From positions 1-27,488 of the forward strand of contig CAZSHQ010000001.1 in the NCBI GenBank assembly GCA_964606995.1: a DNA stretch of 27,488 bases, written 5' to 3'. Source of the stretch: an uncultured Dehalococcoidia bacterium (GTDB lineage: Bacteria > Chloroflexota > Dehalococcoidia > SM23-28-2). Of this stretch, positions 1 to 27,488 are shown one piece after another (positions within the stretch are counted from its first letter, which is position 1; each line of letters begins with the position of its first letter). A program made the position numbers and the translations under genes. The notes under the pieces are model-generated. The model did no database searches. It was not told where the DNA came from and saw only the letters and a program-made list of their open reading frames with translations.

Positions 1-1803
1 ATGTTCGCCCAGATCAACATCGACATCACCCCCCATGTCACCCCCCGCAGCCTGATCATCGCCTACTCCCTGGGGGTGGTCGTCACCTTCATCACCGTCG
101 TCATCTCCTCCTGGCGGGTGAGTCGCCTCAACATCGTGCGCGCCCTCCGTGACATCCCCGAGCCCACCTACCGCCGAGCGCGACTCCGCACGCTGGTCTT
201 AGGCATCATAGCCATCCTGTTCGGGGTGCTCCTCACCTGGCTCGGCCTCAGTGCTCAGCAGGCCTCTTTCTTCATGCTGGGTCTGTCCATTGCCCTGCTG
301 AGCTCGATTGCCGTTCTCCGCTATCTAGCATTGCCCGAGCGGCCCGTCTTCACCATCGTCGGCCTCGCCGTTCTGACCATCTGGGTTCTCTTCTCAGGGC
401 CCCTTGGGGAGGACCTCCTGCCAGAGCTGAAGGGGGACATCGAGATGTTCTTCCTCTCCGGCATCTTCATGGTGGCCTCCGCCACCTTCGTCATCGTCTA
501 CAACGCCGACATCCTCCTCCACGCCATAGAGCGCGCCGGCGGCTGGCTTGGCCGCCTCCTGCCCGCCCTGCGTATCGCCGTTGCCTATCCCCTGGCCAAC
601 AAGTTCCGCACTGGCATGACCCTGGCGATGATCGCCCTGGTGGTCTTCGCCGTGGTCATCATGTCCGTCATCAACGTCAACTACAGCGCCGTCTTCCTGC
701 GCGACGACGCCCGCGGTGGCTGGGACATTGTGGTGACCGAGAACCCCAACAACCCGGTGGGCGAGCTCGTCGCCGCCCTCGACAAGGAAGGCTCAGTGGG
801 TACAGAGCAGTTCGCCGCCGTAGGAACGGTGCGCCTGCCCGACCTCTTCGTCGGCTCGGAGCTATACCAAGTTGGGGCAAGCGAGGAGTGGGAAAGATAT
901 CCAGTGCTGGGCGTGGACGACGCCTTCGCCCGCGAGTCCCAGATCAAGCTCCAGACCCGCGCCTCCCAGTACCCCGACGACGCCGCCGTGTGGGAGGCCC
1001 TGCGCACTACACCCCGCCTGGCAGTGATCGACGCCTTCGCTGTCTCTGAGGGTGGCTTCGGCGGCCCCGGGTTCCACATCGAAGGCTTCGACGAGACCGC
1101 CGAGGTGATGGACCCCCTGGAGCTGCAACTGCGCGATCCAGCCAGCAAGGGAATGATCCCCCTGAAAGTGGTAGGGGTGATCGACTTTGGCTCCAGCGCC
1201 AGCTTCTTCGGCCTTTACACTTCAGAAGAGACCTTTAACCTGGTCTTCGGCGAGCCCGAGTTCTCCCGCTTCTACGTCAAAGTGGGGCCGGGCGTGGACG
1301 ACAGCGACATGGCCGATGCCATCGAGTCCGCCCTGGTCACCACCGGTGCCCAAGCCGTGTCCATAAAGGACCAGGTCGAGGAGCAGCAGACCACTTTCAA
1401 CAGCTTCTTCTACCTGATCCAGGGCTTCATGGGCATGGGCCTGCTGGTGGGCACAGCAGCGGTGGGGGTTATCGCCTTCCGCTCGGTGGTTGAGCGCCGC
1501 CAGCAGATCGGCATGCTGCGGGCCATCGGCTACACCCGCGGCACCGTGGCCCTCAGCTTCATCTTGGAGTCGTCGTTCATCGCCCTGCTTGGCATCGCCA
1601 CCGGCATCGGGCTGGCGGTGCTGCTCTCCTTCAACGTCCTGCATAGCGACGAGTTCTCCAACATCGACATGGGCTTCATCATCCCCTGGTGGCAGATTCT
1701 CCTCACCGCTGCCTTCGCCTACCTCGCCACGTTCCTCATGACTCTTCTCCCCTCACGCCAAGCGTCGAGCATCGTCATCGCCGAGGCCATCCGCTACGAG
1801 TAG
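1..1803 (+). CDS. ABC transporter permease, FtsX/MacB-like (probably 5'-truncated at the window edge)
   Basis: Multiple TM helices and a large extracytoplasmic loop. C-terminal FtsX motif 'SVVERRQQIGMLRAIGYTRGTV...ILES' followed by TM helices. Confidence 0.85.
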   Translation: MFAQINIDITPHVTPRSLIIAYSLGVVVTFITVVISSWRVSRLNIVRALRDIPEPTYRRARLRTLVLGIIAILFGVLLTWLGLSAQQASFFMLGLSIALLSSIAVLRYLALPERPVFTIVGLAVLTIWVLFSGPLGEDLLPELKGDIEMFFLSGIFMVASATFVIVYNADILLHAIERAGGWLGRLLPALRIAVAYPLANKFRTGMTLAMIALVVFAVVIMSVINVNYSAVFLRDDARGGWDIVVTENPNNPVGELVAALDKEGSVGTEQFAAVGTVRLPDLFVGSELYQVGASEEWERYPVLGVDDAFARESQIKLQTRASQYPDDAAVWEALRTTPRLAVIDAFAVSEGGFGGPGFHIEGFDETAEVMDPLELQLRDPASKGMIPLKVVGVIDFGSSASFFGLYTSEETFNLVFGEPEFSRFYVKVGPGVDDSDMADAIESALVTTGAQAVSIKDQVEEQQTTFNSFFYLIQGFMGMGLLVGTAAVGVIAFRSVVERRQQIGMLRAIGYTRGTVALSFILESSFIALLGIATGIGLAVLLSFNVLHSDEFSNIDMGFIIPWWQILLTAAFAYLATFLMTLLPSRQASSIVIAEAIRYE

Positions 1804-1870
1804 ACGCCATAGACCCCTCGCTGGTGCCCGATGTCATCGAAGGTCTTCAGCCACTGGCCCTTGTTTGCGG

Positions 1871-1899
1871 TTGACAAGGCGATAGCCACGCGCCATCAT
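1871..1899 (+). promoter_or_regulatory. sigma70-type promoter for the DUF4389 gene
   Basis: TTGACA (1871-1876), 17-nt spacer, CATCAT (1894-1899). SD AAGGAGG lies upstream of ATG 1964. Confidence 0.55.
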
Positions 1900-1963
1900 T
1901 GGCTGCGAAACCAAGAGCATTGATCCGACCAGTCCACCTGTATTCAGGAAGAAGGAGGAAGTC

Positions 1964-2533
1964 ATGGCCGTAGACTATCCCGCCACCCTAGATGTACCCG
2001 CCCGCGAGCAGGTCCCTAGAGACCAGGCCATTATGCACATCGTCGCCTTGTTCGTGATCTGGCTCGTTGGCGGGATCATTGGCTTTCTAGCGAACATCGT
2101 CGCCCCCATCATGATTGCTCTCAGGGTGAGCCAAAAGGGCGGCGAGAAGTACATCGAGGAGGACGGACCGGAATTCAGCCGCTATGGCGGCATGCTGGTG
2201 GCCCTCTACACCTACGCGTTCTTCCTCACCGACGAGATGCCCGACAAGGCCATCGGAAGCTCCGTCCAGGTTGAGTTCAAGCCGAGCGGCAACCCGACCT
2301 GGCTTAATGCCCTCCTCAGGCCGATACTGCTCATTCCTCACGGCATCGTTCTGGGCGTGCTGGGCCTGGCCTTCATCGTCATTCTCCCCTGGACAGTCGT
2401 GGTCGCCTTGGTCAACGAGCAGTACCCCAAGCAGTTCTACTCGTTCGTCTTGAACTACCTGCGCTGGGAGACACGGGTGACCGCCTACCTGTTCTCTCTG
2501 ACGCAGGAGTACCCGCCCTTTGCCTGGGAGTAG
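1964..2533 (+). CDS. DUF4389 family membrane protein
   Basis: Strong SD. N-terminal 'DYPATL', two similar hydrophobic halves, and a typical C-terminus 'RVTAYLFSLTQEYPPF'. Confidence 0.7.
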   Translation: MAVDYPATLDVPAREQVPRDQAIMHIVALFVIWLVGGIIGFLANIVAPIMIALRVSQKGGEKYIEEDGPEFSRYGGMLVALYTYAFFLTDEMPDKAIGSSVQVEFKPSGNPTWLNALLRPILLIPHGIVLGVLGLAFIVILPWTVVVALVNEQYPKQFYSFVLNYLRWETRVTAYLFSLTQEYPPFAWE

Positions 2534-2597
2534 AGAGACGCTGGTGGCGGCGGAGCTCAGTCGTAGACGATAGCCCGCGACGCTCAGAGCACACTCT

Positions 2598-4217
2598 GTG
2601 GAAAGCCCCGAGCCTCCGAGCCTCGGCCGAAGGAAGCTTAGCTGCGCCCTGGGCAAGCAACCCTTCTGGCCAGCGCTGGTTGCTGTCGCCCTTTTGACTA
2701 CCGCTCTTGCCGCTTGCCAAGAAGCGGAGCCGAGAGTTCATGAACCGCTAACCATCGACCTGGCTCACCAGCACCCTGCCCTGAGCCTGCTCGGCGCTCA
2801 GGCAAGTGACAAGGTGAGGGCGGTGGCTGCCGGCGACGTCAACGGCGATGGCCTCCAAGACATCATCGTGGGCACCTCTAATGCCGACGGCCCCCAGGAC
2901 ACCAGGCCCGGTTGCGGCGAGGTCTACGTCATCTTCGGCCCGGCAGACGAGGGCACAACGATCGATGTCGCTGAGGGCCAGCAGGACGTCACCATATTCG
3001 GCGCCGACAGCGGTGATTCCTCCGGCTTCGCCGTCGCCGCCGGCGACGTCAACGGCGACGGCATCGACGACATTCTGGTGGAAGCGCCCCTGGCCGACGG
3101 CCCTGGCAACGACAGGCCCAATGCCGGCGAAGCCTATGTGATCTTTGGCTCGGCCGCCCTGGAGCCAACGATAGACATTGCGCTGGGGGAGCAGGGTCTC
3201 ACTCTCTCCGGCGCCGAAGAGGGGGACCGCCTGGGCGCCGACCTGGCCACTGGCGACGCCAACGGCGACGGCGTCCAGGATATCTTGGTCGGCTCCTTCC
3301 TGGCCGATGGGCCAGAAAACGCCCGCTACCAGGGGGGAGAGGCCTACCTGATCTTCGGCACGCCCTCCCTGTCGGGAGCCAGGGATATGGCCCAGGGCGA
3401 GCACGATCTGGCCCTCATCGCCGCCGAGGCCGACGATCAGCTAGGCTACCGCCTGGCAATGGGCGACCTGAACAACGACGGCATCGACGACCTCATAGTG
3501 GCCGCCTTCAGAGCCGACGTCCCTGGCAACGCCCGTGAGGACGGCGGCGAGCTCTATGTCATCTTTGGTTCCCCATCCCTCAGCGGCGTTCTGGACTTCG
3601 CCTCCGCCCCGCCGAATGTGACAGTGACAGCCGCCGACGAGGAGGACGATCTGGGAGCAGCGGTGGCCAGCGGCGATGTCAACGGCGACGGTATCGATGA
3701 CCTCCTCATCGGCGCTCCCAGAGCCGACGGCCCGGACAACGGCCGCAAGGGTGCCGGGGAGGCCTACGTTGTCTTCGGCTCGCCATCCCTGGAGGGATCG
3801 TTCGACGTCGCCCTGGCTGAGCAGGACGTAACCATCCTCGGCGCTGACGCCGGCGACCGTCTGGGCACATCCTTGGCCAGCGGAGATCTGGACGGGGATG
3901 GTGTGGAGGACATCATCCTGGGGGCGGAAAGAGGAGACGGCCCCGACAACGCCCGTGAGGACGCGGGCGAGGTCTACGTGCTGCTTGGCTCTGCTTCCCT
4001 GAGCCAGACGGTCGACATTGCCCTGAATGACCACAGCGCCGCCATCTTCGGCGAGCAGCAGGGGGACATCTTCGGCGTGCAGGTAGCAGCAGCAGACTGG
4101 GACGGCGACGGCCAACCCGATGTCCTGGCGACCGCTCGCGCCGCCGACGGGCCCGAGACCACGCGCGAGGACGCCGGCCAGGCCTACGTCATTCCCATCG
4201 GTCACCACCTCCAGTAG
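2598..4217 (+). CDS. FG-GAP repeat (integrin-alpha-like beta-propeller) lipoprotein
   Basis: Seven repeats of 'xAxGDxNGDGxxDxxxGAxxADGP...GEAYVIFG'. Hydrophobic signal ending in lipobox LAAC (C40). Start codon uncertain (GTG, no clear SD). Confidence 0.85.
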   Translation: MESPEPPSLGRRKLSCALGKQPFWPALVAVALLTTALAACQEAEPRVHEPLTIDLAHQHPALSLLGAQASDKVRAVAAGDVNGDGLQDIIVGTSNADGPQDTRPGCGEVYVIFGPADEGTTIDVAEGQQDVTIFGADSGDSSGFAVAAGDVNGDGIDDILVEAPLADGPGNDRPNAGEAYVIFGSAALEPTIDIALGEQGLTLSGAEEGDRLGADLATGDANGDGVQDILVGSFLADGPENARYQGGEAYLIFGTPSLSGARDMAQGEHDLALIAAEADDQLGYRLAMGDLNNDGIDDLIVAAFRADVPGNAREDGGELYVIFGSPSLSGVLDFASAPPNVTVTAADEEDDLGAAVASGDVNGDGIDDLLIGAPRADGPDNGRKGAGEAYVVFGSPSLEGSFDVALAEQDVTILGADAGDRLGTSLASGDLDGDGVEDIILGAERGDGPDNAREDAGEVYVLLGSASLSQTVDIALNDHSAAIFGEQQGDIFGVQVAAADWDGDGQPDVLATARAADGPETTREDAGQAYVIPIGHHLQ

Positions 4218-4231
4218 CACCGGGCGCAGGC

Positions 4232-4261
4232 AAAAAGTTAGGCCCCTCTCACCAGGGGCCT
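4232..4261 (-). terminator. Rho-independent terminator for the radical SAM gene
   Basis: Stem AGGCCCCT (4240-4247) / AGGGGCCT (4254-4261) with a 6-nt loop. A-run at 4232-4236 reads as the U-tail on the minus strand. Lies between convergent genes. Confidence 0.65.
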
Positions 4262-4292
4262 CTCGCTGCTGCCTTGGCTAAGGTTGGCGGTG

Positions 4293-5351
4293 CTACCACC
4301 AGACGCCGGGGATGGCCGTCGAACAGGAGGGACAGCGGCCGCCCTCCTGAATCCGATACTGCGTCACGTGAAACCCCGTTCGCTCCACGAGAAGCTCGTT
4401 GCAGTTGTGACAGTAGGTGTTCTCCAGGGAGCGCACCATGCCCGGCAGGTTCCCAGCGTAGACGTAGCGGAGCCCGGCCTCCTTGCCGATGCCTGCCGCC
4501 CGCAGGAGCGTTTCCGGCGGCGTGTTGTCGGGGTCGGTCATCTTATAGTTCTTGTGGAAGGCGGTCACATGCCAGGGAATGTCAGGCGAGACCGCGGCCA
4601 GGAAATCGGCGGCCTCCCGCAGCTCCTCATCGGAGTCGTTGAAGCCGGGCACGACCAGGGTCACCACCTCCACCCAGAAGCCCATCTCCACCGCCATGCG
4701 AATGCCCTCCAAGACGTTGGCCAGCTTGCCCCCCAGGAAGCGATAGTTCTTGGCGGACATCGACTTGAGGTCCACCTTGAAGCAGCCCAGCCAGGGCCGC
4801 AGGTACTCCAGCACCTCGCGGGTGGCGTTGCCGTTGGAGACGTACAGCGTCTTCAGGCCCTTTTCCTTAGCCAGACGAAAGATCTCCACCGCCCACTCGG
4901 AGGTGATAAGAGGCTCGTTGTAGGAGCTGCCGACGATTTCGGCGCCCGTGCGCACGGCGGCAGCCACTATCTCCTGAGCGCTGATCGCGTCGGGGACGAT
5001 GCCAGCCACCGGATCGCGCAGGGCTTGAGAGGTGAGCCAGTTCTGGCAGTAGGGGCAGTGGTAGTCGCAGCCCAGCATGCCAAAGGTGAGGGTGCTGGAG
5101 CCAGGCAGCACATGGTAGAAGGGCTTCTTCTCGGTGGAGTCCCGCTGGAGAGCGGCTACGTAGCCGCTGGGGACGAACAGCTTGCCGCCGCGGTTGAAGC
5201 GCACCTTGCAGATGCCTCGCAGCCCGTCGGGGATGACGCAACGATGGCCGCAGGCGTAGCAGCGAACCTTATTATCGTCTAGCCGCTCGTACAGCTCGCC
5301 CTCTCTGGTGCGAGCGTCCAGCATATCGGCTAGGGTAGCAGCAGTGGCCAT
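4293..5351 (-). CDS. AmmeMemoRadiSam system radical SAM enzyme (PFL-activase-like)
   Basis: N-terminal 'VRCYACGHRC...GICKVR', 'EKKPFYH', CxxxCxxC 'GCDYHCPYCQN', 'YNEP', and C-terminal 'YVYAGN...TYCHNC...CPSC'. Start trimmed to ATG 5351 because the longer ORF overlaps glpK. Confidence 0.85.
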   Translation of the reverse strand: MATAATLADMLDARTREGELYERLDDNKVRCYACGHRCVIPDGLRGICKVRFNRGGKLFVPSGYVAALQRDSTEKKPFYHVLPGSSTLTFGMLGCDYHCPYCQNWLTSQALRDPVAGIVPDAISAQEIVAAAVRTGAEIVGSSYNEPLITSEWAVEIFRLAKEKGLKTLYVSNGNATREVLEYLRPWLGCFKVDLKSMSAKNYRFLGGKLANVLEGIRMAVEMGFWVEVVTLVVPGFNDSDEELREAADFLAAVSPDIPWHVTAFHKNYKMTDPDNTPPETLLRAAGIGKEAGLRYVYAGNLPGMVRSLENTYCHNCNELLVERTGFHVTQYRIQEGGRCPSCSTAIPGVWW

Positions 5352-5364
5352 GGCATCCACCACC

Positions 5365-5373
5365 ATTATAGCA
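5365..5373 (-). promoter_or_regulatory. Extended -10 promoter (TGcTATAAT) for the radical SAM gene
   Basis: Plus-strand ATTATAGCA reads TGCTATAAT on minus, 13 nt upstream of ATG 5351. Confidence 0.65.
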
Positions 5374-5401
5374 CCGGTCGCTGTTCCCAGCCGCAGGCGC
5401 G

Positions 5402-5410
5402 TGCTACCAT
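5402..5410 (+). promoter_or_regulatory. Extended -10 promoter (TGcTACCAT) for glpK-glcDEF
   Basis: TGn-TAnnAT pattern about 30 nt upstream of SD AGGAGG and TTG 5442. Confidence 0.45.
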
Positions 5411-5441
5411 ACGAAGCTGAGCCCCAGATAGGAGGCCGGGT

Positions 5442-6935
5442 TTGTCCGAATACGTCCTGGCCCTCGACCAGGGAACCACCAGCTCGCGGGCCATCCTCTT
5501 CGACCGCCAGGGCCGGCCCGTGGCCAGCGCTGGTCACCCCATCCGCCAGATCTATCCCCAGAGCGGCTGGGTGGAGCACGACCCCCAGGAGATCTGGCAG
5601 TCGCAGCTGGCCTCGGCCCGTGAAGTCCTAGAGGCGGCTGGCATCCGCGCCTCCCAGGTTGCCGCTATCGGCATGACCAACCAGCGGGAGACCACCATCC
5701 TCTGGGATCGGCAGACAGGCGAACCGCTCGCCAATGCCATCGTCTGGCAGTGCCGCCGCACGGCCCCCCTCTGCCAGGAGCTCAAGGCGCGAGGGCTGGA
5801 GCCCTCCTTTCGCCAGAAGACGGGGCTGGTCATCGACCCCTACTTCTCCGGCACCAAGGTCGCCTGGATGCTGGACAACATCCCCGGCGCTCGAGCAAAG
5901 GCCGAGCAGGGCCAGGCCCTCTTCGGCACAGTGGACTCCTGGCTCCTCTACAAGCTGACGGGCGGCCGCATCCACGCCACCGACTATACTAACGCCTCGC
6001 GAACCCTCATGTTCAACATCTCCCGCCTTGCCTGGGACGAAGACATCCTGCGCGAGCTGGCCGTCCCTCCCTCCCTTCTGCCGGCTGTTCTTCCCTCCTC
6101 CGCCCTCTTCGGCGAGGCCGAGCCGTCCCTCCTGGGAGCAGCCCTCCCCATCGCTGGCATCGCCGGCGACCAGCAGGCCGCCCTCTTCGGCCAGGCCTGC
6201 TTTCAGGTGGGCATGGGCAAGAACACCTACGGCACCGGCTGCTTCGTCCTGATGAACGTCGGCCACGATAGCCTCCCCCTGGGCTCCTCCCTGGTCACCA
6301 CCATCGCCTGGGGCCTGAGCCAGGGGGTGGAGTACGCCCTCGAGGGGAGCATCTTCATCGCCGGCGCTGCCGTGCAGTGGCTGCGGGACGGCCTGGGCCT
6401 GATAGCCACCGCCGCCGAGAGCGAGGCGCTTGCCGCCAGCGTGCCCTCCAGCGACGGGGTATACGTGGTGCCCGCCTTCGTCGGCCTGGGCGCCCCCCAC
6501 TGGGACCCGCGGGCCCGGGGCACCATCGTGGGCATCACTCGCGGCACCACTCGCGCCCACCTGGTGCGGGCCACCCTGGAGGCCATCGCCTTCCAGACGC
6601 GCGACGTCATCGAAACGATGGAGAGCGAGTGCGGCCTGACCCTGCCGGAGCTGCGCGTGGACGGCGGCGCCGCCGCCAACGACCTCCTGATGCAGATCCA
6701 GGCCGACATCCTCGGCCGAGAGGTGGTGCGACCGGCGGTTACGGAGACCACCGCCCTGGGAGCCGCCTACCTGGCCGGCCTCGCCGTGGGCTTCTGGAAG
6801 GGACAGGACGAACTGGCCGGCAAGTGGCAGGTGGACAAGCGCTTCGAGCCCCGAATGGAAGCCAGCCAGCGCGACGAGCTGTACCAGGGCTGGAAGAAAG
6901 CGGTTGAGCGAGCCAAGGGCTGGGCCAGCCAGTAG
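5442..6935 (+). CDS. glpK: glycerol kinase
   Basis: Motifs [65 protein letters not shown] precedes a TTG start. Confidence 0.95.
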
Positions 6936-6995
6936 CCCGAGGCCAGGCCCTTCCTGTGGCGGCAACCCCCAGCGAATGCTAGACTGGATCTTGGA

Positions 6996-8444
6996 ATGAC
7001 TGACCGCAAGCTTGTCCGCGAATTGCAGGCCATTGTCGGCCGCGATGGCGTCATCCACGCCCCCGAAGACCTTCTGGTCTACGAGTACGACGCCACCATC
7101 GAGCGCGGCCTCCCCGAGGCCGTCGTCCTTCCCACCAGCGCCCAGCAGGTCTCCCAGGTAGTGAAGCTGGCCCGCCGTCGCGAGCTGCCGATCGTCGCCC
7201 GAGGGGCGGGTACCGGCCTCAGCGGCGGCGCCATTCCCGCCGCTGGCGGGATCCTGCTGGTCATGACCCGCATGAGGCGCATCCTGGAGGTCGATACGGA
7301 GAATCGCCTGGCAATCGTCGAGCCGGGCCTGGTGAACCTCGACCTCAGCGCCGCCTTGAGCCGCTACGGCCTCTACTACGCCCCCGATCCCTCCAGCCAG
7401 AAGGCCTGCACCCTGGGCGGCAATGTGGCTGAGAACGCCGGCGGCCCCCACTGCCTGGCTTACGGCGTCACTACCAATCATGTCCTGGGGCTGGAGGTGG
7501 TCCTGGCCGATGGCCAGATCGTCTGGCTGGGAGGCAAGACCGCCGACCGCCCGGGCTACGACCTGCGCACCGTGGTGATAGGCTCCGAGGGCACCCTGGC
7601 TATCGTCACCAAGATTATCGTGCGGCTTCTGCCCCTGCCGGAGGCCACCATCACCCTCCTGGCCATCTTCAACGAGATGGAGCAGGCCAGCCAGGCCGCC
7701 TCGACCATCATCGCCAAGGGGATTCTGCCCGCCGCCCTGGAGATGATTGACAAAGTGACCATGGGGGTGCTGGAGGAGGCCGTGCATGCTGGCTATCCCC
7801 CCGACGCCGATGCCGTCCTCCTCATCGAGGTTGAGGGCCGACAGGACAGCGTGGATGAGGAGGCAGCAGCTCTACGGGCCATCTGTGAAAACACAGGCGC
7901 TCGCGAGGTGCGAATCGGCTTCACGCCCGGCGAGCGAGAGGCCCTGTGGGCCGGGCGAAAGGAAGCGTTGGGAGCCCTGGGCCGCCTGGCCCCCAGCTAC
8001 TACATCCTCGATGGCACAGTGCCTCGCTCCAAGCTGCCCCAGGTATTGCAGGGCGTCTACGAAGTGGGCAAGAAGCACGGCTTCCTCATCGCCAATGTCT
8101 TCCATGCTGGCGACGGCAATCTCCACCCCAACATCGCCTTCGATGAGTCCCAGCCCGGCGAGGCGGAGAAGGTGCTGGCGGCCGCGGCGGAGATAATGCG
8201 CCTCTGCGTCGACGCCGGCGGAACCATCACCGGCGAGCATGGCGTGGGCATGGAGAAGCGCGACTTCATGCGCTGGATCTTCACAGACGACGATCTGGAG
8301 GCCATGAAGCGCATTCAGGTAGCCTTCGCTTCGGGGCAGCGCTTCAACCCGGGGAAGATCTTCCCCGCCGCCGTCGGCAGCGGCAAGGTCACCTCCCACC
8401 AGCGAGCGGTCACCCAATCGCTGGGGCCCGACGCCTACGTCTAG
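6996..8444 (+). CDS. glcD: glycolate oxidase-like FAD-linked oxidase subunit
   Basis: 'ARGAGTGLSGG', 'PDPSSQKACTLGGNVAENAGG', 'IGSEGTLAIVT', 'HAGDGNLH', 'GTITGEHGVG', 'FNPGKIF'. Confidence 0.9.
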   Translation: MTDRKLVRELQAIVGRDGVIHAPEDLLVYEYDATIERGLPEAVVLPTSAQQVSQVVKLARRRELPIVARGAGTGLSGGAIPAAGGILLVMTRMRRILEVDTENRLAIVEPGLVNLDLSAALSRYGLYYAPDPSSQKACTLGGNVAENAGGPHCLAYGVTTNHVLGLEVVLADGQIVWLGGKTADRPGYDLRTVVIGSEGTLAIVTKIIVRLLPLPEATITLLAIFNEMEQASQAASTIIAKGILPAALEMIDKVTMGVLEEAVHAGYPPDADAVLLIEVEGRQDSVDEEAAALRAICENTGAREVRIGFTPGEREALWAGRKEALGALGRLAPSYYILDGTVPRSKLPQVLQGVYEVGKKHGFLIANVFHAGDGNLHPNIAFDESQPGEAEKVLAAAAEIMRLCVDAGGTITGEHGVGMEKRDFMRWIFTDDDLEAMKRIQVAFASGQRFNPGKIFPAAVGSGKVTSHQRAVTQSLGPDAYV

Positions 8445-8463
8445 ACTGGAAAAGGGTAGCGTT

Positions 8464-9801
8464 TTGGTAAAGGAAAGCCTCCTCCACAACCTGCTGGAGT
8501 CCGCCCTGGACAGCCAGCGCGTCTTCCCGCGGGAGGAAGCAGCCAGCTACGCCGTGGACGGCGTCATCCCTCAGGTGGTGGCCCTGCCGGCGACGCTGGA
8601 AGAGGTGGCGGAGGTGATGCGCCTGGCCAGTCGAGAGGATGCAGCGGTCATCCCCTGGGGCGGCGGCACGGCCATGAGCCTGGGCAACATCCCCCGCCGC
8701 TACGACATCGCCCTCTGCCTCTCCCACCTGAACCAGGTTGTAGAACACGAACCCGCTGACCTCACGGTCGCCGTCCAGGCCGGCAAGACCCTGGCCGATT
8801 TCCAGCGCCACCTGGCCGAGAGCGGCCAATTCCTTGCCCTCGACCCGCCATTGGCCCAGGAAGCCACCATCGGCGGCATACTGGCCGTCAACGCCTCGGG
8901 GCCCTCTCGCCACGCCCACGGCACCGCCCGCGATCTGATCCTGGGGATGCGCGCCGTGCAGGCCGACGGCCGCATCATCAAGGCCGGCGGCCGGGTGGTG
9001 AAGAACGTGGCCGGCTACGACCTCAGCCGCCTGTTCATCGGATCCCTGGGCAGCCTGGGCATCATCGTCGAGGCATCCTTCAGGCTGGCCCCCTTGCTCA
9101 GAGCCGAGAAGACAGCGGTCGTCTTCTTCTCCTCGGTCCGGGAGGCCTGGCGGTTCGTCGCCCAGACGGCCAACCTCGGCCTGCGCGCCGTGGAGTTGCT
9201 CAACGCCGCGGCAGTCAAGCAAGCCGTCGCCCTGAGCGAGGCGACCGAAGATGGCTACGCTCTGGTGCTGGCGACGGCCGGCGAGCCTACGGCGCTGGAG
9301 CGTTCCCTCAAGGAAATAGGCGAACTCTCCCAGCGGGCGGCCTCCTCCTTCGCTGAAGTGGATGAGAGCGCCCAGAGCCAGCTCTGGCAGGCCATCGCCG
9401 CCCTCGCCCGGCCCTCGCCCAGCGGCGCCAGTCTCATCTGCAAGGCGGCCGTATTACCCTCCCAGGTGCCCACACTCAGCGAGCAGATAGAGACGACGGG
9501 TCGGGAGCTGGGCCTGGAGCCGCTACTGGTCTCCCATCTGACGGCAGGCATCGTCCACACCGCCTGGCCCCTTCCCCAAGACGAGGGCGCCCAACGGGGG
9601 CTCAACCTGGCGACCGCACTTCGCCAGGCCGTCGCTGGCCTCGGTGGCAGCCTGGTGGTGGAGGCCTGCCCTCTAGCTCTCAAGGAGAAGATCGATGTCT
9701 GGGGCGAGCCCGCCGCCGACTTCCCCCTCATGCGGCGGATCAAGGAGCAGTTCGACCCTCAGGGCATCCTCAGCCCGGGTCGCTCCCTGGGGAGGCTATG
9801 A
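8464..9801 (+). CDS. glcE: glycolate oxidase FAD-binding subunit
   Basis: 'HEPADLTVAVQAG', 'ATIGGILA', 'GGRVVKNVAGYDL', 'GSLGSLGII', C-terminal 'KEQFDPQGILSPGR'. Confidence 0.88.
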   Translation: MVKESLLHNLLESALDSQRVFPREEAASYAVDGVIPQVVALPATLEEVAEVMRLASREDAAVIPWGGGTAMSLGNIPRRYDIALCLSHLNQVVEHEPADLTVAVQAGKTLADFQRHLAESGQFLALDPPLAQEATIGGILAVNASGPSRHAHGTARDLILGMRAVQADGRIIKAGGRVVKNVAGYDLSRLFIGSLGSLGIIVEASFRLAPLLRAEKTAVVFFSSVREAWRFVAQTANLGLRAVELLNAAAVKQAVALSEATEDGYALVLATAGEPTALERSLKEIGELSQRAASSFAEVDESAQSQLWQAIAALARPSPSGASLICKAAVLPSQVPTLSEQIETTGRELGLEPLLVSHLTAGIVHTAWPLPQDEGAQRGLNLATALRQAVAGLGGSLVVEACPLALKEKIDVWGEPAADFPLMRRIKEQFDPQGILSPGRSLGRL

Positions 9802-11135
9802 GCAGAGTGAGCGAGCGGAAGGCGACGGCTGCCCAAGAGGGCTTCAGTGGCCCTGACGGCCCCAGCCTTCAGGACATCCTGCGCTGCGTTCACTGCGGCC
9901 TCTGCCTCAACCACTGCCCCACCTACATCGAGCTAGGCCTGGAGACGGAGTCGCCCCGCGGCAGGCTCTACCTCATACGTGCGGTGAGCCAGGGGCGTAT
10001 CCCCGTCACCGAGAACGTCGTCCGTCACCTCGACCTCTGCCTGCAATGCCGCAACTGCCAGGCCGTTTGCCCTTCCGGCGTCCGCTTCGGCCAGATCATG
10101 GAAGAAGCGAGGGCCGAGATCCTGCGCGACGGCCGCCGAGCCCCCGCATCCTGGCTGGCCAGCCGCCTCGTCCTCCGACTCTTCTTCTCTCACCCCCAGC
10201 GCCTTCGCTACCTGATGACTGCCCTGGATCTCTACCAGCGTTCCGGCGTCCAGGGCCTGCTACGCCGCTCCCGTCTTCTGAGCCTTCTGCCTGGCCCCTG
10301 GCGAGGCCTGGAGCAATTGCTGCCCCGGGTTTCGGCCCGTCCCTTCACTGCTCGAGGCGTCGTCGGCAGCCCCGCAGGTGATCCGCCCAAGTTCAGGGTA
10401 GCCCTCCTATCCGGCTGCATGATGCCCTATATCTTCGCCCACGTGCACGAGGCCACCGTCCGCTTGCTGGTGCGCCACGGCTGTGAGGTAATAGTACCGC
10501 CAGAGCAGGTCTGCTGCGGCGCGCTCCACCTCCACATCGGCGACCGCCAGGAAGCCAGACGGCTCGCCCGCCGCAACATCGATGTCTTCCTCGCTGAGAA
10601 CGTCGATGCCATCATCGTCGACGTGGCCGGCTGCGGCGCAGCCATGAAGGAATACGGCGAGCTACTGAAGGACGACCCTCGCTACGCCGAGAGGGCCAAT
10701 CGCTTCAGCGCCCTGGTCAAGGATGTGAACGAATTCCTGGCAGACCTGCCCCTGAGCGATGGTCTGGGCCCCCTGCACCAGAGGGTCACCTACCAGGACC
10801 CTTGCCACCTACTCCACGCTCAAGGCATCAGTTCCCAGCCCAGGGCCCTCCTTCAGGCCATCCCCGGCCTGGAGCTGGTGGAAATGAGCCACCCAGATCA
10901 GTGTTGCGGCAGCGCCGGTCTGTACAACATCATCCACCCTCGGATGGCCCAGCGCCTGCTGCGGCGGAAGATGAGGGATGTGGCGGCCACCGGCGCCCAG
11001 GTCATCGCCACCGCCAATGCCGGCTGCGCCCTCCAACTGGAGGCCGGCCTGAGGCGCTACGGCCTGTCGGGAAGGGTCGCCCACGTGGTGGAGCTCCTAG
11101 ACGAGTCTTATCGAAAGGGCGACCGTCCAGCATAA
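9798..11135 (+). CDS. glcF: glycolate oxidase iron-sulfur subunit
   Basis: Two ferredoxin motifs (CVHCGLCLNHCP, CLQCRNCQAVCP) and two CCG domains (QVCCGA, QCCGSAG). ATGA overlap with glcE. Confidence 0.9.
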   Translation: MSRVSERKATAAQEGFSGPDGPSLQDILRCVHCGLCLNHCPTYIELGLETESPRGRLYLIRAVSQGRIPVTENVVRHLDLCLQCRNCQAVCPSGVRFGQIMEEARAEILRDGRRAPASWLASRLVLRLFFSHPQRLRYLMTALDLYQRSGVQGLLRRSRLLSLLPGPWRGLEQLLPRVSARPFTARGVVGSPAGDPPKFRVALLSGCMMPYIFAHVHEATVRLLVRHGCEVIVPPEQVCCGALHLHIGDRQEARRLARRNIDVFLAENVDAIIVDVAGCGAAMKEYGELLKDDPRYAERANRFSALVKDVNEFLADLPLSDGLGPLHQRVTYQDPCHLLHAQGISSQPRALLQAIPGLELVEMSHPDQCCGSAGLYNIIHPRMAQRLLRRKMRDVAATGAQVIATANAGCALQLEAGLRRYGLSGRVAHVVELLDESYRKGDRPA

Positions 11136-11386
11136 TTCCCAGTCGTGAGTGGAAGCCGAGGCCCAGGTCATGCTTCCGGGCTAGGCTTGATCCCAGCCGA
11201 TTCAGCAAGCCAAAGAGCCACACTACGCTTTTTCACCCTCTTTTAACCCCCCAAAGCGCCCCTATTCACCACGAAGCCGGCCCTTTGTTCGTCTTACTTA
11301 GTGAAGGAGGAATAGCAGCGATTTGCTGGGCGCTACCTCAAAGGTTGCCCAGGGTTATGGAAAGTTCCCCCTGGCAGCAGGTTTTA

Positions 11387-11415
11387 CGTAACGAGGAGCC
11401 CTCTTCTCGCGTCTG
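11387..11415 (+). promoter_or_regulatory. Putative autoregulatory ECF-sigma promoter
   Basis: CGTAAC (11387-11392), 17 nt, CGTCTG (11410-11415). The same motif occurs twice upstream of flp. Confidence 0.65.
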
Positions 11416-11565
11416 AATATGTGGCGGAACAAGTGTTAGTGAGCGTGGGCTCACACACTAGCGAATCTCCCGGGTCCCTGCCCTCCCAAGGGATTCGGAG
11501 GTAGCGACTGGGGAGATGAGTGCTGGCAAAGGCTGGCGGCGATTCACCGCCAGAGAACGGAAGGT

Positions 11566-12156
11566 ATGAACCTCCCTTTCATCGGCAGATCTTCGGCTGT
11601 AGCCGCCGACGAAAAAGAGGGGCGCGCAGAGCATGCGGCTCCCGGCCTCTCTCTGACGGACTTTTCTGCTCGCTACCGCCACTTCTACCCCAAGGTTTTT
11701 GCCTTCGTCTACGGTCGCGTCCAGGACAAAGAAGTGGCCCTGGACCTCGTCTCGGAAGTGTTTGAGAAGGCCTTTTCCAAGGGTTCCTCCCTGCGCTCCG
11801 ATGGAGCCTTTGAGGCCTGGCTATTCACCATCGCCCGCAACGCCGTAGCCAGCCACTGGCGCAAAGAGAAACCGGCAGCCAAGGCCCTGCACAGCGTCGC
11901 CTGGGAGTGGGAGCTCACACAGCATCATCGCGACCCCGAACAGACCCTCCTGGAACGTGAACAGATGGCGATCCTTGTCTATCATGTGCACCAGCTTTCC
12001 CAACGGGAGCAAGAGATCCTCTCTTTGAAGTTCGATGCTGAACTAAGCAATCAGCACATCGCCCGGGTTATGGGGACCAGCGAGGTTAACGTACGGGTTA
12101 CCCTCTACCGGGCGCTGCATAAGCTGCGAGATCGGATGAAGAGTGTGCCACAATGA
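11566..12156 (+). CDS. ECF family RNA polymerase sigma factor
   Basis: sigma2 'DLVSEVFEKAF...AWLFTIARN' and sigma4 'LSQREQEILSLKF...IARVMGTSEVNVRVTLYRAL', with no sigma3. ATGA overlap with the downstream gene. Confidence 0.92.
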   Translation: MNLPFIGRSSAVAADEKEGRAEHAAPGLSLTDFSARYRHFYPKVFAFVYGRVQDKEVALDLVSEVFEKAFSKGSSLRSDGAFEAWLFTIARNAVASHWRKEKPAAKALHSVAWEWELTQHHRDPEQTLLEREQMAILVYHVHQLSQREQEILSLKFDAELSNQHIARVMGTSEVNVRVTLYRALHKLRDRMKSVPQ

Positions 12157-13541
12157 ATGAAGACGAACGCGCCAAGAAGCTCTGCGATGCCATAGACGCC
12201 ATCCTCCAGGGCGAAGAGCCCAAGATGGAGCTGGATGACCAGGAGCTTATTGAGCTCCTGCGCATCGCCCGCTTGCGTCACCAGGCCGGTCAGGCTCTGG
12301 CCAATGTCGGTTTCACCTACCAGGAGCTGCTGCGGCGTGTCCTCCAGGCCCGTATCGTAGCCCGCCAGATGGAGGAGGGCGGTGAGAAAGCTGATGATCC
12401 GCCCCCAGAAGTGAGCAGCATTATGGACGAAGACCCAGGGCAGTTCCTCGACCCCCTGGATCCTGGCTATGGTAAGCTTGTCAACTTCCTGGACTTCCAG
12501 CCCAGGCCGGCGCACGCTGCTCCTCCCGTCCAAGCCACAGCCGTCCACACGCACCCGACCGTCGCCCGCCAGGCCCGGCCGCGAACGCTGATTCCCAGCT
12601 GGTCGCGCCGCAGCGACCGGAGCTCGAAGAAGGCGGAAACCCTTTCCGCTGCCCTCGACCGTCTCCTTTCCAGCCGAAAGCGCACCATCTCGGTGGGCGA
12701 CCCCGACATCGACGAGCTGGTCCAGGTAGCCCAACTGCGTCGGTTCGTCGGCCAAAGCCTGGCCGCCGCCGGCAGCCCTTACAAGAGACGGCTCTGGACA
12801 GTCCTGCGCATGCGCTTGGCTGCCTCTCTGCGCCGCCAGTCCTACGCTGCCCAGCGGCCCTCCGTCATCGCCGCCGTTGGCCGCTTGTCGTGGCAGCAGG
12901 CAGCAGCGGTAGCCGCTGGCATAGCCCTGTTGCTAGCTGCCCTGGGGCCCCTACCGGCCACAGGCTTCGCCGACCATCCCATAAACCACCTCCTCAACCT
13001 TGTGGAGCAACACGTGGGCGTAGAGGAGGTCGATGGGCCGCCTCCCAACGAAGTGCCCATGACGGCCACTGAGGAGCTTATCGCGCCAGAAGAAGCCGCG
13101 CATCGTTTCGGTCTTGCCGTTCGCCAGCCTTCCTATCTGCCCGAGCGTTTCCAACTGGCTCGCTCGAGCTACCATTCTCAAAGCGGCAGCACCCCCGAGC
13201 AAGGCATGCTCGTCCTCATCTACACCGTCGGTGGCACTGATCCCACAATCCTTGCCGATACAGATCCCCAACTGTTGATATACGAGGAGAGAGCGTCCTC
13301 TAACAGCGTGGCGGTGATGAATGGCCAGGCCGAGGACATAACCCTGGCAGGTCATGTGCCCGGCACCTATGCACCGGCCCTCTGGGCGATGGGGGACCAA
13401 GGGACCCTCGAGGGCACAGACGCCAGCGCTGAAAGCCTGATCTTCGACGACGACGACGTTCGGGTTATCATCACCTACAGGAACGGCGATCAAGAAAAAG
13501 AAGAACTCCTCCGCGTCGCTGAGTCGATGCTAAGCCAATAG
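12153..13541 (+). CDS. Putative anti-sigma factor: two tandem cytoplasmic helical domains, one TM helix, DUF4367-like extracytoplasmic domain
   Basis: Translationally coupled to the ECF sigma. TM at about aa 250-268. C-terminal 'EEAAHRFGLAVRQPSYLPERFQL' is DUF4367-like. Internal repeat at aa 1-68 and 159-222. Confidence 0.7.
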   Translation: MNEDERAKKLCDAIDAILQGEEPKMELDDQELIELLRIARLRHQAGQALANVGFTYQELLRRVLQARIVARQMEEGGEKADDPPPEVSSIMDEDPGQFLDPLDPGYGKLVNFLDFQPRPAHAAPPVQATAVHTHPTVARQARPRTLIPSWSRRSDRSSKKAETLSAALDRLLSSRKRTISVGDPDIDELVQVAQLRRFVGQSLAAAGSPYKRRLWTVLRMRLAASLRRQSYAAQRPSVIAAVGRLSWQQAAAVAAGIALLLAALGPLPATGFADHPINHLLNLVEQHVGVEEVDGPPPNEVPMTATEELIAPEEAAHRFGLAVRQPSYLPERFQLARSSYHSQSGSTPEQGMLVLIYTVGGTDPTILADTDPQLLIYEERASSNSVAVMNGQAEDITLAGHVPGTYAPALWAMGDQGTLEGTDASAESLIFDDDDVRVIITYRNGDQEKEELLRVAESMLSQ

Positions 13542-13583
13542 GAGACCTCAGGACACTTCGTCCTGACAGGCCCAAGACAAGCG

Positions 13584-13625
13584 AAGGGGCGGCCAGCGTG
13601 CTGGCCGCCCCTTTAGTTTATTCTT
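13584..13625. terminator. Strong hairpin terminator between convergent genes
   Basis: AAGGGGCGGCCAGC (13584-13597) / GCTGGCCGCCCCTT (13600-13613), followed by a T-rich tract on plus. Confidence 0.8.
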
Positions 13626-13645
13626 TCCCCTTTTAGCGCGTACGT

Positions 13646-13828
13646 TTAGTCTAGGTCCTCCCGCAGCCTTCTCTCCCTCATCATCTCGTACAGTAGATTC
13701 TCCACCACCATCAGCAGCAAAAGGACCGCCCGCTGCTGCCGCCGCGGCAGACGAGCCAAGAACTGCAACAGATCAGCGTCCACCTTCTCGGCCAGAGCAA
13801 CGCGGTTCTCACCGGTGTTGGCCATCAC
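13646..13828 (-). CDS. Small protein homologous to the C-terminal domain of the adjacent XRE regulator (SinI-like)
   Basis: 20/31 ungapped identity to the XRE C-terminus (VDADLLQFLARLPRRQQRAVLLLL vs VDPDLLRFLARLPRNRQRRLLLLL). Starts 2 nt after the XRE stop. Start is GTG 13828 or ATG 13825. Confidence 0.8.
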   Translation of the reverse strand: MMANTGENRVALAEKVDADLLQFLARLPRRQQRAVLLLLMVVENLLYEMMRERRLREDLD

Positions 13829-13830
13829 CC

Positions 13831-14250
13831 CTAATCCCGCCGGCTGGACAACCTGGAATCCTGGCTAGCCGATCCCTCTCCCTCTCCCCCTCCCCGCGTG
13901 TCCTCCACCAGGTGCTCCATGCCCTCCAGCAAGAGGAGCAAACGCCGTTGCCGGTTACGAGGCAGGCGGGCCAGGAAGCGCAGAAGATCCGGGTCCACGT
14001 TGGCCTCATAGCCCTCGTAGACCTGCTTCAGAGTGCGCACCGTCGGGTAGCCAGCGGCCTCGAACAGATCGTCGGCGTCCACGTGTATGGCCTGAGCAAC
14101 CCTAAGGATGACGGCGGCACTGGGATTCCGCACGTCCCCGTTCTCCAACTGAGATAGGTAACCCTGGCTGACAGCAGCCTCACCGGCTAGCTGCCCCTGA
14201 GTAAAACCTATCTCCTCGCGTAGTTCCCGAATCCTTTTGCCTAGCTCCAT
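13831..14250 (-). CDS. XRE/SinR-like helix-turn-helix transcriptional regulator (xre1)
   Basis: 'LGKRIRELRE.G.TQ.QLA..A.VSQGYLSQLE....NPS' HTH_3 pattern plus a C-terminal helical domain. Confidence 0.9.
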   Translation of the reverse strand: MELGKRIRELREEIGFTQGQLAGEAAVSQGYLSQLENGDVRNPSAAVILRVAQAIHVDADDLFEAAGYPTVRTLKQVYEGYEANVDPDLLRFLARLPRNRQRRLLLLLEGMEHLVEDTRGGGEGEGSASQDSRLSSRRD

Positions 14251-14279
14251 ATTCCCACCGCCTCTATGAGCGTGCTGAC

Positions 14280-14308
14280 ATTCTCACCCTTTTTCTCAAA
14301 TTTGTCAA
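14280..14308 (-). promoter_or_regulatory. Leftward sigma70-type promoter (xre1 and mini-gene)
   Basis: On minus: TTGACA (14308-14303), 17 nt, GAGAAT (14285-14280). Confidence 0.45.
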
Positions 14309-14316
14309 TACAACTC

Positions 14317-14345
14317 TTGACAGTAACTCAATATTGATATATTAA
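14317..14345 (+). promoter_or_regulatory. Rightward sigma70-type promoter with palindromic spacer
   Basis: TTGACA (14317-14322) followed by AT-rich TG-a-TATATT/TATTAA (14335-14345). Perfect palindrome TCAATATTGA (14328-14337) lies in the spacer. Confidence 0.6.
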
Positions 14346-14425
14346 TAGGTTGGTTTAGAAGTTCCTTTCAAGAACGGTCTACACCATATACTCGGTAATC
14401 TTGTCCAAAGGAGGTGGTTGAGAGG

Positions 14426-14635
14426 GTGAACAACAAAGCTGACAAGCTCTGCCGCGCCATCGATGACCTTCTCCTGCCTCATCCTCGCAAGACCTTGGTG
14501 GTAGAGCCTGAGGCTCAAGAGTTGCTCCGGCTGGCCCACCTCCGCCGTGAGGCCGGCCGCAGGATTGCTGCCATAGGCGCCTCTCGGCTGGAGAAAAGCT
14601 GGCAACAGCTGGAAGCAACTCTGCGGGTCCGATAG
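14426..14635 (+). CDS. Small stand-alone copy of the anti-sigma cytoplasmic domain
   Basis: SD AAGGAGGTG precedes GTG 14426. Ungapped identity is 24/63 to repeat 1 and 23/63 to repeat 2 of the 12153 protein. Confidence 0.78.
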   Translation: MNNKADKLCRAIDDLLLPHPRKTLVVEPEAQELLRLAHLRREAGRRIAAIGASRLEKSWQQLEATLRVR

Positions 14636-14679
14636 CCCCGGCCCTACCGGCCGCAAGCGGCCAAAGGAGGTGATAGCCC

Positions 14680-15036
14680 ATGAAGATCTGGCGAACGCCG
14701 CTCCTGCTCCTAGTAGCAGCCATTGCCCTCCTGGCGATCGCCGGCGGAGCGCTCCTGCTCCAGTCTTCGGACGAGGCCGAGGCGAAAATCGTCTCCGGCG
14801 ACTCCCTGTCTTGCAGCGCAGTGAGCCCTTCAGGCGACGCGCTTGTCGTCGCTCCTGACTCAGCCGGAACATCTCTGACAACCACTGATACTGCCGCCTC
14901 CTCAGCCCAGTGCTACTTTGCCGGCATTACCAGGTTCCCGAACGGTTGCGGTAGCCAGGACCTCTATGTCTTGAGATACCTGTGCTACGATCCAGCCAAA
15001 GACTGGTTCTACGTAAACTACATGTACTGCATGTAG
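14680..15036 (+). CDS. Small exported Cys/aromatic-rich hypothetical protein
   Basis: Perfect SD AAGGAGGTG. N-terminal MK plus hydrophobic stretch, then A-E-A. Cys at positions 45, 78, 90, 102 and 117. Confidence 0.7.
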   Translation: MKIWRTPLLLLVAAIALLAIAGGALLLQSSDEAEAKIVSGDSLSCSAVSPSGDALVVAPDSAGTSLTTTDTAASSAQCYFAGITRFPNGCGSQDLYVLRYLCYDPAKDWFYVNYMYCM

Positions 15037-15060
15037 CCCAGGCATCAGACCAACCCTCTC

Positions 15061-15090
15061 GGACGGCGGCGCCAGTTCCTGCCGCCGTCC
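15061..15090. terminator. Hairpin between convergent genes (likely bidirectional terminator)
   Basis: GGACGGCGGC (15061-15070) / GCCGCCGTCC (15081-15090), a perfect 10-bp stem. Confidence 0.6.
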
Positions 15091-15458
15091 TACTCTTTCC
15101 CTCCTTGACAATCGTCTTCCACTGCCAGCCGATCGCCCACAGTAGTCTCCGAGCGTGCGGCTGTGCCCGCCGCCACCTCCAGGGCATCCCGGGCCCCCCG
15201 GCCGCCCAAGGCCACCCGAAAGGGCCCGAGCGCCGGCGCCACCTTCACCACCTTGGCCTCCCCATCCAGAAAGATCACATCGATCGGAAAGCGCATAAGG
15301 AAGGTCTGCACCGACGAGCAGGGCGAAAGTAGCAGACCCTCCCCTTCCTTCAGACCGTGGCGCCCCATAAGGCCAACGAGCCGCGCCCAAAAGCTTTCCG
15401 CCTTCCGCGCATGCCCAGCCACGGTCGTTCCCTTGCTGACGTTTACAATCCTGGCCAC
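15090..15458 (-). CDS. DUF192 family protein
   Basis: 'AESFWARLVGLMGR...EGEGLLL.PC.SVQTFLMRFPIDVIFLD...LEV.AG' matches the DUF192 pattern. Last gene of the tad operon. Confidence 0.85.
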   Translation of the reverse strand: MARIVNVSKGTTVAGHARKAESFWARLVGLMGRHGLKEGEGLLLSPCSSVQTFLMRFPIDVIFLDGEAKVVKVAPALGPFRVALGGRGARDALEVAAGTAARSETTVGDRLAVEDDCQGGKE

Positions 15459-15473
15459 AGTGGAGATACGATA

Positions 15474-15845
15474 TCACTGGCTTGGCAGAGCGTCCAGCCG
15501 CTGCCCCATGCTCTCCAGCAGGAGCAGTATGTAGCGCTGCTGCTCCTGCGACAGGCCAGCCAAGAATCTTAGCAGGTCAGGGTCAACCCTAGCCTGGTAG
15601 TTGCTGTTGGCTTTGCTAAGGCCCCTGACCGGCGTATAGCCAGCCGCGTCCAGCAGCTCATGGGGATCCACATACAGGGCGCTCGCCAGGCGCAATAGGA
15701 TGGCGGCGCTAGGATTCTTAACTTCTTCCCTCTCCAACTGGCAGAGGTAGCCCTGGCTCACCTCCGCGCAACCGGCCAGTCGGGCCTGGCTTAGGCCCAT
15801 CTGCTCCCGCAGTTCGCGAATTCGTCTGCCTAGCCTCATCTCCAC
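15474..15845 (-). CDS. XRE/SinR-like transcriptional regulator (xre2), paralog of xre1
   Basis: Same HTH ('VSQGYLCQLE...NPSAA') and the same C-terminal 'VDPDLLRFLA' domain. Starts 17 nt after the tadC stop. Confidence 0.88.
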   Translation of the reverse strand: MEMRLGRRIRELREQMGLSQARLAGCAEVSQGYLCQLEREEVKNPSAAILLRLASALYVDPHELLDAAGYTPVRGLSKANSNYQARVDPDLLRFLAGLSQEQQRYILLLLESMGQRLDALPSQ

Positions 15846-15862
15846 GTCCCTCTGGCCCCCTA

Positions 15863-16765
15863 CTACAGCAGTTGCTCTCCTATCCGGATAACAGCCGGGC
15901 CCAAGATCACCAGCATAAAGGCAGGAAAGATGCAGATGACCAGTGGAAACATCATCTTGATCGGGGCTTCGTGCGCCAACTGCTCCGCCCGCTGCCGTCG
16001 ATGCGTCCGCATCTGGTCCGACTGCACCTTCAGCACATGGCCGATGCTCACCCCTAGCTGTTCGGCCTGGATGATGGCGTTGACAAAGGAGATGAGCTCT
16101 GGCACCCCCGTGCGCTGGCCCAGGTCGCTCAAGGCCTCCCGCCGCAAGCGCCCCATGCCCACCTCTCGCAGCGTCTGCGAAAGCTCCTTGGCCAGAGGAC
16201 CCTTCATCTGCTCACCGATCTTGGCCAGGGCAGCGTCCAGACCCAGCCCCGCCTCGACGCAGGTAGTGATTAGGTCCAGGGCATCGGGCAGGGTCTTGAT
16301 GATCAACCGCTGCCTCGACCGCACCGTTGTCCTCAGCCAGAACAAGGGCAGACTGAAGCCGATGATAGCCATCACCATCAGGCCCAGAAATCCCTGAGTG
16401 CTGATTCCCCCCAGAGTGGCAAGGGCAACGATAGTCAGCCCGGCGAAGAAAGCGATACAGACGGCCCAAAAGGTAACGAAGGTAGTAGCCGTCATAGAAC
16501 TGCCAGCCATGACGAGCGATTTCTGGATGCTAGCTAGGAAGTTGACCGGCAGCATTCCTGCCAGACCCTTACCGAAACCCTGAATAGTGGGGCGCAGTAT
16601 CCTATCGCTGAAGGGCAGGACCAGCTCCGACACGTCGCCGGCGGCCACCTGCCGTCGCAGCGTCTCCATGCGCATCTCCGTCACGCTCGTCCGCGGCCTC
16701 ACAAGGCCCAGCACCAGGAAGGCCACGGCAGCGAAAACGACGAAGGCGATCATCAGTGCAAACAT
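15863..16765 (-). CDS. tadC: Tad pilus inner-membrane platform protein (T2SS F family)
   Basis: 'LPDALDLITTCVEAGLGLDAAL', 'GVSIGHVL..QSDQMR..RRQRAEQLA.EAPIKMMFPL'. Confidence 0.9.
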   Translation of the reverse strand: MFALMIAFVVFAAVAFLVLGLVRPRTSVTEMRMETLRRQVAAGDVSELVLPFSDRILRPTIQGFGKGLAGMLPVNFLASIQKSLVMAGSSMTATTFVTFWAVCIAFFAGLTIVALATLGGISTQGFLGLMVMAIIGFSLPLFWLRTTVRSRQRLIIKTLPDALDLITTCVEAGLGLDAALAKIGEQMKGPLAKELSQTLREVGMGRLRREALSDLGQRTGVPELISFVNAIIQAEQLGVSIGHVLKVQSDQMRTHRRQRAEQLAHEAPIKMMFPLVICIFPAFMLVILGPAVIRIGEQLL

Positions 16766-16771
16766 CTGCTG

Positions 16772-17746
16772 CTACACCTCAATACTCATCATAGAGCGAA
16801 TCAGAAAGATACCCATGACCTCCAGCCCCCCTGCTATGAGGAGCAAGACCTTGCCGACAGTTTCAGTAAATAGAGGGGCCATGTAATCGGGGTTCATGGC
16901 GAACATGATCAGGCCCACGAAGATAGGCAGCGCGCCGATGACAACCCCCGTCATGCGCTGTTGAGCGGTGAGGGTCTTGATCTCTCCCCGAATGCGGTCC
17001 CGTTCCCTTATGGTGTAAGCCACGTTGTCCAGCGTCTGGGCCAGATTGCCCCCGACCGACCTCTGAATAGCGACGGCGGTAACAACCATCTCCATGTCGG
17101 GGCTAGCGATGCGATCAGCCAGAGCCTGGATAGCGACCTCAGCCCCGGCACCCAGGTTCGCATCCTGGAGCATGCGCTTGAGCTCATCCGCCAGCGGTGG
17201 CGATATCTGACGGCTGGCGTATTCGAAACCCTGCAGCAATCCATACCCCGATTTCAGGGAGTTGGAGACCAGGGTGAGCATCTCCTCCAGTTGACCGTTG
17301 ATCTTGGCCTGGCGGCTGCGCCGCCGACGACCCACGTACCAGCGGGGCAAGAAGTAGCCAATCGGAGCCGCCGGCAAAGCGATGAGCCAGTTGCGCGTCA
17401 GCAGGAGAGTCAGCAGAAGGAGAAGCATAGCCACGGCAACCCTGAGGGTCATGTATTCGCCTACCCGCAAGGGAATGCCCGCCCGTTCCAGCGCCAGGAC
17501 TGAGCTCTCCACTTGGCGGCTGCCACCCAGAATGCCAGCGAGGGGGCCCAGCTTGCCGCGATCGGTAGGACGCAACAGCGACTCATCACCGACGCCGCTG
17601 GGGCGACTCGTCTCGCCCCGACTAAGCTCCTCCAGGCGGCGGCTAAGTGCCCCCTGCCCAGAGCCCCGAATCTGAGAAATGCCAATGACAAGCAGCGTTA
17701 CAGTGGCCATCACGGCCACGGCTACTAGAAGCGCCAGCGGTTGCAT
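16772..17746 (-). CDS. tadB: Tad pilus inner-membrane platform protein (T2SS F family)
   Basis: 'LVSNSLKSGYGLLQG', 'IQRSVGGNLAQTLDNVAYTIRER..IRGEIKTLTAQQRMT'. Confidence 0.9.
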   Translation of the reverse strand: MQPLALLVAVAVMATVTLLVIGISQIRGSGQGALSRRLEELSRGETSRPSGVGDESLLRPTDRGKLGPLAGILGGSRQVESSVLALERAGIPLRVGEYMTLRVAVAMLLLLLTLLLTRNWLIALPAAPIGYFLPRWYVGRRRRSRQAKINGQLEEMLTLVSNSLKSGYGLLQGFEYASRQISPPLADELKRMLQDANLGAGAEVAIQALADRIASPDMEMVVTAVAIQRSVGGNLAQTLDNVAYTIRERDRIRGEIKTLTAQQRMTGVVIGALPIFVGLIMFAMNPDYMAPLFTETVGKVLLLIAGGLEVMGIFLIRSMMSIEV

Positions 17747-17750
17747 CGGC

Positions 17751-19130
17751 CTACCACTCCGCTACGTTCTGAAACAAGCCCTCAGGCACAGCAATGCCGG
17801 CCAGGGCGAAGCCTTCGGCGAAGGTAGGACGGATGCCCGTGGACTGCAGCCGCCCCAAAATACGGCCGTGCTCATCGATGCCCTCCTGCTCAAAGCGGAA
17901 GATGTCCTGGAGAGTGACAATCTCCCCCTCCATGCCGCTCACCTCAGTGATGTGGGTTATGCGGCGGCCGCCGTCGCGGAAGCGCGCTATCTGAAGAACA
18001 AGGTGAAGGGCCGACGACATCTGCTCACGGATGGCCCGCATTGGCAGGTCCAGATTGGCCATTAGCACCATGTTCTCCAGCCTGGCCAGAGCATCGCGAG
18101 GCGAGTTAGAGTGAATGGTGCTGAGGGAGCCCTCGTGGCCGGTGTTCATGGCATTGAGCATGTCGAACGCCTCGCCGCCACGCACCTCACCGATGAGGAT
18201 ACGGTCGGGCCGCATGCGCAGGGTGTTGCGCAACAGCTCCCGCTGGGTCACCTCCCCCCGGCCATCCACGTTGGGGGGGCGAGCCTCCAGGCTGATGACG
18301 TGCGGCTGCTGAAGCTGGAGCTCCAGAGGGTCCTCGATGGTCACAATGCGCTCGGAATCGGGAATGAAGGCAGACACGGCGTTGAGAAGGGTCGTCTTGC
18401 CGGTGCCTGTGCCGCCGGAGACCAGGGCATTCAAACGAAGCTCCACACAAGCCCCCAAGAACTGGCCTATTTCGGCGCTGAGGGTGCCCACCTTCACCAG
18501 GTCATCCATGGTCAACTTGCTTCTAAGGAACTTGCGGATGGTCATGGTGGGGCTCTTGGGGGCCAAGGGAGGGATAATAACGTTCACGCGCGAGCCATCG
18601 GCCAGGCGGGCATCCACCATGGGAGAGCTCTCGTCGACGCGCCGCCCCAGGGGAGCGATGATCCGCTCCACAATCTGCATGACATGGTCCACATCGCGAA
18701 AGCGAACGTCGCTCTGATACATGATGCCATCCCGCTCGAAGTACACCTCCTCGGGCGAGTTCACCATCACCTCAGAGATAGACGAGTCGTGCAGCAAGGG
18801 CTCGATGGGTCCCAGACCCACCACCTCATCCACCACCCGGGTGGCCACGGCATCCCGCACCAGGGCGTTCAGAGACTCCCGCCCCAGCAGGGCCTTTACT
18901 GCCTCCTCCACCGCCTGACGCCGCTTGTCAGGAGGCATCGCCTCCAACTTCTCGGCTTCCAGCTCATCGATGAGCCTCTGATGGAAGCGATAGACCAGTT
19001 GCTCTAGTTCCTCCCCCAAACGAGCCGAGCGGCGGGCCGGCGCTGCCACCTGAGAACTAGACTTACCTGGTGGCTGGTCACCGTCATTCTGCTCTGGAAG
19101 TCGTTCAGTTCGCCGGCGCCACTGACTCAT
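17751..19130 (-). CDS. cpaF: Tad pilus assembly ATPase CpaF/TadA
   Basis: Walker A '[12 protein letters not shown]', 'TIEDPLEL', '[18 protein letters not shown]', '[12 protein letters not shown]'. SD AAGGAG. Confidence 0.95.
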
Positions 19131-19142
19131 CTTTCTCCTTCC

Positions 19143-20447
19143 TTATCTGGTCCATTCCTCTGCCGCCGGTGTCGCGGGTACCTCCGACACCGCCTCGGCA
19201 GCCCCTTCCGCGGCGACCCCTGGCTCGGCCTGCGGCTCGCCCTGTGGCCTTCCCAGCAGAGGGATGCGGTCGCCCAGGCGCTCCAGCATGCCCTTGGGCC
19301 GGGAGCGGATGCCGCCAATGGCGTAGGACAGCTCCACAAGGCTCTGAGAGGCTTTGGACTTGGGCTTGGCCGCCACTATGGGCATACCCAACTGCGTGGT
19401 CTGGGAGATGCTACGATCGTAGGGGATTGTCCAGAAGATCTCCTTGCCCAGAACCCGTCGAATATCGACCCGTGTGTCGCGGTGGGCATCGCTGGTGTGG
19501 TTGATCACTATCTTCACCTTCTCCGACGGGAAGGACCAGGAGCGAAGCATCTCCAGGGCCAGGATGGTATCCTTCAGGCTGGCCAGATCGGGAGTGGCTA
19601 TCAGCAGAAGAATGGTGCACATCTCCAGAGCACGAGACACGATGTCGTTGAAGGCACCGGGTGTGTCCAGAAGGACGTAATCGTGGGTGGTGGCCAGGAC
19701 CGACACCATCTTCTCGATGTGGCCGGGGTGGATGCTGTGCCATTCGGATGGCCGAATGGGCGCCGGCAAGATGGCCACGCCAGTGCCATGCGTGTACAGG
19801 CAGGACTGGACGGCCTCGCGATCGATCTCCTCGTCCGGTAGAGCCAGGTCAGAGATGCTGCGGTCGGTGGGCATGTCCATGAGGATGGCCACGTCGCCAA
19901 AGCGGGTGTCCAGGTCCACCAGGGCCACCGATTGGCCCGTCTTCTGCACCAGGGCAGTAGCCAGATTGGTAGCGATGGTAGTCTTGCCGATCCCTCCTTT
20001 GGCCCCGAAGATGGTAACCACCGTCCCGTAGGCCTGGGCCTCCACCTCCCCTGCCAAGCGCTGCTGGCGCCTCTCTTCCTGAGCAAGAGCAGCGTGGATG
20101 GAGCGACCCAGATCCTCCTCCTGCAGAGGAGCGACGAGGTAGTCCTTGACCCCCACCTGCATGGCGCGCCGGATGTAACTAGGGTCGCCGATTGATGAGT
20201 AGGCGATGATCGGCACCTGGGGGAGAACGTCGCCCACTGACTCGAGGGTCTGCAGGGAGCGAGCTATAGGCTCCTCCAGGGCCACCACCACCACCTCAGG
20301 CGTCGTCTCGCGGGCCAGGGTCATGGCCTCCATCCCGTAGCCGGCAGCGCCCATCACAGCGAAGCCTGACAGGGCCAGCATTCGCTGGGTTTCCGCCCGG
20401 CTGGACGGATCCTGGTCGATTATGATTACCTTGGGGTTCCTAGCCAC
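19143..20447 (-). CDS. cpaE: CpaE/TadZ: receiver-like domain plus ParA/MinD ATPase
   Basis: N-terminal REC fold, deviant Walker A 'GAKGGIGKTTIA', 'VDLDTRFGDV'. SD GAGGAGG precedes a GTG start. Confidence 0.88.
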   Translation of the reverse strand: MARNPKVIIIDQDPSSRAETQRMLALSGFAVMGAAGYGMEAMTLARETTPEVVVVALEEPIARSLQTLESVGDVLPQVPIIAYSSIGDPSYIRRAMQVGVKDYLVAPLQEEDLGRSIHAALAQEERRQQRLAGEVEAQAYGTVVTIFGAKGGIGKTTIATNLATALVQKTGQSVALVDLDTRFGDVAILMDMPTDRSISDLALPDEEIDREAVQSCLYTHGTGVAILPAPIRPSEWHSIHPGHIEKMVSVLATTHDYVLLDTPGAFNDIVSRALEMCTILLLIATPDLASLKDTILALEMLRSWSFPSEKVKIVINHTSDAHRDTRVDIRRVLGKEIFWTIPYDRSISQTTQLGMPIVAAKPKSKASQSLVELSYAIGGIRSRPKGMLERLGDRIPLLGRPQGEPQAEPGVAAEGAAEAVSEVPATPAAEEWTR

Positions 20448-20465
20448 CTAAGGCCTCCTCCCGCA

Positions 20466-21341
20466 TTAACGTCCGAAAGGATTGGGAAGGTTAGAAGGCA
20501 AGATCTCAGGGTTGACAATGGCTGGCACCGTTGACTCGTCCGTTTCTCCCACCGGCCGCAACGACAGTTTGAGAACGCCCATCTCCTCCGCCAGGGCCAG
20601 CTTCTGAGCCTCCGCGGGTGTCACTGCCAGGGTCACGTTGGTGGCATCGGGATTGGGGTCGGCGGGATTGGGGAGAACGGGCTGAGATCCCTCACCGGTC
20701 GTGCCGTCGTCGCCCTCCTCAGGCAAGGCCTCAGCCACCTCCTGGGCCACTGCCAGCACCTGCACGTTCTGCAAGACAGTGACCGCCACGTAATCATCAA
20801 AGTCCTCCGAGGACGTGGGGTCGTCCTCCTTGATCCCGTAGAACGTAACATCGAAAACGCCGATGACATCCACGAAGTCCCCGGGCAGGATCAGGCCACC
20901 GGCGCCCGTGACCTCACTCACCTGCACGGACACCGCTCGCTGGTCGGGCGGCACCACATAAGAAAGGGGCAATTCCTCGTCACCCGCCCCCGGCACCTCC
21001 CTGGCGGTTGCCGCCACCTTGCTGCTCAGAATCTGTTCCTCGGCAGCGATAGGCAGACGAGTGACCATGCCAATCAACTGATCAGTGGATGAAAAGGCAT
21101 CCGGATGCACTGCGCTCTCTGCCAGGGACTTCACTTCCACCATTTCAGCCGTGATGCGCACACGAGCGGACATGTCCTCCGTGGCGACCACCACTGGCTT
21201 GGTGGCCGCGGCGCTCGCCTCCCCGTCACCCCCACCCTGGCTGAGGTAGACGTAGACCAGCACCGCGCTAACAAGGCCCAAGAAAAGGGCCACTAATAAG
21301 ACCGCTTTGTTGCTCCTGCCGCCCCCAACGCGATTTCGCAT
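20466..21341 (-). CDS. cpaB: Flp pilus assembly protein CpaB/RcpC
   Basis: N-terminal TM, SAF domain 'VVVATED....RIT.EMV', 'RAVSVQVSEVTGAGGLILPGDFVDV', 'VLQNVQVLAV', 'VTLAVTPAEAQKL'. Start set at ATG 21341. Confidence 0.9.
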   Translation of the reverse strand: MRNRVGGGRSNKAVLLVALFLGLVSAVLVYVYLSQGGGDGEASAAATKPVVVATEDMSARVRITAEMVEVKSLAESAVHPDAFSSTDQLIGMVTRLPIAAEEQILSSKVAATAREVPGAGDEELPLSYVVPPDQRAVSVQVSEVTGAGGLILPGDFVDVIGVFDVTFYGIKEDDPTSSEDFDDYVAVTVLQNVQVLAVAQEVAEALPEEGDDGTTGEGSQPVLPNPADPNPDATNVTLAVTPAEAQKLALAEEMGVLKLSLRPVGETDESTVPAIVNPEILPSNLPNPFGR

Positions 21342-21447
21342 CACAGGTTCCCCCTCATGCCCGCAGCTCTGCCGGCCAGGCAAGCTGCTAACGGGCGCGG
21401 GCCTTCTTCTGCCCGCCCCCTACCTCGAACGTTCGCTCACGACCCGG

Positions 21448-22716
21448 TCATGGGTTCAGCGTCGGCACCAGACGGATGCCGGTCACGAGCTCCCAGCCTA
21501 TCGTTTCGAAAACCGGAGTCAGGTCCCCTCCCTCGGGCTCTTCGAAGTAGTGGTACTCGTCGGTGGCCATGGCCTGCAGGACATCCCGCGCCGGGGCGTC
21601 CTCCCACTCACCGCTGTCGCACCCGCACAGACTTCCGGGTCCCGGATCTTCCACGCCATAGCCAATCGTGTATACCTCGATCCCCAGAGCCTTGGCGTCT
21701 TCCGCCATTTCGACGGCGTGCTCGCAGGGGTTGTAGCTGTCGGGCTCGGGGCCGCACTGACCGTTCTGGCCATCCTCTGGCTGGTTGGCCGCTCCGTCGG
21801 AGAGGAAGATTATCCCCCAGTGCTCGTCGGGCCTGCCGTTGGTCTGCAACTCCTCGGCGGCGGCCCACATCGGATCGCCTAGGTCCGTGCCCACCTGGGA
21901 CGTTTTCAGGCAGCTAATGTTGGCCACCAGCGAGCTGCTCTCGTCCGGCGAGCCGTCGGGGTTCTGATAGTCATCGCTCAGATGGGTGGTCACCCAGCGC
22001 GACTCCGGCAGGTTCGGATAGGGCAGCGGCGGGTTGCACTGCCAACCCCCCGGCCACGACCACCAGCACTTGTGCGGTTCGCCCCAGCAGTCGCTCGAGC
22101 TCTTGGCCGGGCCCAGGGCCGCCAGGCCTACCCGCTGCCACTCCTCGGAGAACACTCCCAGGATGGCCTTAGCCGCGTTCTTGGCGTTCGTCATGTCGCT
22201 GCCGCTCATGCTCTGCGTCCGGTCGAGCACCATCATCACATCCAGCGCCCGGAAAGGAGCGGCGCCACACAGACCACGGCAGCCAGCGGCGGTGGCCGAA
22301 ACCGTGACGTCGTCCAGGCCCAGAAGCGGTGCGAAATTCAGGGGGACGTTGCGCTCAGCGTGAACGACGATGGTATCCCACCTGTCCGCCGACGAGTCGC
22401 AGGCGATCTCGTATTCACTGGTGCAGGTGAAGCTTATGTCCACGCTGTCCCCATCGGTTACATCGACCTCGTTCTTATCGAGCCACTCGTGAGCGTCTGC
22501 CTCAGCCTCGGTCCACGAGTCAGGCAATTTCTGGGCAGCCGCTAGAGCAGCGGCGTCAACAGCCTTCTGGAGCTCGCGCTTCTCATGCATGAACATCCCT
22601 ACGTCCAGCACCAGCGCCGCGAAGCCCAGGATCACTATCATGGCCAGGGTCCCCAGCACCAGGCCTTGACCGAACTCCTGTCGCCAGAGGGAACGCAGTA
22701 GCCTCAATAGCCTCAC
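21448..22716 (-). CDS. tadG: TadG-like pseudopilin with von Willebrand A domain
   Basis: Prepilin-like 'G/QGLVL...AALVLDVG...ELQKAVDAAALAAA' and vWA 'LDVMMVLDRTQSM...GTDLG...IIFLSDG'. Start is GTG 22716 (SD GGAG) or GTG 22725 (overlapping the tadE stop). Confidence 0.8.
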   Translation of the reverse strand: MRLLRLLRSLWRQEFGQGLVLGTLAMIVILGFAALVLDVGMFMHEKRELQKAVDAAALAAAQKLPDSWTEAEADAHEWLDKNEVDVTDGDSVDISFTCTSEYEIACDSSADRWDTIVVHAERNVPLNFAPLLGLDDVTVSATAAGCRGLCGAAPFRALDVMMVLDRTQSMSGSDMTNAKNAAKAILGVFSEEWQRVGLAALGPAKSSSDCWGEPHKCWWSWPGGWQCNPPLPYPNLPESRWVTTHLSDDYQNPDGSPDESSSLVANISCLKTSQVGTDLGDPMWAAAEELQTNGRPDEHWGIIFLSDGAANQPEDGQNGQCGPEPDSYNPCEHAVEMAEDAKALGIEVYTIGYGVEDPGPGSLCGCDSGEWEDAPARDVLQAMATDEYHYFEEPEGGDLTPVFETIGWELVTGIRLVPTLNP

Positions 22717-22721
22717 GCTAC

Positions 22722-23192
22722 TCACTCCAATCGAAAGTCAGCAGTAGAACTCAGGGTGAAGGACTCGCCAACAGTGCCGCCGCTGACCACGCCGACGATG
22801 CCAGCCAGAGGAGTGATCAGTGAGTAATCGTAGCTCACGTCCACCACCACCGACTCCCCCGGCAGACCTTCGGCATTGGTAACAGTGACCTCCAGGTCGT
22901 CCCCTAACGCGCCTGCCGTGTCGCGCACTTTCCCCTCGATGCACTGGTCGAGCGAGCCCTGCCCATAGCAGGGAGAGCCCACCGCGTCAAGGGCAGGATG
23001 CACAGCCCCCAGACGGCCGCCTTCACGCGCCGAGTTGGTGACTGTAATCCAGGCATGGAAAGCCATGCCAAAATCGACAATTGCACAAAGCACTAGAAGG
23101 AAGATGGGCAACACAAGGGCAAACTCCACCAGCGACTGTCCACCTTCCCCCTTGCCTCTGCGTCTGGTGATGCGCTTAAGGATAGCTAGCAT
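22722..23192 (-). CDS. tadE: TadE-like minor pseudopilin
   Basis: 'G/QSLVEFALVLPIFLLVLCAIVDFG...NSAREGGR' TadE signature. Confidence 0.9.
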   Translation of the reverse strand: MLAILKRITRRRGKGEGGQSLVEFALVLPIFLLVLCAIVDFGMAFHAWITVTNSAREGGRLGAVHPALDAVGSPCYGQGSLDQCIEGKVRDTAGALGDDLEVTVTNAEGLPGESVVVDVSYDYSLITPLAGIVGVVSGGTVGESFTLSSTADFRLE

Positions 23193-23218
23193 GGGCTTCC
23201 TCGTGCTTGACTGCTTCT

Positions 23219-23298
23219 GCAGGAGCGTCGCGGCTCAACCCGAGCGCCTGACGGCACATCTGCCTTGGTTAGCCCTCGTTGGACCGCGACACCCCTGC
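23219..23298 (-). other. Intercistronic RNA stem-loop between flp and tadE
   Basis: 15-bp stem (plus 23219-23233 with 23284-23298). Its two imperfect positions are G-U pairs only on the transcribed minus strand. Confidence 0.6.
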
Positions 23299-23321
23299 TG
23301 TTCTGTTTCTACCTGACTGGC

Positions 23322-23510
23322 CTAGCCTCCGAGAGCGGCCGCTATCTCGTCCAGGAAGCCAGCAATGGCCAAACCGATGATCCCCAAAGCACCCATGCAT
23401 ACCACGGCAATGAGGGCCATGATCAGGCCGTACTCGGTTAGGGCCTGCCCCGACTCCGAGCGGAAGCGGGTTACCAGCCCCACGAAAAACTCGCTGATCT
23501 TGCTTAGCAT
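23322..23510 (-). CDS. flp: Flp family type IVb/c major pilin
   Basis: 62 aa with 'G/QALTEYGLIMALIAVV' (E+5, Y+6 Flp motif). SD GGAGG upstream. Confidence 0.92.
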   Translation of the reverse strand: MLSKISEFFVGLVTRFRSESGQALTEYGLIMALIAVVCMGALGIIGLAIAGFLDEIAAALGG

Positions 23511-23570
23511 CGTTCGTTTGTACCTCCATTAGGCTCCTGCTTTTAGCTGCGGGATAGCTTGCAGGTTCAC

Positions 23571-23687
23571 CTAGGTTGTGATAAGAAAGAAGAGACGTCG
23601 GGCCCCGCGCACTCCGGCGTCCGGGGTGGGGATTTGCGGTCCTGCCAGGCCAGCTCTCCTCACCCCGTCCGTGTTTGTTTTTCTCAT
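23571..23687 (-). CDS. Candidate 38-aa upstream ORF in the flp leader (MRKTNTDGVRRAGLAGPQIPTPDAGVRGARRLFFLITT)
   Basis: ATG 23687 to TAG 23571. Perfect SD TAAGGAGGTG (23703-23712) is 15 nt away, an unusually long spacing; an in-frame ATC lies closer. Confidence 0.3.
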   Translation of the reverse strand: MRKTNTDGVRRAGLAGPQIPTPDAGVRGARRLFFLITT

Positions 23688-23765
23688 TCGCCTCTCGATA
23701 TCCACCTCCTTATCTCAGCAATAGCGACAAGCTAGGCTTATCGCCCATCTAGCCTACCTGAAGGT

Positions 23766-23793
23766 TAGACGCCTGAAACAGGATGTTGTTACA
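23766..23793 (-). promoter_or_regulatory. ECF-type promoter P1 of the flp/tad operon
   Basis: On minus: TGTAAC, 16 nt, CGTCTA. Confidence 0.7.
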
Positions 23794-23838
23794 GTTATGT
23801 CCACTTGCCTCCCAAATCCCTCTCGCCTTTCACTTCAA

Positions 23839-23867
23839 TAGACGTATGACACCGCCCTACCGTTACC
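23839..23867 (-). promoter_or_regulatory. ECF-type promoter P2 of the flp/tad operon
   Basis: On minus: GGTAAC, 17 nt, CGTCTA. Confidence 0.62.
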
Positions 23868-24000
23868 TCTCACGCACGAGAGCTCGCGTGTGGCCGCGCC
23901 GTTGCCTCTGCAGGCCCAATGCGCTACCCTGCCTACCAGTGAGCAGACCTACCTTTAGTGAACCAACCCTAACCCTCACCAGGAATCGAAGGGAATCGCC

Positions 24001-24735
24001 ATGCCGATCGTCGCCGCCCTCCTCGGCCTCATAACCGGCCACATACTGGAAGTGCTCCTGGACCGTTTCTACTCCGACGCGCCTCCCGGAGGCCCTCTCG
24101 TCCGCTGCTCGGCCTGCCGTTCCCCTATCCGCCTCCTTCACCTCCTCCCCCTGCTAGGCTACCTCTGGCATCGTGGCCGCTGTCCCGACTGCGACCAGCG
24201 ATTGCCCATTCGCGTCCTCCTCCTGCCGCCGGCCAGCGCCCTCGTGTTCGCCCTTACCGCCCTGGCCAGCGACCAGTGGGGCCCAACGATCCTGGGCGGC
24301 CTGTTCGCCGCTATCTTCCTGGCCCTGATGACCACAGACCTGGAGCGCCGCCTCATCCCCAATCGCATCGTCTACCCCGCCATGCTCCTGGCCATCGCTG
24401 TGTCCTGCGCCTGGCCCGACCGGGGCATAGGACAAACCCTCGCCGGCGGCGGCCTGGCCTTCGCCATCATGCTCATCGTCTACATCGTCTCCCTCGGCCG
24501 CTTCGGCTTCGGCGATGTGAAGATGGCCACTCTCATGGGCTTCGCCGTGGGCTTCCCTGCCGTGACGGTGGGCCTCTTCTTCACGGCCATCAGCGCCGGC
24601 CTGGCAGCCGCGCTCCTGTTGCTCACAGGGGTCATGCGGCGAGGCCAGTACATTCCTTATGGCCCCTTTATCGCCCTGGGAGCCATCATCTCCCTCCTCT
24701 GGGGCGACACCATCATCGACTGGTACACGGGCTAG
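24001..24735 (+). CDS. A24 family prepilin peptidase with N-terminal Zn-binding domain
   Basis: 'RCSAC...GRCPDC' N-domain. Catalytic aspartates in 'TTDLERRLIPN' and 'GFGDVKM'. C-terminal 'IPYGPFIALG'. Confidence 0.9.
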   Translation: MPIVAALLGLITGHILEVLLDRFYSDAPPGGPLVRCSACRSPIRLLHLLPLLGYLWHRGRCPDCDQRLPIRVLLLPPASALVFALTALASDQWGPTILGGLFAAIFLALMTTDLERRLIPNRIVYPAMLLAIAVSCAWPDRGIGQTLAGGGLAFAIMLIVYIVSLGRFGFGDVKMATLMGFAVGFPAVTVGLFFTAISAGLAAALLLLTGVMRRGQYIPYGPFIALGAIISLLWGDTIIDWYTG

Positions 24736-24745
24736 CGCCCCCTCC

Positions 24746-24773
24746 TTGACAGGGCAGCCGAATAGCGTAGCAT
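24746..24773 (+). promoter_or_regulatory. Orphan sigma70-like promoter with no downstream sense gene
   Basis: TTGACA (24746-24751), 16 nt, TAGCAT (24768-24773). Confidence 0.4.
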
Positions 24774-24872
24774 TCCAGAGGCGGGTCGACAGTTAACGTA
24801 TGCCGCGCGGAACTGCGAACGCATGATGCTGCGCAGGCGAGGCCTAGGCGAGCTGAAGTGCAGAAACTGATG

Positions 24873-24891
24873 AGGGCCAGCCGTTGGCCCT
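24873..24891. terminator. Short hairpin just past the cofE stop
   Basis: AGGGCCA / TGGCCCT 7-bp stem with a 5-nt loop and no clear U-tract. Confidence 0.35.
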
Positions 24892-24899
24892 GCCCCGCC

Positions 24900-25652
24900 T
24901 CAGCGGAAGAGGTCCCTCTCCTCCGGTCGGATGAGCTCCCGCGCTGAGCCTTCGGCCCGCTGGTAGTCGAAGCCCCGCACGATGGCCACCGGCACCCGCG
25001 ACAGCTTTTCCATCACCAGTTCAGCCGCCGCCGCCAGCTCGTCCGCCACGGCCATCGTGCTCACCCGCAGGACGTACCCGTGGGGGTCCGCTTCACCCAC
25101 GTAGTCCTTGATCGGGCTCATGCCCGCCACGCCTATGGCCACGTTGGTGTGACCCTCCCGCCAGGGCCGACCGAAGGTATCGGAGATGATCACCGCCACT
25201 GACACGCCAGCCGCCTCGGCGAGGGCGGCCCGAATCCGCTCCGCCGATTGGTCAGGGTTCTGGGGCAGAAGAGAAACCACGCCGCCGCCCACGTTGGAGG
25301 TGTCGACGCCAGCGTTGGCGCAGACGAAACCGTGCTTGGTCTCGCAGATGATAACGCCCCTCTCCTGGCGGACGATGCGTCGGCTCTCCCGCAGGATCAC
25401 CTCCAGCAGACGCGGGTCCTTGCCCGTCCGAGCGGCCATCTCTTGAGCGCAAGGCGACGGCTCCACCTGGCGCAGGTCCACCAACCGCCCCTCGGCCTTG
25501 GACACGATCTTCTGGGTGACCACCAGCACATCGCCGTCCTCGATGTCCACGCCCTGCCCGCGCGCGGCTTCCAGGATCAGCGCCGCCAGGTCGTCGCCGG
25601 CCCGAACCTCGGGCATGCCAGCGACGCCGATGATCTGCACTTGGAGAGCCAT
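24900..25652 (-). CDS. cofE: coenzyme F420-0:L-glutamate ligase
   Basis: 'GMPEVRAGDDLA', 'DGDVLVVTQKIVSKAEGR', 'ANAGVDTSN', 'ISDTFGRPWREG', 'ADELAAAAELV'. Confidence 0.93.
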   Translation of the reverse strand: MALQVQIIGVAGMPEVRAGDDLAALILEAARGQGVDIEDGDVLVVTQKIVSKAEGRLVDLRQVEPSPCAQEMAARTGKDPRLLEVILRESRRIVRQERGVIICETKHGFVCANAGVDTSNVGGGVVSLLPQNPDQSAERIRAALAEAAGVSVAVIISDTFGRPWREGHTNVAIGVAGMSPIKDYVGEADPHGYVLRVSTMAVADELAAAAELVMEKLSRVPVAIVRGFDYQRAEGSARELIRPEERDLFR

Positions 25653-25667
25653 AGCGTCCGCCTGGCC

Positions 25668-26342
25668 CTAGCCCTTGCGGCGGATAGGGATTCCGGCGAT
25701 CTTGAGGGAGCTGTGGGCCTTGTAGGTCTTGTTGAGGTTCAGAAGAACGACGGTGAACTCCTCCAGGTAGCGGCTGTTGACCAAAGGGCCCCCATCCAGG
25801 GCCCGCACGCGCTCTATCTTCTCGGCCAGGGCCATCACCCGCTCCTTGGCCTCCCGATTGTCAGCGCACACCAGAACATCGGCCTCCACCGGCCGCTCGA
25901 CCCGCATGAGCCTGCTGGCGTCGACGTGATGGAAGGCCGCCACCACCCGCGCCTGGGGCAGAAGCGCCTGGGCCTGCTGGGCGGCTGAGCCCTCCGGCAC
26001 AGCGACGGCGGCTATCTTCCCGCCCTCGAAGGAGAGCGGCGACACCACGTCCACCACCACCTTGGCCCCGATAGCTGGCGCCAATGCCTCCAGCGTGTCT
26101 CTGTGGCCGGCGAAGGGAATGGTAACGAACACGATGTCCCCCCTGCGCACGGCCTCCTGGTTGACCATCCCCGTAGCCCGCGCCTGCGGCACACGGGCCC
26201 TTATCTTCTCCACCGCCTGCTGTGCCCGCTCCGGCGAGCGCGAACCGATGACGATTTCGTGGCCGGCAGCGGCGAAGCGGGCGGCCAGGCCCAGGCCCTC
26301 GGGACCCGTTCCACCGATGAAGGCGAGCACTTCGGCAGGCAT
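25668..26342 (-). CDS. npdG: NADPH-dependent F420 reductase
   Basis: 'IGGTGPEGLGLA.RFA..G....IGSR', 'VVSPL', 'VVAAFHHV', 'LDGGPL.NS'. Confidence 0.92.
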   Translation of the reverse strand: MPAEVLAFIGGTGPEGLGLAARFAAAGHEIVIGSRSPERAQQAVEKIRARVPQARATGMVNQEAVRRGDIVFVTIPFAGHRDTLEALAPAIGAKVVVDVVSPLSFEGGKIAAVAVPEGSAAQQAQALLPQARVVAAFHHVDASRLMRVERPVEADVLVCADNREAKERVMALAEKIERVRALDGGPLVNSRYLEEFTVVLLNLNKTYKAHSSLKIAGIPIRRKG

Positions 26343-26350
26343 GGCGAGCC

Positions 26351-26356
26351 ATTATA
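26351..26356 (-). promoter_or_regulatory. -10 box for a near-leaderless npdG transcript
   Basis: TATAAT on minus, 8 nt before ATG 26342, with no SD. Confidence 0.55.
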
Positions 26357-26374
26357 CTATCAGTCCTAAGCTTG

Positions 26375-26403
26375 TTGCCAGACCCACCGGCAGCTACTAT
26401 GAT
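26375..26403 (+). promoter_or_regulatory. sigma70 promoter for cofG
   Basis: TTGCCA (26375-26380), 17 nt, TATGAT (26398-26403). Confidence 0.65.
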
Positions 26404-26452
26404 CAAGGAAGCCCAAGCCGTCGGGAAGGTGGCGAGGGGCGCTCCGTGCACC

Positions 26453-27488
26453 ATGATGCTCTCTATCCATAGCAGCCCCTCTAGCGATTTCCAGGGAACG
26501 CTAGCCAAGGCGCTCGCCGGCCATGACCTCCTCCCGGAGGACGGGTACCGGCTCATAGACGCCACGGGCAGCAACCTATCGGCCCTGATGCTGACCGCCG
26601 GTCTGGTGCGCGACCGCTACAAGGGGCGAACGGCGACCTACTCTCGCAAGGTGTTCATCCCTCTCACCAACCTCTGCCGCCAGAAGTGTGGCTACTGCAC
26701 CTTCGCCAAGGCCCCCGGCGACCCCCTAGCTCACACCATGGATCCCGACGAGGTCCTGGCTGTAGCTGAGGCCGGCAGCCGGCAGGGCTGCAAGGAGGCC
26801 ATGTTTAGCCTGGGCGAAAAACCCGAGGAGACATACCCCCAGGTAAGAGAGCACCTGGCCCATCTGGGGCATCGCAGCATGGTCTCCTATCTGCGGGCCA
26901 TGTGCGAGCTGGTTCTCGAACAGACAGGCCTCCTGCCCCATGCCAACCCGGGCATCCTCACCCGCGAAGAGCTGGCCGAACTTAGGGAGGTCAACGCCAG
27001 CATGGGCCTCATGCTGGAAAACGTTAGCACTCGCCTTATGGCCCCCGGCGGCCCCCACTGGAAGTGTGCCGGCAAGCTGCCCGCAGCAAGGCTCGACACC
27101 ATCGCCTGCGCCGGCGAGATGAAAGTGCCGTTCACCACCGGACTTCTCATCGGGATCGGCGAGACCCCCCAGGAGCGGGTCGACTCCCTCCTCGCCATCA
27201 AGGAGCTTCACGCCCGCCACGGCCACATCCAGGAGGTCATCATCCAGAACCTGCGGGTCAAGGAGGACACAGCCATGCGCCGCTGGCACGAGCCGTCGCT
27301 GCTGGACATGGTCAGAACCATAGCCGTGGCCCGCCTGATCCTGGCCGGCGATATGAACATCCAGGCGCCCCCCAACCTGGCCCCACAGGCATACCAGCTC
27401 TACCTGCTGGCCGGCATAAACGATTGGGGAGGAGTCTCGCCCGTCACCAGCGACTTCATCAACCCGGAGGCCCCCTGGCCCAGCATCG
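26453..27488 (+). CDS. cofG: FO synthase CofG domain (radical SAM), 3'-truncated at the window edge; may be stand-alone CofG or fused CofGH
   Basis: Open frame from ATG 26453 (absent from the ORF track, as no stop occurs in the window). Contains 'TYSRKVFIPLTNLCRQKCGYCTF', 'PHANPG', 'PFTTGLLIGIGET', 'HIQEVIIQN', 'DWGGVSPVT.DFINPEAPWP'. Confidence 0.9.
   Translation, partial: MMLSIHSSPSSDFQGTLAKALAGHDLLPEDGYRLIDATGSNLSALMLTAGLVRDRYKGRTATYSRKVFIPLTNLCRQKCGYCTFAKAPGDPLAHTMDPDEVLAVAEAGSRQGCKEAMFSLGEKPEETYPQVREHLAHLGHRSMVSYLRAMCELVLEQTGLLPHANPGILTREELAELREVNASMGLMLENVSTRLMAPGGPHWKCAGKLPAARLDTIACAGEMKVPFTTGLLIGIGETPQERVDSLLAIKELHARHGHIQEVIIQNLRVKEDTAMRRWHEPSLLDMVRTIAVARLILAGDMNIQAPPNLAPQAYQLYLLAGINDWGGVSPVTSDFINPEAPWPSI

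Follow-up and report, generated by a model that had tools for sequence, protein, structure and literature searches.

The SinR/SlrR/SinI/SlrA network provides a precedent for a bistable switch whose parts list is that of the locus described here, and the bicistronic sinI-sinR mRNA is a precedent for the kind of co-transcription we discuss below (PMC3917956). We analyzed a window of 27,488 nucleotides, the whole stretch of DNA considered here, from an uncultured Dehalococcoidia bacterium. An earlier note had listed in it, beside a Tad pilus operon, an ECF sigma factor with a membrane anti-sigma-like partner, two XRE paralogs, two mini-genes each resembling a domain of one of these regulators, and a small Cys protein, and had proposed that they form a "double-decoy" system controlling the Tad pilus. 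Every element of that list was found in its place, and the transcription units of the island are bounded by terminator-like hairpins. The features, with strand in brackets, are as follows.

11388-11414 (+): ECF-type promoter of the sigma operon, an exact GTAAC-N17-CGTCT match with the start codon 178 nt downstream
11566-12156 (+): ECF sigma factor, 196 aa, matching Sigma70_r2, r4 and r4_2
12153-13541 (+): membrane anti-sigma-like partner, 462 aa; its start overlaps the sigma stop codon by 4 nt
12165-12359 (+): partner module 1, aa 5-69, from an HMM search
12615-12827 (+): partner module 2, aa 155-225, from an HMM search
12891-12959 (+): single transmembrane helix of the partner, about aa 247-269, from hydropathy
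partner, about aa 290-460 (+): RseB/LolA-like ectodomain, its beta strands modeled confidently
13583-13614 (both strands): bidirectional terminator-like hairpin between the anti-sigma gene and miniX, with a 14-bp perfect stem and T-tracts on both strands
13646-13825 (-): miniX, 59 aa, HTH-less paralog of the two-helix C-terminal domain of XRE1 and XRE2, from alignments
13831-14250 (-): XRE1, 139 aa, HTH_3/HTH_31 plus a helical C-terminal domain, from Pfam matches
14280-14308 (-): housekeeping-type promoter of XRE1-miniX, TTGACA-17-GAGAAT, from a consensus scan
14317-14345 (+): candidate divergent promoter of miniAS and the Cys protein, TTGACA-17-TATTAA, read from the sequence
14332-14347 (no strand): operator-like AT-rich 16-bp palindrome, TATTGATATATTAATA, overlapping the candidate miniAS -10
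14414-14635 (+): miniAS, a free single anti-sigma module, 73 aa, related by BLASTP to both partner modules
14680-15036 (+): small exported or membrane-anchored protein, 118 aa, with a hydrophobic N-terminus and a conserved Cys pattern
15061-15090 (no strand): terminator-like hairpin between the Cys-protein and DUF192 genes
15090-15458 (-): DUF192 protein (PF02643), last gene of the tad transcription unit
15474-15845 (-): XRE2, 123 aa, XRE1 paralog (61% identity) within the tad operon
15863-23192 (-): Tad assembly genes tadC, tadB, tadA/cpaF, tadZ/cpaE (with a receiver domain), cpaB/rcpC, tadG-like (with vWA) and tadE, from Pfam and NCBIfam
23322-23510 (-): flp pilin gene, 62 aa, with a Flp_Fap match under the gathering score
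23576-23668 (-): ultra-conserved GC-rich flp leader element followed by a T-rich tract, from genome and metagenome comparison
23768-23792 (-): ECF-type promoter P2 of flp, TGTAAC-N16-CGTC
23841-23866 (-): ECF-type promoter P1 of flp, GGTAAC-N17-CGTC, the copy noticed earlier
24001-24735 (+): prepilin peptidase of the TadV/CpaA type (Peptidase_A24, A24_N_bact), divergent from flp

We compared the island with 57 loci from Dehalococcoidia species-representative genomes and 50 metagenome loci. The Tad-adjacent gene order repeats across the 57 genome loci, in support of a conserved unit attached to the Tad locus, and in about 50 species a core consisting of the ECF sigma gene, the overlapping anti-sigma gene, the XRE1-miniX pair and XRE2 within the tad operon co-occurs with the Tad genes. 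The accessory part, miniAS and the exported 4-Cys protein, is present in 11-12 of 49 species including the source genome. The symmetry implied by a double decoy is absent: miniX follows XRE1 in all 51 loci, but miniAS and the Cys protein belong to a single subclade (11 of 49 loci, plus L015 for miniAS) and, on the sequence comparison, are a later insertion. Both mini-ORFs are nonetheless genuine genes under purifying selection, with dN/dS values (0.15 for miniX and 0.30 for miniAS) like those of neighboring genes. Together with the recurring gene order and the count of promoter motifs given below, these values place the arrangement beyond chance.

The sigma factor contains Sigma70_r2 and r4 and no other domains; its best NCBIfam match, under the cut-off, is the BldN-type ECF subfamily, and it passes the sigma70-ECF superfamily model. 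A GTAAC-N15-17-CGTC signature occurs 112 times in the 848 kb of loci, against 9.6 +/- 3.2 expected, and nearly all copies lie upstream of the sigma gene (44, in 44 of the 47 sigma-bearing loci), flp (20) or cpaB (17, directly upstream), or next to the prepilin peptidase where the pilus cluster begins (about 12 more). In L025 the motif at cpaB persists, although a look within 10 kb of miniX turned up no sigma gene. Given this enrichment and placement, direct control of the pilus genes by the sigma factor is well supported in silico, and the copy in front of the sigma gene would fit autoregulation. The earlier observation that one ECF-type motif precedes both the sigma gene and flp extends to the flp/tad genes of dozens of genomes. 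At flp itself the reported copy, P1, is an exact match (GTAAC-N17-CGTCT at 23840-23866, minus strand), but a second copy nearer to flp, P2, had been missed and is better conserved: among the 42 independent metagenome loci with sufficient upstream sequence, P2 is present in all and P1 in 30. A search upstream of flp for a housekeeping-type promoter found none. The leader element between P2 and the pilin gene is nearly invariant across 7 genomes and 50 metagenome contigs, has no Rfam match, and is followed by a Flp-type ORF (E-[YF]-[GA]-[LIV] motif) in all 45 contigs that continue for 200 nt or more past it; the processing motif G/QALTEYGLI can be read in the flp sequence of the window. The DUF192 gene at the other end of the unit is found in many loci, not all.

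The partner of the sigma factor does have the cytoplasmic domain attributed to it, but this is actually a module of about 65 aa repeated in tandem, because miniAS aligns with the partner twice, at aa 4-58 and again at aa 160-227 (37-40% identity by BLASTP; in the HMM search it scores 54 bits with module 2 and 41 bits with module 1). Family searches with the N-terminal module found no match among known anti-sigma domains, and its structure is modeled with low confidence. RseB structures are the best matches in a fold search with the ectodomain, and two homologs of the partner carry the name or mark DUF4367. The N-terminal module begins the protein encoded after sigma in all sigma-bearing loci but one (L036, where a mere 23-codon ORF follows sigma). 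The rest of that protein is variable: 415-468 aa with a transmembrane helix and ectodomain in some loci, about 112 aa with a C-terminal hydrophobic segment in others, and a soluble 72-aa single module in L015.

XRE1 is modeled by AF2 as two domains, with helices at 87-94 and 98-120 beyond the HTH, and in a fold search DdrO, RghR and SinR/SinI rank highest. This two-domain architecture, that of SinR and DdrO, makes SinR/SlrR/SinI a fair model for XRE1, XRE2 and miniX, as had been suggested, but no homology was detectable between the XRE C-terminal domain and the SinR/SinI domain, Pfam or PDB entries, so the likeness to SinR is architectural only. XRE2 lies 17 nt past tadC, and in 47 of 48 loci tadC has an XRE gene behind it at a distance of no more than 120 nt. 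In the region of the recognition helix, XRE1 and XRE2 hardly differ. The C-terminal domains of both share with miniX the motif VDxDLLxFLAxLxxxQQRxxLLLL (also given as VDPDLLxFLxxLxxxQQRxxLLLL), and two natural proteins are tandem fusions of two units, each an XRE with this C-domain.

The miniX ORF spans 13646-13828 on the minus strand, with the ATG at 13825 its most likely start, and many MAGs annotate it as a 59-aa hypothetical protein. It had been placed on one arm of a divergent promoter with miniAS on the other; instead, it lies behind XRE1 as the second gene on that arm, away from the promoter, and as read from the sequence it is co-transcribed with XRE1 from the housekeeping-type promoter, an equivalent of which (TTGACA-N16-19-xAxAAT, ending about 30 nt before XRE1) is present in 35 of 48 loci. 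A SinI-like decoy role for miniX is plausible by analogy. However, the data would suit a permanent partner no less than a conditional decoy, since miniX is co-transcribed with XRE1 and is better conserved than the domain it mimics. Its sequence is 66-97% identical within the clade. It ranks with the best-conserved proteins of the locus, and it has an invariant helical C-terminal tail, VVENLLYEMMRERR, that the XRE proteins lack. This conservation and private tail hint at a partner other than an XRE protein.

In the accessory part, miniAS has an alternative GTG start at 14426 that would give 69 aa. The suggestion that it titrates its own regulator as a truncated paralog is weakened, in that a free sigma-binding module would be expected to target sigma and not the anti-sigma. 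The neighboring protein had been described as small, secreted and Cys-rich; the 118-aa length and hydrophobic N-terminal segment agree with this, but with 5 Cys, four of them invariant within the last 45 aa, it is only modestly Cys-rich. It is limited to the closest clade, and family searches gave no match. A strict consensus scan did not return the candidate promoter of these genes. The palindrome overlapping that promoter is a single copy in the window (0.01 expected), and all 12 near-matches in the 848 kb of loci lie in the spacer upstream of XRE1, beside a divergent miniAS-type gene; most loci have neither the palindrome nor miniAS. Since the miniAS promoter overlaps a palindrome found nowhere else, the palindrome probably ties miniAS and the Cys protein to the XRE proteins, and it may be an XRE operator.

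Our best explanation as a whole, to which we assign about an even chance, is that the island is a Tad/Flp pilus regulatory unit restricted to one Dehalococcoidia lineage, in which a sigma/anti-sigma core, an XRE trio and a clade-specific add-on control the pilus. The genes, their paralogy, selection and co-occurrence, the promoter motifs and the palindrome are established by the sequence and its comparison; in the scheme that follows we infer which proteins touch one another or DNA, whether each interaction is positive or negative, and what the signal is. The ECF sigma factor would directly transcribe its own operon and the flp/tad cluster from (T)GTAAC-N16/17-CGTC promoters, and would be kept inactive by the helix-loop-helix module at the N-terminus of the protein encoded downstream. 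In the source genome, where one transmembrane helix joins two copies of the module to a sensor domain outside the cytoplasm (RseB/LolA-like, DUF4367), a signal from the envelope or the surface may therefore release sigma and turn on the pilus genes. Of the three tandem paralogs, XRE2 would come from the sigma-driven tad operon, and XRE1 and miniX from their separate promoter. By analogy with SinR/SlrR/SinI, the two-helix domain they have in common may mediate homo- and hetero-oligomers, such that miniX and XRE2 alter DNA binding by XRE1. Where the add-on is present, miniAS and the 4-Cys protein would be transcribed divergently from XRE1, and the XRE module, acting through the palindrome, could determine how much of a soluble anti-sigma-type protein is made and with it the threshold for sigma activity.

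The full double-decoy switch, in which truncated paralogs titrate the XRE proteins (miniX) and sigma/anti-sigma (miniAS) and, with sigma autoregulation and XRE2, render the pilus bistable, strikes us as quite unlikely, even though each of its components exists and is under selection, sigma has its own promoter motif as positive feedback would require, XRE2 lies within the sigma-driven operon, the palindrome connects the XRE arm with miniAS, and the Sin network is a bistable precedent. Our reasoning for this is that: (i) about three quarters of the species with the other genes lack miniAS, so that a "double" decoy cannot be the conserved logic; (ii) its co-transcription with XRE1 means that miniX is not obviously a conditional input; and (iii) the sequence is silent on bistability, which is pure conjecture. 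We view as possible, if doubtful, that miniX instead works as an obligate subunit or adaptor and has its own partner, such as RNA polymerase, sigma or the anti-sigma modules. In that case miniX would dock on the XRE C-domains, and the XRE and sigma modules would be physically coupled. The conservation and private helix of miniX and its constant production along with XRE1 would agree with such a role, and a profile comparison lines up its L-P-x-x-Q-R-x-x-L-L-L segment with sigma region 4.1; one JGI record even names a miniX homolog "sigma24 family protein". The region 4 alignment, however, is not significant (E 0.07-0.13 in a single comparison, probability <1%), no Pfam sigma family matches miniX even at E up to 10, and the JGI name is an automatic annotation.

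It is also conceivable, but in our judgment improbable, that the XRE proteins and miniX adjoin the pilus genes simply by inheritance and regulate other targets or only themselves. The genes glcD and glcF keep their synteny with the island to the same degree, so part of the gene co-occurrence is general synteny; neither a palindrome copy nor another obvious XRE operator was found at the flp and sigma promoters; and L036 retains XRE1, miniX and sigma although the entire Tad operon has been lost. These points also count against our own reading. Against the synteny alternative, XRE2 sits within the tad operon, right after tadC, in essentially all loci, and the palindrome beside XRE1 would place a paralog of the sigma-binding module under putative XRE control. 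Moreover, in L025, where the sigma gene is not nearby, XRE1 and miniX remain with the Tad genes. We find it scarcely credible that XRE1 and miniX are a toxin-antitoxin or prophage-type immunity pair unrelated to surface structures: the XRE HTH weakly matches antitoxin and phage repressor families, but miniX is paralogous to the C-domain of the regulator and has no toxin fold, and the chromosomal location of the pair is constant across about 50 species, with mobile-element genes absent around the locus.

We therefore return to the pilus regulatory unit as our favored reading. Its regulatory building blocks are familiar, and the combination of an ECF sigma/anti-sigma pair and an XRE trio with a Tad pilus is undescribed. 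The sigma/anti-sigma pair and the three small, related genes of repressor type most likely act together to set the timing of production of this adhesive pilus.

The island beside the Tad pilus genes has the following layout, as read from the ORF listing and family scans.

11566-12156, + strand: ECF sigma factor
12153-13541, + strand: 462-aa partner of the sigma factor, its gene overlapping the sigma stop codon by 4 nt
13646-13828, - strand: miniX, an HTH-less copy of the C-terminal domain of XRE1 and XRE2
13831-14250, - strand: XRE1, an HTH regulator
14414-14635, + strand: miniAS, a free single copy of the partner's N-terminal module
14680-15036, + strand: exported protein of 118 aa with 5 Cys
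15090-15458, - strand: DUF192 protein
15474-15845, - strand: XRE2, the paralogue of XRE1
15863-23192, - strand: tadC, tadB, tadA, tadZ, cpaB, a tadG-like gene and tadE
23322-23510, - strand: flp
24001-24735, + strand: prepilin peptidase

The Tad/Flp (type IVc) set is complete, comprising flp, TadE/G, CpaB/RcpC, TadZ, the TadA ATPase, TadB/C and the prepilin peptidase; the Flp_Fap match of flp is under the gathering score, and the processing motif is there nonetheless. Terminator-like hairpins at 13583-13614 and 15061-15090 bound four transcription units, and the flanking genes are metabolic (glycolate oxidase subunits and F420 genes). Every gene listed in the earlier note lies where it was said to lie, and the paralogies and the exact promoter motif pair reported there were recovered by ORF listing, family scans and alignments. 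Given the gene map, the paralogy alignments and the exact motif matches, the underlying observation is correct, minor corrections aside.

The sigma factor consists of regions sigma2 and sigma4 only (matches to Sigma70_r2, r4 and r4_2) and passes the ECF superfamily model TIGR02937 with 82.6 bits against a cut-off of 42.9; its best NCBIfam match, the BldN subfamily, is far below the cut-off (116 against 206 bits). The claim that one ECF-type motif precedes both the sigma gene and flp is borne out by exact matches to GTAAC-N17-CGTCT at 11388-11414(+) and 23840-23866(-). The motif also recurs across loci: GTAAC-N15-17-CGTC is present in 112 copies in 848 kb of pooled loci, where first-order Markov simulations gave an expectation of 9.6 +/- 3.2. 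Forty-four copies lie 100-180 nt upstream of sigma (44 of the 47 loci have the motif there), 20 upstream of flp, 17 directly upstream of cpaB in a more distant clade and about 12 at the head of the pilus cluster beside the divergent prepilin peptidase; the leftover copies are mostly intragenic, and their number is within the chance range. In the window flp has two such promoters, P1 at 23841-23866 and P2 (TGTAAC-N16-CGTC) at 23768-23792, with P2 recurring in 42/42 and P1 in 30/42 independent metagenome contigs, and a scan of the window found no housekeeping-type promoter upstream of flp. We regard this as strong comparative evidence that the ECF sigma factor transcribes its own operon and the pilus genes, and consider it highly probable that flp and the tad genes are under its control. 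A third ECF-like match, within XRE1 (13932-13958), has a mismatch in the -10 element and stems from unconserved Arg-Asn codons; we judged it to be due to chance. At one locus, L025, the sigma gene is absent within 10 kb of miniX and the ECF motif before cpaB is retained.

Members of the close clade also conserve the sigma gene's 178-nt leader (window 11415-11565, +), which has a hairpin (CTGGCGGC...CCGCCAG), especially at 11533-11553, right before the ribosome-binding site. Compensatory changes in this hairpin at two other loci (L010 and L002) suggest translational or stability control of sigma. A GC-rich element of 93 nt occupies 23576-23668(-) in the 5' leader of flp, downstream of the ECF-type promoters and ahead of the flp start. 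This element is nearly invariant in 7 genomes and 50 metagenome contigs (coding dS among those genomes is 0.45-0.77), and a Flp-type ORF follows it in all 45 of the contigs with at least 200 nt of downstream sequence. A weak terminator-like hairpin with its T-tract closes the element, of which L013 has a divergent copy. The possibility that it is a known riboswitch was rejected, there being no Rfam match at gathering or relaxed thresholds. Its folding energy is no better than that of shuffles (z = -0.28), and in the invariant core we found no compensatory changes, the common variant GGGGTG -> GGGGCG disrupting a predicted pair. Upstream indels and substitutions that lack codon periodicity speak against a coding ORF. 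The element could serve as a protein-binding site or represent a new leader RNA. In a distant clade, 1-3 kb of extra sequence lies between the peptidase-side ECF-type promoter and flp (L047 718-2353, with equivalents in L018, L019, L022, L026, L027, L038, L040 and L046). In L047, the only one of these loci inspected, it holds a gene for a large membrane protein, glycosyltransferase-like by reading of the translation and apparently frameshifted, which may be a pilin-glycosylation gene of the same regulon.

The gene after sigma begins with a module of about 65 aa in all sigma-holding loci except L036, which has a 23-codon ORF there, and most loci show a 4-nt overlap between sigma and this gene. 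Searches with the miniAS HMM located two modules in the window partner (aa 5-69 and aa 155-225) and up to three in more distant homologues; miniAS itself aligns with two separate regions of the partner at 37-40% identity. The remainder of the partner varies, with forms of 415-468 aa that have a TM helix and an ectodomain, forms of 240-283 aa, forms of about 112 aa and soluble forms. As the constant part of the protein encoded after sigma, the module is presumably the sigma-binding unit, and it is likely, to judge from this pattern, that it is an anti-sigma domain. Free single modules occur naturally at the anti-sigma position. At L015 (10714-10932, -) the partner is a soluble single module of 72 aa, and in L020, L026, L031, L034, L035 and L037 it has about 112 aa, of which about 30 match part of the module, and carries a hydrophobic segment at the C-terminus; the small forms from these seven loci are suited to sigma-binding tests.

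In the AF2 model of the window partner the modules are helical hairpins of low confidence, followed by a TM helix (247-263) and a confidently modelled, beta-rich ectodomain whose best fold matches are RseB; two partner homologues carry a DUF4367 label. A recognised class I anti-sigma domain (ASD or zf-HC2) was absent from the partner N-terminus in searches of Pfam (E up to 10) and NCBIfam, and the RsiG motif E(X)3S(X)2R(X)3Q(X)3D was found in 0 of 59 module-bearing proteins. A MatP_C match on the anti-sigma protein (E 0.016, 15.9 bits against a cut-off of 24) was read as chance, and beyond this sub-threshold match neither Pfam (E up to 10) nor NCBIfam placed miniX, miniAS, the small exported Cys protein or the anti-sigma protein in any family.

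XRE1 and XRE2 are 61% identical, and miniX aligns to the C-terminal domain of both through VDxDLLxFLAxLxxxQQRxxLLLL. The XRE1 N-terminus is an HTH_3 domain by Pfam and matches the SinR chains 1b0n, 3qq6 and 5tn0 by sequence and fold; in the XRE1 model this domain is followed by helices 87-94 and 98-120. The top structural matches are RghR, DdrO (over the full length) and SinR in complex with SinI, and DdrO is the sole PDB sequence match reaching past the HTH. The two-helix topology of the modelled C-domain resembles the Sin domain; no relatives of the C-domain were found in Pfam (E up to 10, including SinI), and a profile search of PDB sequences gave chance matches only. Among 1.84 billion representative proteins the C-domain profile picked out just 34 clusters, made up of free forms (54-95 aa), XRE-fused forms (118-155 aa) and two tandem double fusions. 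P0370 (274 aa, L058) and P0373 (264 aa, L059), homologous proteins from contigs of about 1 kb, have two XRE-plus-C-domain units fused in tandem; such fusions give a Rosetta-stone hint that the XRE paralogues work as a pair. Their recognition-helix regions are near-identical, so XRE1 and XRE2 probably share operators. Expression of the two would differ: XRE1-miniX has a housekeeping-type promoter of its own, TTGACA-17-GAGAAT at 14308-14280, positionally conserved in 35/48 loci, whereas XRE2 lies in the sigma-driven operon. Homologues of XRE1 have a conserved RLS(S) at the very C-terminus, behind a Gly/Glu-rich linker whose length varies (window 13831-13900), and this tail could be a degradation or interaction tag. 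miniX is extraordinarily conserved, with RRQQRxVLLLLMVVENLLYEMMRERR almost invariant, and a homology search showed it to be annotated in many MAGs as a 59-aa hypothetical protein. An exact-sequence look-up of the two mini-ORFs returned no match, probably as a result of gene callers having chosen other start codons.

Conservation was surveyed in one genome per species, which gave 57 loci, 56 of them labelled Dehalococcoidia, Chloroflexota or Chloroflexia. The sole other, L004 (JAIVWR010000077.1), is a 6-kb contig from a MAG labelled Acidobacteriota that holds the island, with proteins 77-92% identical to those of the window, and is probably mis-binned. A tblastn matrix of all window proteins showed the order glcD, glcF, sigma, anti-sigma, miniX, XRE1, (DUF192), XRE2, tad operon, flp, peptidase in nearly all loci, down to 45-60% protein identity. 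miniX follows XRE1 in 51/51 loci, an XRE gene follows tadC in 47/48 (the exception is a frameshifted assembly) and sigma lies no more than 3 kb from miniX in 42/43. Of the co-occurrence anticipated in the earlier note, the part concerning sigma, anti-sigma, the XREs, miniX and tad thus stood. The remainder did not: miniAS lies between both XRE genes in 11/49 loci only, with a more divergent copy in L015, and the Cys protein is confined to the closest clade. Since glcD and glcF share this synteny, co-occurrence alone exaggerates functional linkage. The mini-ORFs are genuine genes under selection, with dN/dS in the close clade of 0.15 for miniX and 0.30 for miniAS, alongside 0.12-0.33 across sigma, the XREs, anti-sigma and flp. 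A comparison with the closest genome, L007, made to look for mosaicism, showed no more than a moderate fall in identity across the island, from 97% to 84-92%. At L036 (8382-11157) the entire Tad operon, the anti-sigma gene and the sigma promoter motif are lost, and XRE1, miniX and sigma are intact between F420 genes and the remaining chromosome. Retention of the XRE1-miniX pair at a locus without a Tad operon calls for caution in regarding it as strictly dedicated to the pilus.

In the window, the spacer between miniAS and XRE1 holds two TTGACA boxes pointing away from each other, and a 16-bp palindrome, TATTGATATATTAATA (14332-14347), contains the candidate miniAS -10 element. The palindrome is unique in the window (0.01 expected), and its 12 near-matches in the 848 kb all lie in the same position, each by a divergent miniAS-type gene. 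This is a classical position for an operator, with the adjacent XRE proteins as the obvious candidate binders. A search of the pilus and sigma promoters found no copies of the palindrome at flp or at sigma.

The scenario we prefer is that the sigma/anti-sigma pair senses an envelope cue through the RseB-like domain and would then activate the pilus genes together with its own operon. An XRE module with SinR/SlrR/SinI logic, in which operon-encoded XRE2 meets constitutive XRE1 and miniX, may form mixed oligomers, and in this subclade the same module may repress the soluble copy of the sigma-binding module. The comparative support is good. By analogy with the Bacillus proteins, we put the chance that XRE-miniX hetero-oligomers matter for pilus control at about even, and that miniAS is a soluble anti-sigma factor under XRE control is a more tentative proposition. 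The 'double decoy' of the earlier note, in which each regulator is titrated by a truncated paralogue to yield a bistable pilus switch, is in our view unlikely, and in its symmetric form it cannot represent the conserved logic, since most species lack miniAS.

An alternative is that miniX is an adaptor with a partner of its own. The LPxxQR motif of miniX and the XRE C-domains aligns with sigma region 4.1 in hhalign, but this resemblance is not significant (E 0.07-0.13). Taken further, the C-domain of XRE1, XRE2 and miniX would mimic sigma region 4.1 and dock on the anti-sigma modules in competition with the ECF sigma factor, which would amount to a PhyR-NepR-EcfG-like partner switch whose components come from a repressor family. 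We think this combined reading very improbable, and it is kept alive, at low probability, by one automatic annotation: the 59-aa miniX homologue P0137 bears the JGI name 'DNA-directed RNA polymerase specialized sigma24 family protein', in line with the weak LPxxQR resemblance. If the combined reading were true, repression and sigma release would be joined in one switch, which could make pilus expression heritably ON or OFF. We favor the scenario in which miniX acts through mixed oligomers with the XRE proteins.

There is precedent for much of this arrangement. In the SinR/SlrR/SinI/SlrA system of B. subtilis the mini-gene and the regulator are likewise co-transcribed (PMC3917956, PMC3163267), and both systems have two full-length XRE-type paralogues plus a small protein consisting of the C-terminal domain only, with the genes located beside the operon of an extracellular fibre. 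Unlike the situation in Bacillus, the C-domain here has no detectable sequence relation to the Sin domain, the mini-gene lies downstream rather than upstream of the regulator, and the wiring is to an ECF sigma factor and a Tad pilus instead of Spo0A and TasA/EPS. The sigma arm resembles ECF systems that have a single-pass anti-sigma factor and an RseB/LolA-like sensor (sigmaE-RseA-RseB; DUF4367-type anti-sigma factors) in its sigma2+sigma4 protein, its overlapping downstream membrane partner, an AAC...CGT promoter read as autoregulatory and an RseB-like extracytoplasmic half-barrel. It differs in that (i) a novel 65-aa module in 1-3 tandem copies makes up the cytoplasmic part, (ii) the RseB-like domain is fused to the anti-sigma protein, RseB being a separate protein, and (iii) the genes inferred to be controlled are those of a pilus, not of envelope repair.

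The anti-sigma factor RsiG evolved through duplication of a helical unit; its single-unit forms are small soluble anti-sigma dimers, and the RsiG-WhiG switch controls type IV pilus genes in Rubrobacter (PMC8325347). Single-unit forms exist here as in the actinobacterial RsiG-WhiG system, but WhiG is a FliA-type sigma factor whereas ours is ECF, the c-di-GMP-binding motif is missing and, unlike RsiG, single- and twin-module forms occur within one genome. Deinococcus DdrO, the best full-length match of XRE1, shares its architecture of an XRE HTH and, behind it, a small helical dimerisation domain. Unlike in DdrO/IrrE, no COG2856/IrrE-type protease was found among the window ORFs scanned; also, to our knowledge, DdrO has no free C-domain paralogue comparable to miniX. 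DdrO controls DNA-damage genes. In Streptomyces, sigma-BldN and RsbN are an ECF sigma factor and a non-canonical membrane anti-sigma factor dedicated to chaplins and rodlins, which are cell-surface fibres; the present pair is similar in kind and different in target genes, anti-sigma protein and phylum.

The principles are all known, namely an ECF sigma factor with its anti-sigma factor, a repressor accompanied by a truncated paralogue, and an anti-sigma unit that has been duplicated. Full-text searches of the available library found no description of an ECF sigma factor controlling a Tad pilus or of the XRE/miniX family. A heterologous host would offer an easy test of the promoter motif, the palindrome and the small proteins. 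If our interpretation is correct, it would define two uncharacterised small-protein families, the 59-aa miniX and the 65-aa sigma-partner module in its tethered, repeated and free forms, and the loci would make up a natural series for following how duplication and truncation give rise to anti-sigma factors and repressor antagonists. Tad pili drive attachment and biofilm formation, and we know of their regulation only from a few cultivated Proteobacteria and Actinobacteria. The Tad pilus would be added to the processes under a dedicated ECF sigma factor, and the island would provide the first regulatory model of Chloroflexota surface structures, in a widespread uncultured Dehalococcoidia lineage.

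Follow-up and report, generated by a model that had tools for sequence, protein, structure and literature searches.

A promoter-like motif shared by an ECF sigma factor gene and the Tad pilus operon is conserved in an uncultured lineage of Dehalococcoidia

In an uncultured Dehalococcoidia bacterium, the gene for an ECF sigma factor and the flp/tad pilus operon are preceded by copies of one bipartite motif, GTAAC-N16/17-CGTCT, identified in a 27,488-nt stretch of DNA (hereafter the window). The sigma factor probably transcribes both its own gene and the flp/tad operon, and a dedicated envelope-signalling sigma factor is most likely what turns on the adhesive pili in this lineage. Adhesion, biofilm formation and surface sensing are functions of Tad/Flp pili, for which the regulators known so far are response regulators, cell-cycle factors and c-di-GMP. 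The idea that an ECF sigma factor drives the Tad operon came from a sequence-only reading of the window, and was supported by every computational test run.

The copy of the motif upstream of the sigma gene, P_sigma (CGTAAC-N17-CGTCTG, 11387-11415, + strand), has its -35 element GTAAC at 11388-11392 and its -10 element CGTCT at 11410-11414, and is located in the gap between a GlcF-like gene, whose stop is at 11135, and the sigma gene, which starts at 11566. Transcription is predicted to start near 11421, giving a sigma leader of ~145 nt. Two further copies are located between the start of flp (23510) and the start of the divergent prepilin peptidase gene (24001), namely the distal P_flp1 (GGTAAC-N17-CGTCTA, 23867-23839, - strand), with a predicted start near 23833, and the proximal P_flp2 (TGTAAC-N16-CGTCTA, 23793-23766, - strand), with a predicted start near 23760 and a flp leader of ~250 nt. 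All three sites are intergenic, and each is oriented towards its downstream gene. Direct reading and an exhaustive scan upheld what the sequence-only reading had reported of their coordinates, intergenic position and orientation.

The scan, covering both strands of the 27.5-kb window, found exactly these three sites for GTAAC-N16/17-CGTCT, compared with 0.03 expected, and none of 100 dinucleotide shuffles reached three; the earlier estimate of about 0.1 chance matches per window was conservative. A looser search (N15-18 with CGTC) returned the same three sites only, with 0.30 expected. GTAAC itself occurs 19 times in the window and is accompanied by CGTC at promoter distance in three of these, which bears out the earlier remark that the other copies lack a -10 element. 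Further regulon members in the window were sought through the variants TAAC, C[GA]TC, NGTC and G[GT]AAC, which led to sites at 20845 (coding) and 5722, neither of them conserved, and the GTAAC at 14323, considered as a fourth site, belongs to a sigma-70-like promoter of two small ORFs (14414 and 14680, described below). By rough arithmetic, and for a motif chosen post hoc, two regions of ~450 nt are expected to have ~0.8 bipartite 5+5 words in common; the occurrence of one copy in one region and two in the other has, on the same rough basis, a probability of roughly 4e-4. Because of the post hoc choice of motif and the ~0.8 shared words expected, it is conservation, and not the count in the window, that is decisive.

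Conservation was assessed in about 100 related loci, gathered by scanning a genome collection with TadZ and metagenomes with an alignment of TadE, and by looking up homologues of the sigma factor, of TadE and of the partner protein encoded next to the sigma gene. In 99 related sequences (760 kb), 119 exact matches to the motif were found, all 119 of them preceding flp/tad genes or the sigma gene, with no exact match elsewhere in these 760 kb. P_sigma occurs in all 13 relatives for which the region is available (sigma protein identity 59-100%), with GTAAC and (G)CGTCTG fixed and the spacers variable. The order of the locus, in which glycolate-oxidase-like genes, the sigma gene and the partner gene are convergent with the tad operon, is preserved in all loci reaching far enough, down to 59% identity for the sigma factor and 31-51% for the partner. 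In a motif-blind alignment of the 430 nt upstream of the flp start, comprising 48 distinct sequences, both GTAAC and CGTCT of P_flp2 are 100% conserved, compared with 60% for the spacer and 74% for the region as a whole. Among loci with at least ~700 nt upstream of tadE, the motif is found on the flp strand in all except one (L054), which has a run of N within its upstream sequence. The flp promoter is not covered in the lineage with 59% sigma identity (L012) or in L099 and L100, where the 10-kb flank ends short of flp. Other tad genes, too, are preceded by copies of the motif, at a distance of 93 nt for cpaB (L009) and of 134 nt for tadE (L047/L049), and these represent independent placements in two lineages. 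On the strength of these comparative data, involving both conservation and exclusive placement, the motif is a real element.

The arrangement of the flp promoters differs between clades. P_flp2 is the promoter retained in both the clade of the window (the near clade) and the S clade (TadE ~62-65% identical), while P_flp1 is present in the window's clade, recurs as CGTAAC-N16-CGTCTT in the clade of L017 and L018, and is missing from the S clade. The most distant clade (L017, L018, L047, L051 and L055) has CATCT instead of CGTCT as its proximal -10 element, and its flp promoter lies ~110 nt upstream of flp. P_flp1 is broken in L016 (9320-9365) by a 6-bp tandem duplication (CCAGTGCCAGTGCC), resulting in a spacer of 23 bp and a -10 element of CGTCG; the proximal promoter of this locus is intact. 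The tandem promoters proposed in the sequence-only reading thus apply to only part of the lineage, and not to the S clade, which has the proximal promoter only, nor to L016, in which the distal one is broken.

Several conserved blocks are found close to these promoters. The block GGACATAAC (23794-23802, - strand) adjoins the -35 element of P_flp2 and is nearly invariant in the 48 sequences, and its GACATAA portion is retained in the most distant clade too; it may represent an extended -35/UP-like element or an activator site. Upstream of P_sigma, at 11354-11365, is the conserved GTTATGGAAAGT, which includes the reverse complement of CATAAC, and GGACATAAC and GTTATGGAAAGT could be sites for a second regulator. 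Further conserved blocks, TTTTCACC...TTTTAACCCC and TTCGTCTTAC, occupy 11232-11290 (+ strand), 100-150 nt upstream of P_sigma, the second of them reading TCGTAACAT in other clades.

From its gene content, the locus downstream of P_flp1 and P_flp2 is assigned as a Tad/Flp (type IVc) pilus locus with a full monoderm-type component set. The flp gene (23322-23510, - strand) encodes a prepilin of 62 aa, which matches Pfam Flp_Fap with an E-value of 3.4e-5 and 24.0 bits, below the cut-off of 32.2, and contains the processing motif G/QALTEY in its translation. The remainder of the operon (15090-23192, - strand), which has an identical gene order in relatives, contains tadE (22722-23192), tadG/VWA (21448-22725), cpaB (20466-21383), the receiver-TadZ gene REC-tadZ (19143-20447) and cpaF (17751-19130), all assigned through Pfam; tadB (16772-17746) and tadC (15863-16765), assigned through their translations and T2SSF matches on the syntenic genes of relatives; and genes for an XRE regulator (15474-15845, NCBIfam) and a DUF192 protein (15090-15458, NCBIfam, with a DUF192 match on the syntenic gene of relatives). 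The divergent prepilin peptidase (24001-24735, + strand) belongs to the A24 family (Pfam Peptidase_A24 and A24_N_bact). No secretin is encoded in the tad locus of the window, as expected for a monoderm-type system. In all, the flp/tad operon comprises 11 genes and is convergent with the sigma-partner gene pair. A GC-rich inverted repeat (GTCGCGG...CCGCGAC, 23225-23295, - strand) is located between flp and tadE, with larger hairpins at this position in relatives, and is probably an attenuator or stabiliser that sets how much pilin is made relative to the machinery. In or beside the tad operon are the genes of two paralogous HTH regulators of the XRE family (13831-14250 and 15474-15845, - strand), which have the C-terminal motif DPDLLRFLA in common, and the former gene is followed by a conserved ORF of 59-60 aa (13646-13828).

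The sigma gene (11566-12156, + strand) encodes a protein of 196 aa containing the Pfam domains Sigma70_r2 (E 9e-15) and Sigma70_r4_2 (E 2e-9). Its score of 82.6 bits against the sigma70-ECF model TIGR02937 exceeds the cut-off of 42.9, and on these profile matches it is assigned to the ECF (group IV) sigma-70 factors. None of the curated ECF subfamily cut-offs of NCBIfam is reached: the best subfamily is that of BldN (TIGR02952), with 116.2 bits, below the cut-off of 206.45, and the ShbA model (NF007230) gives 55.7 bits, below the cut-off of 209. On these scores the protein is assigned to neither the BldN (TIGR02952/ECF121) nor the ECF40 (SigD/ShbA) group. Its best match in the PDB is 6dxo_A (E 5e-14). 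The main text of the ECF re-classification paper mentions neither pili nor Chloroflexi.

We infer that the motif is a promoter, and that the adjacent sigma factor, not a paralogue, reads it. The sequence-only reading likened the AAC/CGTC pattern to the SigX/SigM-type ECF promoters of B. subtilis. A GTAAC -35 element with a CG-initial -10 element is documented for ECF sigma factors, GTAAC-N17-18-CGAT and CGTAAC-N16-CGATGA being experimentally established promoters of ECF40 SigD/ShbA (PMC12019637). For the protein itself, BldN is the nearest relative. About half of ECF sigma factors autoregulate, in keeping with the earlier statement that ECF autoregulation is common, and a motif before the sigma factor's own gene is its usual sign (PMC7776599). 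The promoter-like properties of the motif, the ECF40 precedent and the presence of the motif before the sigma gene together argue for autoregulation and for transcription of flp/tad by the same sigma factor. Alternatively, the sites could be genuine ECF promoters read by another ECF sigma factor encoded elsewhere, with the adjacent sigma factor being itself a target or sharing the sites. Many ECF groups share AAC/CGT-type motifs, the specificities of related sigma factors can overlap (for example SigD and SigH in Corynebacterium), and the genome is covered for ~27 kb only; however, the motif precedes the sigma factor's own gene, the sigma/partner pair adjoins the tad operon in all relatives reaching far enough, and no second sigma gene is present in the locus, either in the window or in syntenic relatives, making a different reader unlikely.

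The interpretation of the two half-sites as a -35/-10 pair recognised by a sigma factor is based on their asymmetry, the free spacer of 16-17 bp between them, their orientation towards the gene, and the finding of no sigma-70-like promoter in either intergenic region (upstream of sigma or upstream of flp). The presence in the locus of two XRE-family HTH proteins, and of the conserved flanking blocks GGACATAAC at P_flp2 and GTTATGGAAAGT upstream of P_sigma, would fit a transcription-factor site, bound by an XRE regulator or by receiver-TadZ, in place of a promoter. Such a site is very unlikely given that the half-sites are unrelated to each other and form neither a palindrome nor a direct repeat, and that an element with a free spacer always faces the gene where no other promoter is detectable.

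The sigma gene is followed, with an ATGA overlap at its stop, by a gene for a putative membrane anti-sigma factor/sensor of 462 aa (12153-13541, + strand). Hydropathy indicates a single transmembrane helix at ~249-273, separating a cytoplasmic N-terminal part, which contains two helical repeats, from an extracytoplasmic, beta-rich C-domain. The protein has no sequence match in Pfam, NCBIfam or the PDB (E up to 10 for the PDB), and its N-terminal part contains no known anti-sigma domain. In an AlphaFold (AF2) model built on 40 homologues, the C-domain is the sole confident region (residues ~300-462, pLDDT ~70-91, with one block at 66), while pLDDT is below 50 across most of residues 45-286. The best fold matches of the modelled C-domain are to E. 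coli RseB (E 0.015, probability 1.0), and 29 of the 40 homologues show a weak match to DUF4367. An identity for the cytoplasmic part was sought by sequence and by fold, with no matches and with low pLDDT in the model. We infer from gene adjacency and from this predicted layout that the partner is the anti-sigma factor of the adjacent sigma factor, and it may represent a new class of anti-sigma factor. Downstream of the pair, an ORF of 73 aa (14414-14635, + strand) shows 37-40% identity to each of the cytoplasmic repeats of the partner and is followed by a gene for a 118-aa protein with an N-terminal hydrophobic segment (14680-15036, + strand); homologues in relatives are genes of 69 aa and 111-118 aa. 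Both ORFs are preceded by a sigma-70-like promoter, TTGACA (14317-14322)-N17-TATTAA. Their products could function as an anti-anti-sigma factor or decoy, and the free 73-aa protein could compete for the sigma factor in a partner-switch.

The module can be compared with several characterised systems. As in the RpoE-RseA-RseB type, a two-domain sigma factor is predicted to be co-transcribed with a single-pass membrane partner, the sigma factor's own promoter and the target operon share an AAC...CGT motif, and the outer domain of the partner is RseB/LolA-like in its predicted fold. The differences are that RseB is a separate periplasmic protein, whereas here the RseB-like domain forms part of the membrane protein itself; that the window's partner contains two helical repeats in place of a recognisable anti-sigma domain; and that the target is a pilus operon and not envelope-repair genes. 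Streptomyces BldN/RsbN (6DXO; ECF121) provides the closest solved relative of the window sigma factor as well as its best NCBIfam subfamily. BldN controls genes for surface fibres, the chaplins and rodlins (PMC6101532), and the window sigma factor likewise appears to control a surface-fibre gene, that of the Flp pilin; RsbN, like the window's partner, is a single-pass membrane protein unlike known anti-sigma factors. By contrast, the window sigma factor scores 116 bits against the BldN cut-off of 206 and comes from another phylum with other target genes, and the partner does not resemble RsbN in sequence (no PDB match, E up to 10) and has a much longer cytoplasmic part. ECF40 SigD (Mycobacterium, Corynebacterium) and ShbA (Streptomyces) share the -35 element GTAAC and a spacing of 16-18 bp with the present motif, but differ in their -10 element, CGAT(GA) instead of CGTCT, and in their targets, which are cell-wall genes or hrdB. 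An influence of an ECF sigma factor on the expression of Flp pilin and tad genes is also known from P. aeruginosa SigX: flp is down 17-fold in a sigX mutant, an effect on flp/tad attributed to lower expression of PprB, a response regulator that is a direct activator of flp (PMC3832394). There, no ECF promoter is described before flp, whereas here ECF-type promoters are located directly upstream, an arrangement for which no report was found in the literature.

Both transcripts would carry long conserved leaders (~145 nt for sigma and ~250 nt for flp), which point to further control after initiation. In the sigma leader, a hairpin identified by alignment (CTGGCGG-N7-CCGCCAG, 11533-11553, + strand) is located shortly before the ribosome-binding site. 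L100 has CCGACGG/CCGTCGG in its place, amounting to two compensatory pairs, and other relatives pair via G-U wobble, with wobble changes in L007. The flp 5' leader contains a 74-nt core (CGGGGTG...CCCGACGTC, 23594-23667, - strand), which is almost invariant (CGGGGTGAGGAGAGCTGGCCTGGCAGGACCGCAAATCCCCACCCCGGACGCCGGAGTGCGCGGGGCCCGACGTC) in 43 distinct copies from two clades in which TadE is only ~62-100% identical, compared with a divergence of 10-40% in its flanks and in the coding genes. CACCCCG has two alternative pairing partners, an upstream and a downstream CGGGGTG. The core is a candidate cis-regulatory RNA or operator, and may constitute a new class of cis-regulatory RNA (riboswitch or protein-binding leader), gating pilin synthesis after initiation. 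Because of this near-invariant element in the 250-nt leader, promoter activity alone may not decide pilin output.

Other identities were considered for the leader core. Rfam 15 gave no match at gathering score in the window, and a search of 23400-24050 returned two chance-level hits only (E about 7). With no Rfam match at E up to 10 for the core, no identity such as a c-di-GMP riboswitch was found. A small ORF is incompatible with the loss of start codon and frame in L002, L003 and L076, and an unusually stable structure with an MFE z-score of only -1.3. No compensatory pairs occur among the 43 variants, whose variation is too low to test covariation, and the most distant clade lacks the core. 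It is conceivable, if rather doubtful, that the locus contains two undescribed regulatory parts, an RNA class in the flp leader and a class of anti-sigma factor, beyond the link from ECF sigma factor to pilus.

The core also raises the question of whether P_flp2 mainly drives a separate small RNA, corresponding to the leader element, with flp itself transcribed from a nearer promoter. The conservation of the core far above that of its surroundings would suit a small RNA, as would a weak hairpin and T-rich tract after it, which have a terminator-like score in the window. Nevertheless, no promoter-like site is present between the element and flp, the T-rich tract is lost in the S clade, and the most distant clade has its promoter ~110 nt before flp without the element, leaving the small RNA highly improbable. 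That the three matches are a chance coincidence, a concern raised by a motif picked after viewing and by one shared 5+5 word between two intergenic regions being not unusual, can be dismissed in view of the three sites found against 0.03 expected, the location of all 119 matches in related DNA at positions that are orthologous or linked to tad, and the invariant hexamers around variable spacers.

In the favoured reading, where the adjacent sigma factor transcribes its own gene and the flp/tad operon, the translationally coupled membrane partner would hold the sigma factor inactive in the resting state. A putative envelope or surface signal would be sensed by the RseB/LolA-like outer domain and lead to release of the sigma factor. 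The sigma-RNA polymerase complex would then recognise GTAAC (-35) and CGTCT (-10), 16-17 bp apart, with initiation near 11421 at P_sigma providing positive feedback, and initiation near 23760 at P_flp2 and, in the window's lineage, near 23833 at P_flp1 leading to production of pilin and assembly machinery, on which the long conserved leaders would impose later control.

The module is compact, with one sigma factor, one putative anti-sigma factor and three promoters whose hexamers are fixed, and can for this reason be tested directly in a heterologous host, an important point for organisms that resist cultivation. Separately, the near-invariant flp leader offers RNA biology a lead of its own. 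If confirmed, the link described here would provide a function and a minimal regulon for a family of sigma/anti-sigma pairs throughout one uncultured, sediment-dwelling lineage of Dehalococcoidia, and would indicate that these monoderm Chloroflexota deploy their pili on receiving a signal from the envelope or a surface.

Follow-up and report, generated by a model that had tools for sequence, protein, structure and literature searches.

A conserved stand-alone paralogue of the C-terminal domain of XRE-family regulators in uncultured Dehalococcoidia

In the stretch of DNA analysed here (27,488 nucleotides from an uncultured Dehalococcoidia bacterium; the window), the gene of an XRE-family regulator, xre1, is directly followed by a small gene whose product, the mini-protein, is conserved, co-expressed with this regulator and paralogous to the hairpin of its C-terminal domain (CTD), of which it is a stand-alone version. 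A second regulator with the same CTD, xre2, is encoded nearby, next to a Flp/Tad pilus operon. We lean slightly towards the view that the mini-protein pairs with the CTD of an XRE regulator and antagonises the regulator. The three genes and their homologous parts are:

13646..13825, minus strand: mini-protein gene, ATG start, 59 amino acids plus stop codon; stand-alone paralogue of an XRE CTD
13679..13786, minus strand: core of the mini-protein (K14-M49, about residues 13-48), 36 residues homologous to the XRE CTDs by hhalign
13831..14250, minus strand: xre1, XRE-family regulator of 139 amino acids (HTH_31, E 2.4e-13)
13897..14004, minus strand: CTD of xre1, residues 83-118, homologous to the mini-protein; presumed oligomerisation domain
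15474..15845, minus strand: xre2, paralogous XRE regulator of 123 amino acids (HTH_31, E 1.2e-10)
15483..15590, minus strand: CTD of xre2, residues 86-121, homologous to the mini-protein by BLASTP

The mini-protein gene is a real protein-coding gene. The initial annotation had described it as an open reading frame of 60 amino acids that lacks a helix-turn-helix (HTH) domain, and the latter was borne out: the ORF matches no Pfam family and an HTH is absent. The length needed correction: the program-made list of ORFs has 13646..13828 on the minus strand, beginning at GTG 13828, but this codon is not kept in relatives and the conserved start is ATG 13825, resulting in 59 amino acids. This is also the length in 103 of the best 120 of 270 clusters of mini-protein homologues. 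Both regulators carry the Cro/C1-type HTH that is typical of the XRE family (Pfam HTH_31/HTH_3 at residues ~2-66), the mini-protein does not, and outside the HTH neither xre1 nor xre2 has a Pfam match. The two regulators are 59% identical to each other across 111 amino acids.

The similarity of the mini-protein to the C-terminus of xre1 had been given as 20 of 31 positions, and a hand count on the translations returned the same number (V15-L45 of the mini-protein against V85-V115 of xre1). Its reported resemblance to xre2 was recovered by BLASTP, with 16/25 identities to residues 86-110 (E 9e-8); the BLASTP comparison with xre1 gives short pieces only, owing to compositional adjustment. When an alignment of 20 mini-protein orthologues was compared with one of 37 xre1 and xre2 sequences, hhalign paired residues 13-48 of the mini-protein with residues 83-118 of xre1 (probability 96.6%, E 6e-10, 36 columns, 56% identity). 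By both methods, homology is confined to the CTD of the two regulators. The core of the mini-protein has the motif [VI]DP[DE]LL..L..[LM]PR..QR..LLLL..., and all three paralogue families retain its hydrophobic positions and its polar motifs DP[DE] and QR, which fits one packing mode for all of them.

The 270 clusters (at 90% identity) come from a search of 5.8 billion proteins; all named sources are MAGs of Dehalococcoidia/Chloroflexota, and the proteins are annotated as 'hypothetical protein'. When 1.8 billion representatives were searched exhaustively with a profile, no more than 15 (clustered at 50% identity) reached an E-value of <=0.001, and no stand-alone relatives were found outside this lineage; with so few matches, the family is narrow and lineage-specific. 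A scan in which each species was represented by a single genome yielded 52 loci, and the mini-protein ORF is intact in 52/52 of these species-level Dehalococcoidia/Chloroflexota genomes. Across the pairs that gave a usable dS, the Nei-Gojobori dN/dS ratio comes to 0.126 when the entire gene is taken and to 0.095 when only the 36 codons of the shared core are; the corresponding values in xre1 are 0.120 (HTH) and 0.259 (CTD). Synonymous sites are near saturation (median pS ~0.66) and the constraint therefore acts on the protein and not on the DNA. Conservation and dN/dS had been proposed as a check of the initial annotation, and they find the gene neither absent nor degenerate in relatives.

Within the core, mean identity among orthologues is 83% for the mini-protein, 60% for the CTD of xre1 and 54% for the CTD of xre2; between the families it is 42% (mini-protein to xre1), 40% (mini-protein to xre2) and 46% (xre1 to xre2). 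The mini-protein and the two CTDs are three old paralogous lineages, with the stand-alone copy being the most constrained. A short protein of no known family, encoded directly after a parent-like gene, could also be the non-functional remnant of a partial xre1 duplication, or a chance ORF. Intactness in all 52 genomes at saturated synonymous divergence, together with the low dN/dS of gene and core, refutes the remnant reading, and the existence of 270 clusters and the conservation of both the start codon and the coupling to xre1 argue in the same direction; we regard it as extremely improbable. A candidate for a natural fusion of xre1 and the mini-protein, a homologue of 194 amino acids (P0249), proved to result from a frameshift, with read-through into an incorrect frame.

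An xre1 orthologue is found directly upstream of the mini-protein gene in 52/52 genomes. The elements around the gene pair are:

13826..13830, minus strand: spacer of 5 nt between the xre1 stop codon (TAG, 13831-13833) and the ATG of the mini-protein gene
14280..14308, minus strand: promoter of the xre1-mini-protein bicistron, sigma-70-like (TTGACA-17-GAGAAT)
14303..14322, unstranded: inverted repeat TGTCAA-N8-TTGACA that overlaps the -35 box; candidate operator
13583..13614, unstranded: terminator-like hairpin, bidirectional and intrinsic, 14-bp stem with 10 G-C pairs, T-runs

The close adjacency to xre1 that had been reported holds, but with ATG 13825 as the conserved start the gap is 5 nt rather than 2 nt. 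Of the 52 genomes, 42 have between -1 and +5 nt from the xre1 stop codon to this ATG; five have a gap of 7 to 18 nt, two have one of 140-166 nt, and three genomes are not cleanly scorable. So short a gap indicates translational coupling of the mini-protein to xre1. The sole promoter-like site for the mini-protein gene is the one upstream of xre1. Among the 48 loci with enough upstream sequence for promoter and inverted-repeat counts, 35 have an equivalent sigma-70-like promoter (TTGACA-N15-19-nAnAAT) that ends ~30 nt before xre1, and 20 have an inverted repeat (GTCAA-N8-13-TTGAC) at the same spot over the -35 box, where the background rate is 0.0038 per 150 nt. Given this conserved promoter and inverted repeat, xre1 and the mini-protein gene are a bicistron that has its own promoter and a plausible operator. 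A search of the window with <=2 mismatches allowed found no second copy of the inverted repeat, and looking for an operator shared with the flp promoter gave no evidence either way on direct control of the Tad operon. Downstream of the mini-protein gene, the terminator of the initial annotation was confirmed as the hairpin listed above, which is called on both strands and lies between the convergent mini-protein and anti-sigma genes.

Tight linkage is also what one would expect of an obligate, constitutive subunit of the active xre1 complex, needed for regulation and not for relieving it. Such a subunit might cap or bridge CTD hairpins and in this way set the oligomeric state, or it might block the mixing of xre1 and xre2. 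The gap of -1 to +5 nt in most genomes implies fixed co-production, xre1 and the mini-protein gene are never apart in the 52 genomes, nor in the two exceptional loci L053 and L054 described below, and the mini-protein is more conserved than either CTD, as a structural hub would be. With <=5 nt to xre1 and the mini-protein gene downstream, there is no obvious route to separate expression of the mini-protein, and a fixed-stoichiometry partner fits the tight coupling as well as an anti-repressor does. However, the known stand-alone copies of oligomerisation domains are antagonists: SinI and SlrA act on SinR (PMC3163267, PMC3917956), AimX on AimC (10.1101/2025.11.23.689978) and TrlR on TraR (PMC3907764). 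Moreover, sinI and sinR themselves are in part expressed as a bicistron, and it has been argued that SinI captures SinR more readily when the two are co-translated (PMC3917956), so co-expression is compatible with antagonism. We consider an obligate subunit rather unlikely.

Upstream of the regulators, the window contains a pilus locus:

15863..23510, minus strand: Flp/Tad pilus operon (Pfam matches)

The order of its genes is flp pilin (23322-23510), tadE, tadG, rcpC/cpaB, tadZ (REC), cpaF/tadA, tadB and tadC; xre2 starts 17 nt past the tadC stop codon and xre1 is ~1.6 kb from xre2. The arrangement Tad locus, xre2, (in some genomes) a DUF192 gene, xre1 and mini-protein gene is found in 41-43 of the 52 genomes, and 45/52 have a second XRE paralogue upstream of xre1. 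The second paralogue, xre2, is missing in L053 and in L052/L054. In L053 (JBHIBF010000010.1), which belongs to a divergent lineage, tadC is followed by a single XRE gene and then by the mini-protein gene, with a start-stop overlap between the two and no xre2; in L052/L054 (WHTN01000003.1), the whole Tad block has been lost from the site together with xre2, and xre1 and the mini-protein gene are kept beside the ECF sigma gene. The persistent unit is the pair of xre1 and mini-protein gene, retained without xre2 or without the Tad locus. The F420 genes that flank the Tad locus in the window abut xre1 in L052/L054. The locus is chromosomal and not part of a prophage, and Rfam and tRNA scans of the window returned nothing.

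Two genes run convergent to the mini-protein gene, one anti-sigma-like and one for an ECF sigma factor. The ECF sigma gene has this orientation in 45/52 genomes, including L052 with no Tad locus, and the mini-protein could be an accessory of this sigma/anti-sigma pair, for example as a mimic of sigma region 4 (L..LP..QR.VLLL). One JGI record (P0017) even calls a homologue of 59 amino acids 'DNA-directed RNA polymerase specialized sigma24 family protein', a label that is unsupported. A resemblance to sigma region 4 was rejected: none of 20 family members matches Sigma70_r4 or r4_2 (0/20 for Sigma70_r4 at E<=10), and the probability in an hhalign comparison of the mini-protein family with the ECF sigma factor of the window is 0.07%. 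The genes are furthermore convergent and not co-transcribed, and vertical inheritance of the whole region can explain their adjacency. A sigma-related function is very improbable.

The predicted structures are consistent with a shared hairpin. AlphaFold2, supplied with the orthologue alignment, models the mini-protein as two helices (residues 3-24 and 28-58, mean pLDDT 86.5) that join at a conserved L-P-R turn. For xre1 it predicts a monomer-type HTH domain made of five helices (3-66), followed by a helix that acts as linker (71-82) and by a C-terminal helix-turn-helix (87-93 and 98-119) that corresponds to the hairpin of the mini-protein; residues 120-139 form a disordered tail. Read from the sequence, residues V34-V41 in the second helix of the mini-protein (VLLLLMVV) are hydrophobic on all faces; because a lone hairpin would be unable to bury them, the mini-protein is expected to pack with helices of at least one other chain in a bundle. 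The disordered tail of xre1 (window ~13834-13893, minus strand) is variable in length: the stretch that links the CTD to the conserved C-terminus contains ~2 to 9 tandem copies of the heptapeptide EDTRRGA/V in L001, L002, L004, L006, L008 and in the proteins P0146, P0172 and P0183, and essentially one copy in xre1 of the window.

Foldseek returned no match at E<=10 for the mini-protein, which is uninformative with a hairpin of 59 amino acids as query, and the only match of its profile in the PDB was a chance coiled coil (E 0.39); no relative of the mini-protein or of the CTD alone is present in Pfam, NCBIfam, PHROGs or the PDB. The CTD of the XRE regulators has no detectable relative of known function, and a CTD-only profile found neither SinR nor DdrO in the PDB. 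With full-length xre1 as query, RghR, DdrO and SinR (1b0n_A) were among the top Foldseek matches, and DdrO is also among the best matches by sequence (E 8e-10).

DdrO of Deinococcus resembles xre1 in having an XRE HTH followed by a helical CTD and needs dimerisation of the CTD to bind DNA (PMC6868357, PMC12828697). In contrast to the function that we favour here, DdrO is inactivated by the COG2856 protease IrrE, which cleaves its CTD, and not by a mimic protein. No COG2856 protease is encoded among the ORFs of the window, and there is thus no gene pair of the DdrO/IrrE or ImmR/ImmA type. A resemblance between the CTDs themselves, suggested by the full-length alignment reaching into the CTD, was not established, as the CTD-only profile misses DdrO.

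One part of the mini-protein has no counterpart in the XRE regulators: the end of its C-terminal helix (Y46-E56, EMMRERRLREDLE) is charged and nearly invariant. This raises the question of whether the mini-protein serves as a decoy that competes for a third factor docking on the CTD (for instance a protease, signalling protein or component of the Tad system), or whether it is an independent effector that reaches another target via this conserved charged helix. The HMM alignment between xre1 and DdrO enters the start of the CTD (PDLLRYL versus PDWVRTL), and in DdrO the CTD is the target of the protease (PMC12828697). However, the similarity to DdrO is not significant with the CTD alone, the window encodes no protease of the COG2856/ImmA type and no other candidate partner, and the hydrophobicity of the hairpin points to oligomerisation in a helix bundle. 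A decoy or effector function is quite unlikely.

SinR of Bacillus subtilis oligomerises by a C-terminal helical hook (PMC3163267), and the initial annotation had called the mini-protein SinI-like. As an analogy this is justified by its size, the absence of an HTH, the homology to a CTD and the predicted hairpin, but a sequence relation to SinI was rejected: PF08671 (SinI) is not matched at E<=10 by any of 20 orthologues, nor by the mini-protein, xre1 or xre2 of the window, and hhalign of the mini-protein family with SinI (sequence verified against 1b0n_B) gives a probability of 0.25%. The mini-protein may be seen as a mechanistic analogue of SinI, not as a member of the SinI family, and since there is no detectable sequence homology to SinI, it is likely to have originated independently.

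Like SinI and SlrA, the mini-protein is an HTH-less protein of ~57-59 amino acids with homology only to the CTD of the adjacent XRE repressor (PMC3163267, PMC3917956); both consist of two helices (for the mini-protein, the two-helix hook is an AlphaFold2 prediction) and are encoded beside, and co-transcribed with, a repressor of ~110-140 amino acids. Both loci have a second XRE paralogue with the same domain (SlrR and xre2, respectively) and a link to surface attachment, the biofilm matrix in Bacillus and the Tad pilus here. The wiring is different: sinI is located upstream of sinR and controlled by Spo0A, with sinR having its own promoter, whereas the mini-protein gene is downstream of, and coupled to, xre1, with the only promoter-like site ahead of xre1 and no apparent means of separate control. 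In addition, the mini-protein differs from SinI in being more conserved than the CTD of the repressor, in its extra, conserved and charged helix end and in its host, a member of the Chloroflexota.

Antagonists known from other systems offer partial likenesses. AimX, of the arbitrium phages of Bacillus, is also small and helical, binds the XRE-type repressor AimC and prevents its oligomerisation for operator binding (10.1101/2025.11.23.689978), but is phage-encoded and has its transcription set by the arbitrium signal, while the mini-protein is chromosomal and has no PHROG match. TrlR of Agrobacterium is a paralogue of TraR that has kept the dimerisation part but not the DNA-binding part and blocks TraR by forming inactive heterodimers (PMC3907764), and CerN of Cereibacter antagonises CerM, also without an HTH (PMC11655674). 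In contrast to the mini-protein, both are of the LuxR fold and family and retain a large ligand-binding domain, and TrlR is separately induced by opines. A type II toxin-antitoxin system with an XRE antitoxin was considered and rejected, as the mini-protein matches no toxin family of Pfam, NCBIfam or PHROGs and is a paralogue of the C-terminus of the regulator.

We propose the following mechanism. The mini-protein arose by ancient duplication of the two-helix CTD of the neighbouring XRE regulators; its gene shares the dedicated promoter of xre1, and its translation is coupled to the stop codon of xre1. By analogy, we infer that the CTD of the XRE regulators is an oligomerisation domain. The hairpin of the mini-protein would pair with that of xre1, and possibly also with that of xre2, so that a mixed helical bundle takes the place of a contact between two XRE molecules. 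With fewer HTH domains, such a complex would bind operators less cooperatively; the outcome would be antagonism of the SinI type by mimicry of an oligomerisation domain. As the mini-protein is made in step with xre1, on and off states would depend on relative stability or translation yield and not on separate transcription.

The two parts of this proposal do not carry the same weight. A physical interaction of the mini-protein with an XRE regulator is probable, while it is slightly doubtful that the net effect is antagonism; both the formation of a heteromer and its negative effect are inferred. Mean core identity between the mini-protein and the regulators is almost the same within genomes as between genomes (42% versus 42% for xre1, 40% versus 39% for xre2). 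A candidate signal of co-evolution, F46 of the mini-protein with LLSLL..GI of xre1, was discarded: it covaries in one clade and is inseparable from phylogeny.

A more far-reaching reading is that xre1, the mini-protein and xre2 are an independently evolved Dehalococcoidia counterpart of SinR, SinI and SlrR: the first two would be co-translated from an autoregulated mRNA, and their ratio, set post-translationally, for example by differential turnover of the disordered and repeat-variable tail of xre1, would decide on Tad-mediated attachment. We think this unlikely. If it were true, it would be a case of convergent evolution of a lifestyle switch based on a microprotein, with wiring other than that of SinI and SinR.

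The principle of mimicry is already well known; the mini-protein family, unannotated and strongly conserved, is apparently an independent origin of a microprotein that mimics an oligomerisation domain, in uncultured Dehalococcoidia and wired differently from SinI. If the mini-protein binds the CTD of an XRE regulator, bacteria have evolved regulators that copy an oligomerisation domain more than once, and this case would fall in a phylum for which genetics barely exists. A testable handle would then also be available on the control of the Tad adhesion pilus in uncultured Dehalococcoidia: xre1, the mini-protein and xre2 are all small enough to be expressed, mixed and assayed in vitro. For annotation, the gain is twofold, namely a protein family that is a 'hypothetical protein' everywhere and the unannotated CTD of the XRE regulators.

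Several further observations concern the neighbourhood of the gene pair. Divergent from xre1, an ORF of 73 amino acids (window 14414-14635, plus strand) is homologous to a domain that is present twice in the anti-sigma-like protein (12153-13541, plus strand), with 22/55 identities to residues 4-58 (E 1e-8) and 25/68 to residues 160-227 (E 7e-9); it is the second mini-ORF at the locus to consist of a single, isolated domain that a neighbouring regulator also contains, and its occurrence is limited to the 10 closest genomes (L001-L004, L006-L011). The same 10 genomes conserve the ORF that follows it (window 14680-15036, plus strand), which encodes 118 amino acids with a hydrophobic N-terminus (signal or TM) and a Cys/Tyr-rich C-terminus and has no family match; beyond it lies a terminator-like hairpin (15061-15090, plus strand). 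One of the 10, L004 (JAIVWR010000077.1), is a 6-kb contig that is binned as 'Acidobacteriota bacterium' (coverage 0.38); it has the 73-amino-acid ORF, xre1, the mini-protein gene (92% identity), the anti-sigma gene and the ECF sigma gene in this order and is probably mis-binned Dehalococcoidia.

In the Tad operon, the TadZ/CpaE-like ParA ATPase (window 19143-20447, minus strand) has an N-terminal receiver domain (Response_reg, E 1.1e-11), which suggests that pilus assembly may receive a phosphorylation input. The Flp-type pilin (23322-23510, minus strand) has 62 amino acids and the processing motif G/QALTEYGLI; its Flp_Fap match (E 3.4e-5) is below the Pfam cut-off, and its gene is divergent from a prepilin peptidase gene (Peptidase_A24, window 24001-24735, plus strand). 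Further away, an ORF of 719 amino acids (window 5628-7787, minus strand) has no Pfam match and overlaps a gene for an FAD-oxidase (GlcD-like, 6996-8444) on the other strand; long spurious ORFs occur in G+C-rich DNA, and this is probably one of them.

Follow-up and report, generated by a model that had tools for sequence, protein, structure and literature searches.

A conserved 69-residue protein of uncultured Dehalococcoidia is a free-standing copy of the repeat of a candidate membrane anti-sigma factor

Small anti-sigma factors and the Dehalococcoidia locus

Anti-sigma factors of class I (RseA, RsiW, RskA, ChrR, zf-HC2) can be detected with profiles and often carry an Hx3Cx2C zinc motif, and those of class II, such as CnrY and NepR, clamp round their sigma factor. 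RseA and RseB are two separate proteins. The known anti-anti-sigma factors are either of the STAS type (RsbV/SpoIIAA) or of the PhyR type, in which a sigma-like domain is joined to a receiver domain and PhyR mimics sigma. In Bacillus, SinI pairs with the oligomerisation domain of SinR, and SinI-SinR and SlrA-SlrR are systems with anti-repressors derived from the interaction domain of the regulator. The class I anti-sigma domain (ASDI) has been described as a three-helix bundle that binds sigma-4, followed by a fourth helix that binds sigma-2 (PMC7406223). NepR and CnrY are very small two-helix anti-sigma factors, NepR being soluble and about 60 aa long (PMC7406223; PMC6101532), and RsbN, the class III anti-sigma factor of the Streptomyces sigma factor sigma(BldN) (PDB 6DXO), uses short N-terminal helices and a long helix (PMC6101532). 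The published promoter consensus of BldN is CGTAAC-N16-CGTTGA (PMC2375139).

The DNA analysed here (the window) is the whole stretch of 27,488 nucleotides from an uncultured Dehalococcoidia bacterium, and its features are collected in Table 1. Its subject is s69, a small gene encoding a single free-standing (solo) copy of a repeat that is found twice in a 462-aa membrane protein encoded next to a BldN-like ECF sigma factor. Literature searches turned up neither this locus type nor the s69 protein, and s69 was compared with each of the systems above. The four helices of the ASDI stand against two in the model of s69, and both repeats of the membrane protein are likewise modelled with two helices. 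Even at E<=10, no Pfam or NCBIfam match to ASDI, zf-HC2 or RskA was obtained for s69, the 462-aa protein or 41 copies of the domain, and s69 itself contains just one Cys and lacks the Hx3Cx2C motif. With its 69 aa, its solubility and its two modelled helices, s69 resembles NepR and CnrY. However, neither a sequence nor a Foldseek match to them was found, and the helices of s69 are modelled as a hairpin instead of an open clamp. It differs from NepR also in that no PhyR-like partner is present in the window and in being a paralogue of the repeat of a membrane protein.

The likeness to the RsbN-BldN pair begins with the sigma factor, which among solved structures is nearest to sigma-BldN and whose predicted promoters resemble the BldN consensus, and extends to its partner, encoded beside it, which crosses the membrane once and has a helical cytoplasmic domain at its N-terminus. 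RsbN, a membrane anti-sigma factor of idiosyncratic helical fold, likewise combines short N-terminal helices with one long helix, and the target is a secreted surface filament in both cases (predicted to be the flp pilin here, chaplins and rodlins there). In contrast, there is no sequence similarity to RsbN, and the tandem repeat and the RseB/LolA-like extracytoplasmic domain belong to the present locus. The RsbN chain of 6DXO was not returned by profile or single-sequence searches of the PDB, nor was there a Foldseek match, and the paper on the RsbN-BldN structure (PMC6101532) describes no free-standing version of the RsbN domain.

As in SinI-SinR and SlrA-SlrR, the only homology of a small protein is to the protein-interaction part of a larger regulator whose gene lies nearby, and the locus moreover holds a pair of XRE regulators, xre1 and xre2, together with s59, a free-standing copy of their tail. 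The larger relative of s69, however, is a candidate anti-sigma factor and not a DNA-binding repressor, and s69 has no match to Pfam SinI. Similarity to the RseA-RseB/MucA-MucB systems and to LolA-like/DUF4367 sensor domains lies in the C-terminal domain of the 462-aa protein and not in s69, and, unlike in the RseA-RseB pair, the sensor-like domain is here fused to the candidate anti-sigma factor. STAS or PhyR-type domains gave no Pfam match, and a two-helix protein of 69 aa is too small for either. By the sequence and structure searches run, s69 appears not to be a member of the class I or class III anti-sigma factors or of the known anti-anti-sigma families, and it has no match to NepR or CnrY.

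Table 1. Coordinates of the features discussed in the text
Feature	Position	Strand	Remarks
BldN-type promoter motif	11388..11414	+	GTAAC-N17-CGTCT; upstream of sigma operon
ECF sigma factor, BldN-like	11566..12156	+	Sigma70_r2 and r4 domains
462-aa single-pass membrane protein, candidate anti-sigma factor	12153..13541	+	start overlaps sigma stop (ATGA)
Repeat 1 of membrane protein	12159..12377	+	residues 3-75
Repeat 2 of membrane protein	12621..12854	+	residues 157-234
s59	13646..13828	-	free-standing copy of XRE C-terminal tail; directly downstream of xre1; likely start ATG 13825
xre1	13831..14250	-	XRE-family HTH regulator with C-terminal tail; divergent from s69
xre1 sigma-70-type promoter	14280..14308	-	TTGACA, 17 nt, GAGAAT; promoter scan
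Palindrome TGTCAA-N8-TTGACA	14303..14322	.	back-to-back -35 boxes of xre1 and s69 promoters; candidate XRE operator
Putative s69 sigma-70-type promoter	14317..14347	+	TTGACA (14317-14322), 17 nt, TATTAA; within invariant block TATATTAATA
s69 Shine-Dalgarno sequence	14408..14416	+	AAGGAGGTG; purine-rich Shine-Dalgarno also in orthologues
s69	14426..14635	+	69-aa soluble single-repeat protein; GTG start, TAG stop
p118	14680..15036	+	118-aa protein; own Shine-Dalgarno, 44 nt after s69; signal peptide or membrane anchor, conserved cysteines
Terminator-like hairpin	15061..15090	+	would end s69-p118 transcript
flp pilin gene	23322..23510	-	62 aa, G/QALTEY motif; predicted sigma target
BldN-type promoter motif	23767..23792	-	GTAAC-N16-CGTCT; 257 nt upstream of flp
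Second BldN-type promoter motif	23840..23866	-	GTAAC-N17-CGTCT; 330 nt upstream of flp

The s69 gene and the helical-hairpin repeat family

The open reading frame and the Shine-Dalgarno sequence proposed by the reading made earlier from the sequence alone (the sequence-only reading) were both confirmed, with the GGAGG lying 11 nt from the start codon. An alternative GTG start at 14414 falls within the Shine-Dalgarno sequence and receives no support from the orthologues, and in the deeper-branching loci L005-L007 the codon aligned with the start at 14426 is ATG. The homologue search for which that reading had called was run and showed the gene to be conserved: more than 45 clusters of orthologues were obtained, 72-99% identical and nearly all of exactly 69 aa, and the homologue clusters came without exception from metagenome-assembled genomes of Dehalococcoidia (e.g. 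SM23_28_2, DG_22). Across all related Dehalococcoidia loci that have the gene, its length stays between 67 and 71 codons, and the small reading frame keeps its 69 codons and its position even where the adjacent 462-aa protein is only 39-55% identical. The ratio dN/dS (Nei-Gojobori, 78 pairs from 13 loci) had a median of 0.32, with values between 0.11 and 0.60. Long antisense reading frames overlap s69, as might be expected of a chance open frame in GC-rich DNA that is never expressed. This explanation is exceedingly improbable and is effectively refuted by conservation, since length, start codon and Shine-Dalgarno sequence are all maintained at the dN/dS given, and relatives with as little as 36-49% identity share the position and the promoter block. 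Judged by its conservation, s69 is a real gene under purifying selection.

The highest mean Kyte-Doolittle value over 19 residues of s69 is 0.48 and, therefore, the protein has no transmembrane segment, in agreement with the sequence-only reading. Its AlphaFold2 model, built from 41 aligned sequences and with a mean pLDDT of 90, contains two helices only, a short one (residues 2-15) and a long one (28-68), joined by a loop (16-27) and packed as a hairpin. In BLASTP, s69 aligned without gaps to residues 4-58 of the 462-aa protein (22/55 identical, E 1e-8) and to residues 160-218 (22/59 identical, E 6e-9). Over the full length, the ungapped identities to the two repeats are 25/69 and 23/69, and the 24/63 and 23/63 that had been claimed were thus essentially right. 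The BLOSUM62 scores of these alignments were 95 and 94, against a mean of -1.5, a standard deviation of 7.5 and a maximum of 33 in 300 shuffles. These comparisons confirmed at the sequence level that the homology of s69 to both repeats is far beyond chance.

In the domain-level comparison, s69 stood at a similar distance from repeat 1 (36%) and repeat 2 (34%), and the solo proteins formed a separate group, whose most distant members still have 37-49% identity to s69. Helix 1 of s69 (KLCRAIDDLL) is nearest to that of repeat 1 (KLCDAIDAIL). The most conserved feature specific to the solo proteins is a loop motif that they have in common, P-R/K-K-T-L/A-V-x-E/D-P-E, which resembles repeat 2 and not repeat 1, RK-T-x-V-x-DP being common to s69 and repeat 2. 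Since the solo proteins have a group of their own and s69 is about equally far from both repeats, s69 is, by these comparisons, an old accessory component of this locus type that belongs to a separate solo subfamily, and no recent duplicate of a neighbouring repeat. It also evolves faster than the repeats and the sigma factor, with a mean pairwise distance of 0.31 compared to 0.25 for repeat 2, 0.21 for repeat 1 and 0.14 for the sigma factor.

In an exhaustive profile search of 1.84 billion representative proteins, the helical-hairpin repeat family comprised 131 clusters at E<=1e-3, and s69 scored 97 bits (E 1e-28) against the profile made from the repeats and the solo proteins. Family members are either membrane proteins of about 400-570 aa, in which one to three copies stand at the N-terminus, or short proteins of 64-90 aa, and the repeats of the membrane protein are the only homologues of s69. 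The repeat number of the membrane proteins varies: in some a single repeat leads straight into the transmembrane helix, in others repeat 1 is joined by part of a middle repeat, and others have three repeats. Repeat 1 alone is shared by all architectures, and it is also the best conserved. The variation is seen, among others, in a 173-aa fragment (P0237) and in family members of about 400-420 aa.

The gene for the 462-aa protein overlaps the sigma gene by the ATGA in all loci examined. In the AlphaFold2 model of this protein, repeat 1 is made of helices 3-18 and 30-75 and repeat 2 of helices 157-173 and 184-234, with a disordered linker (79-156) between them; a transmembrane helix (247-263) is followed by a confidently modelled, beta-rich C-terminal domain. 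The placement of repeats 1 and 2 relative to each other, and its confidence, are uninformative in this model. For the C-terminal domain, the best interpretable matches in the PDB were to RseB (Foldseek, probability 1.0, E ~1e-2), and one homologue of the 462-aa protein is annotated as DUF4367. The predicted layout is that of a membrane anti-sigma factor, and we regard the protein as a candidate anti-sigma factor. In the clade of the window, residues 76-156 (12378-12620) form a disordered, acidic and proline-rich linker in place of the middle repeat of the ancestral 3-repeat protein. Within this linker lies DPLDPGYGKLVNFLDF, a short and strongly conserved motif and a candidate docking site. A 14-bp GC-rich hairpin at 13583-13614, between the convergent 462-aa gene and s59, was called as a terminator on both strands.

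Neither Pfam nor NCBIfam assigned s69, the 462-aa protein or the 41 domain copies to an anti-sigma or any other family. The repeat had no family match among PDB sequences in profile or single-sequence searches, and the s69 model, with its pLDDT of 90, gave no Foldseek match to an anti-sigma or other family. The name "anti-sigma domain" is therefore drawn from context, namely from the overlapping genes, the membrane topology, the RseB/LolA-like outer domain and the BldN-like sigma factor, from which we infer it. Of the earlier description of s69 as a stand-alone soluble copy of the anti-sigma domain, the soluble single-repeat copy stands, whereas the repeat matches no known anti-sigma family and the rest of the label depends on the context. 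As modelled, the repeat is a previously undescribed, lineage-specific helical hairpin consisting of a short helix, a conserved loop and a helix of about 40 residues.

Predicted promoters, neighbouring genes and distribution of the solo gene

The best PDB match of the sigma factor was chain A of 6DXO, the sigma-BldN of the RsbN-BldN complex, with an E value of 5e-14 over region 2 only. Its best NCBIfam model was TIGR02952 (BldN family), with 116 bits, below the cut-off of 206. The motif GTAAC-N15-19-CGTCT occurs three times in the window where 0.05 occurrences are expected, and its form with spacers of 16 or 17 nt closely resembles the published BldN site CGTAAC-N16-CGTTGA (PMC2375139). The region upstream of the sigma gene has two invariant blocks, GTAAC and GCGTCTGAATAT, arranged as CGTAAC-N17-CGTCTGAATAT, and the arrangement of motifs at the sigma operon and flp is found again in L001 and L003. 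The sigma factor is predicted from these motifs to drive its own operon and flp. The tandem motifs before flp imply a sigma-dependent pilin gene with a long 5' leader, and in this way they back the sigma-dependent flp promoter that the sequence-only reading had assumed. About 25 nt upstream of the -35 element of the sigma promoter, GTTATGGAAA (11354-11363, +) is invariant in 7/7 aligned loci and may be the binding site of a regulator.

No GTAAC-N15-19-CGTCT motif is present upstream of s69, where the conserved elements are sigma-70-like, and the possibility that s69 itself belongs to the sigma regulon was therefore rejected. The 175-nt spacer between xre1 and s69 contains TTGTCAATAC, CTTGACA and, some 15-17 nt further on, TATATTAATA, all of them invariant across seven loci. 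The putative promoter of s69 was called from conservation because it fails the strict -10 rule of our promoter scan. The architecture of the xre1-s69 promoter region is retained even in the distant loci L009, L025 and L106, which argues that the s69 promoter is of the sigma-70 type. The palindrome TGTCAA-N8-TTGACA has one copy in the whole window, with 0 expected by chance; it is invariant in 7 loci and is also found in L025 and L106. Since it contains the -35 boxes of both s69 and xre1, a single XRE dimer could control both genes, and it is plausible that this shared palindrome is the XRE operator of the two. The candidate operator stretch, 14295-14350, combines the palindrome with TATTGATATATTAATA, and a second near-palindrome in the spacer overlaps the -10 region. 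Solo genes are always divergent from xre1, so that the divergent arrangement noted before holds and comes with a conserved promoter/operator region shared by both genes.

The 59-aa product of s59 corresponds to the tail common to xre1 and xre2 (VDxDLLxFLARLPRxQQRxxLLLL; E 9e-8 against xre2). No protein of the locus is better conserved than this one, with 69-97% identity over all locus types and the invariant stretches LLLLMV and ENLLYEMMRERR. Together with the XRE pair it looks like a SinI/SinR-style logic, by analogy. The predicted product of p118 has a hydrophobic N-terminal segment (residues 8-26), an AEA motif and conserved cysteines, is Cys-rich and would be secreted or anchored; it matched no family. 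Its occurrence was confined to the clade whose membrane protein has two repeats, and in the clade of the window it is predicted to be co-transcribed with s69, from a 5' end near 14352. Absent from the sequence-only reading were p118, the old solo subfamily, the sigma-70-like promoter and s59. We considered whether s69 and p118 might form a split anti-sigma factor and rejected this, as p118 has no similarity to the 462-aa protein, no s69-p118 fusion exists among the 131 family clusters, and solo genes are found without p118 in L009, L025 and L106. Between p118 and xre2, most loci have a DUF192 (COG1430) gene (15090-15458, -), but some do not (L022, L024). The Tad/Flp pilus cluster at 15863-24735 is complete and is syntenic across all related Dehalococcoidia loci; it comprises tadC, tadB, cpaF, a CpaE-like ParA ATPase with an N-terminal receiver domain, rcpC, a TadG-like protein (Tad plus VWA or Tad_C domains), tadE, flp and a prepilin peptidase. 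When the window was scanned against Rfam and for tRNA genes, there were no hits.

A metagenome scan anchored on the highly conserved 59-aa gene beside xre1 yielded 80 loci. Wherever the membrane protein had two repeats and the sequence on the xre1 side was adequate, the solo gene and p118 were present (19/19 metagenome loci), and the solo gene was likewise found in all covered genome loci of the 2-repeat clade with the linker motif DPLDPGYGKLVNFLDF. With a 3-repeat membrane protein, it was found in 0/11 covered metagenome loci and 0/4 covered genome loci. The link is not strict, however, since in L106 a 3-repeat protein (P0194) occurs together with a solo gene (P0257). In L025, too, the C-terminal fragment of the membrane protein is nearest to the 3-repeat types. 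As it is absent from many loci of otherwise the same layout, the solo gene is an accessory gene. The idea that the solo protein replaces the lost middle repeat was rejected as a rule, L106 having both a 3-repeat protein and the solo gene, and the association of the solo gene with two repeats is best read, from this distribution, as shared ancestry.

Possible roles of s69

Since s69 is a free-standing copy of the repeat in the membrane protein encoded beside the sigma factor, it probably tunes transcription of the pilin gene. We tentatively take it to be a soluble binder of sigma under XRE control, a reading that is the likeliest of those considered but falls short of being probable. The XRE switch would permit expression of s69 from its sigma-70-type promoter, and the protein would then bind sigma in the cytoplasm through a surface that it has in common with repeat 1 of the membrane protein. 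It would be a soluble anti-sigma factor, controlled at the level of transcription and independent of the envelope signal, and could in this way set a threshold or a brake on sigma-dependent transcription of flp. That the repeat and s69 bind sigma, and the sign of the effect, we infer from the locus. Repeat 1, which is likely to be the sigma-binding unit, is universal and the best conserved, helix 1 of s69 is nearest to it, and small anti-sigma factors with two or three helices, NepR and CnrY in class II and RsbN in class III, offer a precedent (PMC7406223; PMC6101532). However, the repeat matches no known anti-sigma family in sequence or structure, and the solo-specific loop is like repeat 2 and not like repeat 1. 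In addition, s69 evolves faster than the repeats and sigma, which is not what a tight shared interface with sigma would predict, and it is an accessory protein whose gene is lacking in the adequately covered 3-repeat loci (0/15). A positive role, for instance in coupling the pilus machinery to pilin expression, would fit the regulatory logic equally well. Such a role is the essence of the main rival to the soluble sigma-binder, according to which s69 is a decoy: by analogy with the known anti-repressors, it would pair with the tandem repeats of the membrane protein, disturb the arrangement that holds sigma and thereby set sigma free. We regard this as rather unlikely, and with the same low expectation s69 would be a new kind of anti-anti-sigma factor, a microprotein that mimics the tandem repeat of the anti-sigma factor itself, and neither sigma, as PhyR does, nor a STAS partner such as RsbV, and that intercalates into its cytoplasmic repeats. 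A SinI-like XRE switch would then turn on pilin transcription together with the Tad machinery, and such a positive coupler would be sensible given that xre2 precedes the machinery genes and BldN-type promoters precede the pilin gene. The usual packing of tandem helical hairpins against one another also speaks for a decoy, as do the homology of s69 to nothing but an interaction-type helical module of a larger regulator, the resemblance of the design to SinI-SinR, and the faster evolution of s69 relative to the repeats and sigma. Read off the sequences, s69 is basic and repeat 1 acidic, a further point for pairing to which the repeat 2-like RK-T-x-V-x-DP loop may be added, and s59, as the second free-standing domain copy of the locus, suggests that a dominant-negative design recurs. 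The decoy gains nothing, however, from the AlphaFold model, in which the placement of repeats 1 and 2 is uninformative, and the notion of a solo protein that supplies the lost middle repeat fails as a rule because of L106.

The same locus bears on the proposal that s69 is an extra repeat provided in trans, a subunit that stabilises the sequestration of sigma and is needed for full inhibition without being inhibitory alone. The number of repeats in the membrane protein does vary from 1 to 3, and the solo gene accompanies the 2-repeat form in all covered metagenome and genome loci. Nevertheless, shared ancestry of one clade explains this association, L106 combines three repeats with the solo gene, and the promoters of s69 and of the sigma operon are of different types and do not suggest a fixed stoichiometry, so that we consider such a co-anti-sigma subunit improbable. 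The partner of s69 might also be sought outside the sigma module, in XRE1, XRE2 or s59 or, in the clade of the window, in p118, for which it could be, e.g., a cytoplasmic escort. The divergent pairing with xre1 is invariant over all solo genes, and in a crude mirror-tree analysis the partial correlations of s69 were highest with s59 (0.47) and p118 (0.29), compared to 0.19 with sigma and about 0 with the repeats, values which were obtained from 26 loci that are not phylogenetically independent and do not amount to significant evidence. But neither the XRE tail nor p118 is related in sequence to s69, which is homologous only to the repeats of the membrane protein, and no p118 lies beside the solo genes in L009, L025 and L106; a partner of this sort is, in our view, improbable.

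What is new in this locus is the repeat module together with its separately regulated free-standing copy, the regulation by an ECF sigma factor and an anti-sigma factor being known as such. The system occurs only within a narrow group of uncultured Dehalococcoidia, and the parts of the locus are small and soluble enough for heterologous tests. If our reading is true, an undescribed helical-hairpin repeat would be the cytoplasmic module of a candidate anti-sigma factor for a BldN-like ECF sigma factor outside the Actinobacteria, and a free-standing paralogue of this module would be wired to a separate XRE-type switch. With s59 as the free-standing copy of the XRE tails, the same design would then occur a second time in the locus, which would be a compact and testable example of how regulators give rise to small, trans-acting versions of their own interaction domains. 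It would further connect two layers of regulation over the Tad pilus in the abundant uncultured Dehalococcoidia of sediments.
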